Notes under the pieces: model-generated
The model's input: the letters and a program-made list of their open reading frames with translations, nothing else
What the model was told of the DNA's origin: nothing
The model's database searches: none
Assembly: GCA_964518505.1 (NCBI GenBank)
Contig: CAZFGT010000005.1
Coordinates: 20,358-84,357, forward strand
Length of the DNA stretch: 64,000 nt
DNA from: an uncultured Anaerolineaceae bacterium
GTDB taxonomy: Bacteria; Chloroflexota; Limnocylindria; Limnocylindrales; CSP1-4
Direction: 5' to 3'
Shown: in pieces, positions 1 through 64,000 of the stretch
Numbering within the stretch: the first letter of the stretch is position 1
How the letters are laid out: each line of letters starts with the position of its first letter
Made by a program: the position numbers and the translations under genes

Positions 1-1040
1 GGGGCCGCCTGGGCCGTGGCCGCGGCCCGTCGGGCGCGCAGGCGGGCCAGCAGCGCCGCGGCCGCGCCCGAGTCGATCGTCCGGGCGGCCAGCTGGGTGC
101 CCGCACGAAGCGTGGCGACGCGGCCGGCGACCTGTAGCGCGGCGGCCGCGTTGAGCACGACCACGGCCCGACGCGGTCCCTCGGCGCCACCGAACAGCGC
201 CTCGATGAGGCGCGCGTTCTCGTCCGGCGACCCGCCCCGAAGGGCTTCCGTAGGCACGACCGGCAGGCCCAGCCCCCGCAGGTCGCCGGCGGTCACCGCC
301 TGGCGGGTGATGCCCTCGGGGCGTACGTCGTAGATGACGCCGCTGCCGTCGAGCGGCAGCTCGTCCACGCGGTCGCCGCAGACCACGAAGGTGCGGTCCG
401 TGCCGAGTTCACGGGCCACGGCCGCGATGGCCGCGGCGACCGTCACGTCGGCCACGCCGAGCAGCTGCCGCCGCACGCCGGCGGGGTTGGTCAGGGGCCC
501 GATCAGGTTGAAGGCGGTGCGCACGCCGATCTCGCGGCGGGTCGGTCCCGCGTGGCGCATGGCCGGGTGGAAGCCCGGGGCGAACAGGAAGGCGAAGCCG
601 TCCTCGCGGAGCGCCTCGGCGGCCGCCTCCGGCGTCTGCTCGACCGTCACCCCCAGCGCGTCCAGGACGTCCGTGGAGCCGGAGGCGGAGGTGATGGCCC
701 GGTTGCCGTGCTTGGCCACCGGCACGCCCGTGGCGGCCACCACGATCGCCGCGGCGGTGCTGATGTTGAACGTGCCGCTGCCGTCACCGCCGGTGCCCAC
801 CACGTCGATCGTCCCGGGCGGCGCGACGACCCGCAGGACCCGCTCGCGCATGACCGTGGCGAACCCGGTCAGCTCCTCCACCGTCTCGCCGCGCATGCGC
901 AGCGCCATGAGCAGCGCCGCGAGCTGCGACGGGGTCGCCTCGCCGTCCATCACCTGCGTCATGGCCGCGCGAGCCTCCTCGCGGCTGAGGCTCTTCCCCT
1001 CCACGATCGCCGCCAGCGCGGCGCGGACCGCGTCGCTCAT
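1..1040 (-). CDS. trpD: anthranilate phosphoribosyltransferase TrpD (3' end runs off window start)
   Basis: Minus-strand reading gives MSDAVRAALAAIVEGKSL... and the PPGTIDVVGTGGDG glycine-rich PRPP motif at about 780-820. The ATG at 1038-1040 overlaps the trpG stop (ATGA). The frame is still open at position 1. Confidence 0.8.
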   Translation of the reverse strand, partial: MSDAVRAALAAIVEGKSLSREEARAAMTQVMDGEATPSQLAALLMALRMRGETVEELTGFATVMRERVLRVVAPPGTIDVVGTGGDGSGTFNISTAAAIVVAATGVPVAKHGNRAITSASGSTDVLDALGVTVEQTPEAAAEALREDGFAFLFAPGFHPAMRHAGPTRREIGVRTAFNLIGPLTNPAGVRRQLLGVADVTVAAAIAAVARELGTDRTFVVCGDRVDELPLDGSGVIYDVRPEGITRQAVTAGDLRGLGLPVVPTEALRGGSPDENARLIEALFGGAEGPRRAVVVLNAAAALQVAGRVATLRAGTQLAARTIDSGAAAALLARLRARRAAATAQAA

Positions 1041-1732
1041 CGGGCTGTACCCGCGGGCGTGGCCAGGCCGTGCGTGGCGAAGCCGGTCTCGGCGGCCGCA
1101 TCAAGGACGTCGGCGTGCCCCTGGCCGGTCCGGCGCAGGAAGTTGGCCAGGATGCGCGGCCCCTCGGGCGTGAGCACCGACTCGGGGTGGAACTGCACGC
1201 CTTCCAGCGGCAGGGTCCGATGGCGCATGGCCATGACCACACCCTCGGCGGTGCGGCCGGTGACCTCGATGGCCTCAGGCAGGGTGCTCTCGTCGACCGT
1301 CAGCGAGTGGTACCGGGCGGCCGGGAAGGGCGATGGCAGGCCCTCCAGCAGGCCCTGCCCGTCGTGGATGATCTCGCTGGCCTCGCCATGCACCAGGGAC
1401 GGCGCGCGGACGATCGCGGCACCGAAGGCGGCCCCCAGGCACTGGTGGCCCAGGCACACCCCCAGCAGGGGGATGTGCCAAGCAGCGGCCACGTCCACGG
1501 CGGCCACCGAGACGCCCGCCGAGCTGGGCTCGCCGGGACCGGGCGAGATGACGATGCCGGCCAGGCGGTCGTCGAGCGGCCCTTCGCCAGCGGCCGCGTC
1601 GCGGGCCAGGGCCTCCAGCTGCTCCCGGTCCAGGGCGTCGTTGCGTACGACCCGCAGCGTGGCGCCGGCCACCTCGAGCGCCTGCACGAGGTTGAAGGTG
1701 AAGCTGTCGTAGTTGTCGATGACGAGGATCAC
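1037..1732 (-). CDS. trpG: anthranilate synthase component II / glutamine amidotransferase (TrpG/PabA type)
   Basis: 231-aa ORF starting MILVIDNYDSFTFNLVQ, with the catalytic GVCLGHQ Cys motif and the HPES triad region. It overlaps trpE by 4 bp. Confidence 0.85.
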   Translation of the reverse strand: MILVIDNYDSFTFNLVQALEVAGATLRVVRNDALDREQLEALARDAAAGEGPLDDRLAGIVISPGPGEPSSAGVSVAAVDVAAAWHIPLLGVCLGHQCLGAAFGAAIVRAPSLVHGEASEIIHDGQGLLEGLPSPFPAARYHSLTVDESTLPEAIEVTGRTAEGVVMAMRHRTLPLEGVQFHPESVLTPEGPRILANFLRRTGQGHADVLDAAAETGFATHGLATPAGTAR

Positions 1733-3351
1733 GTGGCCACCCCGGCACGGGGCACGTCATCGCCGACGGCGTTCGTCGCACCGGTCGCCTGGGCGGCCGC
1801 CACGAGCGCGCCGCGGATGGCCGCCGCCTTGTGCTCGGTCTCCTCGAACTCGCTGGCGGGGACGCTGCCGGCCACGATCCCCGCCCCGGCGTGGAGGTGC
1901 AGCGCGCCCTCACGCAGGACCGCCGACCGGATGGCGATGGCCGTGTCCAGGTTGCCGTCATAACCCAGGTAGCCGACGGCCCCGCCGTAGATGCCGCGGC
2001 GCTCCCGCTCCAGCTGGGCGATGAGCTGCATCGCCCGCACCTTGGGGGCGCCGGAAAGCGTGCCGGCCGGGAAGACGCTGCGCAGCGCGTCCAGGGCGTC
2101 CAATCCCGGGCGCAGCCGGCCCTCCACGTGGCTCACCAGGTGCAGCACGTGGCTGTAGCGCTCGACCTCCATGTAGCGCGTCACGGCCACCGAGCCGGCC
2201 ACCGCCACGCGGCCCAGGTCGTTGCGGCCCAGGTCGACGAGCATGACGTGCTCGGCCCGCTCCTTGGGGTCGCGTTGCAGCTCGTCGGCGATGCGCTCGT
2301 CCTCGCGCTCGTCGCCGCCCCGTGGCCGCGTCCCGGCGATGGGATGCGTGGTCAGCGCGTCACCCTCCACGCGCAGGAGGAGCTCGGGGCTGGCGCCCAC
2401 GACCTCGAAGGCCGGGTGGCGCACGTAGAAGAGGTACGGGCTGGGGTTGATGCGCCGCAGCGCTCGGTAGAGGTCCAGGCCACCCAGCGGCCTGCCATCG
2501 GGACGCACGGGGAGCGCCATCGTCTGGCGGCGGGCGAGCACGATCTGGATCGCCTCACCGGCCGCGATGGCCTGCTTGGCCGCCACGACCGCCGCCTCGT
2601 ACGCCTCCCGGCTCAGGCTCGCCTCCACGGCCGCCTGCGGAGCCGCTGCCGGCTGGGCGGGCGCGGCGCCCGGCGTGGTCCGCGCCACAGCCACCTCCAG
2701 CTCCGACCGACTCGGTCGCTGCGTCCGCTCCAGGGCCTCGAAGATGGCCCGCTCGGCGATGCGGTAGCGGCCCTCCAGGTCTGGCGCGTCCGTATGGAGC
2801 GAGGCGATCGCCGAGAGGGTCTGGGTCAGGTGGTCGAAGACCAGCACGAGGTCGGTCTCCAGGAAGGCCGCCAGCGGCACCCCGACCGGATCCTTGCTCG
2901 GCTGGGGCACCGGCTCGAAGCTGCCGACCGCGTCGTAGGCCAGGGCGCCCACCGCTCCGCCCGTGAAGCGAGGCATCTCGTTGGTGGGGGCGACGCGGCG
3001 GCGGGGCACGAAGGCGCGCAGGGCAGCCAGCGGATCCGTCGCCTCGCCGCTGGTCGCGGGCAGGTCGGGGCTGTAGGCATCGACGGAGAGCGGGCGCGTG
3101 ACGATGCGCGCCGTCGTGCCCGAGACCTCCAGCATGCGGCGCGGCGAGACGCCAAGGAACGAATAACGCCCCACGCGCTCGCCGCCCTCGACCGACTCGA
3201 GGAGGTAGCACGGCCCGCCGTCGTCCAGGCGCAGGAGGGCGCCCATGGGCGTCTCCAGGTCTGCCGCCCGGGACGCGCGCAGCAGGATCGTGTCGGCGCT
3301 GCCGGCCAGGCGGCGCGCCTCGGTGATGCTCAGCGGGTCGGGCAGGGCCAT
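1729..3351 (-). CDS. trpE: anthranilate synthase component I TrpE (start trimmed to MALPDPL, internal Met 83 of the 622-aa track ORF)
   Basis: TrpE hallmarks are present: LLESVEGGE, the chorismate-binding C-terminal region GGAVGYLGYDG, and AIAIRSAV. The upstream 82 codons are Arg/Pro-rich GC-shadow sequence. An RBS-like GAGGGAA lies upstream of the ATG at 3351. Confidence 0.85.
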   Translation of the reverse strand: MALPDPLSITEARRLAGSADTILLRASRAADLETPMGALLRLDDGGPCYLLESVEGGERVGRYSFLGVSPRRMLEVSGTTARIVTRPLSVDAYSPDLPATSGEATDPLAALRAFVPRRRVAPTNEMPRFTGGAVGALAYDAVGSFEPVPQPSKDPVGVPLAAFLETDLVLVFDHLTQTLSAIASLHTDAPDLEGRYRIAERAIFEALERTQRPSRSELEVAVARTTPGAAPAQPAAAPQAAVEASLSREAYEAAVVAAKQAIAAGEAIQIVLARRQTMALPVRPDGRPLGGLDLYRALRRINPSPYLFYVRHPAFEVVGASPELLLRVEGDALTTHPIAGTRPRGGDEREDERIADELQRDPKERAEHVMLVDLGRNDLGRVAVAGSVAVTRYMEVERYSHVLHLVSHVEGRLRPGLDALDALRSVFPAGTLSGAPKVRAMQLIAQLERERRGIYGGAVGYLGYDGNLDTAIAIRSAVLREGALHLHAGAGIVAGSVPASEFEETEHKAAAIRGALVAAAQATGATNAVGDDVPRAGVAT

Positions 3352-3395
3352 GGTGCTGCTGGTTCCCTCATCTCGCCCGGGTTCGGTCCCGGAAT

Positions 3396-3460
3396 CACGA
3401 CGACCTTTCGTCCATCCGGGACGAAAGGTCGTGCCTTCCGCGGTGCCACCCGCCTTCGAC
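3396..3460 (-). promoter_or_regulatory. putative T-box leader element (Trp-type) with terminator/sequestrator hairpin, upstream of trpE
   Basis: Minus-strand RNA reads GGCGGGUGGCACCGCGG (plus 3438-3454), matching the T-box core consensus AGGGUGGNACCGCG. The UGGC bulge can pair with a tRNA 3' end GCCA, which is the tRNA-Trp G73 discriminator. A 14-bp perfect hairpin with loop AUCCG follows immediately (plus 3400-3432). Confidence 0.5.
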
Positions 3461-3738
3461 GACCGGTCCGGTCGTCGCGCTCTGCCGACGGACCGCGCGG
3501 CGGTCGATCGGTGCTGCCCTGATAACGCTGGCGCTCTGCGCCGGAGCCTAGTCGGCGGGGGTTGGCCCGTCGTTCGGTCCGGGGCTCCCGGGTCCATTCA
3601 CCGCCGCCCTCGCTCCGGCTCGCACCAGCCGCCGGTTCTCTTGGCCGAGGATCGTCGGGTACTCGTCCCGATCACAGCCGTCTTCAGTTGTGGAGCGCGA
3701 GTCTAGGCGGGCCCCCGAAGGGTGTCAACGACGGGCGC

Positions 3739-5058
3739 TCAGGGCCGGCGCATGACGTAGCTCTGGGTCGTGCCGTTGGCCGCGGTCGTCTCGTACATCA
3801 CGAGCAGCGCGCCGGTGGCCGTGTCCAGCTTGATCACCGGCGACTGGACCTCAGCGGGCAGGAGCATGGTCTGGACCCAAGGACCGCCAGCCGGGCCCAT
3901 GAAGTAGGCGAACCCCTCGACGCGTGGGGCGTCGTAGTCGTCGCTGCCGCTGACCACCGCATCCACCGTGCCCGTGCTCGTGTCCACGGTCAGGGACGCC
4001 TCGCCGACGAGTGGGGTAAGCCGGCTTGTGTGCCACGCGCCACCTGCGTCGGTGCTGAAGTAGGTCCCGTCGGTGGGCTCGGCATCGCGGATGACACAGC
4101 CGCCCGGCTCAGGGCTGCGGTTCCACAGCAGGTATGCAGCGTCGCCCTTGCCGAGGACCATGACGGGGTCCCAGCCCTCCTCGCTGCCGGCGACCTGGGA
4201 GGTCGCGAAGCCGGACCCGGTGAAGGTCCCGAACGTGATCCCGCCATCGCCGGGCTCATAGGCCACGCGGGCCTTGCCGTCGTCACCGACGCGCAGGGCG
4301 GGCACCGACATGCCGGTGAGGTCGGCGATCGTGTAGCGGTGAGCGGTCGAACCGTGCACCGTCTCGTAGACCATGCTCGCCCCGCCATGGACGGCGACAT
4401 GGATGGTGCCGACGACGACGCGCAGGGCGTCGAGGTGCTCACCGCTCTTGCCGATCTGGCGGGCCACCGACCAGGCACCGCCCGCCAGCGCCCTGCTGCG
4501 ATACCAGACGCTCACATCGCTGAAACCATCGGAGCCGCAACCCTCCTCCGGGACGACCCGCGTGTAGGCCACGTAGAGCGTGCTCCCGTCGACGGCCAGC
4601 TGCGGATCCAGGTCCTTCTCACCAGCCGGCAGCGGCATGCTGCTGGTGGCCCACGTGGGGCTGCCGGCCCTGGACTCCGTGAGGCGGATCAGGCCGTCGC
4701 AGGAATAGGCCGCATGGTCGCCGCTGGCGGCATCGATGGCCACCACGAGCGCCGACTCAGCGTACGTGTCGCATTTGAGCGCCGGCCCGACCGCCTGCGG
4801 CGCGGACCAGCCCATCGGCGGGAGGCTCGGCGTACTGCTGGGGGCCGGGGTGTCGGTCGGCGCGGGTGACGTGGTGGCCGTGGCGGACGGGGCCGCCGTG
4901 GCCGATGGGGATGGGCTCGCGGTGGGCACGGCCGTGGGGCTCGCCGTCGGCGTGCTGGTGGCCGTCGCGCTGCAGCCTGCCATCACCGCGGCCATCGCGA
5001 GGGTGCTCATCGCGCGCGTCACGCGCCGCGGCAGCCGCGCCGCTCCCGTCCCGTTCAT
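3739..5058 (-). CDS. secreted lipoprotein; Ala/Pro/Thr/Ser-rich linker then a repeat-containing (beta-propeller/BNR-like) domain, function unknown
   Basis: Signal peptide with lipobox (LAMAAVMAGCSAT). The linker is TASPTAVPTASPSPSATAAPSATATTSPAPTDTPAPSSTP. Repeated aromatic blade-like motifs follow (LYVAYTR, ARVAYEP, AYLLWNR). Confidence 0.55.
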   Translation of the reverse strand: MNGTGAARLPRRVTRAMSTLAMAAVMAGCSATATSTPTASPTAVPTASPSPSATAAPSATATTSPAPTDTPAPSSTPSLPPMGWSAPQAVGPALKCDTYAESALVVAIDAASGDHAAYSCDGLIRLTESRAGSPTWATSSMPLPAGEKDLDPQLAVDGSTLYVAYTRVVPEEGCGSDGFSDVSVWYRSRALAGGAWSVARQIGKSGEHLDALRVVVGTIHVAVHGGASMVYETVHGSTAHRYTIADLTGMSVPALRVGDDGKARVAYEPGDGGITFGTFTGSGFATSQVAGSEEGWDPVMVLGKGDAAYLLWNRSPEPGGCVIRDAEPTDGTYFSTDAGGAWHTSRLTPLVGEASLTVDTSTGTVDAVVSGSDDYDAPRVEGFAYFMGPAGGPWVQTMLLPAEVQSPVIKLDTATGALLVMYETTAANGTTQSYVMRRP

Positions 5059-5165
5059 CCCGACCTCCCGACCGCCCGCCGGTCCGGCTGATGCCGGGCT
5101 CAGGGGGCCTTCACGGGAATAGACGCGCGGCCCGTGCCAGATGGTTCACCACGCACGGAGCGGCC

Positions 5166-6196
5166 TCAGGAGGCGGCCGTGGGGGTCAGCTCGCTGGGCG
5201 TGCTCCACGAGTGCAGCGTGTGCATGTAGTTGGCCCGGTCATAGGCCCCGGGATCGGCCACCGCGGTCTGGCTGGCACTGCCCCGCAGCTGGCCGACCGA
5301 CTCGTACTCGTGGTCGGCCATCCACGACCGCAGTTCGGCCTCCACGATGCGGACGTGTTCCGGCCCTTCGTGCAGGAGCGCCGAGGTCATCATGGCCACG
5401 TCGGCGCCGACCATGAGGGCCTTGAGGGCGTCGGTGCCCGAGTGGATCCCAGAAGTCGCAGCCAGCCCGACGCCGGGCCCCAGCTGCGGTCGCAGGACGC
5501 CGATCCAACGGAGTGGCAGGCGCAGTTCCCAGGAGCGGCTCAGCTCGACGCGGTTGACCACCTCGAGCGCATCCAGGTCCAGGTCCGGCTGATAGAAGCG
5601 GTTGAAGAGGACGAGCCCGTCGGCGCCCTGGGCGACGACACGGGCGGCGAAGTCAGCCATCGCCGTGTAGTACGGGCTGAGCTTGACGGCGAGGGGGATC
5701 GTCACCGCTGCCCGGACCGCAGCGATGAGGGCCAGGTCCGCCGCCTCCATGGCGGCCGCACCACGGGCGGGATCCGTGGCCAGACGGTAGACGTTGAGCT
5801 CGAGGCCATCGGCGCCGGCGTCGGCGATCCGCCTGGCGTAGGCGACCCAGCCGCCGGCCGAAGTGGCGTTGAGGCTGGCGATGACCGGCACGGAGGCCTG
5901 GTGGCGGATGGCTTCGAGGCGGCGCAGGTAGCGCTCGCCGGCATCGGCGAAGCCGTCGACCTCCGGGAAATAGTCGAGTGCCTCGGCGAAGGTTTCGGTC
6001 CCGGTCTCGAGGGACCGGTTGAGCTCGATCTCCTCGTTGAGGATCTCCTCCTCGAAGAGCGACGGGAGCACGATGGCCCCCACACCGGCGTCCTCCAGCC
6101 GGCGGGCCATGGCGACATCGCCGGTCATCGGCGAGGCCGACGCGACGAGCGGTGAGCGGAGGTGCAGGCCCAGGTAGTCGGTACGCAGGTCGATGC

Positions 6197-6200
<4 letters not shown>
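5166..6200 (-). CDS. dihydroorotate dehydrogenase-like / FMN-dependent TIM-barrel oxidoreductase family protein
   Basis: 344-aa ORF with DHOD-family features (VASASPMTGD, LELNVYRL, KLSPY, GIHSGTDALKALMVGADVAMMTSAL). Its start overlaps the PFOR stop by 4 bp. Confidence 0.7.
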
Positions 6201-9892
<3,692 letters not shown>

Positions 9893-10171
9893 CCGGCCTT
9901 TCGTATCCGTCGAGCGTGACTCGTGCACGGTCAGCTTCGGGCCTGCCGACGGGCGCCACCATTGTCGTTCGGCTCACCATCCGGTGCCCATCGGCCCCTT
10001 TCGGACCCCAGCGCGCACGGTCAGACGGGCGCGGTCCCTTGGTCCGGGGCGCGCCCGGCCGGATGGTCGGGTTGCCAAGAGCGGGTCGGCGGGGGTAGGG
10101 TGCGGCAGCCGCCGGGAGCCCGCGGGCCGACGCCGGCAGGCCCTGCGATCCCCGCGAACCGGAGCGACCCG

Positions 10172-12301
10172 ATGTCCGACCAGCGCCCTCGGCAGCCCGG
10201 CGTGCGCGCCGTGCGCCCCCGCTCCAGCGGTCGCCCTCGCCTCACCTTCCGCCTGGCGGCGGTGGCCCTTCTGGGAGCATCCGTCCTCGCCCTGGGCGGA
10301 CCCGGCGCGACGCTCGCCGCGGCCAGCCACGCGGCCGCGCCCGCCCCGACCGTCGAGCAGGCCTCGGCACCCATGCCCAAAGGGCTCACCGGTGAGGTCT
10401 ACGGCTTCCTGCCCTACTGGGAGATCGATAGCGGTACCGACGCGTACCTGCGCTACGACCTCATCACGACCATCGCCCTCTTCGCCGTCTACTACGACGC
10501 GTCCGGCAACCTCAACACGTCGACCCTGCTGGGAAGCGGCCGGGCGGCCCTGATCAGCACCATCGTCCAGCACGCCCACGCCCAGGGCGTGCGGGTGGAC
10601 CTGACGCTGCGCCCGTCGACCGACACGGCCAACGCCAACCAGGCCTTCTTCGCCAACGCGCCCGCCCAGGCGGCCGCCATCGCCAACATGGCCGCCCAGG
10701 TGGCGTCGCTCGGGCTGGACGGCGCGAACATCGACATCGAGTCGCTCTTCAACAGCGACTTCGCGGCGTACGGCGCGTTCGGGGCGGCCCTCCGCGCGGC
10801 GCTTGTGAAGGCGCACACGAGTGCCCGGGTGACCGTCTCCACCAACGCCAACGTGTCGGGCTCCGGCATGGCCGCCCAGGCCATCTCGCACGGGGTCGAC
10901 CGGGCTTTCCTGATGGGCTACAACTACCGCGGCTCCACAAGCAGCCCGGTCGGCTCCATCTCGCCGCTCGTGAGCTCGGTGGGCGGCCTCAGCCTGAGCT
11001 GGTCGATCGGCCAGTACGACAAGCTGGATGTGCCGCGCAACCGCATCATCCTTGGCCTGCCCTACTACGGCATGACCTGGCCGACCACGTCGGGCGTCCT
11101 GCATGCCACCCGCTCCGGCACCGGGGTGGCGTTCTTCCCGACCGACAGCCTGCCCCCGCCGGCCGGCACCACGATCAACTACGACGCGGTCGAACGCTCG
11201 GCCTGGTACGCCACCCAGGACCCGACCACCAAGGCCTGGTCCGAGACGTACTTCGACGATGAGACCTCGCTGCGCGCCAAGTACGGCCTGGCCGTCAACG
11301 ACGGGCTCGCCGGGGTGGGCATGTGGGCCCTTGGCTACGACCGCGGCCAGCCCGGCTACTGGGAGGCGATCGCCTCGACGTTCGGCGTGCTGCGCCTCGC
11401 CGGCGCGGACCGGTACGGCACGGCCGTCGCGGTCTCGGCCAACCTCCTGCAACCCGGCGCCGGCACCATGATCGTGGCCAACGGCCTGGGCTTTGCCGAC
11501 GCCCTCGGCGGGACGGCCGCGGCCGGTCACCTTGGCGGCTCGCTCCTGCTCACGACACCGACCGCCCTGCCGGCGAGCGTCTCGCTGGAGCTGTCGCGTG
11601 TCGGTCCATCCAACGTCATCGTGCTCGGCGGGAAGAGCGTCGTGTCGGACGCCGTCCTGGATGCGATCAAGGCGCGGCTGCCGGACGCGACCGTGATACG
11701 GATCGGCGGGGCGGACCGGTATGCCACCGCCGCGGACCTGTCCCAGGCGGTCTACCCAGGTGGGGCGAGCACGGTCTTCATCGCCTCCGGGGCCGCCTAT
11801 CCCGACGGCCTCGCCGGGGGCGCCGAGGCAGCCAGGCTGGGCGCGCCCCTGCTGCTGAGCGACTCACGAAGCCTCTCGCCGGCGACGTTGACGGAACTGA
11901 AGCGCCTGGCCCCGACCACCGTGTACCTCCTGGGCAGTACGGCCTCCCTCTCGAGCGCGGTCGCCACGGCGGTCAGCGCCGCCGTGCCCCTGGCCACCGT
12001 GGCGCGGCTTGGCGGCGCCGACCGGTACGCCACTTCGGTGGCCATCTCCGGGCTCCAGGGCCCGGGCGTGCCGGTGGTCTACGTCGCCGCCGGCACGAAC
12101 TTCCCCGACGGCCTCAGCGGGTCGGCCGCCGCCGGCGAGCTGGGCGGACCGCTGCTGCTGACGGCGCCCGGCGCCCTGCCCGTGAGCGTGGCCACCGAGC
12201 TCGCGCGCCTCAAGCCGCGGCGGGTCGTCGTCCTGGGCGGCACCAGCGCGGTCAGCAACACGGTCGTGCTGCAGCTGCGGGGGTACCTCGCTCTCCCCTG
12301 A
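10172..12301 (+). CDS. secreted glycoside hydrolase family 18-like domain fused to three cell-wall-binding CWB2 repeats (start trimmed to MSDQRP)
   Basis: Signal peptide RLTFRLAAVALLGASVLALG. The GH18 catalytic region is LGLDGANIDIES, a variant of DGxDxDxE. Three tandem about 100-aa repeats (ADRYGTAVAVS / ADRYATAADLS / ADRYATSVAIS ... FPDGL ... LLL) are typical of PF04122 CWB2. GGAGCG lies upstream of the ATG at 10172. Confidence 0.8.
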   Translation: MSDQRPRQPGVRAVRPRSSGRPRLTFRLAAVALLGASVLALGGPGATLAAASHAAAPAPTVEQASAPMPKGLTGEVYGFLPYWEIDSGTDAYLRYDLITTIALFAVYYDASGNLNTSTLLGSGRAALISTIVQHAHAQGVRVDLTLRPSTDTANANQAFFANAPAQAAAIANMAAQVASLGLDGANIDIESLFNSDFAAYGAFGAALRAALVKAHTSARVTVSTNANVSGSGMAAQAISHGVDRAFLMGYNYRGSTSSPVGSISPLVSSVGGLSLSWSIGQYDKLDVPRNRIILGLPYYGMTWPTTSGVLHATRSGTGVAFFPTDSLPPPAGTTINYDAVERSAWYATQDPTTKAWSETYFDDETSLRAKYGLAVNDGLAGVGMWALGYDRGQPGYWEAIASTFGVLRLAGADRYGTAVAVSANLLQPGAGTMIVANGLGFADALGGTAAAGHLGGSLLLTTPTALPASVSLELSRVGPSNVIVLGGKSVVSDAVLDAIKARLPDATVIRIGGADRYATAADLSQAVYPGGASTVFIASGAAYPDGLAGGAEAARLGAPLLLSDSRSLSPATLTELKRLAPTTVYLLGSTASLSSAVATAVSAAVPLATVARLGGADRYATSVAISGLQGPGVPVVYVAAGTNFPDGLSGSAAAGELGGPLLLTAPGALPVSVATELARLKPRRVVVLGGTSAVSNTVVLQLRGYLALP

Positions 12302-12325
12302 GGGCCCCTGCTATCGTGGCAGGCG

Positions 12326-13096
12326 ATGACCGCAGCGCCGACCGGCACCGCTGGCGAGCAGGACACCGCGGCGACGGGCGCCTCGCGTGACGCTCATGGC
12401 GCGGGCATCGCCGAGCAGATCCGTCGTGACTTCGCCGAGGCGTGGGGCGAGATGGGCGCCGCCTGGGGCGTGCCGCCGTCGGTCGCCCGGGTCCACGGCT
12501 ACATCCTGGCCCATGCGCGCCCGCTCACCGAGCGCGAGGTCCGCGAAGCCCTGGGGCTGAGTCACCGGGCGGCCAGCCTGGCGCTCGCCGAATGCGAGGC
12601 CTGGGGCCTCGTCGAGCGGGTGCCCGACCCGCGGCGCGTCGGCCGGCGCGGGCCAAGTGCGGTCGCCTATGCCAAGGTCGGCGACCACTGGGTGTGGTTC
12701 CAGCGCATCGCCGAGCAGCGCAAGCTGCGTGAGACGGACCCCCTGCTGCCGCTCATCGCGAACGCCGTGCGCGAGGCGGACCGGGTCGCCGCTGGGTCCC
12801 CGCCGGACAGCGAACTGGCCCAGCTGCGGGAATGGCTGACCGAGTTCGAGGGCTTCGTGCGCCTCTTCGACCGCGCCGTGGCCCTCGTCGCCCGCGCCGA
12901 AACGAGCGAACTGGCCCGGGGCTTCGCGGTCCTGGCCCGGCTCTCGGACGACACCCTGGACCGTCTGCTGGGCCTGTTCGGGTCGCTGCCGGAGGAGGAG
13001 CTGGCGCAGACGCTCCAAAGCATCTCCCGCGTCTCGCCCACCACCGCCCGCCGCGTCCTGGGCGCCGCCGCCAGGGTCGCCCGCCTCGGCCGATAG
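12326..13096 (+). CDS. GbsR/MarR-like winged-helix transcriptional regulator
   Basis: 256 aa. The N-terminal region (FAEAWGEMGAAWGVPPSVARVHGYILAHARPLTEREVREALGLSHRAASLALAECEAWGLVERV) resembles GbsR-family HTH regulators. Confidence 0.55.
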   Translation: MTAAPTGTAGEQDTAATGASRDAHGAGIAEQIRRDFAEAWGEMGAAWGVPPSVARVHGYILAHARPLTEREVREALGLSHRAASLALAECEAWGLVERVPDPRRVGRRGPSAVAYAKVGDHWVWFQRIAEQRKLRETDPLLPLIANAVREADRVAAGSPPDSELAQLREWLTEFEGFVRLFDRAVALVARAETSELARGFAVLARLSDDTLDRLLGLFGSLPEEELAQTLQSISRVSPTTARRVLGAAARVARLGR

Positions 13097-13119
13097 CGCC
13101 GCCAGCCGTCGCGGCCGGA

Positions 13120-13207
13120 TGGCGGAGAGGGTGGGATTCGAACCCACGAGGCTTTCGCCCGGCGGTTTTCAAGACCGCTGCCATCAACCACTCGGCCACC
13201 TCTCCGC
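13120..13207 (-). tRNA. tRNA-Ser (anticodon UGA), 88 nt with long variable arm, CCA encoded
   Basis: The minus-strand transcript GCGGAGAGGUGGCCGAGUGGUUGAUGGCAGCGGUCUUGAAAACCGC...GGGUUCGAAUCCCACCCUCUCCGCCA folds as a cloverleaf. Anticodon loop CUUGAAA, T-loop GGUUCGAAUCC, and a long extra arm. Confidence 0.9.
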
Positions 13208-13236
13208 GGCAGAGGATAGCGCGGGGGACGAGGCGC

Positions 13237-13731
13237 TCAGACGCGCTTGATGACGACGGTGCCGGCGATCAGGTCGTGCCAGCCGCGCTTGCGGCTGTCG
13301 ATCAGGATCCAGATGAACCCCAGGTAGAAGACGACCCCGTCGATCCAGTAGCCGATGAGCCGCATGACGGCCTGGCCGGAGGAGATGGGGCCGCCATCGC
13401 GATCCCGCACGACGTAGAGCTGGAACTGGCGCATGCCCGGCGTCTGGCCGCGGGTCTTCCAGAAGTAGGGGAAGTAGGCGATGTCGACCACGAAGATGGC
13501 CAGGAAGACGAGGATCAAGGCGAGGATCCCGACGGGGAGGGCCACGATGACGAGAACGAACGCCACCAGGACGAGCACGATGTTCGCCACGAAGACGAGC
13601 AGGCCGTCGATGATGTAGGCCAGCAGCCGCTCGCCGGCGCCGCCGTAGGCGACCCCGGGCGCGGGTCCCACGGGCTCGACGGGGCCGGCCCAGGCGTTGG
13701 GGGGCGTCTGATCGGGCGGTCGTGGTTCCAT
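13237..13731 (-). CDS. RDD family membrane protein
   Basis: 164 aa. Pro-rich N-terminus followed by the RDD-domain pattern (RLLAYIIDGLLV ... WHDLIAGTVVI). Confidence 0.65.
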   Translation of the reverse strand: MEPRPPDQTPPNAWAGPVEPVGPAPGVAYGGAGERLLAYIIDGLLVFVANIVLVLVAFVLVIVALPVGILALILVFLAIFVVDIAYFPYFWKTRGQTPGMRQFQLYVVRDRDGGPISSGQAVMRLIGYWIDGVVFYLGFIWILIDSRKRGWHDLIAGTVVIKRV

Positions 13732-13740
13732 GGGGCCAGT

Positions 13741-15042
13741 CTACGCTCCGATTCGAGCCATCCCCATGCCGTTGCGCAGCACCTCCGGCACGACGACCGA
13801 GCCGTCCGCCTGCTGGTGGACCTCCAGGATCGCCGCCACCGTGCGGGCCAGGGCCAGCCCTGATCCATTGAGCGTGTGGAGGACCTCTGGTCGTGCCCCC
13901 GGCTCCGGCCGCCAGCGGATGTTCATGCGCCGGGCCTGATAGTCGCGGAAGTTGGAGACCGAGCTGACCTCCAGCCAGCGCTCCACGCCGGGCGCCCAGA
14001 CCTCCAGGTCGTACTTCTTGGCCTGCACGAAGCCCATGTCGCCGGTCGCCATCAGCTTCACCCGGTAGGGCAGCTCCAGCCGCTGGAGGACCACCTCCGC
14101 CCGCGCGGTGAGCCATTCCAGCGTGGCGTTGGAGTCCGCCGGGCGCTCGAAGCAGACCATCTCCACCTTGTCGAACTGGTGGACGCGCAGGATGCCGCGG
14201 GTGTCCTTGCCGGCCGCCCCGGCCTCGCGCCGGAAGCACGGCGAATAGGCCACGTAGCGGATGGGCAGCTGGTCCGCCTCGATGATCTCGTCGCGGTGGA
14301 TGTTGGTGACGGGCACTTCGGCGGTCGGCACGAGGTACAGGTCGTCGCGCGTCACGACGTACATGAGGTCTTCCTTGTCGGGGATCTGGCCCGTCCCCCG
14401 AGCCGACGCCTGGTTGACGAGGGCGGGCGGCCAGATCTCGGTCATGCCGTGCTCACGCACATGCAGGCCGACCATGAAATCGATCAGCGCCCGCTGGAGG
14501 GCTGCTCCGGCGGCGCGATAGATGGGGAAGCCCGAGCCGGTCACCTTGGCCCCCGCCTGGAGCGCCAGGATGCCCTGCGCCTCACCGATCTCCCAGTGGG
14601 GCTGCACGACCGAGCCGTCGGCGCGTTGGTGGGGGGCCGGGTCACCCCACGAGCGCACGATGACGCTGGCGTCCTCACCGCCGATGGGGACATCCGGATC
14701 GGCCGGATTGGGGATGCGCAGCAGGAGCTCCTCCAGGTCGTGCTCGGCGGTCGCGATCTGGGTGTCCAGGGCGGCGATCTCGCTGCCGAGCGCGTTCGCT
14801 CGCCGGCGCGTCTCGGCGAGCGTCGGATCGTCCGGCCGCGACCCGCCGCGGATGGCCGCCCCGACCTCCTGGCTGAGGCGGTTGCGCTCGGCCTTTCGCG
14901 CGTCCGCCTCGTTCGTCAGGCGGCGCCGCTCCGCGTCGAGCTGGATAGCCTGATCGACGATGGCCGCATCCTCGCCCTTGTCGAGCGCCCCCTGGCGGAG
15001 GCGCGCGGCGTCCTCGCGAAGCCGCTGCAGACCGACGCTCAT
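13741..15042 (-). CDS. serS: seryl-tRNA synthetase (start trimmed to MSVGLQRL)
   Basis: N-terminal coiled-coil arm, then class II motifs (FRREAGAAGKDTRGILRVHQFDKVE, GSGLALARTVAAILE). GGAG lies 9 nt upstream of the ATG at 15042. The ATG overlaps the stop of the upstream class I LysRS (ATGA). Confidence 0.9.
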   Translation of the reverse strand: MSVGLQRLREDAARLRQGALDKGEDAAIVDQAIQLDAERRRLTNEADARKAERNRLSQEVGAAIRGGSRPDDPTLAETRRRANALGSEIAALDTQIATAEHDLEELLLRIPNPADPDVPIGGEDASVIVRSWGDPAPHQRADGSVVQPHWEIGEAQGILALQAGAKVTGSGFPIYRAAGAALQRALIDFMVGLHVREHGMTEIWPPALVNQASARGTGQIPDKEDLMYVVTRDDLYLVPTAEVPVTNIHRDEIIEADQLPIRYVAYSPCFRREAGAAGKDTRGILRVHQFDKVEMVCFERPADSNATLEWLTARAEVVLQRLELPYRVKLMATGDMGFVQAKKYDLEVWAPGVERWLEVSSVSNFRDYQARRMNIRWRPEPGARPEVLHTLNGSGLALARTVAAILEVHQQADGSVVVPEVLRNGMGMARIGA

Positions 15043-16655
15043 GCCGGTGCTCCGGCCTGGGCGCCGTCGACCGGCCGCCAGCCGGCCGCCTCGCGCAGGC
15101 GGGCCACCACGGCGTCCAGCGGCTGGGCGACCAGCAACCAGCCGGCGCGTGGACCGTTGGGCCGGCCCAGGAACGCGACGTAGACGGCGGCGAAGGCCTT
15201 CCCGGTCGGCAGCGCGCCGTCGTGCGCCACGCGGAAGATGAGGTCCTGCCACGCGTCGCCGGCGGCCGGACGATCCTGCTCGGCGGCCAGAGCCAGGGCG
15301 CCAAGGTAGACCCGCTGGTCGTCGCCGAGCTCGTGCACCTCCGCCGGCAGCTTCGGCTGCACGGCCACCTTGTAGCGGTCGGGTGCCAGACCGGACAGCC
15401 AGGCGCGGGCGACGGCCACGCGCTGTGCCTGGATGGCCCGCTCGGCGTCGTCCAGGGGCGCACCCTTCTCCGCCTCGAGCTGCGCTGACAGGTCCACCCC
15501 GGGCACCTGGACGAGGAGCGCCAGGTGGCGGAAGGCCGGTCGGAAGCGCGCCGCCTCGGCCACCGGATCGGCCTCTGCGTCGACCAGGCTCATGCGAAAG
15601 ATGCGCACCGGGTCGGGTGGCAGCTCGCCGCGCACCTCCCGACCGGCCGCGGCCGCGGCGATGCGGTCGAACTCATCGAACAGGCCGGGGACGGTGTCGC
15701 CCTCCGGGTCGAATTCCAGGTGCTTGCGCGGCTTGTGGCGCAGGAAGAGGAAGCGCAGGAGCTCGGCCGGCAAGAGCTCGGCGATCTCGTGGGCGGCGGC
15801 TCCCGAACCCTTGCTCGTGCTCATCTTCTTGCCCCCGATGGTCAAGAACTCGTAGGGCACGTTGGTCGGTGGTTCGCGCTCGAAGACGCGCCGGCTGATG
15901 GCGTCGGCGCGGTCGCGCGAGCCGCCCTTGGTGGCGAGGTCCTTGCCGCAGCCCTCGATGGTGGCCCCGACCAGGCCCCACCGGGCGGCCCAGTCGACGT
16001 TCCACACCAGCTTGGCCCGGCCACCGAACGGTGAGACGCGGCCGTGGAAGCCGCAGCCGGTGGCCCAGTCGACCAGATCCGCGCGGCACTCGTAGGTCAC
16101 CTCGCGGCCGTCCCACTCGCTGGCGATGGTCGTGCCGCTACGGCCGCAGTTCTCGCAGATGACGCTGATGGGCAGCCAGTGGGCGGGATGGTCGACCGTG
16201 CTGACGGTCCGGTAGATGTCGCGGATGACATCGGCGTGGTCCAGCGCCCGACCGATGTACGGGTCCATGTCGCCGGCCGCATACCGCTCGCTCATCCAGT
16301 AGAGCTCCGGCCGGATGCCCAGGCCCTCGAACGTGCCGAGGAAGAGGCCCACGAAGTGGCGCGCATAGTTGGCCGCGCTGCTGCCGGCCGGGGCGGGGAC
16401 GTGGGCCAGCGGCACACCCATGTAGCGCTCGACAGCGTCAGGCGTCAGGAGCGCCTGGGCGTCCATGGGGTCAAGGTCCTCGACCCCGTAGCGGAACGTG
16501 ACGGGCGTCTCGCGGTCCAGCAGCGCCCGGCGGATCGCGTCGTGCAGCACGACGCCGCGCAGGCTGCCCACATGGACGGTGCCCGACGGCGTCTTGGAGT
16601 CGTTGACGACCTGCGGTCCCTGAGCGTCGGCCGCCAGCTCGTCGGCCCAGTACAC
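15039..16655 (-). CDS. lysK: lysyl-tRNA synthetase, class I (archaeal-type LysRS); start probably the GTG at 16655, with alternative ATG at 16700
   Basis: HIGH-like TPSGTVHVGSLRG and KMSKS-like GKKMSTSKG motifs in a class I LysRS arrangement. The track start at 16700 would overlap greA by 38 bp. A GTG at 16655 has GAGG 8 nt upstream, right after the greA stop. Confidence 0.8.
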   Translation of the reverse strand: MYWADELAADAQGPQVVNDSKTPSGTVHVGSLRGVVLHDAIRRALLDRETPVTFRYGVEDLDPMDAQALLTPDAVERYMGVPLAHVPAPAGSSAANYARHFVGLFLGTFEGLGIRPELYWMSERYAAGDMDPYIGRALDHADVIRDIYRTVSTVDHPAHWLPISVICENCGRSGTTIASEWDGREVTYECRADLVDWATGCGFHGRVSPFGGRAKLVWNVDWAARWGLVGATIEGCGKDLATKGGSRDRADAISRRVFEREPPTNVPYEFLTIGGKKMSTSKGSGAAAHEIAELLPAELLRFLFLRHKPRKHLEFDPEGDTVPGLFDEFDRIAAAAAGREVRGELPPDPVRIFRMSLVDAEADPVAEAARFRPAFRHLALLVQVPGVDLSAQLEAEKGAPLDDAERAIQAQRVAVARAWLSGLAPDRYKVAVQPKLPAEVHELGDDQRVYLGALALAAEQDRPAAGDAWQDLIFRVAHDGALPTGKAFAAVYVAFLGRPNGPRAGWLLVAQPLDAVVARLREAAGWRPVDGAQAGAPA

Positions 16656-16662
16656 GGCCGCC

Positions 16663-17127
16663 TCAGCGGATGGCGACGACGGTGTACGTGGAGTCTCCAC
16701 CGGGCACCGAGATGATCACCTTGTCGCCCTTCCGACGCCCGATGAGGGCCCGTCCGACCGGCGACTCATTGGAGATGCGCCCGTCCCGCGGGGCGGCCTC
16801 GGCCGAGCCGACGATGGTGTACGTCTCCTTGCCGTCGGCCGACTCGACGTCCACCGTCGAGCCGATCTGCACGAAATCGGTCGAATGGTGCTCGTCGATG
16901 ATGATGGCGTTCTTGATGAGGGCCTCCAGGGACTGGACGCGCCCCTCCACGAAGGCCTGCTCGTTCTTGGCGTCCTCGTACTCCGCGTTCTCGCTGAGGT
17001 CGCCGTGCTCCTTGGCGTCGGAGATCCGCGCGGCCACCTCGGGGCGTCGCACGTTCTTGAGCTCCTCGAGCTCGTCGCGCAGCTTGGCCAGGCCATCCCT
17101 GGAGAGGTAGCTGGGCTTGTTGTTCAC
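16663..17127 (-). CDS. greA: transcription elongation factor GreA (GTG start at 17127 after GGAGGGAG)
   Basis: SYLSRDGLAKLRDELEELKNVRRPEVAARISDAKEHGDLSENAEYEDAK, plus the C-terminal FKBP-like domain GSTVDVE...YTIVG. Confidence 0.85.
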   Translation of the reverse strand: MNNKPSYLSRDGLAKLRDELEELKNVRRPEVAARISDAKEHGDLSENAEYEDAKNEQAFVEGRVQSLEALIKNAIIIDEHHSTDFVQIGSTVDVESADGKETYTIVGSAEAAPRDGRISNESPVGRALIGRRKGDKVIISVPGGDSTYTVVAIR

Positions 17128-17314
17128 GAGGGGGCTCCCTCCCGGGTGACGCGGCCAGCGGCCCGACGGCACGGCCGTCACGGCCACGAGGTGGGTCGTG
17201 ATAAGCAGAACGAACCCCCGATCGCGCATGGGTCTGCGCGTGGGAGTTCGACCGTGCGCGGATTGTAGGAGGGACCACCCAGAGCGTCAATCGAACGTGC
17301 ACCAGGCGTCGGCT

Positions 17315-19375
17315 TCAGCTTCCCGGAACGGGTGCCGGGCGACCCAGGAGGTAGCCCTGGCCGAGCGGGATCCCCAGCGCATGCAACACCTTGCGCTCGC
17401 CCGAGGTCTCGATCCCCTCCGCGATCAGGCGGCAGGCCGTGGCGCTCGCGAAATGGTGCAACCCGACGATCATGGCCCGCCGCGCCTCATCCCCATCCAC
17501 CCCCGCCACGAGTGACTGGTCCAGCTTCACGAAGTCCGGACGCAGCTCCAGGATGTGGCGGAGGCTGGCGAAGCCGGCCCCCGCATCGTCGACGGCCAGG
17601 CGTACCTTGGATCCCAGGGCGGTGACCGCGGCGCGGAACGCGATGTAGTCGGCGATCTCCGCGTGCTCGGTGATCTCGAGGACGACGTCGCGCCCGACCT
17701 GGCGCAGAAGCGGGCGCAGGCGCGGGCTCTTCATGATGAGGGCGGGCGAGACGTTCAAGTTCAGCCAGACCCCCTGAGGGAGCGCCGGGGCCGCCGCGAC
17801 CGCTGCCGCGAGGGTGGCCATCTCGAGCTCCAGGCCGACCCCCACCGCCGCCGCGCGGTCGAAGCGGATGTCGGGGGCGACGCCGTCGGCGAACCGGGTG
17901 AGGGCCTCGTAGCCCACGATCGCGTCCGTCTCGAGGTCCACGATCGGTTGGAATACTGGCTGGAAGGCCCGCCGCGCGATGATCGTGTGGATCTCCTCGC
18001 GCGCCCGTCCTACCTCCGTCCGACCGGCCACCTCTCGTCCGATGAGTGCCCCGGTGAGATCGGCGAATTCGACGAGGGCGGCCAGGTTGTCGGTCACGGT
18101 GACCTCGTCGAGGCCCACGTCGGCGTCGATGATGAGCATGCCCACCAGCTGGCCATCGAAGCGCATCGGCGCGGTGGCGACCAGGTGGTCACCCAGGCCG
18201 CTGAGGAGCCGGTTGTAGGGGTGCCACGGGCGGCTGACCCAGGGGTCGATCCAGGGACCCTCGGCGGTTCGATCGTGCAGGTGCTTGCTGCGCTGCAGCG
18301 GCAGCCGCCGCAGGGGCGGGTCGGGCTCCCCGGCGACGGCGAAACCGACGGGCACCGCTCGCCCGTCAAGCTCGAAGATGGCGATCTGGGCCGCCGCCGT
18401 CCCGCTGAGCCGGAGCAGCTGGCGGCAGATCGCCTGCGCCGTCGCCGCGGGATCGTCGCCTGCACTGAGGGTGCGTAAGGTCTCCGCGATCAGGGCGCGC
18501 TCGCGCGCGAGCCTGGCTGATCGGAGTTCGATCGCCCGCTCGCCGGTGACGTCCCGCTTCACCGCCACGTAGCTGGTCACCGTCCCCCCGTCGTCGCGGA
18601 TCGGCGAGATGACGGCCTCCTCGGTGAAGAGCGTGCCGTCCTTGCGCCTGTTGATGAGATCGGCCACCCACGGCACGCCGCTCGTGAGCGCAGCCCACAT
18701 GGCCCGGTAGAACTCGGGGCCATGGACGCCGCTGTTGAGGATCCGTGGATTCGCTCCCAGGACTTCGGCACTCGCATAGCCGGTCACGCGTTCGAAGGCA
18801 GGGTTGACGTAGGTGATGCGGCCGTCGAGGCCGGCGATCATGACCGCTTCGGCCACCTGCTCGACGACGGTCGCCAGACGGTCGCGTTCAGCTTCCACAC
18901 GCACGTGTTCGGTCTGGTCGAAGCCGATGCCTCCCAGGTACCGCGGGCCCTCGGGGCCGCCAAGCGGGAACTTCAACATGAGCATGGCGTGGGGCCCGTC
19001 GGCCATGGGCATGACCTGGTGGAAGACCTGGAGGCCTCCGGACTGCCGTGTGATGGCGTCGTGCTCCAGGACCGACACCGCGACGTCGGCGGGCCAGATC
19101 TGGGCGTCGGTCTTGCCGAGCCAGTCGGTGCCCATGCGGTCGCCGAGCACGCTCAGCAGGTAGGGGTTGGCGTAGACGTACCGACCGTCCGAGTCCTTGA
19201 TGAACGCCACCACGGGCGCATCGGACATCAACCTGGCGAAGCTGCCCTCGCCCGTCGCGGGCGCAACGGGGTGGGCTCGCGGCGACGGCGTGCGCCTGCG
19301 AGGGTGTCGTGCGGGCTGCCCGACGGCACTTGCCGCTCCAGCTTGCCGCACCCTGTCCCTGTTCGTCTGATCCAT
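17315..19375 (-). CDS. PAS-PAS-GAF-EAL signalling protein (c-di-GMP phosphodiesterase type, no GGDEF); start placed at MDQTNRDRV by alignment with the paralog at 36367-38448
   Basis: EAL motifs (YEALTRF, DDAGAGFASL, KLDQSLV, EGIETSGE) and a PAS region (RITYVNPAFERVTGY ... RRKDGTLF). The track ORF (1103 aa) carries a 400+ aa Arg/Pro/Gly-rich N-terminal extension in the same frame that overlaps the neighbouring gene. I judge this extension to be artefact. Confidence 0.75.
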   Translation of the reverse strand: MDQTNRDRVRQAGAASAVGQPARHPRRRTPSPRAHPVAPATGEGSFARLMSDAPVVAFIKDSDGRYVYANPYLLSVLGDRMGTDWLGKTDAQIWPADVAVSVLEHDAITRQSGGLQVFHQVMPMADGPHAMLMLKFPLGGPEGPRYLGGIGFDQTEHVRVEAERDRLATVVEQVAEAVMIAGLDGRITYVNPAFERVTGYASAEVLGANPRILNSGVHGPEFYRAMWAALTSGVPWVADLINRRKDGTLFTEEAVISPIRDDGGTVTSYVAVKRDVTGERAIELRSARLARERALIAETLRTLSAGDDPAATAQAICRQLLRLSGTAAAQIAIFELDGRAVPVGFAVAGEPDPPLRRLPLQRSKHLHDRTAEGPWIDPWVSRPWHPYNRLLSGLGDHLVATAPMRFDGQLVGMLIIDADVGLDEVTVTDNLAALVEFADLTGALIGREVAGRTEVGRAREEIHTIIARRAFQPVFQPIVDLETDAIVGYEALTRFADGVAPDIRFDRAAAVGVGLELEMATLAAAVAAAPALPQGVWLNLNVSPALIMKSPRLRPLLRQVGRDVVLEITEHAEIADYIAFRAAVTALGSKVRLAVDDAGAGFASLRHILELRPDFVKLDQSLVAGVDGDEARRAMIVGLHHFASATACRLIAEGIETSGERKVLHALGIPLGQGYLLGRPAPVPGS

Positions 19376-19539
19376 GGATCTGCGCGCCGCGAACGGGTCG
19401 CGCCTCCTGGAACGCACCGACCTTTCGAAGGGCATGGTCGGCCGCGCTTCACCGGACACGGTACACCCCACCGGCCGCGCAACCGCACCCTTACCGGCAG
19501 CTAGAGGGTCCGCCCGCCGGGGGGGCGGTGCCCGCGCGG

Positions 19540-21102
19540 TCAGCGCGCGATCGCGGGGCGCACCAGGGCGGTCGACGGCACGTCGACGCGGTAGAGCGGG
19601 CGCAGGTACGGCGCGCTGATCCCGCCATACGGAACGTAGATGTCGGCCACGACCGTCAGCTCGTAATGGGCCCGCATGGCCTCCACGCCGGCGTCGAACA
19701 CCTGCAGGACGTAGACCGGCCGCCCGGCCGCGGCGAACGCAAGGGCCTTGTTGGCGTTCTCGGTGAGCGTCACGCCCCTCCCCTTGCCCTCGATCTGCTG
19801 GGCGTACTCGAGGGGGGTGCGCACATCCCACAGGTCGAACAGGACGGCATCGGGCGGCAGGTCGGCCAGGACCGTGTCCACGAACTGCTGGCCCTGGTCG
19901 TTGACGCTCTGGTTGGCGGTCGGGACGGTGTTCACGAACAGGAGGAGCGGCGCGAGGGCGATCAGGCCGATGGCGACGCCTCGTGCCACCTCGAAGGCAT
20001 GCCAGCCCCGCCAGGCGCGCTCCACCCGCGCGACGAAGGCCTCGGCGGCCACGCCCAGGTAGAGGATCATCACCGCCGAGGAGGTGAAGAGGTACTGGTC
20101 GCGGCGGCCGGGATCCTCGTTGTTGTCGATGTAGGCGTGGATCAGCAGGACGGCCAGGAGCACCACCGCGTAGGCCCGGTTCGTCCGCCACAGGACCGCC
20201 AGGCCGAACACCGCAAGGCCGATCGCCAGGATCAGGATGTAGCCGCCCGGTGCCTCGAGCCACACCTGGAGCTGCTGGTAGAACCGCACCGGACCGTCTG
20301 CCGTCAGGCCGGTGGACTGGCCGCCGAACTGGGAGCCCGTGACGTGGGTGATGAGGGCCGACAGGTTGCTCAGGTCCGCGTACATCACGGCCGGCTTGTC
20401 CAGCGAGCGCAGCGGCAGGTACAGGTAGACCGACAGGCCGACGAGGAACTCGAAGACCGCCGGGAGCAGGATCCGCGGCTGGGCCAGGATCGTGCGGCGG
20501 CCAAGCCAGAGGGCGCCCAGGACGATCTCCGGGGCCAGCGTCAGCGTCAGCATATGGTTGCCGAACGAGAGACCAAGCAGCAGGCCGCCCAGCCATAGGT
20601 CGCGCGGTCGCTGCTCCTGCGCCCACACGAGGAGCCGGTGCAGGAGGAGCGCCACGAACAGCAGGTGCAGCGTGTGCACCTCGGCGTGGATCGAGTTGAG
20701 CCAGATGTTGGCGGTGAACCCCAGGGCCAGCGCGACCAGCGCCCCCACCACGGGGCGCACGCCGAGCCGGGCGAGCATGAGGGTGAGGGTGGCCAGCGCG
20801 GCCGCGGTGCAGGCACCGGACAACAGGTTGGCCTTGAAGGCCGGCGAGCCGGCGGGGATGGCACTGACGAGCGCGCCGAGCAGGGTGTAGGTCGGGTACC
20901 CGGTGGGATGCATGATGCCCAGCGTCGCGGGCACGACCTGCGCCTCCGCCCAGTCGCCGAAGCTGACCCCGCGGATGGCGGTGGCGGCGTAGACGGCGAA
21001 GGCGACCGCGCCGACGGCCAGGGCGAAGGCGCCGGCCATGCCGGGGCGCCGGCGCCAGGCGGCCCTCAGGAGATCCCCGGCCGCCCCGCCGACCCCGCCC
21101 AT
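19540..21102 (-). CDS. polytopic membrane protein with C-terminal soluble domain, DUF2723/GT-C glycosyltransferase-like (start uncertain, between 21039 and 21261)
   Basis: About 11 predicted TM helices (GYPTYTLLGALVS ... HLLFVALLLHRLL ...) followed by a 150-aa hydrophilic C-terminal domain. The family assignment comes from architecture and recollection only. Confidence 0.45.
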   Translation of the reverse strand: MGGVGGAAGDLLRAAWRRRPGMAGAFALAVGAVAFAVYAATAIRGVSFGDWAEAQVVPATLGIMHPTGYPTYTLLGALVSAIPAGSPAFKANLLSGACTAAALATLTLMLARLGVRPVVGALVALALGFTANIWLNSIHAEVHTLHLLFVALLLHRLLVWAQEQRPRDLWLGGLLLGLSFGNHMLTLTLAPEIVLGALWLGRRTILAQPRILLPAVFEFLVGLSVYLYLPLRSLDKPAVMYADLSNLSALITHVTGSQFGGQSTGLTADGPVRFYQQLQVWLEAPGGYILILAIGLAVFGLAVLWRTNRAYAVVLLAVLLIHAYIDNNEDPGRRDQYLFTSSAVMILYLGVAAEAFVARVERAWRGWHAFEVARGVAIGLIALAPLLLFVNTVPTANQSVNDQGQQFVDTVLADLPPDAVLFDLWDVRTPLEYAQQIEGKGRGVTLTENANKALAFAAAGRPVYVLQVFDAGVEAMRAHYELTVVADIYVPYGGISAPYLRPLYRVDVPSTALVRPAIAR

Positions 21103-21112
21103 CGACAGGCGC

Positions 21113-21574
21113 TCAGCTGCCGGATGCAAGCCGCCTGAGCCGCTGCTGAAGGAGCTGGCGAGCCGCCCGGTCGCGGCAGGCCACGAAGACCGTGTCATCA
21201 CCGGCGATGGTGCCGACCACCTCAGGCCAGGGCGTTCGATCGAGGGCGTTGGCCAGCGCATGGGCGGAGCCGGGCAGGGTGCGCACCACCAGCAGGAGCC
21301 CGGCCGCCTGGACTTCGAAGGGCAGGTCGCGGACGAGGACCCGCAGGCGCTCCTCTGCCGTGGCTTCGGGGGCCGCGCCGCGGGCGGGCAGCGCGTAGGC
21401 CAGGACGCCCTCGCGGGGCGTCTTGTGCAGGCCGAGCTCGCTGACGTCGCGGCTGATCGTGGCCTGGGTCGCGCGGAAGCCGCGTTCGCGCAGGGCGGCC
21501 GCCAACTCCTGTTGCGTGCGGATGCGCCGGCGCGTGACCAGGTCGCGGATCGCCTGGTGCCGCAGGCCCTTCAT
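21113..21574 (-). CDS. argR: arginine repressor ArgR
   Basis: Winged-helix N-terminus (KGLRHQAIRDLVTRRRIRTQQELAAALRERGFRATQATISRDVSELGL) and the C-terminal oligomerisation domain GTIAGDDTVFV. Confidence 0.8.
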   Translation of the reverse strand: MKGLRHQAIRDLVTRRRIRTQQELAAALRERGFRATQATISRDVSELGLHKTPREGVLAYALPARGAAPEATAEERLRVLVRDLPFEVQAAGLLLVVRTLPGSAHALANALDRTPWPEVVGTIAGDDTVFVACRDRAARQLLQQRLRRLASGS

Positions 21575-21632
21575 GACTTCCACGACGACAGCCTAGCGCG
21601 AGCGGCGCTTGGGCCTCATGCGAAGGGGCGCC

Positions 21633-22463
21633 TCAGCGCGCCAGCAACCACACCACGACGACCGCCGCGGCGATCACGCGGTAGCCCACGAAGACGTCGT
21701 AGCTGTGCCGGCGCAGGTAGCCCAGCATCCACACGATGGCGATGACACCGGCGATGAGGGACGTCGTGAAGCCGACCACCAGCGGGCCCACGTCCGAGCC
21801 GGCCAGCCCGCCACTCAGAAGCTCCCGCCCCTTCCAGATGCCGGCGCCGGCGATGATCGGGACGGCCATCAGGAATGAGAAGCGGGCCGCCGCCTCGCGC
21901 GTCAGGCCCAGGTACAGGCCGCTCGAGATGGTGATTCCCGAGCGCGAGATGCCGGGGAAGAGGGCCAGCGCCTGCGCTGCCCCGATGACGACCGCGTCGC
22001 GGACACCGAGGCCGGCGAGCTGCCGCGACTGGGTGCCGATACGGTCGGCCAGCCACAGGATGGCCGCCCCGGCGAGCATCAGGACGACCAGGAAGGCCGC
22101 GCTGTGCTCCCGGAAGAAGGTGTCGAAGAAGCTCTCGCCGAGCGCGCCGAGCAGGGCCCCGGGGATGATCGTGATGAGCAGCAACCAGGCCAGACGGCGG
22201 TCCGGATCGTCACCGATGCGCCGCTCGGCGAGCGACCGCAGAAAGGCTCGCAGGTAGCGCCACAGGTCGGCCCAGAAGTAGAGCAGCAGGGCCACGAGCG
22301 TGCCCATGTGGAGCATCACGTCGAAGGCGGCTGAGTTGATGAACGGGTCGTTCCAGCCCAGCAACTCGGGCGCGACGATGAGGTGCCACGAAGACGAGAT
22401 GGGCAGGAACTCGGTCAGGCCCTGCACGATGCCCAGCACCGCCGCCTGGATGAGGAGATCCAT
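21633..22463 (-). CDS. uppP: undecaprenyl-diphosphate phosphatase UppP/BacA
   Basis: MDLLIQAAVLGIVQGLTEFLPISSSWHLI ... PGISRSGITISSGL. 276 aa, 8 TM helices. Confidence 0.85.
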   Translation of the reverse strand: MDLLIQAAVLGIVQGLTEFLPISSSWHLIVAPELLGWNDPFINSAAFDVMLHMGTLVALLLYFWADLWRYLRAFLRSLAERRIGDDPDRRLAWLLLITIIPGALLGALGESFFDTFFREHSAAFLVVLMLAGAAILWLADRIGTQSRQLAGLGVRDAVVIGAAQALALFPGISRSGITISSGLYLGLTREAAARFSFLMAVPIIAGAGIWKGRELLSGGLAGSDVGPLVVGFTTSLIAGVIAIVWMLGYLRRHSYDVFVGYRVIAAAVVVVWLLAR

Positions 22464-22488
22464 CGGTATCCCTCTTGGCGGGGCGCGG

Positions 22489-24711
22489 CTAGCGGATGAA
22501 GAGCGGGGCCAGGACGAGCGTCAGGGTGGCCAGCAGCTTGACCAGGACGTGCAGCGAGGGGCCGGCGGTGTCCTTGAAGGGGTCGCCCACGGTGTCGCCC
22601 ACGACCGCCGCGGCGTGCGCATCGGTCTTCTTGCCCAGGACGTTCCCGGCGTCGTCCTTGAGGTGGCCCGACTCGATGTACTTCTTGGCGTTGTCCCACG
22701 CGCCGCCGCCGTTATTCAGGACGGTGGCGAGCATCACGCCCGAGATCGTGCCCACGATGAGGAGGCCGGCGGCGGCCTCGTAGCCCAGCGTCACGCCGAC
22801 GATGATCGGCGTGGCCACGGCGACGACGCCTGGGGCGATCATCTCGCGCAGGGCAGAACGGGTCGTGATGTCGACGACCCGCGCGTAGTCCGGCCGCTGG
22901 GTGTAGTCCATGATGCCGGGCATCTCGCGGAACTGGCGCCGCACCTCGATGATGATGGCGCCGGCCGCCTTGCCCACGGCGCGGATGGCCAGCGAGCTGA
23001 AGAAGAAGGTCAGCATGGCCCCGATGAGGGCGGCGGCGAAGACCGGCACCTCGTCCACGTTGACGGCCGTCATGAGGTGCACGTTGGTGGCCCCGGCGGC
23101 GATCTGGCGGCTGAGGATCAGGTTGACCTTGTCGATGTAGGCGTTGAAGAGCAGGAAGGCGGCGAGGCTGGCCGACGCGATGGCGTAGCCCTTGGTCAGC
23201 GCCTTGGTCGTGTTGCCGACGGCGTCCAGGCGGTCGGTGATCTCGCGCGCCCCGCCCTCGGCATGGGCGAACTCGGCGATCCCGCCGGCGTTGTCGGTGA
23301 TGGGGCCGAAGGTGTCCATGGCCAGGATGTAGGCCGTGGTCATGAGCATGCCCATGGTCGCCACGGCGGTGCCGAAGATGCCGCCCACGTCGTTGCCGCT
23401 GGCGTCCAGGAGATGGGCCTGCTGGCCAAGGAAGTGGCTCAGGAGGAGCGCCGCGCCGATGCTCAGGGCGGTCAGACCGGTGGTCTCGAAGCCCACCGCG
23501 GTGCCGGCGATGATGTTGGTGGCCGGGCCGGTCTTGCTGGCCTCGGCGATGTCCCGCACCGGGCGATGGGCGCCCGCGGTGTAGTACTGGGTGATGTAGA
23601 CGAAGGCGATGCTGGTGGCCAGGCCGACGACGCCGCAGCCGAAGAACCAGACCCAGGCGGGGATGCCGTTGGCGCCATTCACGGAGCCCGTCTGCATCAT
23701 CACGTTGGTCACGATGAGGAGGCCCACGGCGGACAGGGCGGTCGTCACCCAGTAGCCGCGGTTGAGCATGTTCATGGGGTCCTCATCCTCGCGACCGCGG
23801 ATGAAGAAGATGGAGACGATGGTGGCCAGCAGGCCGAAGCCGCGCACCACGAGGGGGAAGAAGATCCACGACTCCGGGTTGGGCCAGCCGGCGGCCAGAG
23901 CGATGCCGTACACGGCGACGCCCAGGATCATGGCCCCGATGTTCTCGGCGGCGGTGGACTCGAAGAGGTCCGCGCCGCGGCCGGCGCAGTCGCCGACGTT
24001 GTCACCCACCAGGTCGGCGATCACCGCAGCGTTGCGGGGGTCGTCCTCCGGGATGCCCTTCTCCACCTTGCCCACGAGGTCGGAGCCCACGTCGGCGGCC
24101 TTCGTGTAGATCCCGCCGCCCAGCTGGGCGAACAGGGCCACGAACGAGGCGCCGAAGCCATAGCCCACGATCAGGAAGGGAGCCTGGGACGGCTTGTCCA
24201 GCCCGCCGAAGAGCACGAACATGGACCACACGCCGAGCAGTGACAGAGCCACCACGAGGAAGCCCGAGACGGCCCCGCCGCGCATGGCCACCTGGACCGC
24301 GGTCACCAGGCTGGAGCGGGCGGCCGCGGCGGTGCGGACGTTGGACTTGACGCTGATGAACATGCCGATGATCCCGGAGGCCATCGAGCAGGCCGCGCCG
24401 ACCAGGAAGGCGATGCCCGTGCGCAAGCCAAGGGCGACGCCATTGACGTCCGTGTCGGCGACCGCGGGTCCCTCCACGAGGCTGATCACGACGGCCACGA
24501 CGACGGCCACGACGAGCGCGAGGAGGGCGATCGTCAGGTACTGGCGGCGGATGAACGCGAGGGCGCCCTCATAGATGGTGCCCGCCACGTCCTGCATCGC
24601 CTGCGTGCCCTGGTCGCGCGACAGCACGTCGCGGGCCAGGAAGATGGCGAACAGGACCGCGGCGATGCCCGCGATCGGGATGATCCATTGGATCGCGGAT
24701 GCGAGCTGCAC
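22489..24711 (-). CDS. hppA: membrane-bound proton-translocating pyrophosphatase (H+-PPase, HppA); GTG start at 24711 with GGAGG 9 nt upstream
   Basis: About 740 aa and about 16 TM helices. Diagnostic motifs: GIPEDDPRNAAVIADLVGDNVGDCAGRGADLFES and DTVGDPFKDTAGPSLHVLVKL. Confidence 0.9.
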   Translation of the reverse strand: MQLASAIQWIIPIAGIAAVLFAIFLARDVLSRDQGTQAMQDVAGTIYEGALAFIRRQYLTIALLALVVAVVVAVVISLVEGPAVADTDVNGVALGLRTGIAFLVGAACSMASGIIGMFISVKSNVRTAAAARSSLVTAVQVAMRGGAVSGFLVVALSLLGVWSMFVLFGGLDKPSQAPFLIVGYGFGASFVALFAQLGGGIYTKAADVGSDLVGKVEKGIPEDDPRNAAVIADLVGDNVGDCAGRGADLFESTAAENIGAMILGVAVYGIALAAGWPNPESWIFFPLVVRGFGLLATIVSIFFIRGREDEDPMNMLNRGYWVTTALSAVGLLIVTNVMMQTGSVNGANGIPAWVWFFGCGVVGLATSIAFVYITQYYTAGAHRPVRDIAEASKTGPATNIIAGTAVGFETTGLTALSIGAALLLSHFLGQQAHLLDASGNDVGGIFGTAVATMGMLMTTAYILAMDTFGPITDNAGGIAEFAHAEGGAREITDRLDAVGNTTKALTKGYAIASASLAAFLLFNAYIDKVNLILSRQIAAGATNVHLMTAVNVDEVPVFAAALIGAMLTFFFSSLAIRAVGKAAGAIIIEVRRQFREMPGIMDYTQRPDYARVVDITTRSALREMIAPGVVAVATPIIVGVTLGYEAAAGLLIVGTISGVMLATVLNNGGGAWDNAKKYIESGHLKDDAGNVLGKKTDAHAAAVVGDTVGDPFKDTAGPSLHVLVKLLATLTLVLAPLFIR

Positions 24712-25095
24712 CGTGGAACGCCTCCTCGTGTCGACCGTTAGAGGGAGGGCCGATGCGGGCACCGGCCGAACTGGGATCCGTCAGGGTCCGTCGGGCTGCC
24801 GGGCCGCGTCCCTCATGCGGCCACACGCACCACGCAGACAAGCAACGAGACCCCCGACGGGGGCCTCGCACACCGGGCGGAGTGTAGCAACGGCGCCCGG
24901 CCACGGTCAAACCCAGCAGCGGGTCAAAGCGCGAGCGCCAACCCCGGAGGCGGGACCGGACGCTTGAGCCGAGGCGAGGGCGTCGCTTGCGGCCCTGCGC
25001 AGGCGTCGGAACCCCTGGCAGTCAAGGGCCACCCCGCGGCCAGGGCTAAGACCGGTAACCGAGCCACTTCGGCCAAGGGGCCAACACCAGCGATG

Positions 25096-26514
25096 TCACG
25101 AGTAGTAGCTGCGCCCCGACGAACGCAGGCCCGCGGCGACGGCCTCGATGGCCTTGCCAACCGAAGCGGGGTCGGTATCGCCCTTCACGAGGGCCTGGAT
25201 CTGGTCGCTCATCTCGGCGTCGATCTCCGGCTCCCAGAGCCAGTTGAGCGACGTGATGGCGTCCGCGAACATCGGCAGGAACTCCCTCGCCACTGGATCG
25301 TGGATCGCGACATTCGACGCAGCGATCGGCGAATAGGCCTGCAGACCTTCGGTCACGGCGCGGTCGACCTCCGGTCGACTCGCGTACTCGAGGAACGCGT
25401 ACACGCTGTCGCGGCTCGCGGCGGGATGGGCCGGCAGCGCGATGCCGCCGAAGGAGATGATCGAGTGGGCCGTCGAGGTGCTCTGTAGCAGGGGCAACGG
25501 CGCCACGTGCAGGTCGAACGGGACCGTGGGTGTACCCGCCTGCAGTTGCGGCAGGAGCCATGTGCCGTTGTACGTCATGGCTGCCTTCCCTTGAAGGAAG
25601 AGGAGTTGCATCGTCGCGTAGTCCGTGGCACCGGATCCGGCGAGCAGGACACCGGAGGTCTGAAGGTCGGCGATGGCCTGGAAGGCCTCGGTCCATTCGG
25701 GGCTGTCGTATCCGACTTGGCCCTTGATCGTGCTCTCGACGAAGGCCAGCGGATCGCCCGTGCGCTCGGCGATCATGGGGAGCACCCACATGATGAGCAA
25801 CGGATTGAACGAGGTGTCGCCGGCGCAGTGGACGAGCGGTGCTGCCCCGAGCGCCGACAGCGGCTGCACCATCGCCTTGAAGTCTCCGATCGTCTTGGGT
25901 GGCCCTAGACCCGCGCGGTCCAGCAACGCCTTGTTGTAGTAGAGGCCCGTGGTCTGGACGCCCCGACTCAGGGCCAGCGGAAAGGCCGTCACGCCGCCGC
26001 CGATACCTCCGAGGTGGAACTGTTGTGGCACCCGGGCGAGGATCGCAGCCATCCGCGGGTCGGCGCCGAGGTCGGCAAGCAGACCATCCCGGGTCCAGGC
26101 TCGAACGAACAGCCCATCGAGCAGCACCAGCCCCACGGGGTCGCCGGACAGCATCTCGGCACGCGCGAGCCGGTCGAACTCGGACTCGAAGCCGGGGATC
26201 GTCCGGATGTCCCAGTCGACCCCAGGGTGCTGGGCCTTGAAGTCGTCGTAGACCTTCTTGAGCGCCGGCTCAGCGAAGGGGTCACCACCCCCGGTAACGA
26301 CCGTGATGGGACCTGACAGGGCGGAGGACGTCGGCGACCCGGAGGCGCCCCCGCTGCCGCCCGGGGCGGCACACGCAGCGAGCGCCCCGCCCGCGGCGAT
26401 CAGGGCCCCGAGCTTGAGCACGTCCCGGCGCGACCATGGACGGCTCCAAACGTTGTCGTTCGTCGACGGAACCGACCCCATCGCGCTGCCCCCATGGCGG
26501 TGCGCCTCGAACAC
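25096..26514 (-). CDS. sugar ABC transporter substrate-binding lipoprotein (family 1 SBP)
   Basis: Tat/lipoprotein signal SRRDVLKLGALIAAGGALAAC. 472 aa with an extracellular solute-binding fold. It is divergent from the two permease genes. Confidence 0.75.
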   Translation of the reverse strand: MFEAHRHGGSAMGSVPSTNDNVWSRPWSRRDVLKLGALIAAGGALAACAAPGGSGGASGSPTSSALSGPITVVTGGGDPFAEPALKKVYDDFKAQHPGVDWDIRTIPGFESEFDRLARAEMLSGDPVGLVLLDGLFVRAWTRDGLLADLGADPRMAAILARVPQQFHLGGIGGGVTAFPLALSRGVQTTGLYYNKALLDRAGLGPPKTIGDFKAMVQPLSALGAAPLVHCAGDTSFNPLLIMWVLPMIAERTGDPLAFVESTIKGQVGYDSPEWTEAFQAIADLQTSGVLLAGSGATDYATMQLLFLQGKAAMTYNGTWLLPQLQAGTPTVPFDLHVAPLPLLQSTSTAHSIISFGGIALPAHPAASRDSVYAFLEYASRPEVDRAVTEGLQAYSPIAASNVAIHDPVAREFLPMFADAITSLNWLWEPEIDAEMSDQIQALVKGDTDPASVGKAIEAVAAGLRSSGRSYYS

Positions 26515-26718
26515 AGGTGCGCCCCGCGGAGAACGAGTATGGTTCGGCCGGTCTCGTCCCGCTTGGGGGGGTTCTACGATCGCGGGTGGAGCCAGCGCCC
26601 GACGCCCGATCGGCCGAGCTCGAGGCCCCTACGTGGGTGTCTCGGTCCGCGCCAACGAGATGACCGGCCGCGCTCGGCTGGCCCCGCGGGATCGGCGGTG
26701 ATCGAGTCGCGTACGCGC

Positions 26719-27618
26719 ATGCCGCTCCTGCGCCGCTCGCATCGCGAAAGCGGACTCGACCTTCTGTTCCTCGCCCCGACTCTGATCGTCCTCGCCGTCT
26801 TCCTCCTCTACCCGCTCGCCTACGGCCTCGTGCTCAGCGTCCATGACACGCAAGGATTCGACCTCACGAGCTTCGTCGGGCTCGAGAACTACGGGCGGGC
26901 GATCTTCGGGGACGCCGTCTTCCACCAGGCCCTGGCGACCACCGTCGTCTTCACCGGTGCCGCGGTCGTGCTGCAGACCGGGCTTGGGCTGTTCCTGGCG
27001 GTACTCGTGGCGGACGTCGGACGTGGGCGGACGCTCTTGCGGTTCGTCTTCTTCGCACCCTTCGTCCTCGCCTCGGTGGCGGTCGGCGCGGTCTGGAAGT
27101 ACCTGTACGCGCCCTACTTCGGGATCGTCCCGTCGGTGGGGTCCGCGCTCGGACTCAACACCCTGACGGTCGCGCCGCTCGCCGACGCCCACTGGGCGCT
27201 TTGGGCGATCATGGCCGCCTTCCTGTGGCGGTTCGCGGGCTTCAACATGGTGGTCTACCTCAACGCCATCCAGAGCCTGCCGCGTGAGTTCTACGAGCAC
27301 GCCGCGATGGAGGGCGCCGGCAGGTTCGAGCGCTTCCGGCACATCACCTGGCCCCTGCTGTGGCCGCAGACGTTCACGCTTGTGCTACTGACCACTATCG
27401 GGACCCTTCGGATCTTCGACATGGTCTGGATCATGACCGAGGGCGGACCCTCGAACGCCACCGAGACCGTCGCGACGGACGTCTACGTGACCGCCTTCCG
27501 ATTCCTCCAGGTCGGCTACGCGCAGGCGATGGCCATGATCCTGCTGGTCATCATCCTCGCGCTCACCGTCGTCGAGTACCGCATCCTCGATCGCCGCGCC
27601 GAGGCCGTGCGCCTGTGA
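26719..27618 (+). CDS. sugar ABC transporter permease (MalF/UgpA type); start trimmed to MPLLRRSH
   Basis: Six TM helices and the EAA-like loop (YLNAIQSLPREFYEHAAMEGAGRFERFRHITWPLL). The upstream 75 codons of the track ORF overlap the SBP gene on the opposite strand. Confidence 0.8.
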   Translation: MPLLRRSHRESGLDLLFLAPTLIVLAVFLLYPLAYGLVLSVHDTQGFDLTSFVGLENYGRAIFGDAVFHQALATTVVFTGAAVVLQTGLGLFLAVLVADVGRGRTLLRFVFFAPFVLASVAVGAVWKYLYAPYFGIVPSVGSALGLNTLTVAPLADAHWALWAIMAAFLWRFAGFNMVVYLNAIQSLPREFYEHAAMEGAGRFERFRHITWPLLWPQTFTLVLLTTIGTLRIFDMVWIMTEGGPSNATETVATDVYVTAFRFLQVGYAQAMAMILLVIILALTVVEYRILDRRAEAVRL

Positions 27619-28439
27619 CGAGGCTGGCTCGCCCCCGGCTGTCCACATTGCTGTTGGTTCTTCTCGCCCTGGTGTGGTTCTACCCGGTCGCGTGGACGCT
27701 GCTGAACGCGTTCAAGTCCAGCGCCGACATCTATCGCGCCCCGTGGGACCTGCCGTGGCCGCCGGTCGTGGGGAACATCGGCGAGGCATGGAGCCGCGGG
27801 CAGCTCGGCGTCGCGCTGGCGAACTCGGCGTACGTGACGGCGATGACCGTGGCAGGGGTCCTGGTCCTCGCGGTGCCGGGAGCCTATTCGCTCACCCGCT
27901 TGCGGCCGCCCCTGCGGGCCGTGCTGCTCATCGTCGTCCTGGCGCCGTTGATCATCCCGACGGAGGTGCTGATCGTTCCGCTCTTCTCGATGTTCCGCGC
28001 GCTGGGCCTGATCGACAGCCTGCCCGGTCTCGCGGTCACCAACGTCGTCGCGTACGTGTCGTTCGCGACCCTCATCCTGGTCGGCTACTTCCGCACGATC
28101 CCGCGGGACGTCACCGATGCCGCGGGCGTCGACGGAGCGGGTCGCTTCGACGTTCTGCTGCGGATCGTCATCCCGCTCGCTCGACCGGGGATCCTCGCCG
28201 TGGCCGTGCTCGTCGCGGTCCTGGCCTGGAACGATTTCTCCGCGTCGCTGGTCCTCCTGCAGAAGCCTGACACCTTCACGGTGCAGCTGGCCCTCACCCG
28301 GTTCTCGACGTTCTACGCGACCGATCAGGGGCTGACCTTCGCCGGCATGGCCATCGTGATCCTCCCGCCGTTGCTCCTGTTCCTGGTGCTCCAGCGGAGC
28401 TTGATCCAGGGTCTGGCGGCGGGGTTGGTCCGGCATTGA
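27615..28439 (+). CDS. sugar ABC transporter permease (MalG/UgpE type), GTG start overlapping upstream stop (GTGA)
   Basis: TM core with the conserved loop (TIPRDVTDAAGVDGAGRFDVLLRIVIPLARPGI). There is no ATPase gene in the vicinity, so it probably uses a shared MsiK-like ATPase. Confidence 0.8.
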   Translation: MTRLARPRLSTLLLVLLALVWFYPVAWTLLNAFKSSADIYRAPWDLPWPPVVGNIGEAWSRGQLGVALANSAYVTAMTVAGVLVLAVPGAYSLTRLRPPLRAVLLIVVLAPLIIPTEVLIVPLFSMFRALGLIDSLPGLAVTNVVAYVSFATLILVGYFRTIPRDVTDAAGVDGAGRFDVLLRIVIPLARPGILAVAVLVAVLAWNDFSASLVLLQKPDTFTVQLALTRFSTFYATDQGLTFAGMAIVILPPLLLFLVLQRSLIQGLAAGLVRH

Positions 28440-28470
28440 GGGCCGGCCCGACCGGGCTCCGGACGCCTGC

Positions 28471-29484
28471 TCAACCCTGGATCGCCCTAGCCGCCTCCGG
28501 CGCGAGCACGAGGTGGCCGAGGGTCGGGCCCGCCGATGCGGTGGTCACCTGCGCACCCGCCGAGCGGGGCCGATCTCCCGTGGCCCATCCGACGACGATA
28601 TGGCCGAGCCACGCCAGTGCGCCCACGTAGGCGAACGGCGCCGCGCCGGTCAGGGTCGTCACGATCAACAGCGCCAGCGCAAGGGCGGGTTGGTGCAGCA
28701 CGCTGTGGAGCATCACCATCGCCGGCCGTCGACGCCAGACGAACCGCGGCACGTCCGGGACGATGCCGAACAGCAGCAGCGGGACGAGTCCGACGCCGAG
28801 CTGGGAGGCCTGGGTACTGGCGAACAGGGCCAAGGCAAGGCCTGGGACGAGCCACAGGTGCCGCGGCCGGAGGCGCAACCGACGGCCGGACGCAGGCTCG
28901 CCCGCGGCGCTGCCAACGGCAAGTGGCCCCGAGGCCGCGGCGTGTGGAGCCGGTGCGTGGGCGCGACGGGCATCGGCCGCGGCAGCAGCATCGCGGGGCT
29001 CCAGCACCACGACGGCGGTCGGGCGCGCACGACGTGCGGCCAGGCCATCGACATCGGCGCCCCAGCCGGGGTACTCGATCACCTTCGCCCAGAGCCGGTC
29101 GCGCTCGTCGCCCGAGGCGACACGGGCGCGGACCGCTCGCGGCCCGCTGACGAGCTCGACCGTCGCCTCGGGGTTGGCCTGGAGGTTGAGCCACCAGGCT
29201 GGTTCGGCCTTGTCCCAGCCGTTCATCGCGACCGTCACGAGGTTCAGACCGTCCTCGTAGTAGCCGACGATGGCGACGCGCGCCTTGCCCGATCGGCGCC
29301 CGAGGGTCTCGAGGCTCAGCATCCCGAACCGCCGACCCGCCTCTGGCGAGGCGAGGCCCATCCGCCCTTTGCTGAGCCGGTAGATCGCGCGCTGGGCGAT
29401 CCAGAAGGTGCGGATCGCGAACCGCGGAGGGGTTCGGACGGTCTGCCTGTGTTCGGCGAACTCGCCGATGATCGCCTTCGTCAT
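28471..29484 (-). CDS. fusion protein: deazaflavin(F420)-dependent nitroreductase-family (DUF385/Ddn-like) N-terminal domain plus a DUF4260-like 4-TM C-terminal domain
   Basis: The N-terminal 150 aa (MTKAIIGEFAEHRQ ... ARVAIVGYYEDGLNLVTVAMNGWDKAEPAWWLNLQANPEATVEL ... RDRLWAKVIE) resemble PF04075. A hydrophobic 4-helix C-terminus follows. GAAAGGAAG lies upstream of the ATG at 29484. Confidence 0.55.
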   Translation of the reverse strand: MTKAIIGEFAEHRQTVRTPPRFAIRTFWIAQRAIYRLSKGRMGLASPEAGRRFGMLSLETLGRRSGKARVAIVGYYEDGLNLVTVAMNGWDKAEPAWWLNLQANPEATVELVSGPRAVRARVASGDERDRLWAKVIEYPGWGADVDGLAARRARPTAVVVLEPRDAAAAADARRAHAPAPHAAASGPLAVGSAAGEPASGRRLRLRPRHLWLVPGLALALFASTQASQLGVGLVPLLLFGIVPDVPRFVWRRRPAMVMLHSVLHQPALALALLIVTTLTGAAPFAYVGALAWLGHIVVGWATGDRPRSAGAQVTTASAGPTLGHLVLAPEAARAIQG

Positions 29485-29577
29485 GGCGGTACTTCCTTTC
29501 TGTCCCAAGGGGGACGCGATTCGTCGAGGGGATGAAGTGCGAAAGGGCCCCGGAGTCCGGCTCCGGGGCCCATTCGG

Positions 29578-30321
29578 TCAGGCGGCGGCGAGTGCCGGTG
29601 CGCCCCTCTGCTGCCGGTCCTCGGAGGCGGGGATCGGAGCTGCCTTGAACCCATGGAACGTGAGGTACAGGCCCAGGAAGGCCTCCCAGATGATCTCGGG
29701 GCCGGTCATGATCCCCTGCAGCGGGGAGCCCAGCGGGATCACCCCGAGCAGGATGGCCGCCGCCACGGTCACGAGGAGCGGACCCCCGACCAGGCCGAAC
29801 AGCGCCATGCGCCGTCCCACCAGGCCGGACCGGTACATCAGGTAGCCCAGGATCAGGCCGGTCCCGATGCCGTCGGCGAAGCTGGGGCCGAGCAGGAAGG
29901 TCCATTGATGGATGGCGAGGAAGGTCTTGTCGATCGCCATGAGGGCGCCGGCATCGGTGCCGGCCGCCGTCTGGCGGAGGGTCACGATGGTGAGCAGACT
30001 GAGCAGGCCGATGAGGATGAAGGTGCCCTCGACGAGCCGTTCGGCGACGTAGGCGAGCGCGAGGGCTTCGTTCGTCCGCTTGAGCAGCGGGAACAACACG
30101 ACCGCGCACCCGATGTTGGTGACGATCAGGAACAACTCGAGGAACGCGCCGAGGAACACGCCGGTGCTAGGGCCGGACCCGGTGATGTAGCCGGGATCAC
30201 TCAGGATGTTCCCGTAGGCCAGGACCGCGCCGATCGAGGTGATGAACGTAAGGATGAAGAGCACGCCCACGGCGAGCGCGGTCTTTCGCGAGGTAGTCAC
30301 GTTGGAACTCCACTTCTTCAT
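29578..30321 (-). CDS. DUF4386-like polytopic membrane protein
   Basis: 247 aa, about 7 TM helices. The 5' end is locally lower in GC. The ATG overlaps the stop of the upstream 96-aa ORF (ATGA). Confidence 0.5.
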   Translation of the reverse strand: MKKWSSNVTTSRKTALAVGVLFILTFITSIGAVLAYGNILSDPGYITGSGPSTGVFLGAFLELFLIVTNIGCAVVLFPLLKRTNEALALAYVAERLVEGTFILIGLLSLLTIVTLRQTAAGTDAGALMAIDKTFLAIHQWTFLLGPSFADGIGTGLILGYLMYRSGLVGRRMALFGLVGGPLLVTVAAAILLGVIPLGSPLQGIMTGPEIIWEAFLGLYLTFHGFKAAPIPASEDRQQRGAPALAAA

Positions 30322-30605
30322 CTGGATGCCTGGTTTGGTTCAGTTGTCGGATGCTCAGGAGTCGATGGCTGGATCTCGGCGACCGAGATCAGCGACAGGC
30401 CGAGGTCGTTGACCTTTCGCAGCAGGCCATGCAGCGCAGCCTGATCTGCGATCGGGCCTCGGATGACGGTCGTCCCGTCGCTCTCCCGGGTGAGGCTGAG
30501 CCCGTCGAACCAGGCGGCCCACCTGGCATCGAGGTGGCCCTGGAGGCGCACCTCGTAGCCACCGGGTTCGTGGTGGCGGCTGCTTCGTGCCGGTCGATCG
30601 GTCAT
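30318..30605 (-). CDS. small hypothetical protein (96 aa), unknown function
   Basis: A strong AAGGAGAG Shine-Dalgarno lies 5 nt upstream of the ATG at 30605. The product starts MTDRPARSS...YEVRLQGHLDARWAAWFDGLSLTRESDGTTVIRGPIADQAALHGLLRKVNDLGLSLISV. I do not recognise a family. It is translationally coupled to the DUF4386 gene. Confidence 0.5.
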   Translation of the reverse strand: MTDRPARSSRHHEPGGYEVRLQGHLDARWAAWFDGLSLTRESDGTTVIRGPIADQAALHGLLRKVNDLGLSLISVAEIQPSTPEHPTTEPNQASR

Positions 30606-30660
30606 GGCTCTCCTTGTGCTCCTCCGCCCCGCGCTGCTTGCCTGTCGGTGTGGGCTTGCG

Positions 30661-30732
30661 TGGTGTGAGCACAAGGTCGAGGCGACGGTGGTGAGCGCGC
30701 GTCACCACATCTGGTGATTCGATGTGGTGATT
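30661..30732. promoter_or_regulatory. cluster of repeated GGTG(T)GA / ATCTGGTGATT motifs upstream of the 96-aa ORF operon and downstream of the LAL regulator gene
   Basis: GTCACCACAT (30701-30710, inverted copy), ATCTGGTGATT (30709-30719), ATGTGGTGATT (30722-30732), plus degenerate copies GGTGGTGAG (30686-30694) and TGGTGTGAG (30661-30669). Confidence 0.4.
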
Positions 30733-30865
30733 TCGCCCGGACGGGGAACGGAGCGAGAGCGCCGGTCAGCCCCGTCCGCACACCGGTCCGGTCACCCCAT
30801 GGCCGGTCGCGCCTGGCGGGACTCGGGATCTAGGGGCCGCGCCGCCGGACGGCGATCGTCTGGCC

Positions 30866-33583
30866 CTAGCCGAGCAGGTCGAGTTCGCCCCCGCGGCGGA
30901 CGGCGGCTCGACGGTTGTTGACGCCGAGCTTGGTGTAGATGTTCTTGGTGTGGGTCCGCACGGTGTTCAGGGACAGCACCAGCTCACTGGCGATGCCCGG
31001 GCCATCGAGGTCCGATCTCAGCAACCGGAGGACGTCGAGCTCTCGCTCGGTGAGCGGCTCCACCAGGGCCTGCTTGCTGGTCGCCTTCTCCCCCCCGGTG
31101 CCAGGCGCGGCTCGAAGGCGACGTACGTAGTCCGGGACGATCTGCCGCCTGGCCGCGGCGTCGAGGAGCGTGGCCATCGCGCGGCCCTCCTGGAGGAAGG
31201 TGCGCACGAAGCCCTCTGGCTCGGCGAGCGTGAGCGCTCGTGCAAGCGGCACGAGCGCGCCGGCCGTGTCGCCTCGAAGCTGGCTCTCTAACGCCTGGAG
31301 GACCAGGACCTCGATGACGCTGCCCATCCTCGCCCCGTCGTCCGCCGCACGCAGGAGTCGCTCGAGGAGGCTCGCGGCCACCGCGAGCGAAGGGGGATGC
31401 TGGGTCGACCGGGCCAGTAACACCCGGGCAAGGGTGACGTGCTCGAACTCGCGCAGGTAGTCGAGATCGTCGTCGGCCGACAGGCCCACGTCACGGGCCC
31501 ACCGTAGCGCCTCGGCCTGACGCCCCTGGGCGAGCCACACCCGGGTCCTGAGCGCGGCGACCGGCCGCACCAGGGGCAGGAAGTGACTCACGTACTGGCG
31601 CTCCGCTTCGTCGAGCAGGCCCAGCGCCGCGTCCCGGTCCCCCTCAGCCTCATGCACACGCGCCATCGCGACACGCCAGCGGTACGGGTTCTGCTCGAGG
31701 GCGGCGAGCCCGCCCAGCTCCGTGCTGGCGGCCAGGTGCTTGGCGGCGGCATCGAGCTCGTCCCGCTCGAGGAAGATCTCGGCCATCCCGGTGTGCATGT
31801 CCGCGGCTCCGCGCACCACCGGCGCGCCGAGCGGGGTGGCGCGTGCCAGCCCGTGCTCGTACGTACCCAGGGCGTCCCGGAGGCGACCCTGCGCGATCCG
31901 GATGTCCGCCAGGGAGATGGCGCACCCGATCGTGTCGGAGACGTACCCCGCCCGTTCAAGGTTGGCGGCGCAGGCGACGTACCGACGGTGGCCTTCCTCG
32001 AGATCGCCCTTCCGCCATGCGGCGAGGCCGAGGAATCCTTCGGCCGACCCGCGGAACACGTAGTCATCGTCGGCGACGACCTCGAGCGCGCGGCGGGCGA
32101 AGCGGATCGTGGCCGCGACGTCGCCGAGGGCAAGGGCCTGGGCGCCGCGGAAGATGGCGATCGCGGTCGGCAGGTCTTGGTATCCCGCCTCGTGCGCGCC
32201 GGTCGGCGGGGCGGAGGGAGTGCCCGCAGCGTTCTCCTCCAGCCATCGTTCCGCAGCCCGGAGGTGCGCCTCCACCCCCTCGAGCTCGCCGTTGAGCAAC
32301 AAGGCCCCGGCGTAGTGGACGCTCAGCACCGGCCGGGTGGCGACGACGTCGTCCGGCAGGGCGCGCAGCCAGGCGAGCGCAGTCGTCTCCTGTCGAGCCT
32401 GGCGCATCGCGGGGATCGCCAGTTCGACCAGCGTCGCCGCCCGCTCGAAGTCGGCGGCCGCCATGGCGTGGCGGATCGCCTCCGTCGGCGCACCATTCCT
32501 CTCGAACCACGCACTCGCACGGCGGTGGAGTTCTGGGACCTGCTCGGGTTGCTCCTGCTCGAGGTGGGCCCCGAGCACGTCGGCGAACAGACGGTGGTAG
32601 CGGTACCACTGGCGGCGGTCGTCGAGGGCGACGAGGAACAGGTTGGCGCGGTCCAGCTCCTGCAACATCGCCCGCCCATCGTCGCGACCGATGACGGCAT
32701 CGCAGAGCGCCGCGCTCAGCCGGTCAAGGATGGAGGTCTCGAGCAGGAAGGTCCGGATCGACGCGGGCTGACGGCGCAGGACCTCCTCGACGAGGTAGTC
32801 GACGATGTAGCGGTCGTCCCCGGCGAAGCCGGCGATGAACCCAGCAACGTCGTCGCGTCCCTGCATCGAGATGGCTGCCAGCTGAAGGGCAGCGATCCAG
32901 CCTTCTGTGCGACCCTCCAACGCGGCGACATCGCTCGCGCCCAGGTCGAGCCCCATCACCTCGTTCAGGTACGCCGCGGCCTCAGTCGGCGTGAAGCGCA
33001 GGTCGGCCGCGCGTATCTCGGTCAGTGTGCCGCGCCCTCGCAGGCGACCCAGCGGAAGCGCGGGGTCGGCGCGGGTCGTGATCACGAGGTGGATCCGCGG
33101 CGGAAGGTGCTCCAGGAGGAACACCATCCCAGCCCGGATCTCAGGCGTATCGACCTCGTGGTAGTCATCGAGGACCACCACGACGTCCTCCGGCACCGCA
33201 TTGAGCTCGTTCAGGAGTGGGGCGAGGATGGACTCGATGGGCGGCGCTTGCGGCTCGCGCAGGGCAGCGAGCGCACTCGCGCCAACCCCGGGCGCGACGG
33301 TCCGGAGCGCGGCGATCAGATAGACCCAGAACGTCCCTGGCTCGTTGTCCGCGTGGTCCAGCGACAGCCATGCTACCGAGGGTGCGCCGGAAGGGAAGGA
33401 CGCCAGCCATTCCGCCAACAGCGTCGTCTTGCCGAAGCCGGCGGGCGCTGAGATGAGCGTGAGGGTCGATTCGAGCCCGCGGCGGAGTCGTTCGCTGAGC
33501 CGTGGTCGTTGGACCAGGCCGCGTCGCGGCTTCGGGACGTAGAGCTTCGTCTCAAGCAGCGGGCCGGGATTGTTCGCTGTCAT
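30866..33583 (-). CDS. LAL/MalT-family large ATP-binding LuxR-type transcriptional regulator
   Basis: 905 aa. N-terminal P-loop NTPase (LISAPAGFGKTTLLAEW), a central TPR-like helical region, and a C-terminal LuxR HTH (LTERELDVLRLLRSDLDGPGIASELVLSLNTVRTHTKNIYTKLGV). Confidence 0.85.
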   Translation of the reverse strand: MTANNPGPLLETKLYVPKPRRGLVQRPRLSERLRRGLESTLTLISAPAGFGKTTLLAEWLASFPSGAPSVAWLSLDHADNEPGTFWVYLIAALRTVAPGVGASALAALREPQAPPIESILAPLLNELNAVPEDVVVVLDDYHEVDTPEIRAGMVFLLEHLPPRIHLVITTRADPALPLGRLRGRGTLTEIRAADLRFTPTEAAAYLNEVMGLDLGASDVAALEGRTEGWIAALQLAAISMQGRDDVAGFIAGFAGDDRYIVDYLVEEVLRRQPASIRTFLLETSILDRLSAALCDAVIGRDDGRAMLQELDRANLFLVALDDRRQWYRYHRLFADVLGAHLEQEQPEQVPELHRRASAWFERNGAPTEAIRHAMAAADFERAATLVELAIPAMRQARQETTALAWLRALPDDVVATRPVLSVHYAGALLLNGELEGVEAHLRAAERWLEENAAGTPSAPPTGAHEAGYQDLPTAIAIFRGAQALALGDVAATIRFARRALEVVADDDYVFRGSAEGFLGLAAWRKGDLEEGHRRYVACAANLERAGYVSDTIGCAISLADIRIAQGRLRDALGTYEHGLARATPLGAPVVRGAADMHTGMAEIFLERDELDAAAKHLAASTELGGLAALEQNPYRWRVAMARVHEAEGDRDAALGLLDEAERQYVSHFLPLVRPVAALRTRVWLAQGRQAEALRWARDVGLSADDDLDYLREFEHVTLARVLLARSTQHPPSLAVAASLLERLLRAADDGARMGSVIEVLVLQALESQLRGDTAGALVPLARALTLAEPEGFVRTFLQEGRAMATLLDAAARRQIVPDYVRRLRAAPGTGGEKATSKQALVEPLTERELDVLRLLRSDLDGPGIASELVLSLNTVRTHTKNIYTKLGVNNRRAAVRRGGELDLLG

Positions 33584-33846
33584 CTACTCCGGGCCTCACA
33601 GCGGACGTCGGTGAGGCGCTAGCTGCTGATGCGGTTAGGATCGCGGCTCGCGATAGGCCGGGTCGTGACGGCGGCGGTCGTGAGGGGTTCAACGCGCCGC
33701 CTTCACCGGTGACAGTACCCGGGGAAGCCAGGACGCGAAAGAGGAAGTGCGTTCGCCCTCGCCGGTCGAGGTGCGGCATGAGGCGCTGACCGTCCGGTTC
33801 GGCCTCCGGGGCTCGCACTTCCCTTTGACACGTCAAACCCAGCAGA

Positions 33847-33870
33847 GTGGGAGGGCTGGACCTCCCAGCC
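33847..33870 (-). terminator. putative intrinsic terminator hairpin downstream of arsM
   Basis: 7-bp GC-rich stem TGGGAGG / CCTCCCA with a 6-nt loop, about 55 bp past the arsM stop. On the transcribed strand a short U-containing tract follows. Confidence 0.35.
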
Positions 33871-33922
33871 CCTCGCACCACGCTCGAGGAGTTCCGATCC
33901 GAAGGTAGCCCGCGCGCTCTAC

Positions 33923-34645
33923 CTACCGGGGCTTGCGGGCCCGGATGATGGCCGAGGTCATGCCCGGCGTCTCCTGGTGCGTCGGGGTGATCGAGACATC
34001 CTCGAGCCCGGCGGCATGCAGCCCCGCCTCGTATTCCGCATACGACAGCGCCCCGGCGATACAGCCGACGTACGACCCACGCTCGACTCGTTCCGCGGGG
34101 GTCAGCACGTCGTCGGCCACGATGTCCGAGACTCCCAGACGGCCACCGGGCCGCAGGACGCGGGCGATCTCGCGGAAGACGGCCGGCTTGTCAGCAGCCA
34201 GGTTGATGACGCAGTTGCTGATGACCACGTCGACCGACGCCGCCGGCAACGGGATCGCCTCGATGTGGCCCTTCAGGAACTCCACGTTCGTGGCTCCCGC
34301 GGCCTGCGCGTTCCTGCGAGCGAGCGCGAGCATCTCGTCCGTCATGTCGAGGCCGAAGGCGCGGCCCGTGGGACCCACTCGCTGTGCCGACAGGAGCACG
34401 TCGATGCCCCCGCCCGAGCCCAGGTCCAGGACAGTCTCCCCGTCGCGCAGCTCGGCCACCGCGATCGGGTTGCCGCAGCCAAGGCTGGCGAGACGCGCTG
34501 CCTCGGGCAGACTCGCCAACTCCTCGTTCGAGTAGTTGGTCGGGCCGCAGCAGTCGCCGTTCCCACCGCAAGACGGATCTTGGACCACGCTCAGGGCGAT
34601 GCGGGCGTAGTGGTCGCGGACGACCTCGTGGACCGGTGTGGACAT
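33923..34645 (-). CDS. arsM: arsenite S-adenosylmethionine methyltransferase ArsM
   Basis: Conserved cysteine pairs ([13 protein letters not shown] and VGCIAG) and a class I SAM-MTase motif ([12 protein letters not shown]). GGAGG RBS upstream. Confidence 0.8.
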
Positions 34646-34671
34646 GGCAGACCTCCGTGGATCCAGACGAC

Positions 34672-34711
34672 GCTATATCGATACTTGCCTAAGTATACAC
34701 ATGTCGATATA
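34672..34711. promoter_or_regulatory. AT-rich nested palindrome in the arsM/arsR divergent promoter (candidate ArsR operator)
   Basis: Outer inverted repeat CTATATCGA (34672-34680) with TCGATATAG (34703-34711). Inner inverted repeat ATACTT with AAGTAT (34681-34696). It sits in a 75-bp spacer that is strikingly AT-rich for this genome. Confidence 0.55.
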
Positions 34712-34720
34712 GTGCGTCGG

Positions 34721-35056
34721 ATGAAGCGACCCACCGATCCGGACGTCCGCCTCCTCCAGGCGGCAGCCGACCCCATCCGGCTGGCCATCCTCCGGCAACT
34801 CGCGCTCGCCGGGCCGGTGTGTGCGTGCGACATCGCGGCCGGCTACGCCGTGACCCAACCCACTGTCTCGCATCACCTGCGGGTGCTGCGCGAGGCTGGC
34901 TGGCTGGCTGGCGAGCGGCGCGGCACATGGATCTGGTACTCGATCCGGCCCGCGGCCATGGATCGGTTCCACGCCATCGGGTCAGCCTTCGATGCCACGG
35001 GCGCGGCGCCGGCGCCGTCGACGCGTCGGCTGCAGGTCATCCAGCCCGCCACATGA
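34721..35056 (+). CDS. arsR: ArsR/SmtB family metalloregulatory repressor
   Basis: 111 aa: LLQAAADPIRLAILRQLALAGPVCACDIAAGYAVTQPTVSHHLRVLREAGWL. The metal-binding CxC lies in helix 3, followed by the HTH. Confidence 0.85.
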   Translation: MKRPTDPDVRLLQAAADPIRLAILRQLALAGPVCACDIAAGYAVTQPTVSHHLRVLREAGWLAGERRGTWIWYSIRPAAMDRFHAIGSAFDATGAAPAPSTRRLQVIQPAT

Positions 35057-36012
35057 CTCGGTTCGCCCGAGCCGCCGCTCTGTCGGGTTCGTCGCCTCTG
35101 CGGGCGGCGGCCTTCTGGCTAACACTCGCGGCCGCCTGCTGGGGCATCGGCACCGCCTTCAGCAAGCAAGCCGTGGCCGAGATCCCGCCCCTCACCGTGC
35201 TGCTCCTGCAGCTGGCGGTAAGTCTCGTCTTCCTGACCATCGTGCAGCGCGTCGAACGAGGCGACCGCGAGCTGTCGCGTGGGTCGCCGCGCCTTGCTCG
35301 ACTGGGCGTCCTGAATCCGGGCCTCGCCTACGCCCTGAGCCTCGTCGGGCTCACCACGATCACGGTGAGCCTCTCGGTGCTGCTCTGGGCGCTGGAACCG
35401 CTGCTCATCGTGGGACTCGCGGCCTGGCTGCTGCGGGAGCGCCTCAGTCCGGCCCTCCTCGGCCTGTCCGCCGTCGCCGTCGGGGGGATCGTCCTGGTGG
35501 TCGTCGACGCCGGCACAGGCGGGCAGGCCTCCGGCATCGTCCTCACGGTGGCCGGCGTCGCGTGCTGTGCGACGTACACCGTGGCCACGCGCCGCTGGCT
35601 ACCGGCCGCACCCTCCACGATCCGCGTGGTCGCCGGCCAGCAGGCCTATGCACTCGGCTTTGCTGTGATCCTGTTCGTCGCCGCCACGCTGCTCGGTGGC
35701 CGTTCGTTGCCCAGTGAGGTGTCGCTCGCGGGGTGGGCCAGCGTCATCGTCTCGGGCGTCCTGTACTACGGCCTGGCCTACACCTTCTACCTCACCGGGC
35801 TGCGACGCGTGCCAGCCTCGCTCGCCTCGGTCGTGTTCTACCTCATCCCGGTGTTCGGGATCGCCGCCGGAACCGTGCTCGGTGAGCGACTCGAGCCTCG
35901 GCAGTGGGTCGGCGCAGCGATCGTGATCAGCGCGGTCGCCCTCATCGCCATGCAGATGGCGCGATCACCAGCCCCCATCGCGGCGAACGGCCTCGAAGCG
36001 CCCCAGACGTAG
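35053..36012 (+). CDS. EamA/DMT-superfamily transporter, translationally coupled to arsR (ATGA overlap)
   Basis: 319 aa, 10 TM helices in two EamA-type repeats. Confidence 0.7.
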   Translation: MTRFARAAALSGSSPLRAAAFWLTLAAACWGIGTAFSKQAVAEIPPLTVLLLQLAVSLVFLTIVQRVERGDRELSRGSPRLARLGVLNPGLAYALSLVGLTTITVSLSVLLWALEPLLIVGLAAWLLRERLSPALLGLSAVAVGGIVLVVVDAGTGGQASGIVLTVAGVACCATYTVATRRWLPAAPSTIRVVAGQQAYALGFAVILFVAATLLGGRSLPSEVSLAGWASVIVSGVLYYGLAYTFYLTGLRRVPASLASVVFYLIPVFGIAAGTVLGERLEPRQWVGAAIVISAVALIAMQMARSPAPIAANGLEAPQT

Positions 36013-36152
36013 AGAACGCAGCACGGTCCGGCCGGCATCGGCATCCCGGGACCAACGGCCCTGCCCCACCAAGGCCTCACCGATCAGGCTGGAGGCAGCC
36101 ACAAGGATCGCGGGGCATGGTCCGATCGCCCCGCATCGAGGGAGGACGTGCC

Positions 36153-36431
36153 ATGGGTATCTGGGCCTGGATCATCCTGCTGCTCGCGGCCGCGGGGCTG
36201 GCGACCGTGGTGCAGTTCCTGTTCTTCTCCCGCGGACGCCGGTCGACCGACTACGACTGGGTCTACCTCGCCGCGGGGGCGCTGATCGGTGGCTTCACCG
36301 GCCATGCGTGGTACGCCGCCGGCCCCACGGTCGACGGCCTGAACGTCGGGCCCGCCCTGGCCGGACTCATCGTGGGTGCCCTGGTCGTGGAGACCGTCTA
36401 TCGGTTGGTCCTCCGCCCGCGCCAGGCGTAG
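36153..36431 (+). CDS. small membrane protein (92 aa), possibly GlsB/YeaQ/YmgE transglycosylase-associated family
   Basis: GGAGGA RBS 6 nt upstream. Glycine-rich TM helices (MGIWAWIILLLAAAGLA ... AGALIGGFTG ... LAGLIVGALVV). Confidence 0.4.
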   Translation: MGIWAWIILLLAAAGLATVVQFLFFSRGRRSTDYDWVYLAAGALIGGFTGHAWYAAGPTVDGLNVGPALAGLIVGALVVETVYRLVLRPRQA

Positions 36432-38448
36432 CGGCCGGGAGGGGCCGCCCGAGCAGGTAGCCCTGCCCCAGTTCGACGCCGAGCCCGCGGAGCGTGTCGC
36501 GCTCGGCGGGAGTCTCGATACCCTCGGCGATGATCCGGCAGCCCGACGAACGGGCGAAGTGCCCGATGCCCACGACCATCGCCTGGCGCGCGTCGTCCCG
36601 GTCCAGGCCCTCCACGAGCCAGCGGTCCAGCTTCAGGAACGCCGGCCGCAGCTCGAGGATGTGGCGCAGGCTGGCGAAGCCGGCGCCGGTGTCGTCGACG
36701 GCGAGCTCGAAACGCGGCCCGACCCGGTCGATCGCCGCGCGGAAGGCCGGGTAGTCGCTGATGACCTCGTGCTCGGTCACTTCCAGGACGACTCGCCGGC
36801 CGTGATGGCGCGCCAGCACCGCCCGGAGCATCGTGCCCTCCAGGACGAACTCCGGCGAGACGTTGACATCGAGCCACGCCCGAGGCGGCAATGTGGCCGC
36901 GGCGGACAGGGCCGCCTCCAGGGTCGCGGCCTCCAGCCGCAGACCCAGACCCACGGTCGCGGCCTGGAGGAACCGCGCCGAAGGGTCCGTGCCGTCGGCG
37001 AAGCGCGTCAAGCCCTCGAAGCCCACGACGGCCTCGTCGGCGAGCTGGACGATCGGCTGGAAGACGGGCTGGAACGCCTGGCGGTCGATGATGGCGGTGA
37101 TGTCCTGGCGGGCCCGCCCCAGTTCCGTCCGCTCCAGGACGCTTCTCCCGATGAGGGCCCCGGTGAGGTCGGCGAACTCGACCAGTGCGGGGAGCTCCTC
37201 GACCAGAGCACCCTCCGGTACCGACCGCTGGGAATCGACGATGAGCAAACCGATGAGCCGGTCGTCGTGGCGGATCGGGGCGTAGGCCGCGGCCTGCACC
37301 CCAAGGCCCTTCAGGAGCTGGTTGTAGGGATGCCAGGGCCGGTTGACCCATGGCTCGATCCATGGACCCTCGCTCGCCCGCTCCCGCAGATGCCGTCCTC
37401 GTTGGCGAGGCAACGGGCGGATCACTGGATGCGGGTCACCTGCCACGACCGTCCCGATGGGCGTCGCGCGCCCATCGAGCTCGAACAGGAAGAGCTGGGC
37501 CTTGACCAGGTCGGGCAGGTTGATCACCTGCTCACAGATGGCCTGGGCGGTGGCCTCCAGATCATCTCCACGATGGATCTCGCGGATCGTCCTGGCGATG
37601 AGGGCCCGCTGCCGGCTGAGGGTGGCCGAGCGTCCCTCCAGCGCGCGCGCCTGGGTCACGTCGCGCTTGCCGGCGACATAGCCGCTGATCGCGCCGTGGG
37701 CGCCGCGGATGGGCGAGATGACCGCCGACTCGGTGACGGTCGAGCCATCCTTGCGGCGGTTGACCAGGTCGCCCGACCAGGGCTGGCCGCTCGCGAGGGT
37801 CGACCACATGGCCTCGTAGAACGCCGCTGACTGGGCGCCGCTCTTCAGGATCCGCGGGTTCTGGCCCATGACCTCGTCGCGGGCGTAGCCCGTGACCCGC
37901 TCGAAGGCCGGGTTGACGTAGGTGATGCGGCCGTCGAGATCGGTGATCTCGATCGACTCGGTCGCCTGCTCGATGGCCGCGGCGAGCCGGTCGTGCTCCG
38001 CTTCCCCTCGCGCGTGCTCGGTCAGGTCAAGGCCGACGCCACCCAGGACGGTCCGGCCGTCCTGGGTCGCGAGCGGGAACTTCATGATGACGAACGTATG
38101 TGGGCCGTCGTCGAAGGGCCGGACCAGGGAGAAGACCGGCACGTCGGCGCCGGCAAGGGCGAGCCTGTCGATCTCGCGCATGCGGGCGGCGTTCTCCGGC
38201 GGCCAGATGTCGGCATCGGTCTTGCCGTACCACTCGGACCCGAACCGCGGCCCGAGCGTGGCCAGGTAGTGGCGGTTGAGGTAGAGGTAGCGGCCCTCGG
38301 CATCCTTGATGGAGGCGTTCCACGGCGCCTCGTCCATCAGCTCGCGGAACCGTTCGATGGCCGGCCCGACCGGGAGCAGGGGGGCGCCGGCCGGGACGGC
38401 AGGCCGGCGCGGGATACGGTCCCGCCCGCCCCCGGATCGTCCTGTCAT
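36367..38448 (-). CDS. PAS-PAS-GAF-EAL signalling protein, paralog of the 17315-19375 gene
   Basis: 693 aa, collinear with the first EAL protein at roughly 60-65% identity (ITYVNPAFERVTGY, NRRKDGS, VFQPIV, FEGLTRF, DDTGAGFASL, EGIETPAER). Confidence 0.8.
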   Translation of the reverse strand: MTGRSGGGRDRIPRRPAVPAGAPLLPVGPAIERFRELMDEAPWNASIKDAEGRYLYLNRHYLATLGPRFGSEWYGKTDADIWPPENAARMREIDRLALAGADVPVFSLVRPFDDGPHTFVIMKFPLATQDGRTVLGGVGLDLTEHARGEAEHDRLAAAIEQATESIEITDLDGRITYVNPAFERVTGYARDEVMGQNPRILKSGAQSAAFYEAMWSTLASGQPWSGDLVNRRKDGSTVTESAVISPIRGAHGAISGYVAGKRDVTQARALEGRSATLSRQRALIARTIREIHRGDDLEATAQAICEQVINLPDLVKAQLFLFELDGRATPIGTVVAGDPHPVIRPLPRQRGRHLRERASEGPWIEPWVNRPWHPYNQLLKGLGVQAAAYAPIRHDDRLIGLLIVDSQRSVPEGALVEELPALVEFADLTGALIGRSVLERTELGRARQDITAIIDRQAFQPVFQPIVQLADEAVVGFEGLTRFADGTDPSARFLQAATVGLGLRLEAATLEAALSAAATLPPRAWLDVNVSPEFVLEGTMLRAVLARHHGRRVVLEVTEHEVISDYPAFRAAIDRVGPRFELAVDDTGAGFASLRHILELRPAFLKLDRWLVEGLDRDDARQAMVVGIGHFARSSGCRIIAEGIETPAERDTLRGLGVELGQGYLLGRPLPAATPGAGGGPTDRRSPRPGHPR

Positions 38449-38528
38449 CGGTACATCGCCCGGCCTGGTCCAGATCGGCCTTCGGACCGCCGCAGCGCCC
38501 AGCAGCGCTCCGCCACCTTACTCCTTCG

Positions 38529-39254
38529 GTGCGGCATGTCCACGGGCAAAGCAGGAGGCGCCCGTATACTCCTCGTCCTGTGGATAGACGCCAGTGGGGA
38601 TGCCTCTTCGAGGTCCTCGAAACCCTTGTCCTGACGATCGTGATCTTCCTGCTCATCCAGAACTTCGTGGCTCAGCCCTACCAGGTCGAGCAACAGAGCA
38701 TGGAACACACGCTCGAGCCCGGGCAGTACGTGCTCGTGGACAAGCTCACGCCGCGCTTCAACGACTACCATCGCGGCGACATCATCGTCTTCAACCCGCC
38801 GGGCTCGGCCGCGTCCGATCCGACCCAGGTGCCGTTCATCAAGCGGATCATCGGCCTGCCGGGCGACCGCATCGACTTCCGCAACGGCGACGTCTTCGTC
38901 AACGGCGTCCAGCTCTCCGAGCCGTACATCTATGACGGCCAGCCGACCCAGGCGGGGGCCGAGGGCTCGACCGTCGTCGTCCCCGCCGACTCGTACTTCG
39001 GCCTGGGCGACCACCGCGCGAATTCGACCGACTCGCGGGTCTTTGGCTTCATCCCCCGCAGCGACATCATCGGGCGGGCCTGGCTGCGCTACTGGCCGCT
39101 CAACGACCTGGGCATCCTGAGCACGCCGACGTACCCCGACGTGCCTCCCGCCGGCTCAGCGTTCGATCCGCTGGGCGGCCTGGCCATCATCAGCTTCGGC
39201 CTGGCCGGCGTCGGCGTGGCCGGCGTCCGCGGCCTCCGCGCCCGCCTCGGCTGA
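38529..39254 (+). CDS. lepB: signal peptidase I
   Basis: Catalytic Ser box SMEHTL, Lys box KRIIGLPGD, and boxes D/E (GDHRANSTDSR). N-terminal TM anchor. Confidence 0.85.
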   Translation: MRHVHGQSRRRPYTPRPVDRRQWGCLFEVLETLVLTIVIFLLIQNFVAQPYQVEQQSMEHTLEPGQYVLVDKLTPRFNDYHRGDIIVFNPPGSAASDPTQVPFIKRIIGLPGDRIDFRNGDVFVNGVQLSEPYIYDGQPTQAGAEGSTVVVPADSYFGLGDHRANSTDSRVFGFIPRSDIIGRAWLRYWPLNDLGILSTPTYPDVPPAGSAFDPLGGLAIISFGLAGVGVAGVRGLRARLG

Positions 39255-39264
39255 CCACGCGCCG

Positions 39265-39885
39265 ATGCCGGTCGTGCCCCTCCTCGCGGCGACCGTGGCC
39301 ATCGCCGGCGCCGTGATCGCCATCCTGGCGACCGATTCGCGCCTCACCACGGCCGGCACCGCGGCCGCCCTCCTGGCCGCTCCCTTCGCGGCCGATCCGC
39401 TGCCCCAGCAACTCGGCCTGGGCGTCCGCCTCGTCGGGGCGGGGCTGGCCGGGTACCTGCTGTGGACCTCGACGCGTCAGGCCGCGCCCCTCCTTGGCCC
39501 GCTCCCACTCGGGGGGCGCGGGGAGGCGGCGTTCGTGCTGGCCGCCGCCGCGATCGGCTTCCTGGCCGATGCGGTGACCTCGGAGGCGCTCGGGCCCACG
39601 GCCGCCCTGGCCGCAGGTGGGGCGCTCCTGGTGGGGGGGCTGGACCTGCTGGCGTTCGGCGAAGACGGGCTGCGCCTCGGCAGCGGCGCGCTCCTCGCCC
39701 TGACCGGTGCGTCCCTTGTGCTCGCCGAACTTGGCGGCACGCCGGGGGCCGGCCTGGAGGCCGGCCTTGCGGTGGCCACGGCGGCGGTCGCGGGGGCAGC
39801 CGCCTGGCTGACCGTCACGACGCTGGGTCCCCGCCGCGAGATGCGGCTGGCGGCCCGGCATGGCGACCTGCGCGACATCGGCTGA
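39265..39885 (+). CDS. hypothetical polytopic membrane protein (Ala/Leu/Gly-rich)
   Basis: 206 aa with about 6 hydrophobic segments. No motif recognised. It lies on the coding strand after lepB; the antisense alternative is low-complexity. Confidence 0.35.
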   Translation: MPVVPLLAATVAIAGAVIAILATDSRLTTAGTAAALLAAPFAADPLPQQLGLGVRLVGAGLAGYLLWTSTRQAAPLLGPLPLGGRGEAAFVLAAAAIGFLADAVTSEALGPTAALAAGGALLVGGLDLLAFGEDGLRLGSGALLALTGASLVLAELGGTPGAGLEAGLAVATAAVAGAAAWLTVTTLGPRREMRLAARHGDLRDIG

Positions 39886-39906
39886 ATCGACGACGCCGGA
39901 CCGCTG

Positions 39907-41508
39907 GTGACGCTCGTCGCCTTCATCGTCGTGGCCGGCACGGGCGCCGCGGCCTGGTGGATGGTCGGCCGGTGGCCGCCGCTGCGCACCATCGTGGGCC
40001 TCGTGGCCCTGGCCGCGTGCGTCGTGCTGGCGCGCCTGTTGCCGAGCGGCCCCGTGATCCTCTTCGGCGACGACGCGCTCCAGACGACGAACTTCCTGCG
40101 CCTCTGGCTGCTGAGCGGCTCGGCGGCTGCACTGCTGCTGACGCTGCTGGCCGAGACCCTTGGCCGATCCACCCGCGTCGCTCCGGCTGCGCTCGTCCTG
40201 CTCGCGGGGACGGCCGCGGCGCTCTCCCTGACCGATGCCGCCGGTGCGCTGCTGCTGGTCGTGGCCACCACGACGCTCGTTGGCATGGTGGCCCTCAGCG
40301 ACCGGCCGGGGCGGCCTGGTCCGGAGCTGCTCGGCGTCCTGCGGCTGCCCATCGCCGTGGCCGTGTTGGGGCTGCTGGGCATCGCCTGGGCCTCGGTCGG
40401 CGGCCTGGGTGAACAGCCCACGACGATGCTGGCCGCCTTCGCCCTGGTCGGCGCGGCGCTCGTCCTGGGCACTGGCGCGGTGCCCTTCCACCTGCCGCTG
40501 GCCCGCCAGGGTGAGGCCGTGGCGCGGCCGCTGCTGCCGCTCGTCCTTGGCTGGCTGCCGGCCCTCCTGGCGGTCGTCCTGCTCGAGTGGTCGGGCGTCC
40601 GGCTCGTGCCGCTCGACCCGGACCTGGGGTTGGTCCGTGCCGCGCTCCTTGCGCTGGCCCTCCTGACGCTCGGCGCGGCTACGGTCGCCATGCTGCTCCA
40701 GGAGGACCTGGGCCACGTCGTGGCGTATGCGGGCCTCCAGGGCCTGGCCCTGGGGCTGCTGGGCTATGCCAGCGTCGACGGCTCGGCCGTGACCGGCGCC
40801 CGCGCGGTGCTGCTGCTGCTGCCCCTGTGGCTGGCGGCGCTCGTAGGCGTGCTGCTCGTCCTGGAGACGATGGGCGGCGGCTCCGACCTCAAGGCGCTGA
40901 GCGGCTGGGTGCGCCGGGCGCCGGTCACGGCCGTCGCGCTGACGATCGCCGTCGCGGTCGCCATCGGGTTGCCCGGATCGGCCGCCTTCGAGGCACGCCG
41001 CGCGGTCACCGATGTCGCCCTGGGTTCGACCTTCGGCACGGTGGCCCTGCTGCTGGTGGTCGCCTCGGTGACGGCGTGGCTGCGGCTGGCATGGGAGGGC
41101 CTGCGGCCGACCGGTGCGGAATGGGGCGCCGCGGAGCGCCCGAACGTGGAGGCGGCTCGCAGCGGGCCTGGACTCGCCCGCGCGCGCGGACTGCTGGCCG
41201 CGAACCGCATCCCGATCGCGGCCGTGCTGGCGCTGGCGCTGGCCATCCTGCCGCTCGCCTTGAGCCTGGGCTTCGGGCACCTGGAGGCGGCCGCGGCGGG
41301 CCCGAACCCGGCGGCCAGCGTGCGTCCGGTGGCGCCGACGCCCACCCCGAGCCCGACCATCACGCCGCAGTCGACGCCCTCGCCCACCACCACGCCACCG
41401 ACCGGCTTCCCGCCGACCCCCACACCGGGCCTCCCCTCCGGTTCCCCCGCCCCGACCCAGACACCCGGCGCGTCAAGTCCGGCGCCGACCTCCTCGATCG
41501 GCGACTAG
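39907..41508 (+). CDS. hypothetical large polytopic membrane protein, weakly NuoN/Mrp-like, with Pro/Thr-rich C-terminal tail
   Basis: 533 aa, 12+ TM helices. Tail is PTPTPSPTITPQSTPSPTTTPPTGFPPTPTPGLPSGSPAPTQTPGASSPAPT. Resemblance to Complex-I antiporter-like subunits is weak and judged by eye only. Confidence 0.35.
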   Translation: MTLVAFIVVAGTGAAAWWMVGRWPPLRTIVGLVALAACVVLARLLPSGPVILFGDDALQTTNFLRLWLLSGSAAALLLTLLAETLGRSTRVAPAALVLLAGTAAALSLTDAAGALLLVVATTTLVGMVALSDRPGRPGPELLGVLRLPIAVAVLGLLGIAWASVGGLGEQPTTMLAAFALVGAALVLGTGAVPFHLPLARQGEAVARPLLPLVLGWLPALLAVVLLEWSGVRLVPLDPDLGLVRAALLALALLTLGAATVAMLLQEDLGHVVAYAGLQGLALGLLGYASVDGSAVTGARAVLLLLPLWLAALVGVLLVLETMGGGSDLKALSGWVRRAPVTAVALTIAVAVAIGLPGSAAFEARRAVTDVALGSTFGTVALLLVVASVTAWLRLAWEGLRPTGAEWGAAERPNVEAARSGPGLARARGLLAANRIPIAAVLALALAILPLALSLGFGHLEAAAAGPNPAASVRPVAPTPTPSPTITPQSTPSPTTTPPTGFPPTPTPGLPSGSPAPTQTPGASSPAPTSSIGD

Positions 41509-41799
41509 CGGGCGGGCGCGCTCGCCGGCCTCGCTGGCGGCTGGCCCGCCGGCGTTTGCATGCAGCGATGCAACAGATGGCGGGGGAAGGGCCGTTTCGG
41601 CGGCACGCCGACCTGCCGCGCTACCCCTGTTGCATGGGATGCGCGATGCGACCGATGTGACCGGGCTCAGGTGTCGTCCGTTTCACGAGGCGAGACAGAT
41701 GACGGCCGTGCCCTCCGTCGCGGTGCGTTCCGGCGTCGCGTGCGTCGCGGCGTGCAAAGCACGGCCAAGACACGCGCGGCCGGCCCGGTGCGGGGGCGA

Positions 41800-42264
41800 T
41801 CAGCCCTCGGCGGGGGCGTTGACCCAGCGGTCGATGTCGCGGTCGTAGGCCAGGAGCTCGGCCGGCCGGAACCACAGCGCGAGCTCCTGGACGGCCGTCT
41901 CGGGCCCGTCCGAGGCATGGACCAGGTTCTGCGCCGTCTCCACGGCGAAGTCGCCACGGATCGTGCCGGGGGCGGCCTGGGCGGGGCGCGTCGCGCCGTT
42001 GATGGTGCGCACGATGGCGATCGCGTCGGGGCCCTCGAGGGCGACGGCCACGAGTGGCCCGGTCGTGATGAACGCGACCAGACCGGCGAAGAACGGCTTG
42101 TCGCGGTGCACGGCGTAGTGGGCCTCTGCCAGCGCCCGGTCGATGTGGACGAGCTTGAGGCCGATGATCTTGAGCCCGCGCTCCTCGTACCGTGACAGGA
42201 CGCGACCGACGAGCTGGCGCTGGACGCCATCGGGCTTGATGAGGACGAGGGTTCGTTCGATCAC
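41800..42264 (-). CDS. ndk: nucleoside diphosphate kinase
   Basis: MIERTLVLIKPDGVQRQLVGRVLSRYEERGLKIIGLK ... NLVHASDGPETA, with the active-site His region (histidine in NLVHASDG). Confidence 0.9.
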   Translation of the reverse strand: MIERTLVLIKPDGVQRQLVGRVLSRYEERGLKIIGLKLVHIDRALAEAHYAVHRDKPFFAGLVAFITTGPLVAVALEGPDAIAIVRTINGATRPAQAAPGTIRGDFAVETAQNLVHASDGPETAVQELALWFRPAELLAYDRDIDRWVNAPAEG

Positions 42265-43031
42265 GTGGTTTCCTCTCGTGGGGCCGCGTCGACGAGGGCG
42301 CGGCGAGATCCCTGGAACGCGGCCGACGCCTCATTGGCCCGGCCAAGGAGCCGGAGGGCATCGCCACGGACGAGCTGGAGGGCGGCCGCTGCGGGGCCGG
42401 TCGGCCCGGTCGCGGCCAGGGCGCGCTCCGCGACGGACAGGGTCATGGCGGCCAGGGCGGGCTCCTCGCGCAGGACGACGCCCAGGAGGCCGGCTGCGGC
42501 GAGCGCGTGGCCTCCGTCCAGGGCGGCTTCGGCGGCTGCCATGTCGTCGCTCGGGCGCGGCACCGCAGCGGCGGCATGGACGGCCGGCACGGCCGCGGGG
42601 GCGGAGGCGGCCGCCACGGAGGCAGCAGGTGCCGCGCCCCCGTGCCGGCCGGGCCAGGCGTTGGAGCGGGGATGGCCAGCGAACACGCGGTCCAGGGCGG
42701 CCTCATCCACGTCGGCCCGCGCCAGCACCCGCTGCGCGAGCCGCCGGGCGTCGCGGTGATCGCCGGCGGCGGCGAGCGACTCGATGACCACCACTTCAGC
42801 CAGCACCTGGTCGCCCCCCTGGTCCAGGTGGACCCGAGCGGCGTCCGCGGCCCCGCCCAGGTCGCCACCGCGCCAGCGTGCCTCGGCCAGGTCAGCCCAG
42901 GCTGGGGTACCGAGCTCGCCTCGACCGGCCAGCGCCTCCAGCTCGACGCGAGCCAGGGCCGGCAGGCCGGTGCGCAGGTGCAGGTGCGCCATCCGGGTCG
43001 TGACGGCGGCCTCGTTCACGGCAGCGTTCAT
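42261..43031 (-). CDS. Ala-rich hypothetical protein (256 aa), coupled to upstream M16 peptidase gene (ATGA overlap)
   Basis: Starts MNAAVNEAAVTTRMAHLHLRTGLPALARVELEALAGRGEL. Helical, repeat-like (TPR-like?) character. Continuous with the peptidase gene. Confidence 0.4.
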   Translation of the reverse strand: MNAAVNEAAVTTRMAHLHLRTGLPALARVELEALAGRGELGTPAWADLAEARWRGGDLGGAADAARVHLDQGGDQVLAEVVVIESLAAAGDHRDARRLAQRVLARADVDEAALDRVFAGHPRSNAWPGRHGGAAPAASVAAASAPAAVPAVHAAAAVPRPSDDMAAAEAALDGGHALAAAGLLGVVLREEPALAAMTLSVAERALAATGPTGPAAAALQLVRGDALRLLGRANEASAAFQGSRRALVDAAPREETT

Positions 43032-44296
43032 GGCAGGTGGAGCGCCGGCTCCAGGTCGGGCGCCTTGGTGCCATGCGGAGCCACGACCGCGAGGCACAGG
43101 CCGGGGTCCTGGAAGAGCCGGCCCGCCAGCTCCTGGATCATGTCGGCGGAGACCCCTTGGAGCGCGGCGAGCGCGTCGTCGAGGGTCAGCACGCGGTCGT
43201 GCAGGGCCTCCTGCACGCCCAGCCACGAGACCAGGTGGCGGCCCTCCTCCAGGCGAAGCTCCAGGTGCCCCGCGGTGAACCGCTTGGCCTTCTCGAGCTC
43301 CGCGGCGGGGACGAGTTCGTCGCGCATGCGGGCCAGCTCGGCGACGATGGCGCGGACGGCCTGGCCGAGGACGTCGGGGTCTACCCCGGCGTAGATCTGG
43401 AGCGTGCCGCAGTCGGCGTAGTCGGCCTGGAAGCTGTGCACGTCGTAGGCCAGACCGGCGTCCTCGCGCAGGTTGAGGAAGAGCCGACTGCTGGAGCCAT
43501 CGCCCAGGACCGTGTTGAGCACCTCCAGCGTCCACGCGTCGGGATGGTCGCGCCGCAGGCCCGGCAGGCCCAGCACGAGGTGCGCCTGCTGCCCCTCCCG
43601 TTCGTCAAGCCGGACGCGCGGCCCGACCGGGCCCGATGGCGCCGGGGCCCAGCCAGGCACCGGCCCATTGCCGCGCCCGAAGGCCTCGGCCACCAATCCC
43701 ACGACCTCCTCGTGGGCCATGTCGGCGGCCACCGCCACGACGGTGTTGGCCGGCCGGTAGCTGGCGGCCCAGAAGGCCCGGATCTCGTCGCCGCTCAGGT
43801 TGCGCACGGTGGTCTCGTCGCCGGCGATCTCGCGGCCCAGGCTGGTGTCGCCGAAGAACTGCTCGTCGAAGACGTTGAAGACGAACTGGCTGGCGTCGTC
43901 ATGGTAGGAGCGGATCTCCTCCACGATGACGTCCCGCTCGCGGTCGATCTCGTGGTCACGCAGGAGTGGCCGGACGATCAGCTCGCCCAGCATCTGGACA
44001 CCGCGCTGCGCCTCGCGCAGCGGCAGGCGAGCCCAGTAGACGGTGGACTCGCGGTCGGTCGCGGCGTTGCTGGAGCCGCCCACGCCCTCGATCGCCTCGG
44101 ACACGGCACGCGTGGTGGGGAAGGCGGCCGTGCCCCGGAAGGTCAGGTGCTCCATGAAATGGGCCACGCCCGCCTGCTCACGTCGCTCGAGGCGCGAGCC
44201 GGCCAGGACGTATGCGGCCACGGAGAACGCGCGCGAGCCGGGCAGGCGCGCCGAGATGACGCGCGGCCCGTCGGGCAACGCGGTCCGTTCGTACAT
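43028..44296 (-). CDS. M16 family zinc metallopeptidase (pitrilysin/insulinase-like)
   Basis: Inverted zinc motif HFMEH (HxxEH) near the N-terminus and the downstream conserved Glu region (VIVEEI). 422 aa. Confidence 0.8.
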   Translation of the reverse strand: MYERTALPDGPRVISARLPGSRAFSVAAYVLAGSRLERREQAGVAHFMEHLTFRGTAAFPTTRAVSEAIEGVGGSSNAATDRESTVYWARLPLREAQRGVQMLGELIVRPLLRDHEIDRERDVIVEEIRSYHDDASQFVFNVFDEQFFGDTSLGREIAGDETTVRNLSGDEIRAFWAASYRPANTVVAVAADMAHEEVVGLVAEAFGRGNGPVPGWAPAPSGPVGPRVRLDEREGQQAHLVLGLPGLRRDHPDAWTLEVLNTVLGDGSSSRLFLNLREDAGLAYDVHSFQADYADCGTLQIYAGVDPDVLGQAVRAIVAELARMRDELVPAAELEKAKRFTAGHLELRLEEGRHLVSWLGVQEALHDRVLTLDDALAALQGVSADMIQELAGRLFQDPGLCLAVVAPHGTKAPDLEPALHLP

Positions 44297-44356
44297 CGCC
44301 GGGATGGTACAGGACCGGCGCCGGCGCCCCCGCAGGAGGCGCCGGAGCCGGTCGAC

Positions 44357-45697
44357 CTACTTGGGCAGGATCGAGGAGATCCAGTCCTGGGCGAAGAAGA
44401 TGACGAAGCCGGCCGAGACCAGCCACATCAGCCAATGGACCTCGGCGAACTTGCCCCGGACGACCTTGATGAGGACCCAGCTGATGAAGCCGGCCCCGAT
44501 GCCCACCGTGATGTCGTACGTGAGCGGCATCAGGATGATCGTCAGGAGCGCCGGCAGGCCGTCCTCGAAGTCGGCCACGTTGATGTCCTTGATCAGGGTG
44601 AACATCAGGTAGCCCACGAGCACGAGGGCGGGCGCCGTGGCCTGGGCGGGCACGATGCCCGCGATCGGCGACAGGAGGATGGCCAGCAGGAAGAGCACGC
44701 CGGTGACCACCGAGGTCAGGCCGGTCTTGCCCCCTTCGGCCACGCCCGCGGCGCTCTCGATGTAGGTCGTGTTGGAGCTGACCCCGGCCAGGCCGCCGGC
44801 GATGGCCGCGACGCTGTCCACCAGCAGGATGCGTCCGACGCCGGGCACGGAGCCGTCAGGCCTCGAGAGGCCGGCTTCGGCGGCGATGCCCGTGACGGTA
44901 CCCATCGTGTCGAAGAAGTCCGACAGCATGATGGCGAAGACGACGAGCACGGCCGACAGCACGCCCAACTTGGCGAAGGCCTGGAACGGATCCTGCAGGC
45001 CCAGGCCCAGGGTGTTGAAGCTGACGGTCGCGACCAGGGGACTGGGGACCGAGGCCACGCCGAGGACGATGGCCACGACGGTCGTGACCAGGATGCTGAT
45101 GATGAGGGCCGCCCGGACGTGGAGCGCCCACAGGGCGAACGTGATGACGAGTCCCAGCAGGAACACGAACTGCCCGACGGTCGTGGGGAAGGCCAGACCC
45201 ACGATCGGCGTCCCGCCAGCGGGCGTCACGATCATGCCGCCGTTGGCGAAGCCGATGAACAGGATGAAGAGTCCGATGCCGACCCCGATCGACTTCTTGA
45301 GGGCCAGCGGCACCGCGTTCATGATGGCTTCCCGGGCGCCCAGCACGACCAGGATCGTGATGGCCACGCCCTCGAGCACGATGACGCCCATCGCGCCGGC
45401 CGGGGTGAGGCCCTTGGCCGGCAGGCTGAACGCGACCAGGGCGTTGATGCCGAGCCCCGCGGCCAGGGCGAACGGGTAGTTCGCCACGAGGCCCATGCTG
45501 ATGGTCATGATGCCGGCCACCAACGCCGTCCCGGCGGAGACGGACGCCGGATCGAGCCCCAGCGGCTTGGCGATGATGTTGGGGTTCAAGAAGATGATGT
45601 AGGACATGACCATGAACGTGGTCAGGCCCGCGCGGACCTCCGTGCCCACGGTCGTGCCGCGTTCGGACAGCTTGAAGAATGACGCGATCGCGTCCAC
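44357..45697 (-). CDS. NCS2-family purine permease (AzgA/PbuG-like guanine/hypoxanthine transporter)
   Basis: 446 aa starting MDAIASFFKLSERGTTVGTEVRAGLTTFMVMSYIIFLNP. The profile is characteristic of AzgA-type permeases. Confidence 0.85.
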   Translation of the reverse strand: MDAIASFFKLSERGTTVGTEVRAGLTTFMVMSYIIFLNPNIIAKPLGLDPASVSAGTALVAGIMTISMGLVANYPFALAAGLGINALVAFSLPAKGLTPAGAMGVIVLEGVAITILVVLGAREAIMNAVPLALKKSIGVGIGLFILFIGFANGGMIVTPAGGTPIVGLAFPTTVGQFVFLLGLVITFALWALHVRAALIISILVTTVVAIVLGVASVPSPLVATVSFNTLGLGLQDPFQAFAKLGVLSAVLVVFAIMLSDFFDTMGTVTGIAAEAGLSRPDGSVPGVGRILLVDSVAAIAGGLAGVSSNTTYIESAAGVAEGGKTGLTSVVTGVLFLLAILLSPIAGIVPAQATAPALVLVGYLMFTLIKDINVADFEDGLPALLTIILMPLTYDITVGIGAGFISWVLIKVVRGKFAEVHWLMWLVSAGFVIFFAQDWISSILPK

Positions 45698-45766
45698 CGA
45701 CGTCGTGCCCTCCTATCCCACTCCTGCGCCGCCGGCGACCCATCCGCCGGCTCGGCGCTCCCTCCG

Positions 45767-46245
45767 CTAGTTCGACCCCCCGGTCAGCGGTCCGCTCTCG
45801 GGCCCGCTCGGCGCATCTCCACCGTCGAGCCCGCTCAGCTCCATCTGGACGAAGCCGTCCGGCTGGAAGCGGAACGTCTGCTGGACTCCGGGTTCGCCCG
45901 CCATCGACGGCGCGAACTCGACGACGACCTTCTCGTCCCCCTGGACGAGCGTGTAGACCAGCAGCTGGTCGGGCCGCGTCTCGAACTCGAGGTGCTCGAA
46001 GGAGTCCACGTTGAGGCAGATCGAAAGAGGCGTGAAGAAGGTGGAGATCTCAGGGTGGTCCGACACGATGCGCTCGACCCAGCCGGTACCGTGGGCGACC
46101 AGGGCCTGGCCGCGGTAGTAGCGGTAACCGACCGTCTGGCGCAGCAGCGGCCGGAGGAGGTTGTGGATGTCCGTTCGACTCGAGACCAGGCCGCTGTTGA
46201 CGAAGAACTTGGCGGGCTGGTCGAGCGACACGCTACTCCTCAGCG
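45767..46245 (-). CDS. DUF3090-like protein (start uncertain; the track ORF N-terminus overlaps coaX on the other strand)
   Basis: Conserved C-terminal block (FFVNSGLVSSRTDIHNLLRPLLRQTVGYRYYRGQALVAHGTGWVERIVSDHPEISTFFTPLSI...). The recognised family is small and of unknown function. Confidence 0.5.
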
Positions 46246-46328
46246 GGGCGCGAAAACCGGATCGGGGAACCCCACGATGGTAGCCGAGGGCGGCGGGCCG
46301 GACAAGGCGTCCGCGTATCATCCTGCCC

Positions 46329-47135
46329 ATGCTCCTGGCCGTCGATGCGGGCAACACGAACCTGACGCTGGCGCTCGCGTCGGGCGGTGATCCCGCCTCG
46401 CTCGGGCGCCTGCGGCGGGCCGGCAGCCGGCGCGACGTCACCGCGGACGAGCTGGAGGCATCGCTCGATGGGCTGCTGCGGCTTGACGGCCACGCCCTGA
46501 CCGACGTACAGGCCATCGTGGCCGCCTCCGTCGTGCCCGCCTACACCGCCGCGTTCGATGCCATCGCCAGCCGCCGCGGCATCCCCATCCTGCACGCCAG
46601 CACCGCCACGGTGCCCATCGGCGTGCGCCTGGACCGGCCCGATGACGCCGGCGCCGACCGCCTCGTCAACGCCTACGCCGTCGGCCGGCTGTACGGACGG
46701 CCGGCCATCGTCCTCGACTTCGGGACGGCCACCACCCTCGACGTGGTGGGGCCCGACGGCACGTACCTGGGCGGCTCGATCGCACCCGGCCTGGAGCTGG
46801 GCATGGAGGCCCTCGCCACGCGCACCGCGCGGCTGCCGCGCATCGAGCTGCGGCGCCCTGAACGGGCCATCGGCCGCGACACCGTCAGTGCCATGCAGGC
46901 AGGCACCGTCCTGGGGTACCTGGGCCTGACCCGCGAGTTACTGGCGCGCACCCGCGACGAGCTGGTGGCCGAATTCGGGGAGTTGCCCATCCACATCGTG
47001 CTGACGGGCGGGCTGGCGAACGCGCCGTGGGTCGAGGGCCTGGAGGACATCGAGGCCATCGATCCAGCGCTGACGCTCAAGGGCCTGGTCCTGCTGTTCG
47101 CCGAGGTCGGCACGGACCGCCGGCGCACCTCGTGA
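46329..47135 (+). CDS. coaX: type III pantothenate kinase
   Basis: MLLAVDAGNTNLTLAL ... ADRLVNAYAV ... IVLDFGTATTLDVV ... TGGLA. Acetate/sugar kinase-fold motifs of CoaX. Confidence 0.85.
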   Translation: MLLAVDAGNTNLTLALASGGDPASLGRLRRAGSRRDVTADELEASLDGLLRLDGHALTDVQAIVAASVVPAYTAAFDAIASRRGIPILHASTATVPIGVRLDRPDDAGADRLVNAYAVGRLYGRPAIVLDFGTATTLDVVGPDGTYLGGSIAPGLELGMEALATRTARLPRIELRRPERAIGRDTVSAMQAGTVLGYLGLTRELLARTRDELVAEFGELPIHIVLTGGLANAPWVEGLEDIEAIDPALTLKGLVLLFAEVGTDRRRTS

Positions 47136-48436
47136 CCAAGGGCGAGGCGGGCGGCGGCCTCCCGCTGGAGGGCCGCTTCATCCTGCTGGGGGTGACGGGC
47201 TCGATCGCCGCCTACAAGGCGGCCGAGGTGACGCGGGCGCTCCAGGCGGCCGGGGCGGAGGTGCAGGCCGCCATGACGCCCAGCGCGACGCACTTCCTGG
47301 GCCCCCTCACGCTGGCCGCCCTGACGCGTCGCCAGGTGCTGCTGGATCCGCTCGAGTTGCTGCCCGACGAGCGCATCGCCCACATCGTGGCCGCCGACGC
47401 CGCCGACGCGGTGCTCGTCGCGCCCGCGACGGCCCACTGGCTGGCCGCCATGGCCAACGGCCTGGCCGGCGATGCCATCACGGCCGCCTGTCTGGCGACG
47501 GCCGCGCCGGTGATCGTGGCCCCCGCCATGGACGGGGAGATGTATCTCCACCCGGCCACGCGCGCCAACGTGGCCACGCTCCAGGGCTTCGGCTACTCCA
47601 TCGTGGAGCCGGAGATGGGAGCGCTCGCCTCGGGCCAGACCGGGCAGGGCCGCCTGGCCGAGACCTCGCACCTCGTGGCGGCCGTCGTGAAGGCCACGGC
47701 CGGCCGGCCGGTGCGGGCCCCCGATGCCGCTTCGCGCCCGCCCGTCGACCCGACCCTGCACGAGCGCGACCTCGAGGGACGCCGGGTGCTCGTGACCGCC
47801 GGCGGCACGGCCGAGCCGATCGACCCCGTACGCTACATCGGGAACCGCTCCACGGGCCGCATGGGCGTCGCGGTGGCACAGGCGGCGCTCGCGCGCGGCG
47901 CGGCCGTGACGCTCATCGCCGGGCACACGTCGGTGGACCTGCCGGGCGAGGCGACGGTGGTGCAGGCCGAGACGACCGCGGCGATGGAGGCCGCCGTCCT
48001 GGAGGCGCTGCCGGGGTCCGATGTCCTGGTCATGGCGGCGGCCGTGGCCGACTTCCGGCCACGCTCCAACTCGGCGACCAAGCTGACGCGCGACGCCGGG
48101 CTGACGCTGGAACTGGAGCCCACCGATGACATCCTGGCCGCCGCGTCCGCGCTGGCCCATGAACGGTCGGGGCCCCGGCCCGTCATCGTCGGCTTCGCGG
48201 CCGAGACGGGCTCGCTGGATCGGGTCGCTGGCAAGGCCGCCCGCAAGCGGGTCGACCTGATGGTCGCGAACGACGTCACGGAGGATGGCTCGGGCTTCGG
48301 GACGGCCACCAACCGCGTCACGATGGTGGCGCCGGGTGAGGCACCGGAGCCCTGGCCGCTGCTGAGCAAGCGCGAGGTGGCCGACCGGCTGCTCGACCGG
48401 GTCGTGGCGCTGCTGGAGGCCCGCGGCCGCCCCTGA
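47132..48436 (+). CDS. coaBC: bifunctional phosphopantothenoylcysteine decarboxylase / phosphopantothenate-cysteine ligase; GTG start overlapping coaX stop
   Basis: Flavoprotein domain (ILLGVTGSIAAYKAAEVTRAL ... PAMDGEMY) and CoaB domain (VLVTAGGTAEPIDPVRYIGNRSTGRMG ... KLTR). Confidence 0.85.
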   Translation: MTKGEAGGGLPLEGRFILLGVTGSIAAYKAAEVTRALQAAGAEVQAAMTPSATHFLGPLTLAALTRRQVLLDPLELLPDERIAHIVAADAADAVLVAPATAHWLAAMANGLAGDAITAACLATAAPVIVAPAMDGEMYLHPATRANVATLQGFGYSIVEPEMGALASGQTGQGRLAETSHLVAAVVKATAGRPVRAPDAASRPPVDPTLHERDLEGRRVLVTAGGTAEPIDPVRYIGNRSTGRMGVAVAQAALARGAAVTLIAGHTSVDLPGEATVVQAETTAAMEAAVLEALPGSDVLVMAAAVADFRPRSNSATKLTRDAGLTLELEPTDDILAAASALAHERSGPRPVIVGFAAETGSLDRVAGKAARKRVDLMVANDVTEDGSGFGTATNRVTMVAPGEAPEPWPLLSKREVADRLLDRVVALLEARGRP

Positions 48437-48448
48437 CCGGGCCCTCGG

Positions 48449-49591
48449 TCAGCGCGCCGGCACGGGCTCCGAGAACGCGCCAAGGATGCGATCCACGTCG
48501 AGGTGTTCCGCCACGAGGGCCTTGATGAGCTCGATCTTGTCGCGGTCGTCCGGGTGCGTCTTGACCAGGAGGTCGTGGACCTCCGACGCCGCGTCGTACG
48601 TGTCCTCGCGGACGGCGTACATGAAGAGGTCGGCGTGGCGCGCGCTGGCGATGACGTCCGGGCTGGGCAGGTAGCCGCCCGTCAGCACGACGCCCGCCAT
48701 GGCCGAGCCCCGCAGGGCCGGGTCGCGGTTGGCGGCGCGGCGGGGCAGCTTGCCCGAGCGGACTGCGGCCACCGTCGCCCGCAGCACGTCGACGCGGTCG
48801 CCGGGCACGATCAGCAGGCTGCCCGGGCCCAGGCGCTCCATGACGTGCTCGGCCTGCATGGCCCCGATGGCGACGTGTTCGATGACCCGCCCCAGGTCCG
48901 GCCCGGGATGGAGGAGCTGGCCTGCGAGCTGCTCCGTGAGCATCGACAACGTGGGGTTGGACAGGAGCGGTCGGTAGGGCAGGACGCCCAGCAGCTCGAT
49001 CCCGTGGCGGGCCAGGCCGCGCTCCAGCACGGCGGCCAGGCTGGGGTGGGTGTCCAGGTCGACCTTGTTGACCACCGCGCCGACGACATCCACGCCATGG
49101 CGCTGGAACAGGGCGTGGTTGAGCACGATCTCGTCGATCGGGCGGCCGACGCCGGCCTCGCTGACGATGATGGCCCGCGCGCCGAGCATGGCCGCCACCT
49201 GCGCGTTCGACAGGTCGATCACCGAGCCCACCCCGGCATGGCCCGTGCCCTCCACCAGCAGGACGTCACGGTCCCGGGCCACGCGGTCATACGCGGCCCG
49301 GATGCGTGCCGGCAGGTCCTCCACCACTTCGCCACCGATGTACGCCTTGGTGAAGCCGCGGGGGATGTGGACCGGGCTGAGGGCGTCCAGGGCGTCGGGC
49401 AGGTCGAAGGCACTCTTCACGAGGATGGCGTCCTCATCGGCCGGCGTGCCATCGACCATCGCGTACCGCTGCCCGACCGGCTTGATGAAGCCCGTCCGCA
49501 GGCCGCGCCCGAAGAGTGCCGCCAGCAGGCCAAGGGAGACCGTCGTCTTGCCCCTGTTCATGCCCGTCGCGGCGAGGTACAGCTGGCGCAT
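48449..49591 (-). CDS. DRTGG-domain / phosphotransacetylase-N-terminal-like P-loop protein (BioD/CobQ-type NTP-binding fold)
   Basis: MRQLYLAATGMNRGKTTVSLGLLAAL ... LLVEGTGHAGVGSV ... a C-terminal DRTGG-like segment (GVVLTGG). No Pta catalytic domain follows. Confidence 0.55.
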   Translation of the reverse strand: MRQLYLAATGMNRGKTTVSLGLLAALFGRGLRTGFIKPVGQRYAMVDGTPADEDAILVKSAFDLPDALDALSPVHIPRGFTKAYIGGEVVEDLPARIRAAYDRVARDRDVLLVEGTGHAGVGSVIDLSNAQVAAMLGARAIIVSEAGVGRPIDEIVLNHALFQRHGVDVVGAVVNKVDLDTHPSLAAVLERGLARHGIELLGVLPYRPLLSNPTLSMLTEQLAGQLLHPGPDLGRVIEHVAIGAMQAEHVMERLGPGSLLIVPGDRVDVLRATVAAVRSGKLPRRAANRDPALRGSAMAGVVLTGGYLPSPDVIASARHADLFMYAVREDTYDAASEVHDLLVKTHPDDRDKIELIKALVAEHLDVDRILGAFSEPVPAR

Positions 49592-50004
49592 CGCCGAACA
49601 CTACCCGGCGCACCGCTACGATGCGTACCAGGTGCTCGCCGGCCCGTGGCGGCGACCATCGGGGGCCGCCCGGGGCGCCACCTGGTCACTGCCCGTGAAC
49701 AGATCAGGCGTGAACGGCCTGGATGGCGGGCCGCAGCGTCCCCTGGGGGCCGTTGGGTCACTGAGGGTGAACAGAAAGGGGTCGAAGGGCGGGTCGCAGG
49801 CGCGCCTTGGTCCGTCGGGGGCCTTTTCGTTCGCTCGGAGTGGCCGACCGCCGCGGAAGAGGCCGCGGATAGCGTCGCTGCGACGCTTCCGCCCCGAACC
49901 GTTCACGCACAGCGAACAAGCGCCTGCCGGGGCTGGTGCGCGGCTCGGCAGGGTTCGGAGGCTGGGCGTCTCGGGGCCGAACTGGGGCGAAGGACCCCTG
50001 GTTC

Positions 50005-50616
50005 CTAGGTGCGCTCCCGGGGCGTGGCGCGGCGCTCGATGAGGGCGACCGCGTCCTTGAGCCGGGTGAGCACCTCCGCCTCGATCGTCTCGGTGTCGGT
50101 GTAGGGGCCGAGGCGCTCCAGGAGGTCGGCGATCAGGCCGTAGTAGACCTGGGCGTCGGCCAGGAAGAACTGCGGCTCGTTGTTGTAGCGGACGAGGGTG
50201 AGGCGGCCCTGGAGGACGCGTCGATCGTCCACGTGGGCGATCTGGGTGGCGAAGTTGTGGCCCTGGATGCCGTCAGGGTTATTGAGGAAGTTCAGGGCGT
50301 TGTCGATGGCCAGGCCGAAGCGCGCGCGCCAGGCGACGAGGCGCTCGTGGATCTCCGGCGGGACGCGGACCTCCGCGACCTCGTCGAAGACGTCCGGGGC
50401 GACCGTCAGGAGGCCCACCAGCGTGCTGCCGGCGCGCGGCCCGAGCATGACCTGGAGGCTTCGCTCGAGGGTGAAGACCTCCGAGTCGAAGCGCGGGCTG
50501 GTGATGACGTCGGTGAGGAGATCCTCCACGTTGTCCAGCGCCCCTGGCTCGGCCATGGACGTGGCGAGGTGGAGGATCTCCTCCTTGAAGAGGAACTTCT
50601 CCTCGTGATCGAGCAT
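50005..50616 (-). CDS. hypothetical protein (203 aa) immediately downstream of gdh
   Basis: Acidic, non-repetitive sequence (MLDHEEKFLFKEEILHLATSMAEPGALDNVEDLL...). No antisense gene competes for the frame. Family unknown. Confidence 0.4.
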   Translation of the reverse strand: MLDHEEKFLFKEEILHLATSMAEPGALDNVEDLLTDVITSPRFDSEVFTLERSLQVMLGPRAGSTLVGLLTVAPDVFDEVAEVRVPPEIHERLVAWRARFGLAIDNALNFLNNPDGIQGHNFATQIAHVDDRRVLQGRLTLVRYNNEPQFFLADAQVYYGLIADLLERLGPYTDTETIEAEVLTRLKDAVALIERRATPRERT

Positions 50617-50631
50617 CAGCGAGCGGCCGGC

Positions 50632-51897
50632 CTACGGATAGAGGCCGCGCAGGGCAGTGGCAGAGGCGACGCGGTCAACGGCCAGCAGGTAGGCGCCGAC
50701 GCGGTTGTTGACCTCGTTCGACTGGGCCAGCCGCAGCACCTCGTGGAAGGCCTTGACCATGATGACCTTGAGCTTGTCGTTGACGACTTCCTCGGTCCAG
50801 TGGTCGCGGTTGAGGTCCTGCACCCACTCGAAGTAGCTGACGGTGACGCCGCCGGCGTTGCACAGGATGTCGGGGATGAGGAAGATGCCGCGCTCGAACA
50901 GCCGCTCGTCGGCTTCCGGCGTGGTGGGCCCGTTGGCCGCCTCGGCCACGATCCGAGCCTTGACGTCATCCGCGTTCTTGGCCGTGATCTGGTTCTCCAG
51001 GGCGGCCGGGATGAGGATGTCGCACTCGGTGGCAAGGACGTCCATGTTGGAGATATCGCGCGAGCCGGGGAAGCCCTGGACCGTGCCGTGCTCCTTCTTC
51101 CAGGCGATGACGCGCTCGACGTCGAGCCCCTCGGCGCGGTGGATGCCACCGGTCGAGTCGGAGACGGCGACGATGCGAGACCCCTCGGCTGCCATCAGCT
51201 GCGCCGCGATGGAGCCGGCGTTGCCGAAGCCCTGGATGGCGACCGTGCTCTTGTGCAGGTCCATGCCCAGGTGGTCGGCGGCCTCGACGATGCAGTACAC
51301 GGCGCCGCGGGCGGTCGCCTCGTTGCGACCCTCCGAGCCACCGAGGCTGATGGGCTTGCCGGTGACCACGCCCGGGACGGTGTACCCGACATGCATGGAG
51401 TAGGTGTCCATGATCCAGGCCATCGTCTGGGAGTTCGTGTTGACGTCGGGGGCCGGGATATCACGCTCGGGTCCGATGAGGACGCTGATCTCCGTGGCGA
51501 ACCGGCGGGTGAGGCCTTCCAGCTCCTTGAGCGAGAGCTTCTTGGGGTCGACGATGACGCCGCCCTTGCCACCACCGTACGGGATGCCCACCACGGCGCA
51601 CTTCCAGGTCATCCACATCGAGAGGGCCTTGACCTCGTCGAGGGAGACGTCCTGGTGGTAGCGGATGCCACCCTTGGCCGGGCCGCGGCCCAGGTTGTGC
51701 TGGACGCGGAAGCCGGTGAAGACCTGCACGGAGCCATCGTCCATATGGACGGGGAAGTGGACGGTGAGCTCGCGGCGGGGCTCACGAAGGACGCGGCGGA
51801 GGCCGGGATCCAGGTTGAGCTTCTCGGCCGCGAGGTCGAACTGGCGCTGGGCCACCTGCCACGCATTGATGTGGGCGGCGACCTGCTCGGTTGTCAT
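50632..51897 (-). CDS. gdhA: glutamate dehydrogenase (Glu/Leu/Phe/Val dehydrogenase family)
   Basis: Catalytic Lys region (GGAKGGI: PYGGGKGGVIVDPK) and Rossmann motif (AIQGFGNAGSIAA). 421 aa. Confidence 0.9.
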   Translation of the reverse strand: MTTEQVAAHINAWQVAQRQFDLAAEKLNLDPGLRRVLREPRRELTVHFPVHMDDGSVQVFTGFRVQHNLGRGPAKGGIRYHQDVSLDEVKALSMWMTWKCAVVGIPYGGGKGGVIVDPKKLSLKELEGLTRRFATEISVLIGPERDIPAPDVNTNSQTMAWIMDTYSMHVGYTVPGVVTGKPISLGGSEGRNEATARGAVYCIVEAADHLGMDLHKSTVAIQGFGNAGSIAAQLMAAEGSRIVAVSDSTGGIHRAEGLDVERVIAWKKEHGTVQGFPGSRDISNMDVLATECDILIPAALENQITAKNADDVKARIVAEAANGPTTPEADERLFERGIFLIPDILCNAGGVTVSYFEWVQDLNRDHWTEEVVNDKLKVIMVKAFHEVLRLAQSNEVNNRVGAYLLAVDRVASATALRGLYP

Positions 51898-52017
51898 GGA
51901 AGTCGGACCCTCAAAGCGCGAGCGCCGGGCCCCTGACGATCGGGACGGGCCGACTCGCTTGACGACGCCGGCAGTCTACACCGGGCCTCCGGACCCCCGG
52001 ATGGGCCGAAGGTCCCG

Positions 52018-52863
52018 TCATGACGGTCGGTATAGACACACCGCGCCATAGGCCCCGGGGCCGACGTGCGGCCCGATGCTGGCCCCGATGACGGCCGTGG
52101 AGATGCGCTCGGGGGCCAGGCCGGTGCGAGCCAGCACCTGCTCGCGGAACGTGTCGATGTCGGCCGTCCGGGCGTGCAGGATGGCCAGACGGTCGAGCGG
52201 GCGGGCCGTGATCAGCTCCAGCAGCCGCTCCCTGGCCTTGCTTCGGGTGCGCACGCGGTCGAGCGTTTCCACGACCCCGTCCTTGATGGTGATGATCGGT
52301 TTGACGGCGAGGACCGAACCGATGGCGGCCTGGCGCCCGCTGATGCGGCCGCCCCGGCGCAGGTGCTCGAGCGTCTCCAGGGCGACGTAGAAGCCCAGGT
52401 CGGCGGCCCGGGCGACGGTCCGCTGGGCGATCACCGCCGCGGGCTCGCCGGCGTCGCGGAGCGCCGCGGCGACCTGCAGCAGGAGGCCCTCCCCCATCGA
52501 GGCGCACTCGCTGTCGATGACATGGATCTCGCGCGCAGCCAGCTGCTGGGCGGCGATCTGGGCGCTCTTCAGGGTGGCCGACAGCTTGCCGCCGACAGTC
52601 ACGCAGATGATGGCCTCCGCACCGCCGTCGAAGCAGGCCTGGAAGGCGGCCAGGAAGTCGGCCGGGCTGCACGCCGAGGTCCGCGGCAGGGGCGTGCCCG
52701 GGACCGCCATACGCTCCCAGAACGGCTCCGGCGGTAAGTCGCTGGCGCGGATCTCCTCGTCCCCGAAGTAGACCAGGAGAGGCACGACCGTGACCTCGAG
52801 GGCGGCAGCCAGGTCGGGCGGCAGGTCGGCCGCCGAGTCGGTGACGAGGGCGATGCGCTGCAT
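52018..52863 (-). CDS. DegV family fatty-acid-binding protein (start trimmed to MQRIALVTD)
   Basis: IALVTDSAADLP ... ETLEHLRRGGRI ... typical DegV/EDD fold signature. The upstream 110 codons of the track ORF are Arg/Gly-rich shadow sequence. Confidence 0.7.
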   Translation of the reverse strand: MQRIALVTDSAADLPPDLAAALEVTVVPLLVYFGDEEIRASDLPPEPFWERMAVPGTPLPRTSACSPADFLAAFQACFDGGAEAIICVTVGGKLSATLKSAQIAAQQLAAREIHVIDSECASMGEGLLLQVAAALRDAGEPAAVIAQRTVARAADLGFYVALETLEHLRRGGRISGRQAAIGSVLAVKPIITIKDGVVETLDRVRTRSKARERLLELITARPLDRLAILHARTADIDTFREQVLARTGLAPERISTAVIGASIGPHVGPGAYGAVCLYRPS

Positions 52864-52871
52864 GGATCTCC

Positions 52872-54107
52872 TCAGACGCGCTCGAAGGCCATGGCCACGG
52901 AGCCCCCCCCGCCGAGGCACAGGGTCGCCAGCCCGAAGCGTCCCTCCCGGCGCCGCAGCTCGTGGAGGAGCGTGGTGACGATCCGGGCGCCGCTGGCCCC
53001 GATGGGGTGGCCAAGGGCGATGGCGCCGCCGTTGACGTTGACGCGCGACCAGTCGAAGCCCAGCTCGCGGCCGTCGGCCAGGACCTGGGCGGCGAAGGCC
53101 TCGTTGATCTCGACGAGGTCGAAGGCCTCGAGCGGCATGTCCACCCGGGCCAGCAGCCGACGCACCCCTTGGACCGGCGCGAGGAAGAGCCATCGCGGGG
53201 CGACCTCCGCCTGGGCGTAGCCCACGATCCGGGCGAGCGGCTGGAGGCCAAGACGCTCCACGGCCCGCTCGCTGGCGACCACGGTGGCGGCCGCCCCATC
53301 GGTGATCCCGGGCGCGTTGCCGGCCGTCACGGTCCCCACCCCGTCGGCCGGCCCCTCATCGCCGCTCGGCAGGTCGAAGGCCGGCTTCAGGCGGGCCAGC
53401 GCCTCAGCGGAGGTGTCGCGCCGCGGTCCCTCGTCGCCGCTGAAGAGGACCTCCTCGCGGCCCTGGCGGACCGGCACCGGCACGATCTCGTCGACGAAGC
53501 GCCCCGCATCGATGGCGGCGATGGCCTTCTGGTGGCTGGCGAGGGCGAAGGCGTCCTGGTCGGCGCGGCTGACCCGGTCGTGGACGGCCACGCGCTCGGC
53601 GTGGGTGCCCATGTGGCAGCCCTCGATGGCGCACCACAGGCCGTCCACGACGGTGCTGTCGACCAGCTCGCCCGGGCCCAGGCGGTACCCGAAGCGGGCC
53701 TTGCGCAGGAGGTAGGGCCCCTGGTCCATGTTCTCCATGCCGCCGGCCACGGCCACCTCGGCATCCCCGGCACGGATCTCCGCCGCGGCCAGCATGATGG
53801 CCTTCAGGCCCGAGCCGCAGACGCGGTTGATGGTCGTGGCGCTGGTCGTGTCGGCGAGCCCGCCGGCGAGGGCCGCCTGGCGCGCTGGGGCCTGGCCGGC
53901 GCCGCCCTGGAGCACCTGCCCCATGAGGACCTCATCGATCCCGTCCCGCGCCACGCCGGCCCGCTCCACGGCCGCGGCGATGGCGATGCCACCGAGCGTC
54001 GTGGCCGGGACGTCGGCGAGGCTGCCCCCGAAGCGGCCGATCGGCGTGCGCACCGCCGAGACGATGAAGATATCGCCGCTGGGCCCGGACGCCGGGGCGG
54101 CGCTCAC
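52872..54107 (-). CDS. acetyl-CoA C-acetyltransferase (thiolase II)
   Basis: IFIVSAVRTPIGRFGG ... active-site Cys region NRVCGSGLKAIMLAA ... C-terminal GLATLCLGGGGSVAMAFE. Confidence 0.9.
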   Translation of the reverse strand: MSAAPASGPSGDIFIVSAVRTPIGRFGGSLADVPATTLGGIAIAAAVERAGVARDGIDEVLMGQVLQGGAGQAPARQAALAGGLADTTSATTINRVCGSGLKAIMLAAAEIRAGDAEVAVAGGMENMDQGPYLLRKARFGYRLGPGELVDSTVVDGLWCAIEGCHMGTHAERVAVHDRVSRADQDAFALASHQKAIAAIDAGRFVDEIVPVPVRQGREEVLFSGDEGPRRDTSAEALARLKPAFDLPSGDEGPADGVGTVTAGNAPGITDGAAATVVASERAVERLGLQPLARIVGYAQAEVAPRWLFLAPVQGVRRLLARVDMPLEAFDLVEINEAFAAQVLADGRELGFDWSRVNVNGGAIALGHPIGASGARIVTTLLHELRRREGRFGLATLCLGGGGSVAMAFERV

Positions 54108-55006
54108 CGGCCGGGCTCCCGCGCGGGACGGGGGTAGACGTAGAAGCCACGGCCGGATTTCTGGCCGAGGTGGCCCGCGTCGACGAGCTGGCGCAGCACC
54201 GGTGGCGGGGCGAGGTGGGGCGCTCCGAAGCCCTCGTGGAGCACCTCCATGACGTGGAGGCAGACGTCGAGGCCGATGAAGTCGGCCAGTTCGAGGGGGC
54301 CCATGGGGTGCCGCAGGCCCAGGCGGGCACCGGTGTCGATGTCCTCGGCCGTCCCCACGCCCTCTTCGTAGGCCCGCATGGCCTCGCCGAGCAGGGGCAT
54401 GAGGATGCGGTTGACGAGGAAGCCCGGCCGGTCACGGCTGACGATGAGCTCCTTGCCGGTGGCCGCCGCGATGGCCCGGACGTGGCGGGCGGTCGCCTCG
54501 CTCGTCTCGGTGCCCATGACCATCTCGAGGAGCGGCATGACCGGCACCGGGCTGAAGAAGTGCGTCCCCACCACCTGCGGGCGGCGGCGCGGGGACACAG
54601 CAGCCGCCAGCCGGGTGATGGAGATCGAGCTGGTGTTGCTGCCGATGATCGCCCGCGCGGGCAGGCGCGCGTCCAGTTCCACCAGCAGTGACCGCTTGAG
54701 GGCCTCGTCCTCGAACACGGCCTCGATCGCCAGCGAGGCGCCTTCCGCCGCTTCGGCCAGGGAGGCGGTCGCCTCCACCCGGGCAAGCTGGGCGGCCGAC
54801 TCAGCGGCGGCCAGGCGACCCTTGGCCACGGCGCGCTCGAGGTTGCCGGCGATGCGGGTGCGGCCCGCCTCGGCACGGACCAGGTCGGGCTCGTAGAGCG
54901 ACACGCGGTGGCCGGCCGCGGCGAGGACCTGGGCGATGCCGTGGCCCATCAGGCCGGCGCCGCACACGACGACGGACCCGGGTGCACGGGTGGACGGTGC
55001 GGCCAT
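54104..55006 (-). CDS. hbd: 3-hydroxybutyryl-CoA dehydrogenase (3-hydroxyacyl-CoA dehydrogenase family)
   Basis: NAD Rossmann motif VVVCGAGLMGHGIAQVLA ... SNTSSISIT ... THFFSPVPVMPLLE. The ATGA overlap with thiolase places both in one operon. Confidence 0.85.
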   Translation of the reverse strand: MAAPSTRAPGSVVVCGAGLMGHGIAQVLAAAGHRVSLYEPDLVRAEAGRTRIAGNLERAVAKGRLAAAESAAQLARVEATASLAEAAEGASLAIEAVFEDEALKRSLLVELDARLPARAIIGSNTSSISITRLAAAVSPRRRPQVVGTHFFSPVPVMPLLEMVMGTETSEATARHVRAIAAATGKELIVSRDRPGFLVNRILMPLLGEAMRAYEEGVGTAEDIDTGARLGLRHPMGPLELADFIGLDVCLHVMEVLHEGFGAPHLAPPPVLRQLVDAGHLGQKSGRGFYVYPRPAREPGR

Positions 55007-55011
55007 GGCGC

Positions 55012-56001
55012 TCAGCGTACCGCCAGCGCAGCCAGCAGACGGTCGGCCGCCGCATAGGGGTCCAGGCGGTGGGCGGCGATATCGCGCACCGCCGCGTCCA
55101 GGATCGGCACCAGGGTGGGCTCGCGGAGGCGGTCGCGCAGGCGTTCGGCCAGCACGCCGTCCAGCTGCACCCGGGCCCTGGCCAGGCGCGAGGTGTCGGG
55201 GGCAGCCGGCCCGCGGCGTCGGTCAAGCACGGCCAGCAACTCCGGCACGCCAGCCCCTGTGGCGGCGGTCGTCAGCAGCACTTCAGGCCGCTTGGGCCGT
55301 GGGCGCCCGGCGGCCAGGGCGGCCCGGTCCTGCTGGGCCCCGACGGTGAGCATCGCCCGCAGCTGGGCCGCGGCGCGGTGGGCGCCCGGCCGGTCGGCCT
55401 TGTTGACCACGACCACGTCGGCGACCTCGAGCAGGCCGGCCTTGATGGCCTGCACCTCGTCGCCCATCTCCGGCGCCTGGACCACGACCGTCGTGTCGGC
55501 GATGGCGGCCACCTCCACCTCGCTCTGGCCCGTGCCCACCGTCTCGATGAGGATGAGGTCGAACCCCGCGGCGTCCATGACCGCCGCCGCGCCCACGGTC
55601 GTCGGCGCCAGGCCGCCGGCATGCCCGCGCGCCGCCATGGAGCGGATGAAGACGTCGCGGTCACCGGCGTGCTGCTGCATGCGCACGCGGTCGCCCAGGA
55701 TCGCCCCGCCGGTGATCGGCGACGACGGGTCGATGGCGATGATGGCCACCGGTCGCCGGGCCGCCCGGGCCTCCGCGGTGAGGGCCGCCACGAGCGTGCT
55801 CTTGCCGGCGCCCGGCGCTCCCGTGACACCCACCAGGTGGGCCGCGCCGGCCAGCGGGTAGAGGGCCCGCAGGCCATGCTCACCGGCGGGGGTGCGGTTC
55901 TCCACCTCGGTCAGCAGGCGCGCCAGGGCGCGGCGATCGCCCGCGCGAGCGCGCTGGGCCAGCTCCGCGCCCGCGGCCGCCCCGGTCGGGCGGTCGGTCA
56001 C
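55012..56001 (-). CDS. meaB: methylmalonyl-CoA-mutase-associated G-protein chaperone MeaB/ArgK
   Basis: P-loop [13 protein letters not shown] and the G-domain switch region ([19 protein letters not shown] ... VVNKADR). Confidence 0.85.
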
Positions 56002-56408
56002 GCGGCGTCGCGCCGGTGGACGTTGGCCCGCAGGAACTGCGCCACCTCACCGATCGTCGTACCGGGCCCGAAGACCTCCGCCACGCCGGCCGCCTTGAGG
56101 GCCGGGACGTCGTCGTCGGGGATGATCCCGCCGGCCGTCACGAGGACGTCATCGAGGCCCTCCGCCTTGAGGCCGGAGGTGATGCGTGGCAGAAGTGTCA
56201 TATGGGCGCCGGACAGGATCGAGAGGCCGACCACGTCCACGTCCTCCTGCAGGGCCGCCGCGACGATCATCTCGGGCGTCTGGCGCAGGCCCGTGTAGAT
56301 GACCTCGAAGCCCTCGTCGCGCAGGCCGCGCGCGAGCACCTTGGCGCCCCGGTCGTGGCCGTCCAGGCCGGGCTTGGCGATAAGGACCTTCAGGGGCCGG
56401 TCAGCCAT
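55998..56408 (-). CDS. cobalamin-binding domain protein (acyl-CoA mutase small subunit / B12-binding subunit)
   Basis: 136 aa: [34 protein letters not shown] ... [11 protein letters not shown]. Contains the DxHxxG B12-binding motif (DGHDRG). A 4-bp overlap with meaB. Confidence 0.8.
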
Positions 56409-56459
56409 AGCCGCATCATAGCCGCCGGTGTCGGCAGCTCGGCGTCGCCTACCGCCCGC

Positions 56460-57719
56460 TCATCGCTCCACGAGCCCGATCTGGATCGTGGCCTGGCCGA
56501 CGGCCAGCGTGAAGGCGAGGGACGGACACGAGTTCGACGCTGGTCCATGCTCGCCGATGATCCACGTCATGACGCCTTCGAAGTCGCCCGTCTGGCGGAC
56601 CTCGGCGGGCCCGGCGCCGAGGCTGACCAGGTCGCGCTCCGCGGTCGGCAGGCTGGACCCCTCGACGCCGGTCAGCACCACCCGCCAGTAGCTGTCCCCG
56701 GCGACCGTCACCGGGAGTCCGCTGGGGTCAAGGGTGAAGGGCGGCGTCGCGGGCTCGACGCGGATGGACACCCCGTTGAGGGACGCCACACGGATGTCCA
56801 CGCTCTGGTCGCGAAGGTGCACGTCCTGGACGGCTTGCAGGTGATCGATGGACGGCTCGGCCGGCCCGCTCCATACGCTGGCCTGACAGGTGGGGCCGCT
56901 GACCGGGGTGAAGGCCAGGGCGGACGTGAAGTCCACCGTGAAGGCCTGGCCGGACCCCGCCTTGGCCCAGGCCACATCGACGCACGCGGGGTCGCTCAGG
57001 CCGACGATCCACCGCGACGCCTGTGAGACGCCCGTTCCGTCGTCGACCGCGACCAGCTCGCGGACCAGCGCGCCCGGACCGGTCTGGTCGAGCTCAGAGG
57101 TGGCCAGCTTGTCGGTCGCCGCGTGATCGAGGGTGATGCTGTAGAAGGCGCGACCGACGATGGTGACCGGCTTGCCGGACGCGTCGGTGAACGGTGCCGA
57201 CGCCGGCTCGACCGTGATCCCGCTGTACGCCAGGCCGGCCTGGAAGGTGACCCGGTCGTAGCCCGGGAAACTGGTCACGGCGACGTCACGGAGCGGGTTG
57301 GACGGGTCGGTCGTCAGGCCGGCGTCGGAGAAGCGCGTGGCGCATGTCTGGGACTCGGCGGGCGAGGGCGGCGGGAGGACGCCCGTCGGCGAAGGTGTCG
57401 GCGTGGTCGGCGACGCCGACGGGGTGGCGAGCGTCGGTGAGGGTGTCGCGCTGGTCGGCGAGGGCGTCAGGACGGCCGTCGGCCCAAGCGGGAGTCGGCC
57501 ACCGGCCACGGCCAGCATCGTCCCCACGAGGGCCACCAGGACGGCCGCGACAAGGAGCCAGAGGGCGCTGCGGCGCGGACCCGCCACGAGCACGGGACGA
57601 CCGGTCGGGCGCTGGGCAGCGGGCGCATCGCTCCACGTCGGGTGCGGCGGGGTCTCGCCGTCCAACAGGTCGTGCAGGCCGGTGGCGAGGCGGCGTTCGA
57701 ACGAGTCGTCAGCGGCCAT
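56460..57719 (-). CDS. putative anti-sigma factor (single-pass membrane protein with Pro/Thr/Ser-rich linker and extracytoplasmic domain)
   Basis: Overlaps the upstream ECF sigma gene by 11 bp. Short cytoplasmic N-terminus, one TM helix (ALWLLVAAVLVALVGTMLAV), then SPTSATPSPTLATPSASPTTPTPSPT and a 280-aa extracytoplasmic domain. Confidence 0.5.
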   Translation of the reverse strand: MAADDSFERRLATGLHDLLDGETPPHPTWSDAPAAQRPTGRPVLVAGPRRSALWLLVAAVLVALVGTMLAVAGGRLPLGPTAVLTPSPTSATPSPTLATPSASPTTPTPSPTGVLPPPSPAESQTCATRFSDAGLTTDPSNPLRDVAVTSFPGYDRVTFQAGLAYSGITVEPASAPFTDASGKPVTIVGRAFYSITLDHAATDKLATSELDQTGPGALVRELVAVDDGTGVSQASRWIVGLSDPACVDVAWAKAGSGQAFTVDFTSALAFTPVSGPTCQASVWSGPAEPSIDHLQAVQDVHLRDQSVDIRVASLNGVSIRVEPATPPFTLDPSGLPVTVAGDSYWRVVLTGVEGSSLPTAERDLVSLGAGPAEVRQTGDFEGVMTWIIGEHGPASNSCPSLAFTLAVGQATIQIGLVER

Positions 57720-58248
57720 GGTCGGCCTCCGGGGAGCGATGGGTCGTGGGGGTCGGGACGGGTGTGTCGAGGTCGAGCCGCAGGCGATCGAGGGCCCGGC
57801 TCAGGATGGCCCCGACGTTGCCGGGGCTGGTCTCCAGGATGGTCGCGATCGTGGCGTAGTCGAAGTCGTGGTAGTAGCGCAGCACGATCGCTGCCCGCTG
57901 GCGAGGCTCCAGGCGCGCCAGGGCCTCTCGCACCGCGACCCGATCGGCGCCGTCGTCCGCCGCCGTGGGACGGTCGTCACGGATGGGGTCGAGCGGCTGG
58001 GCCCAGCGGATGCGCGTGCGACGGAGGCCGCTGAGCGCGGCGTTCACCGCGATGCGGTGCAGCCAGGCCTCCACGGGCACGTCACCGCGGAAGCGGCGCC
58101 GCTCGCGGAAGGCCGATTCGTAGGCGTCCTGGGCCACGTCCGCGGCCAGGCCGGCCTCCCCGCAGATGCCGAGCGTGGTGCGGTAGACGGCCGGATACGT
58201 CCGTTCGTAGAGAGCCGCGAAATCGTCGAGCTGGGCGAGGAAGGTCAC
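57709..58248 (-). CDS. ECF-type RNA polymerase sigma-70 family factor
   Basis: Region 2 (AQDAYESAFRERRRFRGDVPVEAWLHRIAVNAALSGLRR) and region 4 HTH (YATIATILETSPGNVGAILSRALDRLR). Confidence 0.8.
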   Translation of the reverse strand: MTFLAQLDDFAALYERTYPAVYRTTLGICGEAGLAADVAQDAYESAFRERRRFRGDVPVEAWLHRIAVNAALSGLRRTRIRWAQPLDPIRDDRPTAADDGADRVAVREALARLEPRQRAAIVLRYYHDFDYATIATILETSPGNVGAILSRALDRLRLDLDTPVPTPTTHRSPEADHGR

Positions 58249-58351
58249 TCGTGCTCCCTGGTCGCCGCCGCGCCTGCCGCACTGCTGCTACCGATATGAC
58301 GCGTGGGAGCCCCTGATCCTTACACGCTCGGCGGGCCGCCTCGCGACGGGG

Positions 58352-59062
58352 TCAGCCGCGGCGGAACGCCTGCCCTCCGCGCGCCAGGGCGACGACCACG
58401 AACCAGTACGCCACGGCGAAGACGACGAACACCACCACCCCGGTGCGAGTCGTGCCGTTCGATGAGCTTAGTGCGCCGAGGGCCACGAGGGTCGTCAGCA
58501 GCCCGGCGATGAACGAGAGCAGGATGCCCAGCAGGCGGCCCCACTGCCGCTTCAGGAGGACGCCGATGCCCGCGATCAACTCGCCCAGCCCATAGACAGC
58601 CACGATGACGCCGAGGACGACGAAGATGCCCTCGAAGACGCGCACCGCGTCGACCGAATAGTCCACCGGGTCGGCGTTCTGGATGGCCGTCTCGAAGGCG
58701 GCCCGGGCGACAAGGCCCACGGCCATCAGGCCCACGCCCGCCAGCCCGACCAGGACGCCGATGACCAGCAGGAGGACGCCCGCCAGGCTCACCATCAGCG
58801 AGCCCTGCGGCTGGGCAGACGGGGCCATCGCGACCGGCGGCATCGCCCAGGTGGGCGCGGCGGCGCCCGGCTGGCTCCAGCCCGCGGGCGGCGCCGGGGG
58901 CGGAGTCGGCTGACCCCAGCCGGCCGGGGGTGCGGTCGGCGGCCCGCCCCAGGCCGTTCCCGTCGGGGCCGCCACGGGGGGCGTTTCGGGCTGCGGAGCC
59001 GCCGGTGCGGCGGGCGCTTCGCTCGTGGGTTCCGATGGGGTGGGTTGCTGGGGATCGGTCAT
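58352..59062 (-). CDS. Pro-rich N-terminal, 4-TM hypothetical membrane protein
   Basis: GGAGGTGA RBS 6 nt upstream of the ATG. Eighty residues of PxxP-rich low complexity are followed by four TM helices. Confidence 0.5.
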   Translation of the reverse strand: MTDPQQPTPSEPTSEAPAAPAAPQPETPPVAAPTGTAWGGPPTAPPAGWGQPTPPPAPPAGWSQPGAAAPTWAMPPVAMAPSAQPQGSLMVSLAGVLLLVIGVLVGLAGVGLMAVGLVARAAFETAIQNADPVDYSVDAVRVFEGIFVVLGVIVAVYGLGELIAGIGVLLKRQWGRLLGILLSFIAGLLTTLVALGALSSSNGTTRTGVVVFVVFAVAYWFVVVALARGGQAFRRG

Positions 59063-59100
59063 GCGCTCACCTCCGCCGCGACTCTAGCGTCCGCGACGCC

Positions 59101-60186
59101 TCAGCGGACGGCGAAGATGCGCTCCAGCTCGTACGGCGGCGTCACCTCCAGCTGGTCGTACCGGCAGTCGCGGGGCAGACGATCAAGGCGCCAGCGACGG
59201 AAGGTCGCCCCGTGGCGGAAGCGGTCGCCCTGCAGGTGCTCGTAACCCACCTCGCAGACGCGCTCGACCCGCAGCGCCTCCCACGACAGGTCCTTGTCAC
59301 GGTTCCAGCGGCTGACGTTGCCGGGCATGCGCTGGCCGGCCGCCGCGGCATCCTCCGCCCATGAGGCCCACTCGGCCCACGGGTGGCCGTCGAGCGCGTG
59401 CTCCCGCAGTGGCGCCAGCTCCCGCACGAGCGCCGCCCGCTCGGCCATCGTGAAGCTGGAGGTCACGCCCACGTGGTGGAGCGCCCCGGCGTCGTCGTAC
59501 AGGCCCAGCAGGAGCGACCCGATGAGCGTGCCCGGGCCGTTCTTGTGCCAGCGGAAGCCGGCCACCGCACAGTCGGCCTCGCGGGCGTGCTTGATCTTGG
59601 CCATCGCCCGCTTGCCCGGCTGGTAGGGCGCACCGAGGGGCTTGGCCATGACGCCATCCAGCCCGGCCCCCTCGAAACGATGGAACCAGTCCGCCGCGAC
59701 GGCCGGGTCGCGAGAGGCGGGCGTGAGGTGGAGCGGCGGGCGCACGCCGCCCAGGACCGCCTCCAGGCGCGCCCGGCGCTCACCCTGGGGAACGTCGCGC
59801 AGGTCCTCGTCGTCCAGGGCCAGCAGATCCCATGCCACGAACGACGACGGGGTGCGCTCGGCCAGGAGCTTGACGCGCGAGGCCGCCGGATGGAGCCGCA
59901 GTTGAAGCGCCTCGAAATCGAGCCCGTGCGGCCCGGCGATGACGACCTCGCCGTCCACCACGCAGCGTTGCGGCAGGCCGGCCCGCAGCGCGAGGGCCAG
60001 TTCGGGGAAGTAGCGGTCGAGCGGCCGCAGGTCGCGGCTCTGCATCAGCAGTTCGTCCCCGTCGCGGAAGATGAGCGCGCGGAAGCCGTCCCACTTGGGC
60101 TCATAGAGCCAACCCGGTCCGGTCGGGATGGCCGGCAGCGGCTTGGACAGCATGGGCTCGAGGGGTGGCTGGACGGGCAGGCGCAT
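59101..60186 (-). CDS. ligC: ATP-dependent DNA ligase (LigC-type, adenylation plus OB domains)
   Basis: Motif I KWDGFR (EPKWDGFRA) and motifs III-V (FVAWDLL, DGVMAKP, AKIKH). 361 aa. GAGGAG RBS. Confidence 0.85.
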   Translation of the reverse strand: MRLPVQPPLEPMLSKPLPAIPTGPGWLYEPKWDGFRALIFRDGDELLMQSRDLRPLDRYFPELALALRAGLPQRCVVDGEVVIAGPHGLDFEALQLRLHPAASRVKLLAERTPSSFVAWDLLALDDEDLRDVPQGERRARLEAVLGGVRPPLHLTPASRDPAVAADWFHRFEGAGLDGVMAKPLGAPYQPGKRAMAKIKHAREADCAVAGFRWHKNGPGTLIGSLLLGLYDDAGALHHVGVTSSFTMAERAALVRELAPLREHALDGHPWAEWASWAEDAAAAGQRMPGNVSRWNRDKDLSWEALRVERVCEVGYEHLQGDRFRHGATFRRWRLDRLPRDCRYDQLEVTPPYELERIFAVR

Positions 60187-60265
60187 CGGTCGCTCCTCGT
60201 TGTGCGCGGCCAGCGTAAGCCCTCCCGTCGACCCGGCGCCGCCCGGGCGATGCTAGGCTCGGGGG

Positions 60266-61027
60266 ATGCCCTTGCCCGAGTCGTTCCGCGGCGACCCCTA
60301 CGCCGTGCTCGATGTGCCGCCCACGTCGACCGACGCGGCCATCAAGCGCCGCTGGCGGGAGCTGGCCCAGGAGCATCACCCCGACCGGGCGCGGGGCGAC
60401 GAGGCGGCGACGGCGACGCTCACCAAGCGCATGGCGCGGATCAACGCGGCCTACGAGCTCCTGCGCGACAAGGGACGCCGCGAACGCTACGACGTGATCC
60501 ACGGCACCCGTGGTCCGCGCGGGACCTGGGCGCCACCAGAGGGCAGCGGCCGCGAGACCCCCGTCGGTCCGCCGCCGCCGCGTCCGGGGCGGCCGGTCAC
60601 CGCCCGCTTCGATACCAGCGAGCACCTCCGGCCACGCAACGCCACCACCAGCCACGGCCCCTCGCCACTCAACGGGCACCGGCCGCGCAGCGCCCGGGAG
60701 CGGGCCGAAGCGCCCGAGCCGCTGCGCGCCAGCGATCCCAACGGGCCGGTGCACCGGCGGCGCCAGGGCGTCCGCTTGCGCCGCCCCACGCTTGCCGAGG
60801 CCCGGGAGCTGCCCCTGGAGTTCGGCAAGTTCCGCGGCCACACGCTGGGCCAGGTGGCCGACTTCGAGCCGACCTACATCGACTGGATCGCCGGCACGAT
60901 CACCCGCGACCGCGAGCTCGTCATGGGTGCACGCGTGCTGCAGGAGGACCTCGACGAGCGGGGCGTCGTGCGGCGGGTGCGCCCCATCACACCGCCCTTC
61001 GGCCACACGGGCACCGACCGGACATAG
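60266..61027 (+). CDS. J-domain (DnaJ-like) protein with C-terminal DUF3820-like domain
   Basis: PYAVLDVPPTSTDAAIKRRWRELAQEHHPDR (the HPD tripeptide). A Pro/Arg-rich linker is followed by a C-terminal LEFGKFRGHTLGQVADFEPTYIDWI motif. Confidence 0.65.
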   Translation: MPLPESFRGDPYAVLDVPPTSTDAAIKRRWRELAQEHHPDRARGDEAATATLTKRMARINAAYELLRDKGRRERYDVIHGTRGPRGTWAPPEGSGRETPVGPPPPRPGRPVTARFDTSEHLRPRNATTSHGPSPLNGHRPRSARERAEAPEPLRASDPNGPVHRRRQGVRLRRPTLAEARELPLEFGKFRGHTLGQVADFEPTYIDWIAGTITRDRELVMGARVLQEDLDERGVVRRVRPITPPFGHTGTDRT

Positions 61028-61029
61028 GA

Positions 61030-61060
61030 CGAGACCCCGGTCAGGGTGACCGGGGTCTCG
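61030..61060. terminator. strong bidirectional stem-loop (14-bp perfect GC-rich stem, 3-nt loop) immediately after the J-domain gene stop, between convergent genes
   Basis: CGAGACCCCGGTCA-GGG-TGACCGGGGTCTCG. Confidence 0.6.
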
Positions 61061-61365
61061 TGATCGATCGCGGTTCGATGATTGCCGCCGTCTCGCTCGT
61101 TCGGCCGGCCCGGATGGCCGGTTGAGCCTGTTACTCGACCCGTTGCCTGGGTCCGGCGTCCTCCATGCACCTCGTCGCCGAGGTCCCTGAAACGCGGAGG
61201 TCGCATCCGTTCCCTGGCCCGGTCGTCGACGCCTCGGGTGCGCATCCGGCACTTGAGCGCGACGGCATGGGCCCACGGTAGGGCTCCACCACGGGCGCGG
61301 CAATGAGGTGTGGGTACCCGGCCCCGCCGTACCAAGGTCGATGGCGTGAACGCACCAACATGGGG

Positions 61366-63984
61366 TCAGCTGGCGGCGGGCAGGCTGGTCGCCCCGACCC
61401 CCAGGAGTGTCTCCAGGTCCTCGGCCGGCATCGGGCGGCCGAACAGATAGCCCTGTCCGCGGTCGCAGCCGACGGCCAGCAGGGCGGCGCGGGCGGCCGG
61501 TGTCTCGATGCCCTCGGCCACGACTTCGATGTTGAGGGCGTGGGCCAGACGCACCACCGCCTCCACGATGGCCAGGTTGCGTTCGGTCTCCCGCCCGACG
61601 ACGAAGGAGCGGTCGATCTTGAGGACCTCGACGGGCATCGTGCGCAAGGTGCTGAGTGATGAGAAGCCGGTGCCGAAGTCGTCGAGGGCGATGGCGACGC
61701 CCAGGCGGCGCAGGTTGCGCAGGGCGGTACCGGCCCGCTCGGAGAGGTCGATGATCATCGACTCGGTGATCTCGAGGTGCAGGGCGCCCGGTGCCAGGCG
61801 TGTCTCGGCCAGGCTGCGCGCCACGCGCTCCGCCAGGTCGGCCTGCTGGAGCTGGCGCACCGACAGGTTGACGCTCAGCGTCATCTCGCGGGAGAACGGG
61901 TACTGCTCGCGCCAGGCATGGACCTGGCGGGCGGACGTGTCGAGGACCCATTGCCCGATGGGCAGGATCAGGCCCGTCTCCTCGGCGACCTGCACGAACG
62001 CGCCCGGCAGCAGCAGACCGCGGCGGGGGTGCTGCCAGCGCACCAGCGCCTCGACGCCCACGAGACGCCCGTCGGCCAGGTCGACCTCGGGCTGGTAGTG
62101 GATGCGCAGCTCGCCCCGCTCCAGCGCGTGGCGGAGGTCGCCCTCCAGCTCCAGGCGCTCCATGGCCCGGCTGTTCATGGCTTCGTCGTAGACCACGAAG
62201 TGGTTGCGGCCCTGGGCCTTCGCCCGGTTGAGGGCCACGTCGGCCTGGCGCATCAGCTCCCCGGCCTTGGTCACCCCCGGCGTGCCGAAGGCGATGCCCA
62301 CGCTGGCGGTCACGAACAGCTCCTGGCCCTGCAGGTCGAAGGCCGCCCGCGTCGCCTCCACCAGCCGACCGGCCACGCGCATGGCGTCCCCCGGAGCCCG
62401 CAGGTCGTCGAGCAGGACGGTGAACTCGTCGCCGCCCAGCCGCGCGATCGTGTCGCCCGGACGGGCGACCGTCGAGAGACGCCGCGCCAGCTGGATCAGC
62501 AGCTCATCGCCCGCCACGTGGCCCAGGCTGTCGTTGACCACCTTGAAGTTGTCGACGTCCAGGAAAAGGACGGCCACCGACCCGAGGGCACGGCGTCGAC
62601 CGAGCGTCTGCTCGAGGCGGTCGCGGAAGAGGGTCCGGTTGGGCAGGCGGGTCAGCTCGTCGTGCAGCGTCTGCCGCGCCAGCTCCGCCTCGAGGCGGCG
62701 GCGGTCGGTCACATCGACGGCCAGCACGAGGCGCTGGTCCTGCCCGCCGTCGTCGATCGCATGCGCCGTGAGCTCGACGTCGATGGCCGAGCCATCGCTG
62801 GTGCGATGGCGCGCCAGGTACGGGCGGCCCATGTCGTCGGCCTCGATGCGCGCCAGGTCATCGGCGTACGTGGCGCCGTCGTCAGCCAGCCAGATGTCGG
62901 CCAGCGAGCGAGCCAGGAAATCGTCGCGCGCGTAGCCGTAGGCCCGCACGGCTGCGTCGTTGACCGCCAGGATGCGGTGGGTGGCCGGGTCGTGGACCCA
63001 CATCGGCTGGGGGTTGTTCTCGAACAGCAGGCGGTAGCGCCGCTCGCTCGCGCCGAGGGCCGCCGCCGAGCGGGTCCGCTCGTCGACCTGCTCCTGCAAC
63101 GCCGCGTAGAGCCGGGCGTGCTCCAGCGCCAACGACGCCAGCTGGGCCAGGCGGTCGAGGCGCGCCAGGTCGTCGGCGGAGAACCGCCGCGCCGGGTCGA
63201 GGTGGCTCAGGCCGATGACGCCCACCACCTGGCCGCCCGAGGTGAGCGGCGCGCCCGCCAGGGCGTGGTAGCCCAGGTCGGCGTAGGCCGGCGCCCGCCC
63301 CGCGAACGTGCTGTAGTCGTCGACCGCGAACGCCTGACCGGTGGCCCACACCCGCCCCGCGACGCCTTGGCCGCGCTGCAGCGGCACGCGTTCCTCGTCG
63401 GCGAAGACGCCGATGCCGATGACCACCCGCAGCTGCTGGCTGGCCTCGTCGAGCAGGTAGATGTACCCGTGGGGCGTGTCCAGGAGGGCCGCCGCGCGGG
63501 TCACGATGGAGCGCAGGACGCGATCCGGGTCCAGGCCGGCCATCAGCTCCAGGGCGGTGTCGTTGAGGGCCGCCAGCTCCTCACGCTGGCGGCGCGCCTC
63601 GTCCTCCACCTCGTGGCGTGCGGTGAAGTCGCTGAAGGTCGAGACGACGCCGGTGAGCTCGCCCTGGGCATCGCGCAGGGGGCTGGCGTTGACGATGAGC
63701 CAGCGCCGGCCGCCACCGACCGGGTCCAGGTTGCCGAGCACCATCTCGCGCACCGGCTCGCCGGTCGCCAGCACGCGACAGGCGGGCAGGTCGGCCAGGT
63801 CGTAGGGGGTGCCGTCCTCGTGGGTGATGTCCCACCCGCCGTCGCGCAGCCCGTGACCCAGCAGGGCGCCCTCGGGCACGCCCATGAGGCGCCACGCGGC
63901 GCTGTTGCCGTAGCGGAAGCTGGTGTCAGGCGCCTGGATCGTCACGCCCACGGGCAGGTCGGCGACGAGCGTGGCGCTGCTCAC
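61366..63984 (-). CDS. PAS-GAF-PAS-GGDEF-EAL multidomain c-di-GMP turnover protein
   Basis: 872 aa. The GGDEF active site reads RLGGDEF, with the upstream nucleotide-binding block ([14 protein letters not shown]). EAL motifs ([22 protein letters not shown]). A GAF region in the N-terminal half. Confidence 0.85.
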
Positions 63985-64000
63985 ATCCGGGGCGTGCGGG

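Follow-up and report, generated by a model that had tools for sequence, protein, structure and literature searches.

The locus studied here raises the question of how the tryptophan biosynthesis genes trpE, trpG, and trpD are regulated in an uncultured, GC-rich lineage of Chloroflexota. These genes lie at one end of the 64-kb stretch of DNA that was analyzed (the window; 71.7% GC), all on the minus strand: trpE encodes anthranilate synthase component I (540 aa; positions 1729-3351; Pfam Chorismate_bind, 1.9e-93, and Anth_synt_I_N, 3.3e-30), trpG a glutamine amidotransferase (1037-1732; Pfam GATase, 4.7e-54), and trpD, which is cut by the window edge, an anthranilate phosphoribosyltransferase (1-1040; Pfam Glycos_transf_3, 1.5e-79). 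On this strand, 387 nt separate the stop codon of the upstream ORF (3739) from the start of trpE (3351). An earlier note had proposed that the leader is a Trp-specific T-box devoid of a Trp-codon leader peptide, and both parts of this proposal were borne out. The leader contains no tandem Trp codons, as UGG triplets were found only at 3627, 3596, 3448, 3414, and 3350, and no TRAP-type repeats, for which 9-11 (G/U)AG triplets are expected and the longest chain found was 2. On the positive side, it matches the Rfam T-box model RF00230 and presents UGG at the specifier position.

Transcription of the leader is predicted to start from a sigma-70-like promoter, TTGACA-17-TAGACT (3700-3728, minus strand), which agrees with the consensus at 10 of 12 positions (0.0 expected in shuffles). 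Both the −35 hexamer TTGACA (3723-3728) and the −10 hexamer TAGACT (3700-3705) were detected by a consensus scan and are further supported by their recurrence: in 65 of the 108 distinct relatives, TTGACN-17/18-TAGACT precedes Stem I by 19-25 nt. The transcription start of trpE would be located near 3693. The likely Shine-Dalgarno (SD) sequence of trpE, GAGGGA (3364-3369, minus strand), an assignment read from the sequence, lies outside the regulatory hairpin. No more than about 10 nt separate the end of the 439-aa upstream ORF from the −35 hexamer (3739-3741 versus 3723-3728), with no terminator in between, and read-through from this ORF into the T-box leader is therefore possible.

The RF00230 model aligned end to end (model positions 1-219) with positions 3414-3684 of the minus strand, with a score of 61.5 bits and an E-value of 5.9e-13 for the region or 6.3e-11 for the whole 64-kb window. 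The resemblance of the leader to a T-box is far beyond chance. The covariance-model scan that had been suggested thus gave a significant E-value, but a score below the curated gathering cut-off of 93, so that the match is seen only when an E-value threshold is applied; a default Rfam gathering scan of the window reported only a tRNA and missed the T-box. The low score is explained in part by a composition bias term of 28.2 bits.

Similar leaders were found in related bacteria. The closest relatives of the TrpE protein (66-80% identical) come from metagenome-assembled genomes (MAGs) labelled Candidatus Limnocylindrales or Chloroflexota, with best matches of 73% to Limnocylindrales MAGs, which assigns the host to Chloroflexota rather than to the actinobacteria. 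RF00230 matched the trpE leader in eight related Chloroflexota (Limnocylindria-like) genome loci. The scores, from 44 to 76 bits, did not reach the gathering score of 93 in any locus, and Rfam scans at the gathering threshold therefore leave the T-boxes of this clade unannotated. In every one of the alignments of these genome relatives, UGG occupied the specifier position. About 119 further loci were gathered from metagenomes by a scan with a T-box core pattern. Among those with enough downstream sequence, nearly all encoded TrpE (56-76% identical), starting 70-200 nt past the T-box sequence; about a dozen contigs ended before any downstream gene. In five loci (L143, L166, L171, L173, and L179), the T-box with its UGG specifier was directly followed by trpD(-trpC) instead of trpE, which points to split trp operons or to a second T-box within the pathway. 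Two others (L088 and L164) carried a Trp T-box without any recognizable TrpE or TrpD in the roughly 2 kb that follow, and may reflect a misassembly or a different regulated gene; tRNA-Ser, tRNA-Arg, and tRNA-Ser genes are present in L164. A T-box core regular expression was also applied to 68 more distant loci, nine of which, from Anaerolineae, Chloroflexia, and one MAG labelled Actinobacteria, had a GAAUGG specifier and a classical U-tract terminator before trpE.

Stem I (3583-3679, minus strand) was delineated by the RF00230 alignment and by covariation, and comprises a basal helix, a K-turn (UGA...GA), a specifier loop, two upper helices, an AG bulge, and a distal loop. Its structure was evaluated by aligning 35 sequences, all sharing less than 90% identity with one another, with MAFFT in a structure-blind manner. 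RNAalifold recovered the T-box Stem I architecture from this alignment, with 13 pairs showing compensatory changes. A direct count on the tested structure, from which two RNAalifold pairs inside the specifier loop (C17-G91 and A19-U89) were excluded, showed that 95.6% of the cells were paired and that 13 of 22 pairs had changed on both sides, in 73 cells. None of 500 shuffles equalled the observed values, and sliding the structure by 1-3 columns reduced pairing to 28-43%. The K-turn GA dinucleotides, the AGUA and AGAGA motifs, the GGUG of the distal loop, and the whole AUGG-CCCG segment were invariant or nearly so among the 35 sequences.

The specifier, GAA-UGG-A (3593-3599, minus strand), was placed by the RF00230 specifier position, with the UGG Trp codon at 3594-3596 and, just 3' of it, the conserved purine A (3593). 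UGG was found at this position in the window and in all 119 relatives whose Stem I could be read, and was followed by a purine in most of them. The specifier codon is therefore found within the Stem I specifier loop, but not at the site that had been suggested for it. The segment proposed as the specifier region, CAAGAGAACCGGCGGCUGGU, is indeed present at 3624-3643, but a specifier role was not borne out: in the RF00230 alignment, it falls on the AG bulge (AGAGA) and on the distal loop (GGCUGGUGCGA), and the UGG that it contains lies in a motif matching the Rfam consensus UUGGUG. Its distance from the T-box sequence was also misjudged, being about 175-190 nt rather than about 100 nt. The AG bulge, CCAAGAGA (3637-3644, minus strand), contains an AGAGA motif that is invariant in the family (columns A41-A45), and the distal loop, GGCUGGUGCGA (3620-3630, minus strand), aligns to the RF00230 consensus GgUUGGUGaaA. 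In T-boxes, the AG bulge and the distal loop of Stem I form the platform that contacts the tRNA elbow.

Downstream of Stem I, the RF00230 alignment identified Stem II (3541-3582, minus strand), with GAAC...A(G/C)UA internal-loop motifs, a variable apical hairpin, and basal pairs that were invariant in 24 relatives, and a Stem IIA/B region (3506-3540, minus strand) including an F-box-like GCGUUA. A GGCGC-AGA-GCGCC element of the latter region was conserved among relatives, and its candidate pseudoknot, in which the loop GCGCC could pair with a downstream GGC(A)GC, comprises only invariant columns, so that no covariation test of the Stem IIA/B region is available.

Between Stem IIA/B and Stem III, RNAalifold detected an extra linker helix, CCGAUCGACCGC...GCGGUCCGUCGG (3485-3511, minus strand), without a counterpart in the Rfam consensus. 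It pairs alignment columns 105-113 with 152-160, and two of its pairs had changed on both sides, in nine and eight sequences, respectively. Inspection by eye of trpE T-boxes from Anaerolineae (L014, L017, and L027) revealed a helix at the same linker position, formed by GGUAU/GUACC versus CCGAU/GUCGG in the clade. The GC hairpin that had been noticed upstream of the T-box sequence at 3457-3477 is real and corresponds to Stem III (minus strand), which was identified by the RF00230 alignment and by folding as an 8-bp hairpin with a 5-nt loop; it is conserved in relatives as a hairpin that varies in sequence and length, with two compensatory cases. A long-range pairing of GCCUCC with the GGGUGG of the T-box, also proposed by RNAalifold, was discarded as an artefact, since Stem I was absent from the alignment used.

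The near-consensus T-box core reported at 3438-3454 was confirmed: the RF00230 alignment located the T-box sequence GGGUGGCACCGCGG at 3438-3451 (minus strand), the wider interval including three more 5' bases. The antiterminator (3417-3452, minus strand), likewise taken from the RF00230 alignment, consists of helix A1 (CGGG/CCCG), a 7-nt bulge UGGCACC (3442-3448), and helix A2 (GCGGAAGG/CCUUUCGU), and has a folding energy of −13.3 kcal/mol. Helix A2 is conserved among relatives, with one compensatory case. Covariation can hardly be tested in the antiterminator, the 5' arm of the terminator, the base of Stem II, or Stem IIA, since all of them are invariant, and part of this invariance was imposed by the T-box core pattern used in the search. 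The leader carries all testable structural features of the T-box family.

The UGGC at the start of the bulge had been considered suitable for a tRNA with G73, and its C indeed fits the rule that bacterial tRNA-Trp has G73 (PMC12135181). In the bulge, 120 sequences have UGGC and nine have UGGU. The latter variant agrees with a known G-U exception, UGGU being found opposite G73 in 46% of Trp T-boxes (TBDB preprint). ARAGORN detected no tRNA-Trp gene in the window or in 199 related loci, where its hits were almost all tRNA-Ser(UGA), with one tRNA-Gly, one tRNA-Arg, and one unassigned tRNA. That the host tRNA-Trp has the anticodon CCA and G73 is assumed here from what holds for bacteria in general.

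The T-box sequence is followed by a perfect hairpin of 14 bp with a 5-nt loop (3400-3432, minus strand), which folds at −23.7 kcal/mol. Its 5' arm (3419-3432) overlaps the loop and the 3' strand of the antiterminator. As the two structures share at least 10 nt (3419-3428), they are mutually exclusive, and these common nucleotides support the alternation between the hairpin and an antiterminator built on the T-box bases that had been put forward as a check. The folding energies of −13.3 and −23.7 kcal/mol are in line with the averages of −7.4 kcal/mol for antiterminators and −19.5 kcal/mol for terminators (TBDB preprint). An equivalent hairpin was present in the 3' domains of all 121 distinct relatives, with a mean energy of −18.4 kcal/mol. 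The 5' arm of this hairpin is invariant because it is used by both the terminator and the antiterminator; the 3' arm varies yet remains complementary.

Comparison with relatives defined the 10 nt that follow the hairpin, CGUGAUUCCG (3390-3399, minus strand), as a degenerate U-tract with three U residues. The corresponding 10 nt in relatives contain a mean of 5.7 U, as compared with 14% T genome-wide, and have the consensus UUCUUGAUUC, which resembles the UUUUUUGUAUUCC tails of lower-GC Chloroflexota relatives. Among the 121 relatives, the window has one of the U-poorest tails and the strongest hairpin. A consensus terminator scan of the window leader called no intrinsic terminator. Owing to this result and to the U-poor tail, efficient intrinsic termination in this organism is uncertain. 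We also observed that a UGAUUC motif after the hairpin (3390-3399; L001-L199) is conserved to a higher degree than a mere U-tract would require. A further small hairpin, CCGGGACCGAACCCGG (3377-3392, minus strand), is found between this tail and the SD of trpE, and a similar one was seen in some relatives (L010, L103, L157, and L177), not in all.

The distance between the end of the hairpin and the start codon is 48 nt in the window and varies from 19 to 145 nt across 111 relatives (median 43). The SD was never found inside the hairpin across these 111 relatives, and that of the window (3364-3369) is located 31 nt beyond it and is not paired with it. The position of the SD outside the hairpin, at a variable distance, together with the U-rich tails of relatives, argues for transcription attenuation over SD sequestration. 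Thus, the hairpin announced at 3400-3432 exists, and of the two roles suggested for it, terminator or sequestrator, the comparative data favour the terminator.

Judging from the sequence and its comparison with relatives, the leader of trpE-trpG-trpD is likely to be a canonical, full-length tRNA-Trp T-box riboswitch that most probably acts by transcription attenuation. The promoter would initiate synthesis of a leader in which the Stem I specifier loop offers UGG (3594-3596) to the CCA anticodon of tRNA-Trp, while the AG bulge and the distal loop would dock the tRNA elbow. When tRNA-Trp is uncharged, its free 3' end, G73-C-C-A, could pair with the UGGC of the 7-nt bulge (3442-3448); this pairing would stabilize the weaker antiterminator (3417-3452), allowing RNA polymerase to read into trpEGD. 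When tRNA-Trp is charged, the antiterminator would not be stabilized, the much stronger 14-bp hairpin (3400-3432) would form from the common nucleotides, and transcription would stop at the degenerate U-tract (3390-3399). In this scheme, tRNA binding, the sequence of the host's own tRNA-Trp, and termination itself are what we infer.

The properties of the tail leave some room for other modes of control. An unlikely one is that this lineage has a T-box free of a classical intrinsic terminator, in which the strong hairpin (−24 kcal/mol) and the U-poor, conserved ...UGAUUC... tail would stop or pause the polymerase without a U-tract or with the aid of a factor or, alternatively, would serve the control of mRNA stability or translation; the linker helix could then add a contact or a folding checkpoint absent from the T-boxes studied so far.

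It is unlikely that the leader is a Trp T-box acting on translation or mRNA fate, with the 14-bp hairpin working as a sequestrator, causing a pause or roadblock, or signalling processing. The three U residues in 10 nt, the failure of the scan to call an intrinsic terminator in the window leader, the purine-rich 3' arm of the hairpin (GAAAGG), and the second small hairpin between the terminator and the SD (3377-3392) would be compatible with such a function, and translational T-boxes exist in high-GC bacteria (TBDB preprint). However, 31-48 nt separate the hairpin from the SD (3364-3369) and the AUG, neither of which is paired with it, and a distance from hairpin to start that ranges from 19 to 145 nt in 111 relatives is unlike that of a conserved SD-sequestering helix. 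Moreover, the tails of relatives are strongly enriched in U, those of lower-GC Chloroflexota being classical U-tracts. We rejected the idea that NUGAUUC, conserved in the tail, marks the start of a short regulatory ORF with an SD in the 3' arm of the hairpin, as such ORFs occur in frames 0, 1, or 2 and span from 3 to more than 70 codons, with no consistent frame or length.

Another reading concerns the frame of the specifier. Shifting the UGG frame within GAAUGGACC would yield AUG (Met) or GGA (Gly), and such −1 and +1 frames are considered by TBDB; both triplets are as invariant as UGG, because they overlap it. A T-box of either specificity is nevertheless very improbable, since the covariance-model alignment sets UGG and the conserved purine at the canonical position, and every identifiable downstream gene, trpE or trpD, belongs to tryptophan biosynthesis. 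The bulge C also fits the G73 of tRNA-Trp, and would be mismatched with both A73 of the bacterial elongator tRNA-Met and U73 of tRNA-Gly.

Finally, there is next to no chance that the leader does not sense tRNA at all and instead relies on a Trp leader peptide or a TRAP-like protein, or resembles a T-box by accident of its GC-rich sequence: in spite of the score below the Rfam gathering cut-off and its large bias term (28.2 bits), this reading is effectively refuted by the full-length match to the model (E-value of 6e-11 for the window), the covarying Stem I, the retention of every T-box motif in more than 120 orthologous leaders, and the lack in the leader of tandem Trp codons and of any (G/U)AG chain longer than 2.

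The region upstream of the leader was also inspected. A tRNA-Ser(UGA) gene (13120-13205, minus strand) is located about 9.4 kb upstream of the trpE T-box in the window; this distance is only 0.7-1.7 kb in L002, L005, and L007, the three genome relatives that were examined, and a tRNA-Ser(UGA) gene is present in about 40 of the other loci. The intervening DNA of the window comprises the ORF of 439 aa, which matched nothing in Pfam (3739-5058), and genes for a DHO_dh-like protein (5166-6200), for a pyruvate:ferredoxin oxidoreductase (6197-9928), and, on the plus strand, for a GH18 protein carrying CWB2 repeats (9923-12301). This arrangement suggests that the DNA between the T-box and tRNA-Ser (3739-13120) results from an insertion or a rearrangement. 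The tRNA-Ser gene adjoins a seryl-tRNA synthetase gene (13741-15252, minus strand), before which no T-box was detected at E ≤ 0.01.

The main value of these results lies in annotation, as the T-box would account for the regulation of trpEGD in an uncultured Chloroflexota lineage of high GC content, and a whole clade of T-boxes (44-76 bits) is left unannotated by routine scans at a score of 93. The collection offers structure-function studies more than 120 natural variants of a single Trp T-box. It also forms a natural series in which the U-tract of the terminator erodes as GC content rises, and which could inform studies of intrinsic termination in high-GC bacteria.

The view that T-box control of trp genes is "only patchily known" in high-GC lineages was overstated, as T-boxes upstream of trpE and of a trpB-like gene were published for Chloroflexi (Dehalococcoides) in 2008 (Wels et al., PMC2494555), and Chloroflexi have repeatedly been named among T-box-bearing lineages (PMC3766115; TBDB preprint). 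The present leader shares with the Trp T-boxes of Dehalococcoides and Firmicutes the trpE target, the UGG specifier, a UGGN bulge reading G73, the terminator/antiterminator switch, and the succession of Stem I (K-turn, specifier loop, AG bulge, and distal loop), Stem II, Stem IIA/B, Stem III, and the T-box sequence. It differs from them by its host, which belongs to another class (Limnocylindria-like) and has a GC content of 72%, by an RF00230 score below the gathering cut-off, by the extra covarying helix between Stem IIA/B and Stem III, and by an eroded U-tract, which reads UUCUUGAUUC in the clade and CGUGAUUCC in the window. A single T-box precedes trpE here, whereas tandem T-boxes are found before trpE in different bacilli (PMC2494555).

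The resemblance extends to T-boxes that control other genes. Like this leader, the glyQS and tyrS leaders of Bacillus subtilis have a specifier laid out as GAA-codon-purine, AGUA/GAA S-turn motifs, a UGGNACC bulge of 7 nt, and a G-U pair closing helix A2. They differ in their Gly or Tyr specificity, in preceding aminoacyl-tRNA synthetase genes, in being AU-rich, and in their strong U-tracts; moreover, glyQS has neither Stem II nor Stem IIA/B. In the translational ileS T-boxes of Actinobacteria, Stem I is shortened and devoid of the distal platform, unlike the full-length Stem I described here. These T-boxes also occur in high-GC genomes and read the tRNA 3' end with the same antiterminator-like bulge, but they sequester the ribosome-binding site in the alternative helix (TBDB preprint), whereas the SD of trpE lies well outside the hairpin. 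In light of these comparisons, a T-box before trpE in Chloroflexota is already known and our data leave the knowledge of T-box mechanism and distribution unchanged; what is modestly new is the occurrence of sub-threshold Rfam scores throughout a clade, the extra covarying helix, and the eroded U-tract.

Follow-up and report, generated by a model that had tools for sequence, protein, structure and literature searches.

To our knowledge, regulators of the LAL/MalT type are abundant in soil bacteria, and nearly all of those studied run either maltose genes or antibiotic clusters. The characterised members are activators of promoters without a -35 element, with MalT boxes placed at -37.5/-38.5 and the repeats of SARP regulators ending 8 bp from the -10. 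Inverted repeats of 7-2-7 spacing are the geometry used by NarL-type GerE HTH dimers. In the SARP-LALs, heptameric repeats near the -10 are known (PMC5930380). For DUF4386, a membrane protein family that figures in the locus described here, a full-text literature search found no paper mentioning it.

The locus occupies positions 28471-33583 of a 64-kb stretch of DNA from an uncultured Anaerolineaceae bacterium (the window, meaning the whole stretch that was analysed). Judged by sequence comparison, this block is a single chromosomal copy of a cassette common to many soil Actinomycetota and Chloroflexota, and the cassette—a LAL regulator, its own four-box DNA target, a small protein, and a DUF4386 membrane protein—is apparently undescribed. 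The original prediction had described co-directional minus-strand genes forming a functional module; all of its features were found where it had placed them, the gene order was reproduced by independent gene calls, and the module is borne out by synteny across loci. As a whole, the block is best explained, with somewhat better than even confidence, as a conserved LAL-operated cassette in which a core operon with added cargo provides an inducible response.

The regulator gene (30866..33583, minus strand) encodes a LAL/MalT-family STAND transcription regulator of 905 aa. Walker A (GFGKTT) and Walker B (VVVLDDYH) motifs are visible in the translation, and the N-terminal ~400 aa (residues 11-419) match the E. 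coli MalT NOD structure 8BOB (5.7e-59). Against Pfam, the protein matches the MalT-type TPR sensor (PF17874 TPR_MalT, 1.8e-63, 215 bits against a cut-off of 45) and, at its C terminus, the LuxR/GerE HTH (PF00196 GerE, 8e-14), with a weak match to AAA_16; the HTH region further matches the GerE, VraR, and ChrA structures, and Asn873 lies within its recognition helix. STAND NTPase, MalT-type TPR sensor, and GerE HTH, the three hallmarks of the LAL family, are all present, and the original LAL call stands on the two profile matches and the MalT structure match. Orthology to MalT was considered and rejected: the NF003420 score of 418.6 bits is below the equivalog cut-off of 537, making the protein a family member only.

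Conservation was followed in 80 genome loci collected with two small-protein peptide motifs; cultured carriers include Kribbella orskensis (L071) and Acrocarpospora macrocephala (L005). In 73 of the 80, the small gene is preceded on the same strand by a LAL gene (46-69% identical), with a gap of no more than 600 bp in 63 of those 73; this linkage holds for the motif-ascertained subfamily, not for all 11,641 clusters (representatives at 50% identity, about 11,600) that make up the small-protein family. The occurrence of the small ORF beside DUF4386 in other genomes, proposed earlier as a check, was confirmed: of the 70 loci that could be tested, 57 have a DUF4386 gene downstream in the operon, within 200 nt in 52, fused in one, and one gene apart in four.

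Between the LAL and small genes lies a spacer of exactly 260 bp (30606-30865, minus strand), the length given in the original prediction, which had also noted its repeated GGTGA motifs. These repeats are TCACCA(C/G)/GTGGTGA heptamers, and they can now be recognised as an operator conserved across cassette promoters. In the window, the operator (30688..30730, minus strand) consists of four boxes: TCACCAC (box 1, 30730-30724), TCACCAG (box 2, 30717-30711), GTGGTGA (box 3, 30708-30702), and TCACCAC (box 4, 30694-30688). Boxes 2 and 3 form a 7-2-7 inverted repeat, with boxes 1 and 4 as flanking direct heptamers. Three of the eight copies of TCACCAC in the window fall inside the 43 bp of the operator, which is also the sole place in the window where the exact palindrome TCACCAnnnnTGGTGA occurs. 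With up to two mismatches, the palindrome TCACCAC-nn-GTGGTGA is present in 75 of 81 promoters compared with 1.2% of shuffles, and neither the spacing of the boxes nor their distance from a tAnctT hexamer varies between promoters.

Box sequence varies together with the HTH. All four boxes are TCCCCAC in 9 loci, and in every one of these the HTH sequence SLNTVRTHT has become SLST (Asn873 to Ser); 11 loci have TCATCAC as their most frequent heptamer, and 6 of these carry SLAT or SLST. When the LAL tree is built with the HTH left out, loci of the TCCCCAC type fall at no fewer than four separate places, and N-containing TCACCAC revertants are nested in the SLAT clade. Because Asn873Ser tracks the TCCCCAC switch at at least four separate places in the tree, LAL is probably what reads the boxes; the boxes and their covariation with the HTH strongly imply that it binds them. 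Two cassettes with different box types are found in single genomes (L014 with L076, and L050 with L058).

The small ORF (30318..30605, minus strand; ATG at 30605, TGA at 30318) was also called by independent pipelines, and the strong AAGGAG Shine-Dalgarno sequence foreseen for it can be read 4 nt before its ATG (30610..30615, minus strand). The ORF is real, although it is slightly shorter than the 96 aa originally given, having 95 aa plus a stop (96 codons). Its product has no match in Pfam or NCBIfam even at E <=10 and no sequence relative in a profile search of the PDB. Core residues 15-78 have a predicted beta-alpha-beta-beta-alpha-beta ferredoxin-like (ACT/RAM-like) fold (AF2 pLDDT ~82), and the N- and C-terminal tails are predicted to be disordered. 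The next gene (29578..30321, minus strand), whose start shares an ATGA overlap with the small ORF stop, encodes the DUF4386 protein of 247 aa, which matches PF14329 over profile positions 2-210 of 210 (2.8e-37; 129 bits against a gathering threshold of 27.6). Family and ATGA coupling are therefore as predicted, but the seven TM helices are not: six are predicted, N-in/C-in (AF2 pLDDT 83; positive-inside count). A comparison of this protein with the PDB gave no informative fold match.

Since the small protein is as invariant as LAL while the downstream cargo changes, it would most likely be a regulator-side partner, acting in feedback or co-sensing, and not a cargo-specific subunit. Its 27 near-invariant positions are kept almost equally in the presence of DUF4386 (26.4/27) and in its absence (25.8/27). 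We propose, tentatively, that it is a dedicated LAL signalling partner, binding LAL directly as a co-sensor or feedback element of ACT/RAM-like kind; if so, LAL and the small protein would constitute a new two-protein signal-transduction unit. It is conceivable, if rather unlikely, that under the same regulatory architecture the small protein is instead a cargo-side ACT/NIL/RAM-like module, docking on DUF4386 or on the next membrane/redox protein and making its activity metabolite-gated. The NIL domain in MetN and the ACT-like domain in MgtC are analogues for such gating, and fusions of the small domain to DUF4386 (L041), an MDR oxidoreductase (P0191), and DUF6326 (P0245) point to physical association with cargo and against a regulator-side role. 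These fusions are very rare, however, and some may be assembly errors. Moreover, the partners (DUF4386, MMPL, DUF4389, DUF6326, and a soluble MDR enzyme) have no structural relationship to one another, the near-invariant surface is unchanged whichever of them is present, and LAL is the sole constant neighbour of the small gene, all of which argues against docking on cargo.

In the conserved-cassette reading that we favour, the LAL gene sits immediately before the promoter that its product targets, and the GerE-type HTH of LAL would recognise the four TCACCAC heptamers as a 7-2-7 palindrome with a direct repeat on each side. A -10-like hexamer, GACCTT (30673..30678, minus strand), follows 9 nt after the last heptamer and marks a putative LAL-dependent promoter; in 74 aligned promoters the family consensus of this hexamer is tAnctT, whose A and T reach at least 80% at a constant spacing, and the window hexamer deviates from TAnnnT at the first position. 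A sigma-70 consensus scan found no canonical promoter and no -35 consensus. By analogy with MalT, ligand on the TPR sensor and ATP-dependent oligomerisation would bring several HTHs onto the box array and so start transcription of the core operon, which would supply the 95-aa cytoplasmic ACT/RAM-like protein and the 6-TM DUF4386 protein. We infer activation here, and consider it doubtful that LAL is a repressor whose occupancy of box 4 and the palindrome blocks the core promoter pending release by an inducer. By the proposed -10, box 4 is at about -28 to -22, within the -35/-10 spacer, and the palindrome lies over the -35 region; the position of box 4 could fit repression equally. The known MalT/LAL regulators are nevertheless activators, the cassette promoter is likewise without a -35 consensus, and four cooperative boxes fit oligomerisation-dependent activation.

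The last gene of the block (28471..29484, minus strand; ATG at 29484) encodes a fusion protein of 337 aa. Residues 34-162 constitute an FDOR-A/Ddn-like F420H2-dependent (quinone) reductase domain (PF04075, 8.3e-18, 65.2 bits against a cut-off of 22; TIGR00026, 1.9e-19, 70.4 bits against 46.35), which the Ddn PDB structures 3R5R/3R5P also match (2.8e-10); an Ala-rich linker then leads to what is probably a divergent DUF4260 membrane domain at about residues 205-320. The Ddn-like half of the predicted fusion is thus secure. The DUF4260 half is sub-threshold in the window protein alone (PF14079, E=0.1, 13.1 bits against 27), and its assignment as a divergent member is held by transitivity only: PF14079 is matched by 24 of 46 full-length homologues that are 47-86% identical (best 1.9e-7), and precomputed matches exist as well. 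This reductase::DUF4260 architecture exists in at least 120 clusters at 90% identity, and at one locus (L018) the halves are encoded by two neighbouring genes.

Comparison of loci indicates that the fusion is optional, lineage-variable cargo, outside the conserved core. An F420/DUF4260 gene stands directly downstream of DUF4386 in 10 loci only, and the syntenic relatives L011 and L017 have none at that position. Cargo in other loci includes quinone-oxidoreductase-like MDR enzymes, F420H2 quinone-reductase-like enzymes, MMPL/ABC/MFS transporters (efflux pumps), and other membrane DUFs, DUF4389 and DUF6326 among them. Of the 20 window genes outside the cassette that were scanned, none is for F420 biosynthesis (fbi/cof). 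In the window lineage, the fusion gene would have been added at the 3′ end. Between it and the DUF4386 gene sits a perfect, GC-rich 11-bp hairpin, GGGCCCCGGAG-ccgga-CTCCGGGGCCC (29545..29571, minus strand; z = -2.3), after which comes UUUCGCACUU; this may give the fusion gene partial insulation from the core operon. The hairpin was left unflagged by a terminator scan because its U-tract is weak; it may be a weak terminator, an attenuator, or an mRNA end.

The original prediction had seen a hint of horizontal acquisition in the lower GC of the 30.2-30.4 kb junction. A recently acquired island, in which the F420-dependent nitroreductase modifies a xenobiotic or antibiotic and LAL is the sensor, has only a slim chance of being right, although the Ddn-like domain is genuine and the recurrence of the fusion architecture would suit it. 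The local GC minimum is also real: no 300-bp stretch of the window goes below the 0.61 of positions 30101-30400 (38501 equals it), which is about 3 SD under the window mean of 0.717. GC3 within the dip, however, is 0.91 and does not differ from that of the genes on either side. In the three large cassette genes it is 0.85-0.92, inside the 0.82-0.96 spanned by the rest of the window, and the dip stems from GC1/GC2 of a hydrophobic N-terminus. Because GC3 is host-like, the dip is due to amino-acid composition, not to recent transfer; the sugar ABC-transporter operon alongside keeps its synteny in related Chloroflexia genomes, none of the window genes scanned beside the block is a mobility gene, and the neighbours are housekeeping genes. 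The hint of acquisition is thus not borne out, although the presence of the cassette in several phyla, with such divergent LALs, fits ancient transfers. The scarcity of the reductase after DUF4386 and the strong hairpin between the two genes count further against an island built around it. A role of the STAND NTPase in Avs-like anti-phage defence is highly improbable: its TPR sensor and variable neighbourhood would agree with one, but PADLOC gave an HTH-level match only for LAL (1.1e-5) and nothing for the other three proteins, the DNA-binding HTH covaries with the promoter operator, and the block contains no nuclease or other killing effector.

Physiologically, the cassette is most likely induced in response to a small molecule, perhaps quinone-like, that is membrane- or redox-active; the xenobiotic or antibiotic response first suggested finds some comparative support in the variable cargo. 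This LAL clade stands out in being kept across phyla, in having an operator directly readable from genomes, and in always travelling with a small protein of a Pfam/NCBIfam-less family, usually together with DUF4386. Its single-residue/single-base specificity switch yields a testable recognition code—Asn873 with TCACCAC, Ser with TCCCCAC—and, if LAL and the small protein do form a signalling unit, bacteria would duplicate and re-specify it to serve different membrane/redox cargos without cross-talk. DUF4386 gains its first functional context, as possibly do DUF4389, DUF6326, and DUF4260; the small-protein family merits a Pfam entry, and orthogonal activator/promoter pairs are possible genetic parts for high-GC bacteria.

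Among known systems, E. coli MalT shares with the window LAL the STAND NTPase, arm/winged helix, TPR-like sensor, and GerE/LuxR HTH, and NF003420 scores 418 bits over nearly the full length. MalT-dependent promoters are similarly without a -35, with several short direct and inverted boxes abutting the core promoter. However, the MalT box is GGGGA(T/G)GAGG whereas the cassette box is TCACCAC, and the palindrome with flanking direct repeats is unlike the MalT arrangement. The MalT regulon comprises maltodextrin genes and its partners are of the MalK/MalY/Aes type; the cassette LAL is not known to have such a partner, and has, as far as seen, one adjacent operon and a dedicated 95-aa protein instead.

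The actinomycete LALs and SARP-LALs (PikD, FkbN, and PimR/PteR type) resemble the cassette LAL in family and high-GC hosts, and some cassette LALs (L082, L086) are even extended at the N terminus by a SARP region (Trans_reg_C + BTAD). PikD-type regulators are lineage-specific and reside in biosynthetic gene clusters, none of which lies beside the cassette in the 64-kb window; the cassette LAL, in contrast, is 46-69% identical across phyla and paired with the small gene. The reductase is alike to Ddn/FDOR-A (the M. tuberculosis Rv3547 family) in its above-cut-off profile matches and its 3R5R/3R5P match, and differs in its C-terminal fusion to the probable divergent DUF4260 membrane domain; its use of F420H2 is predicted. 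Stand-alone ACT/RAM modules share the predicted fold of the small protein, but no sequence relationship to them was detected by Pfam, NCBIfam, or PDB profile searches, and the signature Y-E-x-R-x-x-G-H-L-D-x-R-W-A-A-W-F-D-G ... D-Q-A-A-L-H-G-L-L bears no relation to the motifs known for ACT/RAM. With NarL/GerE dimers, the cassette has in common the geometry of boxes 2 and 3, and the covarying LAL residue starts the recognition helix; NarL sites differ in heptamer sequence, and the additional flanking direct repeats of the cassette suggest an oligomer higher than a dimer.

The block consists of four genes on the minus strand, all read in the same direction, the first of which (30866-33583) encodes a 905-aa LAL regulator. 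This protein matches the Pfam models TPR_MalT (1.8e-63) and GerE (8e-14) and, weakly, AAA_16; its residues 11-419 resemble the solved NOD of MalT (8BOB; 5.7e-59), and Walker A (GFGKTT) and Walker B (VVVLDDYH) motifs are legible in the translation. The NCBIfam MalT equivalog model aligns over nearly its full length, with a score of 418.6 bits against a cut-off of 537. On its sequence, the LAL is a genuine MalT-family STAND regulator and not a MalT orthologue.

The LAL is followed by a 260-bp spacer (30606-30865) and then by a small open reading frame (ORF) of 95 aa, running from an ATG at 30605 to a TGA at 30318 and preceded by AAGGAG 4 nt before the ATG. The stop codon overlaps the start (ATGA) of the gene for a 247-aa DUF4386 protein (29578-30321, minus strand; PF14329, 2.8e-37), and independent pipelines called the identical 95-aa gene with the same overlap. 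The small protein matched nothing in Pfam or NCBIfam, even at E of 10 or less. A word-indexed search nevertheless recovered more than 4,593 clusters at 90% identity, all labelled 'hypothetical' and none with a Pfam domain, and an exhaustive profile search returned 11,641 representatives at 50% identity (E ≤1e-3), of which 5,138 had E ≤1e-10; length is nearly always 80-130 aa. The core is extremely conserved (Y-E-x-R-x-x-G-H-L-D-x-R-W-A-A-W-F-D-G ... D-G-T-T ... D-Q-A-A-L-H-G-L-L-x-K-V-x-D-x-G-L), and AlphaFold2 predicts a beta-alpha-beta-beta-alpha-beta fold for residues 15-78, with a core pLDDT of about 82 and disordered tails. The small ORF can be taken as a real gene, one of a large family for which neither Pfam nor NCBIfam has a model.

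The fourth gene (ATG at 29484 to 28471, minus strand) encodes a 337-aa fusion of a Ddn-like domain and a putative, divergent DUF4260 membrane domain. The Ddn-like F420 reductase assignment of the original prediction is borne out for residues 34-162 (PF04075, 8.3e-18; TIGR00026, 1.9e-19; Ddn structures, 2.8e-10). Its DUF4260 call holds by transitivity, 24 of 46 full-length homologues matching PF14079 (best 1.9e-7); taken by itself, the membrane domain at the protein's C terminus scores no better than E = 0.1 (13 bits). At 90% identity, at least 120 clusters share the two-domain architecture, and at one locus (L018) the two halves are adjoining separate genes. No F420 biosynthesis genes were found among the 20 window genes scanned. 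Between DUF4386 and the fusion gene is a 93-bp gap, which holds a perfect, GC-rich, 11-bp hairpin (29545-29571, minus strand) followed by UUUCGCACUU. At other loci, the reductase gene either overlaps DUF4386 or starts soon after it, without a gap of this type; in the window, the hairpin may leave the fusion gene partly independent of the operon under LAL control.

Conservation was assessed in 80 genome loci from many Actinomycetota and Chloroflexota, one Deinococcales metagenome-assembled genome (MAG), and one Symbiobacteriaceae MAG. These loci were found through two peptide motifs of the small protein, and the linkage to LAL is therefore shown for that small-protein subfamily only. A LAL of 46%–69% identity along its whole length is present in 75 of the 80: immediately upstream and co-directional, no more than 600 bp away, in 63, with an extra gene between in ten, and in another orientation in two, five loci lacking it (two of these on truncated contigs). 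The LAL is divergent in L044, which retains a perfect palindrome, whereas in L065, which has no recognisable operator, it is found downstream and on the other strand; these are the sole two loci in which a LAL is present but not co-directional and upstream. Many loci derive from MAGs, and in some of these (L002, L004, L011, L025, L027, L028, L061, and L072) apparent frameshifts break the LAL into two to five frames, which may reflect long-read indel errors or pseudogenisation. Some cassette LALs, of 1036–1194 aa (L082, 4589-7699; L086, 3113-6697), carry an N-terminal SARP module (Trans_reg_C and BTAD) as well as the GerE HTH at the C terminus, and so have two different DNA-binding domains per regulator.

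Among the 70 loci with at least 700 nt of downstream sequence, DUF4386 follows the small gene in 57 (within 200 nt in 52, fused in frame in L041, and after one intervening gene in four), conservation beside DUF4386 being the check that the original prediction had set; the same LAL-small-DUF4386 order recurs in gene tables of other assemblies. The other 13 carry different, mostly membrane, proteins (MMPL, DUF4389, DUF6326, DUF2306, or unknowns). Genes further downstream vary, and include Zn-ADH/quinone-oxidoreductase-like MDR proteins (four loci), MMPL, ABC ATPases, MFS, DUF899, an S9 peptidase, and an ECF sigma factor. A Ddn-like gene directly follows DUF4386 in ten loci and lies elsewhere in one; the syntenic relatives L011 and L017 lack it there. 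Given these locus-wide counts, the invariant unit comprises LAL, promoter, and small gene; judged by gene content, the first cargo is usually DUF4386, with the F420/DUF4260 fusion as an optional addition. In L084 (3961-7245), the order is a small::DUF6326 fusion, DUF4386, an unknown gene, a second DUF4386, a second DUF6326, and DinB_2, such that the membrane cargo appears tandemly duplicated. The DUF4386 homologue P0273 (315 aa; 2.8-kb JGI contig) was rejected as a fusion; it contains an internal duplication of about 70 residues over TM2-TM3, which may be real or an assembly artefact.

The promoter of the small gene carries a four-box operator. The heptamer TCACCAC and its complement are enriched in the 64 LAL-to-small spacers, with k-mer analysis placing them in 45–48 spacers against about one expected. 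Alignment of 81 promoters gives the consensus atCaccaC-tcaa-TCACCAcaTGTGGTGATGcc-gCTCAcCACaTccgcTcctAnctT, in which box 1 is a direct heptamer, boxes 2 and 3 form a 7-2-7 inverted repeat, and box 4 is a direct heptamer 7 nt further on; a -10-like hexamer, tAnctT, lies 9 nt past box 4, its A and T conserved at 80% or more. The palindrome is found with two or fewer mismatches in 75 of the 81 promoters versus 1.2% of shuffled controls. In the window, boxes 1–4 occupy 30730-30724, 30717-30711, 30708-30702, and 30694-30688, and the hexamer (GACCTT) occupies 30678-30673, all on the minus strand; the exact palindrome occurs nowhere else in the 64 kb. A promoter scan found no canonical -35/-10 pair.

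Box sequence and LAL recognition helix vary together. In most TCACCAC loci the helix is SLNTVRTHTKNIY, with the Asn position (Asn873 in the window) held by His in three and by Ser in none. All four boxes read TCCCCAC in nine loci, and there the position is Ser (SLSTVR type) in 9/9, with GLST and ALST in the two-cassette genomes; TCATCAC is the commonest heptamer in 11, six of which have an SLAT or SLST helix. In a neighbour-joining tree built from LAL residues 5-830, and thus leaving out the HTH, the TCCCCAC/Ser type occurs at four or more separate positions (L047, L063, L048 with L055, and L075 with L076), and the TCACCAC/Asn loci L060 and L068 are nested within the TCATCAC/Ala clade. Two genomes each possess two cassettes of differing box type with matching HTH residues: L014 and L076 in MFD02134.bin.2.85 (TCATCAC/SLAT versus TCCCCAC/GLST), and L050 and L058 in MFD04408.bin.1.46 (TCAC(C/A)A/SLNT versus TCCCCAC/ALST). 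Such pairing looks like insulation against cross-talk. Four boxes and one residue changing together is the signature expected of a cognate protein–DNA pair diverging against cross-talk, and from this covariation we infer that the LAL reads the boxes. Locus L047 has three LAL copies within 14 kb.

The LAL is the sole constant neighbour of the small protein, and a regulator-side role for the latter, as a co-sensor or in feedback, is therefore favoured. Of its 27 near-invariant positions, as many persist with DUF4386 downstream (26.4/27) as without it (25.8/27), in a count where positions 28-35 and 54-62 belonged to the retrieval patterns. That the small protein is instead a cargo-side, ACT/NIL-like regulatory domain seems rather unlikely: the N-in topology of DUF4386 speaks for such a role, as do rare in-frame fusions of the small domain to DUF4386 (L041), an MDR oxidoreductase (P0191), and DUF6326 (P0245), but three of four candidate small::DUF4386 fusions were rejected because direct translation met a stop codon, leaving L041 alone fused and down-weighting the Rosetta-stone argument.

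For the mechanism of the cassette, MalT offers a template: ligand binding releases the sensor, and ATP-dependent oligomerisation follows. By analogy, a ligand would lift the auto-inhibition of the TPR sensor, and oligomerisation would place several HTHs on a box array abutting a -35-less core promoter. RNA polymerase, once recruited, would transcribe small-DUF4386 together with whatever cargo lies downstream, and the strong hairpin past DUF4386 may lessen read-through into the window's fusion gene. The LAL would probably activate the operon, repression being improbable. Given the proposed -10, box 4 falls in the promoter spacer, an arrangement reminiscent of SARP repeats, which end 8 bp from the -10.

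Cargo genes encode enzymes resembling quinone reductases, with NAD(P)H or F420H2 as the cofactor, along with thioredoxin-like DUF899, transporters of the efflux type, and several orphan membrane families. Such a repertoire would fit a response that is induced by a hydrophobic or redox-active compound, but falls short of proving one. A protein of one of these orphan families, DUF2306, is required for an epoxidation (PMC12895699), and weak DUF4260 homologues are present in azoxy gene clusters (PMC9379638). A defence system was rejected, PADLOC giving no support.

A riboswitch or leader RNA in the window is likewise unsupported, as an Rfam scan of 28000-34500 gave no match at E of 1 or less and the 5′ leader folds no better than shuffles (z = +0.7). 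Many Actinomycetota loci (L002, L009, L013, L023, L024, and L040-L043, among others) share a conserved 5′ leader, TTTCGATCAGACC...CGCC GGCGGAGATCC, about 10–70 nt past the -10-like hexamer and before the small-gene start; the window leader is unlike it and has no stable fold.

The original prediction also took a local GC minimum as a hint of horizontal acquisition. Windowed GC confirms the minimum (0.61 at 30101-30400; window mean 0.717, SD 0.034), which coincides with the hydrophobic N terminus of DUF4386 (GC1/GC2/GC3 of 0.54/0.45/0.91), but the inference of acquisition from composition was rejected on GC3 and synteny. GC3 is 0.87 for LAL, 0.92 for DUF4386, and 0.86 for the fusion, against 0.82–0.96 for other window genes; the 95-codon small ORF, at 0.75, is somewhat below the rest and the sole such case in the block. 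A convergent ABC sugar-transporter operon adjoins the block and is syntenic in related Chloroflexia genomes (same side in L011, L017, and L055; other side in L014 and L066), and the remaining flanks are housekeeping genes (H+-PPase, thiolase, 3-hydroxyacyl-CoA dehydrogenase, MeaB, and DNA ligase). With GC3 in the host range and such neighbours, the dip is an effect of amino-acid composition and no sign of recent acquisition. Among named organisms, Candidatus Limnocylindrales (Chloroflexota) are the nearest relatives. The longest-ORF calls for the two ABC permeases (26494-27618 and 27360-28439, plus strand) overlap by 259 bp; the second opens with roughly 100 non-homologous residues rich in Arg, Pro, and His, so its translation probably begins further downstream. 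The window also encodes two large c-di-GMP signalling proteins on the minus strand (36367-38448, PAS-PAS-GAF-EAL; 61366-63984, PAS-GAF-PAS-GGDEF-EAL), and no link between them and the cassette was seen.

A search of the available literature library returned no paper mentioning DUF4386, and nothing retrieved there for LAL heptamers or the cargo DUFs described the cassette. The regulator's constant partnership with a family of small proteins absent from the Pfam and NCBIfam models, its cross-phylum operator, and its Asn/Ser/Ala box code appear to be undescribed, and the finding is well defined and immediately testable. The regulator type is already known, and the regulatory logic is a variation on that of MalT.

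Follow-up and report, generated by a model that had tools for sequence, protein, structure and literature searches.

A conserved four-box promoter array as candidate operator of a MalT-type STAND regulator and its orphan operon

Introduction

The closest described counterparts of the DNA site analysed in this report are the operators of MalT and MalT-like regulators. In enterobacteria, the MalT box is quoted as GGGGA(T/G)GAGG with the core GGA(T/G)GA, and it overlaps the −35 (PMC7567727). Promoters with four such sites, pulAp and malPp800, have been described (PMC10427625), and cooperative binding of MalT to its boxes requires a ligand-induced multimer, which then recruits RNA polymerase (PMC4381067). 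In Actinoplanes sp. SE50/110, a MalT-like activator has been assigned the palindrome TCATCC-N5-GGATGA over the −35 region of 17 mapped promoters, with the 3′ end of the motif 34.4+/-1 nt from the mapped start sites (PMC7567727). This motif, which is associated with a 51-gene region and supported by both start-site and mutant transcriptome data, also governs poorly annotated non-mal genes (PMC7567727). Few actinobacterial LAL/MalT-type regulators have a defined DNA site. The sequence of E. coli malPp has two boxes oriented as TCMTCC (TCATCC and TCCTCC), which are 13 bp apart and precede an inverted GGATGA. Another parallel is the lux box of luxI, whose palindrome is centred at about −42.5 and partly takes the place of a −35 element.

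In this report we focused on a cluster of short repeats in a 64-kb stretch of DNA (the window, by which we mean the whole stretch that was analysed; G+C content of 72%). An original prediction had proposed that these repeats form the operator through which an adjacent LAL regulator drives the module downstream. On the comparative evidence presented below, the array is very probably a further, well-defined operator of the MalT/LAL class, absent from the searchable literature and dedicated to one small orphan operon.

Results

The array lies in a 260-bp intergenic region between the LAL gene and the gene for a 95-aa protein, and all the genes around it are on the minus strand. The features of the locus, in order of transcription, are as follows.

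30866..33583, minus strand: LAL/MalT-type STAND regulator gene, 905 aa, with an NTPase domain, a MalT-like TPR sensor and a C-terminal LuxR/GerE HTH (residues ~843-896)
30610..30615, minus strand: Shine-Dalgarno sequence AAGGAG, read from the sequence, 4 nt before the ATG at 30605..30603
30318..30605, minus strand: first operon gene, 95-aa protein without a Pfam/NCBIfam family, from a family of >4500 members
29578..30321, minus strand: second operon gene, DUF4386 membrane protein, 247 aa (Pfam PF14329, 2.8e-37), overlapping the stop codon of the 95-aa gene
28471..29508, minus strand: third operon gene, deazaflavin (F420)-dependent nitroreductase/F420H2 quinone reductase family, 345 aa (PF04075; TIGR00026)

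The start of the first operon gene at 30605 and its distance of ~100 bp from the cluster are as originally predicted, except that what was counted as a 96-aa ORF is 95 codons plus a stop. Since both the LAL gene and the operon are read from the minus strand, the lower-coordinate copies of the motif that had been placed further upstream are in fact downstream along transcription. We examined 83 related loci in all: 80 from a genome collection—mostly MAGs of Actinomycetota and Chloroflexota, with a 95-aa protein identity of 53-81%—and three near-identical metagenomic loci (92-98% protein identity), in which the gene order is as in the window. In the majority of these loci the 95-aa gene is followed directly by the DUF4386 gene, and an F420-type oxidoreductase gene is found downstream in ~20. 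The 95-aa protein has a predicted ferredoxin-like β-α-β-β-α-β fold (mean pLDDT 72), for which the PDB yielded no significant match by fold (best E=0.016) or by sequence. Since the fold is generic and lacks a significant PDB match, it gives no functional lead. DUF4386 has zero occurrences in the searchable literature.

By homology, the regulator encoded upstream belongs to the MalT family of STAND proteins. It matches AAA_16, TPR_MalT (1.8e-63) and GerE in Pfam, aligns with the MalT structure 8bob in the PDB (E=5.7e-59), and is collinear end to end with E. coli MalT by BLASTP (29% identity, E=5e-77). The recognition helices—LNTVRTHTKNIY in the regulator and ATTIKTHIRNLY in MalT—are very similar. 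The score against the NCBIfam MalT model (418.6 bits, E=4.9e-125) is under the equivalog cutoff of 537 bits, so the regulator would be a paralogue or family member and not MalT itself.

The array consists of four TCACCAC/GTGGTGA-type heptamers inside 43 bp (30688-30730), three of them direct and one inverted. Its elements and those of the adjoining predicted core promoter are listed below, again in order of transcription and with positions relative to the predicted start.

30724..30730, minus strand: box 1, TCACCAC, direct, at ~−64..−58; the least conserved box
30711..30717, minus strand: box 2, TCACCAG, direct, at ~−51..−45; left half of the quasi-palindrome
30702..30717, no strand: core quasi-palindrome TCACCAGATGTGGTGA (TCACCA-N4-TGGTGA), centred at −43.5
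30702..30708, plus strand: box 3, inverted (TCACCAC on the plus strand, GTGGTGA along transcription), at ~−42..−36; right half of the quasi-palindrome, abutting the −35 region
30688..30694, minus strand: box 4, TCACCAC, direct, within GGTGGTGAG, at ~−28..−22 in the −35/−10 spacer
30673..30678, minus strand: −10-like hexamer GACCTT (TAGCTT, TACCTT or TACGTT in most relatives), at −12..−7
30666, minus strand: predicted transcription start, an A, the 7th nt after the hexamer, aligned with leaderless relatives; predicted leader of 61 nt
30661..30669, plus strand: a fifth copy, TGGTGTGAG, proposed originally; outside the operator and overlapping the predicted start

The three good copies on which the original prediction was built are all where it had put them: in plus-strand letters, GTCACCACAT at 30701-30710, ATCTGGTGATT at 30709-30719 and ATGTGGTGATT at 30722-30732. 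From start to start, the direct pair (ATCTGGTGATT and ATGTGGTGATT) is 13 bp apart. It had also named two degenerate copies, for which the outcome is mixed. TGGTGTGAG (30661-30669) is present but unconserved in relatives, whereas GGTGGTGAG (30687-30695) does not deserve the label, as it holds the perfect GTGGTGA heptamer of box 4 (30688-30694), which is among the best-conserved boxes in relatives. A chance origin of the cluster is excluded: the window contains 28 TGGTGA/TCACCA hexamers, four of which are within 45 bp at the array, and none of 2000 simulations matched to the composition of the window by a first-order Markov model placed three within 45 bp, the biggest cluster having two. Neither the 11-mer ATSTGGTGATT nor the palindrome TCAYCA-N4-TGRTGA has a second exact match in the 64-kb window.

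Comparison with relatives indicates that the array is a site kept across soil Actinomycetota and Chloroflexota. It is found upstream of 95-aa homologues in 81 of the 82 loci evaluable by local alignment, and in 78/83 by a strict pattern. When a metagenome collection was scanned with the 16-mer palindrome alone, 120 contigs were recovered, 89 of them with the full array and 82 with a 95-aa homologue directly downstream. The family consensus is aaTCACCACatcaaTCACCACATGTGGTGAtgc..gCTCAyCACAT......cTAsCTT.cGATCA, in which the TC..CA positions hardly vary in any box, the flanks are variable and the box 2/box 3 core is a perfect palindrome, TCACCACATGTGGTGA. Among 78 arrays, TCACCA-N4-TGGTGA is present in 46 and the perfect 16-mer in 17, while box 1 is TCACCAC in 40 and TCATCAC in 19. 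The TG..GA positions of box 3 are invariant in 76 arrays, and the pitch between boxes 1 and 2, 13 bp in the window, is 12 bp in most relatives. In the three near-identical loci, the stretch from box 1 to just beyond the predicted start is almost invariant between variable flanks, and one of these loci has a 29-nt deletion downstream of the conserved block. A position-weight scan of the window and 0.83 Mb of related loci detected the array once per module and nowhere else; a search for further arrays, covering the DNA preceding the LAL gene, the rest of the window and these 0.83 Mb, yielded only those of second modules. The check for recurrence that accompanied the original prediction, applied to the 64-kb window and ~0.8 Mb of related loci, thus places the array at this promoter only. 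The 16-mer palindrome has zero occurrences in the searchable literature.

The boxes are in a fixed register with a hexamer downstream. In all 167 arrays matching our regular expression (167/167), box 3 is followed by 7 nt, box 4, 9 nt and the hexamer, and in all arrays the end of box 3 is 23 nt before the hexamer, which corresponds to −36. The hexamer is of the TANNNT type, with an almost invariant A at position 2 and T at position 6; the version in the window, GACCTT, is weak, having G instead of the usual T at its first position. An in-frame ATG/GTG of the 95-aa gene lies 6-7 nt after the hexamer in 31/159 arrays, or 39/157 by a second procedure. A leaderless arrangement of this kind is common in Actinobacteria. 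Because the start codon is so placed in these leaderless relatives, we infer that the hexamer is a −10 element and that the seventh base after it is the transcription start, a register taken from 31-39 relatives. This register puts the boxes at ~−64 to −22, so that all four are, by alignment, promoter DNA and not RNA. In sum, ~170 loci have the array before the orthologous gene, at a set distance from a −10 element. A scan for consensus promoters and terminators found no sigma-70-type promoter, and the −10 element is recognised only through comparison with relatives. There is no recognisable −35 hexamer; box 3 is followed instead by a conserved ATGC. The position of box 4, in the −35/−10 spacer, fits a repressor better than a class II activator.

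The array goes together with the regulator in most loci. A regulator homologue (44-92% identity) is encoded <=5 kb from the array in ~74/83 loci, and in 64 loci it is encoded on the same strand and its C-terminus precedes the array by <=2.5 kb, the distance being <400 nt in 52/64. The LAL gene is downstream of the array or divergent in a few loci, and four array loci (L012, L058, L065 and L067) have no LAL within +/-5 kb. One residue of the recognition helix, the bracketed Asn in SL[N]TVRTH, is of particular interest. Where it is Asn, box 3 has the canonical TGGTGA in 47/52 loci; where it is Ser, box 3 is canonical in 0/10 loci, the boxes are TCATCAC, TCCCCAC, TCAACAC or TCAGCAC, and box 3 is changed to match. 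In a neighbour-joining tree of the C-terminal 400 residues of the regulators, Ser forms occupy at least five separate places with Asn-type sisters adjoining, examples being L017 versus L063/L020, L053 versus L042, and L013/L069 versus L019. The recognition-helix residue thus seems to co-vary with the box sequence in several lineages. Because phylogeny was taken into account by inspection of the neighbour-joining tree, we regard the co-variation as suggestive. The same palindrome accompanies diverged LAL paralogs (41-47% identity), where it is likewise 23 nt from a hexamer, TACGTT. In their arrays box 4 is absent and the first downstream gene encodes a ~230-aa multi-pass membrane protein; on two contigs, the palindrome is ~40 nt before the start codon of the LAL paralog itself. 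Since these paralogs have the same palindrome before a different first gene, the palindrome appears to track the regulator family and not the 95-aa gene.

Several candidate RNA structures in this region were tried and rejected. Helices pairing boxes 2 and 3, 3 and 4, or 1 and 3 show weak co-variation in 78 arrays, yet most changes break pairing. CCTTGTGCTC (30676..30667) is perfectly complementary to GAGCACAAGG (30621..30612), but the 5′ arm of this Shine-Dalgarno-sequestering helix is at −10..−1 of the inferred promoter and would therefore be untranscribed. A hairpin after the LAL stop (30738-30778) does not exceed shuffles in stability and is poorly conserved in the relatives L081 and L083. 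The motif GGAGATCCATCCAG, conserved in the leader of relatives, has no structure according to RNAalifold and is missing from the window. As for the predicted 61-nt leader as a whole, its fold is no more stable than that of shuffles (z=+0.86).

Discussion

In our view, the cluster is likely an operator of four boxes, built into the core promoter from which the 95-aa/DUF4386/F420-type oxidoreductase operon is read and bound by a MalT-type activator. In the mechanism that we propose, the STAND regulator encoded directly upstream would take up its ligand and ATP and then oligomerise, and the LuxR-type HTH domains of the oligomer would fill the boxes cooperatively, on the pattern of MalT (PMC4381067). 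At the box 2/box 3 palindrome (−43.5), in a promoter without a good −35, the regulator would recruit RNA polymerase as MalT does. The part of this proposal in which the adjacent MalT-type regulator binds the array is very probable in the light of the comparative data. The original prediction that the array is the operator through which the adjacent LAL regulator controls the module is likewise supported, as far as comparison of loci can tell, by the register, the synteny, the co-variation and the MalT-like arrangement. By analogy, the regulator would activate rather than repress, a direction that we favour because the site has a class II-like position, the promoter shows no recognisable −35, and the two characterised relatives behave in this way.

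It is nonetheless conceivable that the LAL protein acts on the array as a repressor or a dual regulator. By covering the −35 at box 3 and the spacer at box 4, it would bar RNA polymerase until ligand releases or rearranges the oligomer. Box 4 lies at −28..−22, between the −35 and the −10, and box 3 ends at −36, a placement that speaks for this reading. Furthermore, actinobacterial promoters often function without a −35 consensus, so the missing −35 is no proof of activator dependence, a point in favour of repression. In addition, at least one negative regulator has been reported among the LALs of Streptomyces (PMC9628970). However, both MalT and its Actinoplanes counterpart are activators bound at the same position relative to the start, and MalT-type STAND proteins bind DNA only as a ligand-activated multimer (PMC4381067). 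Moreover, in the paralogous subfamily the distance of the palindrome is unchanged although box 4 is lacking, so the core geometry is that of an activator-type site, and we consider repression unlikely. Another reading is that a different transcription factor, encoded by the operon itself or acting as a conserved global regulator, binds the boxes, the LAL gene being a mere syntenic neighbour. The link between LAL and site is indeed one of sequence comparison, and four array loci have no LAL within 5 kb. This reading must nevertheless accommodate a LAL recognition-helix residue that co-varies with the boxes in several lineages, diverged LAL paralogs with the same palindrome beside different target genes, and a half-site and geometry that resemble known MalT sites. 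The operon products are poor candidates, the 95-aa protein being ferredoxin-like without an HTH and DUF4386 a membrane protein, and the absence of the array elsewhere in the window and loci speaks against a global regulon. We therefore find the involvement of another factor quite improbable.

The inverted repeats could also act as hairpins, either in a DNA cruciform or in RNA, where alternative box 1:3, 2:3 and 3:4 helices would make an attenuator or riboswitch-like leader in a transcript reading through from the LAL gene. This idea draws on two observations: in the window, boxes 1 and 3 make up an inverted repeat of 10 bp without mismatch (spacer of 9 nt), and in the close relative L081 a double substitution keeps the box 1:box 3 complementarity. 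We treat the inverted repeat and this apparently compensatory change as a lineage-specific curiosity. Across 78 arrays, columns 19:30 have 4 compensated versus 16 unpaired changes and columns 30:42 have 5 versus 13, the box 2/box 3 palindrome has no loop, and, judging by the leaderless relatives, the boxes precede the start site. Moreover, conservation of the array is just as high in loci where another gene than the LAL lies upstream or the LAL is divergent (L001-L007, L069), and an Rfam scan of 30200-31000 at E<=10 returned noise only, which leaves the structures without an Rfam match. A function as hairpins is therefore extremely improbable, and we return to the four-box operator bound by a MalT-type activator.

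Comparative data alone yield a box consensus at nucleotide resolution, a promoter register and a candidate specificity residue, to the benefit of a widespread orphan MalT-like regulator and its uncharacterised module. The regulator-operator pair is directly testable, and an inducible promoter would be a handle on both the ligand and the function of the module. No expectation is overturned, since repeated boxes at the −35 are what a specialist would predict for a LuxR-type STAND activator. We also put forward, tentatively and as a rather doubtful extension, that the regulator, the four-box promoter and the ferredoxin-like/DUF4386 genes make up a self-contained sensor-output cassette spread across at least two phyla (Actinomycetota and Chloroflexota). 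In such a cassette, operator specificity would have been retuned several times by a single Asn->Ser change (TCACCAC -> TCATCAC/TCCCCAC). The regulators of the Actinomycetota and Chloroflexota cassettes are 55-80% identical. If this were true, the spacer box would imply an activation geometry undescribed for MalT—for example, one in which a protomer of an open-ring oligomer touches the spacer or sigma. The retuned lineages would provide natural orthogonal STAND regulator-operator pairs, and the system would lend itself to studying how multi-site DNA is read by STAND multimers.

Comparison with known systems highlights important similarities and differences. Direct-repeat sites of response regulators were considered and rejected: the PHO boxes of PhoP are direct repeats with an 11-nt pitch, a GTTCACC-like core and a single orientation, whereas the array has a pitch of 12-13 nt, one inverted copy forming a palindrome and the core (A)ATCACCAC. 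No phosphate-related genes are near the array. The lux box is centred at about −42.5, a class II position, and the array palindrome at −43.5, and a LuxR-type HTH is involved in both. However, the lux box is a single 20-bp palindrome whereas the array has four half-site-like boxes, and its putative regulator, a STAND NTPase, lacks an autoinducer-binding domain.

In the Actinoplanes MalT system, the regulator is an actinobacterial MalT-like LAL. Both sites are palindromic with the outer half-site pattern TCAyC...GrTGA, and the 3′ end of the motif is 34.4+/-1 nt from the mapped start in Actinoplanes, compared with 36 nt from the inferred start for the array palindrome. A difference is that the Actinoplanes site is one palindrome with a 5-nt spacer, whereas the array has a 4-nt spacer and two flanking direct boxes. 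In addition, the Actinoplanes motif recurs at 17 promoters, whereas the array, known from sequence comparison, is at one dedicated promoter per module.

The enterobacterial maltose regulon offers a further parallel. In both systems, short asymmetric boxes are present in several copies, with an inverted proximal box next to the −35. E. coli malPp and boxes 1-3 have the direct-direct-inverted order in common, and the 13 bp between the direct boxes of malPp is also found between boxes 1 and 2 in the window (12 bp in most relatives). The MalT core GGA(T/G)GA and the array core GTGGTGA have the G-TGA positions in common, GGTGA matching only partly; variant lineages of the array carry GATGA, and the core difference fits the differing recognition-helix residues. 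Unlike in malPp, where the counterparts are ~17 bp apart, boxes 2 and 3 of the array are fused in a 16-bp palindrome, and the array has an extra box, box 4, in the −35/−10 spacer. To our knowledge, no described MalT promoter has a counterpart to such a spacer-located box. The targets differ as well, those of the array being unrelated to maltodextrins, unlike those of the maltose regulon (malPp, malKp and pulAp). What the array does have in common with MalT/LAL promoters is an adjacent STAND regulator of the MalT family, direct and inverted boxes, and a proximal box that, in the inferred register, abuts the −35.

Proteins encoded by the operon

Two of the operon's products, encoded downstream of the LAL (a MalT-type STAND regulator), are considered here.

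28471-29508, minus strand: F420H2 quinone reductase/deazaflavin nitroreductase family protein (predicted ORF, 345 aa)
30318-30605, minus strand: 95-aa protein gene, of a family with more than 4500 members

The family of the 95-aa protein, for which there is no Pfam or NCBIfam model, is characterized by the invariant motif W..WFDG...DQAALHGLL. Structure prediction gives the protein a ferredoxin-like fold (of the ACT, HMA or acylphosphatase kind), for which no structural neighbor reached significance. In the F420-type protein, the named domain is limited to residues ~42-170 of the predicted 345 aa, and the C-terminal ~175 residues are without a family match.

Repeats and leaders around the operon promoter

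Two paired elements lie between the LAL gene and the 95-aa gene.

30738-30778: G+C-rich hairpin CGGACGGGG-N23-CCCCGTCCG, ~90 nt past the LAL stop codon and directly before box 1 of the array
30667-30676 and 30612-30621, minus strand: perfect 10-nt inverted repeat CCTTGTGCTC/GAGCACAAGG

The 3' arm of the inverted repeat runs into the 95-aa gene's Shine-Dalgarno sequence. Both arms are unchanged in the three close metagenomic relatives L081-L083, despite a 29-nt deletion between them in L083, and an 8-nt form is retained in the related locus L010. The 5' arm occupies positions -10 to -1 of the inferred promoter and is therefore expected to lie outside the mRNA; the repeat could be relevant to transcripts reading through from the LAL gene. 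The hairpin has no U-tract and a stability not above that of shuffled sequence, and L081 and L083 retain it only in part. It could serve as a weak terminator, or as an insulator separating the LAL gene from the operon promoter.

The leader itself is of near-constant length (64-70 nt) in ~60 relatives, where it carries the conserved sequence ...CGCAACGCCGGCGGAGATCCATCCAGGC... (for example in L009:365-432, L002, L026, L050, L095 and L187), a motif also present in AT-rich genomes. RNAalifold gave no consensus structure for these leaders, and the motif is missing from the window's own leader.

Variation of the array and its regulator

Within the array, comparison of L081:2913-2982 with window positions 30702-30732 shows that L081 has ACAGCG in place of ACATCG behind box 1, and CAGCTGTG in place of CAGATGTG in the stretch from box 2 to box 3. 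These two substitutions jointly preserve a 10-bp complementarity between boxes 1 and 3. The pair looks compensatory. The box 1/box 3 helix is not maintained across the wider family of arrays, and the substitutions may reflect templated mutation within the quasi-palindrome, or chance.

A paralogous LAL subfamily (41-47% identity) shares the palindrome TCACCACATGTGGTGA, with a TACGTT hexamer 23 nt further on and without box 4.

L086:6557-6572, and sites in L112, L166, L195 and L197: palindrome of the paralogous subfamily
L114:2076-2091 and L178:863-878: the same palindrome, ~40 nt before the start codon of the LAL paralog itself

The gene behind the paralog palindrome encodes a membrane protein that begins with MTITP..., is ~230 aa long and resembles DUF4386 only faintly (E=0.0085). 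The position of the palindrome in L114 and L178 could point to autoregulation of these paralogs.

L077 is a Chloroflexia contig with two complete tandem modules (L077:4879 and L077:9491), each consisting of a LAL, an array and downstream genes. The arrays differ in their box variants (TCCCCAC/TGGGGA and TCATCAC/TGCTGA), as do the LALs in their recognition helices (SLSTVRSH and SLPTVRTH). L077 may be a natural case of two orthogonal regulator-operator pairs within one genome.

Follow-up and report, generated by a model that had tools for sequence, protein, structure and literature searches.

Genes for a cobalamin-binding mutase small subunit and its MeaB chaperone raise the question of which acyl-CoA mutase they serve when no gene for the catalytic, large subunit accompanies them. 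A preliminary description of such a locus, within a 64,000-nucleotide stretch of DNA (hereafter, the window), read it as five chained minus-strand genes encoding an orphan B12-binding small subunit, MeaB, 3-hydroxybutyryl-CoA dehydrogenase (Hbd), thiolase II and DegV. It proposed a rearrangement of C4 acyl-CoAs by a catalytic subunit that was encoded elsewhere or was novel. The orphan status of the small subunit is an effect of the window edge, and the catalytic partner is neither missing nor new; the two probably make up a common kind of acyl-CoA mutase, in two pieces and specific for isobutyryl-CoA.

Strong profile matches upheld the identities of all five minus-strand genes (Table 1). The small subunit scored 179.6 bits with TIGR00640 (cut-off 57.45), its residues 6-132 covering profile positions 3-129 of 132, and it carries the base-off/His-on cobalamin motif DxHxxG as DGHDRG at residues 16-21. 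MeaB scored 293.3 bits with TIGR00750 (equivalog cut-off 240.75), with a P-loop, GAPGAGKS, at residue 61 and NKAD at residue 200; its relatives in the PDB are 6CUM, 3NXS, 3MD0 and MeaB (2QM7/8DPB). Judged by its family, it would act as chaperone to the mutase, loading adenosylcobalamin (AdoCbl) into it and repairing the cofactor there. Hbd reached up to 313 bits with 3-hydroxybutyryl-CoA dehydrogenase models (NF004474), the thiolase 438 bits with TIGR01930 and 451 bits with NF006086, and DegV 226.7 bits with TIGR00762 (cut-off 99.7). DegV was rejected as a FakB1 orthologue, since it scored 109 bits with the FakB1 equivalog, which needs 350.

Table 1. Features of the locus in window coordinates.
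Feature	Position	Strand	Length and start	Profile or basis
IcmB-like B12-binding small subunit (two-subunit acyl-CoA mutase)	55998..56408	-	136 aa, ATG	TIGR00640, PF02310
MeaB-family G3E GTPase	55012..56001	-	329 aa, GTG	TIGR00750, P-loop, NKAD
Hbd, 3-hydroxybutyryl-CoA dehydrogenase (3HCDH family)	54104..55006	-	300 aa	NF004474, PF02737, PF00725
Thiolase II (acetyl-CoA C-acetyltransferase)	52872..54107	-	411 aa, GTG	TIGR01930, NF006086
DegV-family fatty-acid-binding protein	52018..52863	-	281 aa	TIGR00762
Glutamate dehydrogenase, downstream neighbour	50632..51897	-		NF040817 at 589 bits
AMIN-like putative anti-sigma protein, directly upstream of small subunit	56460-57719	-		PF24837
ECF sigma factor, upstream of small subunit	57709-58248	-		TIGR02983/TIGR02937
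Stretch tying window to contig L108	58144..64000			nucleotide identity

The chaining of the genes by 4-bp overlaps or very short gaps was also borne out when the junctions were read from the sequence, and the boundaries agree exactly with those called independently on public contigs from the same population. The tetranucleotide GTGA forms a 4-bp overlap both between the small subunit and MeaB and between Hbd and the thiolase, while 5 nt separate the MeaB stop from Hbd, and 8 nt, including GGAG, lie between the thiolase stop and the ATG of DegV. A longer DegV reading frame reaching 53193 was rejected, the real start being the ATG at 52863. Third-position GC was 0.92-0.95 in the four genes for which it was listed. 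The cluster genes may be co-transcribed; a search for a promoter, terminator or riboswitch that would define the transcription unit detected none, and glutamate dehydrogenase, after a gap of 120 nt, is probably a separate unit.

When the whole 64-kb window was searched with E. coli ScpA by tblastn, the sole match was the B12-binding domain at 56058-56399, confirming that no mutase large subunit is encoded inside it. The sequence past its end could be followed on metagenome contig L108, positions 1-5856 of which matched the window over the stretch given in Table 1 with 99.795% identity across 5,857 aligned columns (11 mismatches, 1 gap), and which extends 4.9 kb past the window end. At 7326-9026, L108 encodes a 566-aa PF01642 acyl-CoA mutase large subunit (P0255), equivalent to window positions 65,469-67,169 on the plus strand. 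The gene thus lies 1.47 kb beyond the window end, on the strand opposite to the small subunit, whose start is 9.06 kb away. Two further contigs matching the window end (L109, 99.76%; L110, 100%) also carry the large-subunit gene, as does L107, which has no overlap with the window, and the same layout of small and large subunits was found in five relatives with 83-92% nucleotide identity (L089, L098, L100, L101 and L102). The small subunit is therefore no orphan. P0255 is, however, set apart from the small subunit and MeaB by 9 kb, a change of strand and unrelated genes, so that their pairing is an inference. Small subunits unlinked to a large subunit are common: of 80 genome loci surveyed, each with an upstream flank of 9 kb or more, 26 had no large subunit within 10 kb.

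The preliminary description had called for a check of the substrate-specificity residues, and these give the large subunit an ICM-type (isobutyryl-CoA mutase) pocket. Alignment to solved mutases placed Phe91, Ala118 and Gln209 (F/A/Q) in the pocket of P0255, where MutB of P. shermanii has Y89/R207 and HcmA has I90/D117/Q208. In the alignment to 1REQ, Phe and Gln occupy the columns of Tyr89 and Arg207 of methylmalonyl-CoA mutase (MCM; P. shermanii numbering), which bind the methylmalonyl carboxylate, and an MCM identity of the linked large subunit was rejected on this ground. Phe and Gln at these two positions are the residues of ICM, and they are matched by Streptomyces proteins named ICM. WTIRQF and KEYIAQ occur in four of these (P0262, P0273, P0299 and P0371), and the motifs WTIRQF, LSVAFD and KEYIAQ are common to P0255 and the Streptomyces 566-aa proteins, for which some sources use the name "isobutyryl-CoA mutase large subunit". 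Over its whole length P0255 shares about 52% identity with Streptomyces IcmA, which does not exceed its identity to split mutases of the Tyr/Arg type (54-58%). In a tree built by neighbour-joining only, with the three signature columns left out, the environmental F/A/Q proteins, Streptomyces IcmA and HcmA formed a clade apart from the Tyr/Ala/Arg (Y/A/R) proteins in 277 of 300 bootstraps; F/A/Q proteins and Streptomyces IcmA grouped without HcmA in 184 of 300 (61%). The two specificity sites at Tyr89 and Arg207 also serve to tell MCM from ICM in PMC7238569, which follows Jost et al. 2015. Two or three pocket residues and the position in the tree thus point to isobutyryl-CoA as the putative substrate. 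Of the proposed C4 acyl-CoA rearrangement, the ICM form is supported by the Phe/Gln signature of the partner, which speaks against an ordinary MCM, while the 2-hydroxyisobutyryl-CoA (HCM) form is not, as Phe and Ala stand in place of Ile90 and Asp117.

Among the nearest known counterparts is the Streptomyces pair IcmA/IcmB (S. cinnamonensis type; EC 5.4.99.13), which likewise has a 566-aa large and a 136-aa small subunit and an identical Phe/Ala/Gln pocket, and which shares with P0255 a major clade distinct from MCM. Streptomyces icmA and icmB are reportedly unlinked as well (Robinson-lab papers, 1998-1999). Unlike P0255, Streptomyces IcmA has a 16-residue insertion near residue 435; unlike the Streptomyces system, the window small subunit is translationally coupled to the MeaB gene and joined to hbd and thiolase genes, and its host is an uncultured Chloroflexota lineage. 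IcmF (Cupriavidus metallidurans, PDB 4XC6) likewise combines a substrate barrel with a domain for B12 and a G-domain resembling MeaB, and PDB and NCBIfam matches to all three were obtained, but IcmF is one polypeptide of about 1,100 aa whereas the window strain has three separate genes. An IcmF identity was rejected, NF045497 scoring 56.8, 133.5 and 334.1 bits against a cut-off of 1500 bits.

The small subunit and MeaB might instead be a cofactor module shared between the nearby ICM-type large subunit and a Tyr/Arg-type MCM large subunit elsewhere in the genome, or might serve the latter alone. The best solved relative of the small subunit is indeed the archaeal B12-mutase small subunit of A. 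pernix (2YXB, 2.4e-44), followed by HcmB (4R3U_C, 2.5e-36). Split MCMs, such as those of A. pernix and Metallosphaera sedula, resemble the window in having a free-standing small subunit (about 135 aa), often adjoining MeaB and unlinked to the large subunit; in M. sedula the two are unlinked genes, Msed_0638 and Msed_2055, to judge from how Han et al. 2012 is titled in the references of PMC6759758. The window strain, too, has its small subunit physically apart from the F/A/Q gene, and in two other Chloroflexota loci, L026 and L030, only one small subunit and one MeaB come after a tandem of Y/A/R and F/A/Q large subunits. Nor does small-subunit sequence track partner type. Identity was 63-71% to small subunits adjoining Phe/Gln-type large subunits and 64-68% to those adjoining the Tyr/Arg type; small-subunit phylogeny, put forward earlier as a test, therefore cannot discriminate. 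However, the large subunit linked to the window has Phe/Gln and not the carboxylate-binding Tyr/Arg, a Y/A/R large subunit was seen neither in the window nor in the loci of about 20 kb of close relatives, and the position of the F/A/Q gene near the small subunit is conserved across the class. We consider either version of this alternative unlikely.

A second alternative is that the mutase and the hbd, thiolase and DegV genes are mere neighbours, the mutase serving some other acyl-CoA need while Hbd and thiolase work in general acetoacetyl-CoA metabolism. Both are ubiquitous, housekeeping-type enzymes, no crotonase or acyl-CoA dehydrogenase was found beside the cluster in the genus of the window, and gene order past MeaB varies, with an MFS transporter inserted in L011 and a phosphodiesterase in L014. 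Against this, adjacency of small subunit, MeaB and Hbd recurs in 13 of the 80 surveyed loci. Thiolase accompanies them in eight loci, all of the Limnocylindria-like group (L009-L024), and in five of the eight the gene for an acyl-CoA dehydrogenase is placed between those for Hbd and thiolase. The 4-bp overlaps, moreover, couple translation of MeaB with the small subunit and of thiolase with Hbd, with the 5-nt gap joining MeaB to Hbd. Mere adjacency therefore seems quite improbable. The recurring order in the Limnocylindria (Chloroflexota) loci L009-L024 is small subunit, MeaB, Hbd, in places acyl-CoA dehydrogenase or acyl-CoA synthetase, and thiolase. Loci L009, L010 and L013 encode an F/A/Q large subunit at a distance of 6-9 kb upstream, and L014 has a partial large-subunit gene at its upstream edge, the signature region not being covered. 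Adjacency of thiolase and DegV is kept in L014, L020 and L089, and that of glutamate dehydrogenase in L014, L020, L024 and L089. The ECF sigma factor/AMIN-like pair varies between relatives, being absent at the corresponding place in L089 and present in L101.

An HCM (HcmAB plus MeaH), isomerising 3-hydroxybutyryl-CoA and 2-hydroxyisobutyryl-CoA, is hardly credible. In its favour, no solved structure scores higher with the large subunit than HcmA of Aquincola tertiaricarbonis (4R3U_A, 522 bits), the characterised-type plasmid cluster of Methylibium petroleiphilum likewise encodes a small subunit of 136 aa together with a meaB paralogue and 3-hydroxybutyryl-CoA dehydrogenase, and Hbd would supply the substrate. 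But P0255 lacks Ile90 and Asp117, the latter the hydroxyl-binding residue, neither a 2-HIBA-CoA ligase nor another acyl-CoA ligase adjoins the mutase genes of the window strain, and the small subunit shares only 50% identity with HcmB as against 63-71% with those beside F/A/Q large subunits.

We conclude that the locus probably belongs to a two-subunit isobutyryl-CoA mutase of the IcmA/IcmB type, which would work with its own chaperone and feed into beta-oxidation of short-chain acyl-CoAs. The window would hold the cofactor half of an AdoCbl-dependent acyl-CoA mutase, namely the small subunit and the MeaB-type GTPase, and the TIM-barrel large subunit 9 kb upstream would be its catalytic half. 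Together they would catalyse the reversible 1,2-rearrangement of isobutyryl-CoA to n-butyryl-CoA, MeaB gating AdoCbl loading and removal of damaged cofactor. Hbd and thiolase would connect n-butyryl-CoA with acetyl-CoA by way of crotonyl-CoA, 3-hydroxybutyryl-CoA and acetoacetyl-CoA, and the clusters of sister lineages also contain an acyl-CoA dehydrogenase, joined in some of them by an acyl-CoA synthetase; DegV may have a role as well. The likeliest role is to bring isobutyryl-CoA from valine or isobutyrate into beta-oxidation, the route being reversible and flux presumably running in that direction.

The preliminary description had placed in the window five minus-strand genes, encoding a B12-binding mutase small subunit, MeaB, 3-hydroxybutyryl-CoA dehydrogenase (Hbd), thiolase II and DegV, and both their identities and their tight packing were borne out by family matches and by the junctions read from the sequence. 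The B12/MeaB and Hbd/thiolase junctions are GTGA overlaps, MeaB and Hbd are separated by a 5-nt gap, and thiolase and DegV by 8 nt containing GGAG. The small subunit carries the motif DGHDRG and MeaB the motifs GAPGAGKS and NKAD, and third-position GC was 0.92-0.95 in the four genes listed for it. Public contigs from this population have been annotated with identical gene boundaries. Promoter and terminator scans detected neither element for the operon, and an Rfam search revealed no riboswitch, whether around the operon or in front of the large-subunit gene. The five genes are real and would form an operon of an uncultured Chloroflexota lineage.

Coordinates of the operon, the large-subunit gene and other features (window positions unless a locus handle is given)
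Feature	Position	Strand	Remarks
B12-binding small subunit	56408..55998	minus	136 aa; TIGR00640, 179.6 bits
MeaB	56001..55012	minus	TIGR00750, 293.3 bits, exceeds equivalog cut-off
Hbd	55006..54104	minus	strong family match
Thiolase II	54107..52872	minus	TIGR01930, 438 bits
DegV	52863..52018	minus	TIGR00762, 226.7 bits
Large subunit (P0255)	window-equivalent 65,469-67,169	plus	GTG start
Intergenic region, DPBB_1/large subunit	L108:7124-7325 (window-equivalent 65,267-65,468)		
Non-collinear contig end	L001:1-216 (window-equivalent about 65,232-65,447)		ena:ERZ27245391:k141_450432
ECF sigma factor and AMIN-like putative anti-sigma gene	56460-58248		directly upstream of small subunit
PAS/GAF/GGDEF/EAL signalling protein	61366-64000		
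tRNA gene	13123-13205	minus	
Protein without match on record	9923-12301		
Fragmented MeaB, fused thiolase-DegV	L100:1-2290		
Acyl-CoA dehydrogenase between hbd and thiolase	L009:12346-13650		
Acyl-CoA dehydrogenase between hbd and thiolase	L011:13323-14639		
Acyl-CoA dehydrogenase between hbd and thiolase	L017:5908-7371		
Acyl-CoA dehydrogenase between hbd and thiolase	L020:4601-5773		
Acyl-CoA dehydrogenase between hbd and thiolase	L024:12209-13393		
AMP-binding acyl-CoA synthetase between hbd and thiolase	L018:14342-16279		
ORF of size similar to the L018 synthetase	L024:13390-15336		
Tandem large subunits, small subunit, MeaB	L026:5879-11466		
Tandem large subunits, small subunit, MeaB	L030:6175-11415		

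It had also been stated that the window holds no mutase large subunit, and tblastn with E. coli ScpA over the 64 kb agreed, the B12 domain being the only match. The further proposal of an orphan small subunit with a missing or novel catalytic partner did not survive the examination of neighbouring sequence. Relatives of the window are MAGs labelled Candidatus Limnocylindria or Limnocylindrales (phylum Chloroflexota). In a 794-kb contig from one relative (L089), with about 92% DNA identity and a 97% identical small subunit, the gene order is that of the window, and a 566-aa PF01642 gene follows on the opposite strand, just past genes for DPBB_1, a hypothetical protein, GGDEF/EAL, DnaJ and DNA ligase. 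Four further relatives with 83-88% identity (L098, L100, L101 and L102) showed the same layout. The population itself is represented by MEGAHIT contigs from ENA samples ERZ272453xx/6xx, matching the window at 99.6-99.9% identity. A look-up of the DnaJ protein showed that all contigs with the exact DnaJ of the window end at or before the DPBB_1 gene, and when JGI metagenome contigs were scanned twice with exact patterns, the first scan gave no match and the second returned only two contigs already known. The link was made by listing the members of the relatives' large-subunit cluster, which led to P0255, a 566-aa PF01642 protein, and to the contigs encoding it. These are four in number and belong to the ENA sample series that also yielded the window's contigs. 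One of them (L108) agreed with window 58144-64000 at 99.795% identity across 5,857 aligned columns, and it extends 4.9 kb further; the window end was matched by L109 at 99.76% and by L110 at 100%. The large-subunit gene thus lies 1.47 kb past the window end, at a distance of 9.06 kb from the start codon of the small subunit. The small subunit therefore looks like an orphan only because the window ends where it does.

That the obvious contigs do not reach the large subunit is due to an apparent assembly break or fold-back where the DPBB_1 gene has its 5' end. Neither L108, L109 and L110 nor any relative is collinear with the end of contig L001, whose terminal 29 nt repeat the start of another contig of the same sample (L107). 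Within the intergenic region between DPBB_1 and the large subunit, about 90 nt are nearly identical across relatives of 83-92% identity, and the region gave no Rfam family match. In the long-read contig L100, MeaB is called in fragments (186 and 52 aa) and thiolase-DegV as one fused protein (592 aa), most likely due to indel errors and not biology.

The nature of the mutase was assessed from substrate-pocket residues taken from alignments to solved structures, the P0255 positions being confirmed separately. Methylmalonyl-CoA mutase (MCM) and isobutyryl-CoA mutase (ICM) are told apart in PMC7238569 by the two determinant sites of Jost et al. (2015), Tyr/Arg denoting MCM. P0255 has Phe91, Ala118 and Gln209 (F/A/Q), MutB of P. 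shermanii (MCM) has Tyr89, Ala (in SVAFD) and Arg207 (Y/A/R), and HcmA of 2-hydroxyisobutyryl-CoA mutase (HCM) has Ile90, Asp117 and Gln208. Phe/Gln at the two sites is what we take to mark ICM, and this assignment was checked by probing with part of the Streptomyces IcmA sequence. This brought up a family of Streptomyces proteins of 566 aa that share 93-97% identity with the probe, and several of them are named "isobutyryl-CoA mutase large subunit" in NCBI nr, JGI or UniRef. They read WTIRQF, LSVAFD and KEYIAQ, that is Phe/Ala/Gln as in P0255, with which they share 52% identity. In a neighbour-joining tree (515 columns, three signature columns removed, 300 bootstraps), environmental F/A/Q proteins, Streptomyces IcmA and HcmA formed a clade apart from the Y/A/R proteins in 277 of 300 bootstraps, while F/A/Q proteins with Streptomyces IcmA, to the exclusion of HcmA, were recovered in 184. 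By its pocket residues and its position in the major clade the large subunit is thus a putative ICM-type enzyme; support for its finer placement is only moderate. No NCBIfam model separating ICM from MCM large subunits was found, and a tblastn search of plasmids with the large subunit as query yielded no entry of the fused ICM/GTPase IcmF to align. That the linked large subunit acts as an MCM was rejected, Tyr/Arg not being present. An HCM identity was likewise rejected, the defining residues Ile90/Asp117 of HcmA corresponding to Phe91/Ala118 in P0255. The C4 acyl-CoA rearrangement put forward earlier probably holds in its ICM form, with the Phe/Ala/Gln pocket, and is not supported in its HCM form. 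The operon would supply the cofactor half of an acyl-CoA mutase of the ordinary split ICM type, and it also encodes two enzymes of beta-oxidation and a DegV protein.

We surveyed the 80 genome loci that matched the small subunit best. In a Limnocylindria-like group (L009-L024) the shared gene order runs from the small subunit through MeaB and Hbd to thiolase, in some cases with DegV and glutamate dehydrogenase after it; in three of these loci (L009, L010 and L013) a large subunit of the F/A/Q type is encoded 6-9 kb upstream, and in L014 part of a large-subunit gene is present at the upstream edge. An acyl-CoA dehydrogenase gene at five loci and an acyl-CoA synthetase gene at one stand between hbd and thiolase; both are absent from the window's cluster. 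The gene context in Limnocylindria relatives is that of short-chain beta-oxidation, which fits an ICM that would feed n-butyryl-CoA toward acetyl-CoA, or run the other way. Other phyla have the large subunit directly upstream of the small subunit. By locus, the large-subunit signatures were Phe/Gln only at 28, Tyr/Arg only at eight and both in tandem at two, and 26 loci whose upstream flank measured 9 kb or more had no large subunit within 10 kb; unlinked small subunits are therefore common. These 26 include L072, L069 and L084, the small subunit often being accompanied by MeaB, and examples come from Chloroflexus islandicus, a Thermoplasmata archaeon and Silvibacterium bohemicum. An archaeal precedent, from Han et al. 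2012 as cited in PMC6759758, is the pair of unlinked MCM subunit genes Msed_0638/Msed_2055.

The two tandem loci (L026 and L030) carry Y/A/R and then F/A/Q large subunits, followed by one small subunit and one MeaB, which suggests that two catalytic subunits differing in specificity draw on a single cofactor module and makes such sharing plausible in Chloroflexota. That the small subunit and MeaB of the window form a free-standing module common to at least two catalytic subunits, the nearby ICM-type and an unlinked MCM-type, is a reading at which these loci hint but which is unlikely; if it were true, it would explain why the Limnocylindria genes are physically uncoupled from icmA. Small-subunit phylogeny, earlier offered as the discriminating check, would not have resolved the question, since neither the tree nor the identities separate partners of the Phe/Gln and Tyr/Arg types.

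Other features of the window were also recorded. The ECF sigma/AMIN-like pair is missing at this position in the 92% identical L089 and present in L101, and is therefore a recent insertion or deletion. The PAS/GAF/GGDEF/EAL protein is 894 aa long in public gene calls, and since its true start lies about 50 nt past the window end, the window ORF (872 aa, GTG) is 5'-truncated; in L108 it is called as two pieces (712 and 182 aa), suggesting a frameshift variant or a sequencing error. Apart from the tRNA gene, nothing in the window matched an Rfam family at the gathering threshold, and one protein gave no match on record in a protein look-up.

These results remove a false lead, as the B12 subunit is not an orphan and its catalytic partner is neither missing nor novel; the mutase would be of an ordinary split ICM type. 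Such split acyl-CoA mutases are carried by the abundant soil and freshwater Chloroflexota class Limnocylindria, by many Acidobacteriota and by other Chloroflexota. Databases label them "methylmalonyl-CoA mutase family", although the pocket is that of isobutyryl-CoA mutase and the neighbours are short-chain beta-oxidation genes. This would bear on how the turnover of valine, isobutyrate and butyrate is reconstructed for such uncultured groups.
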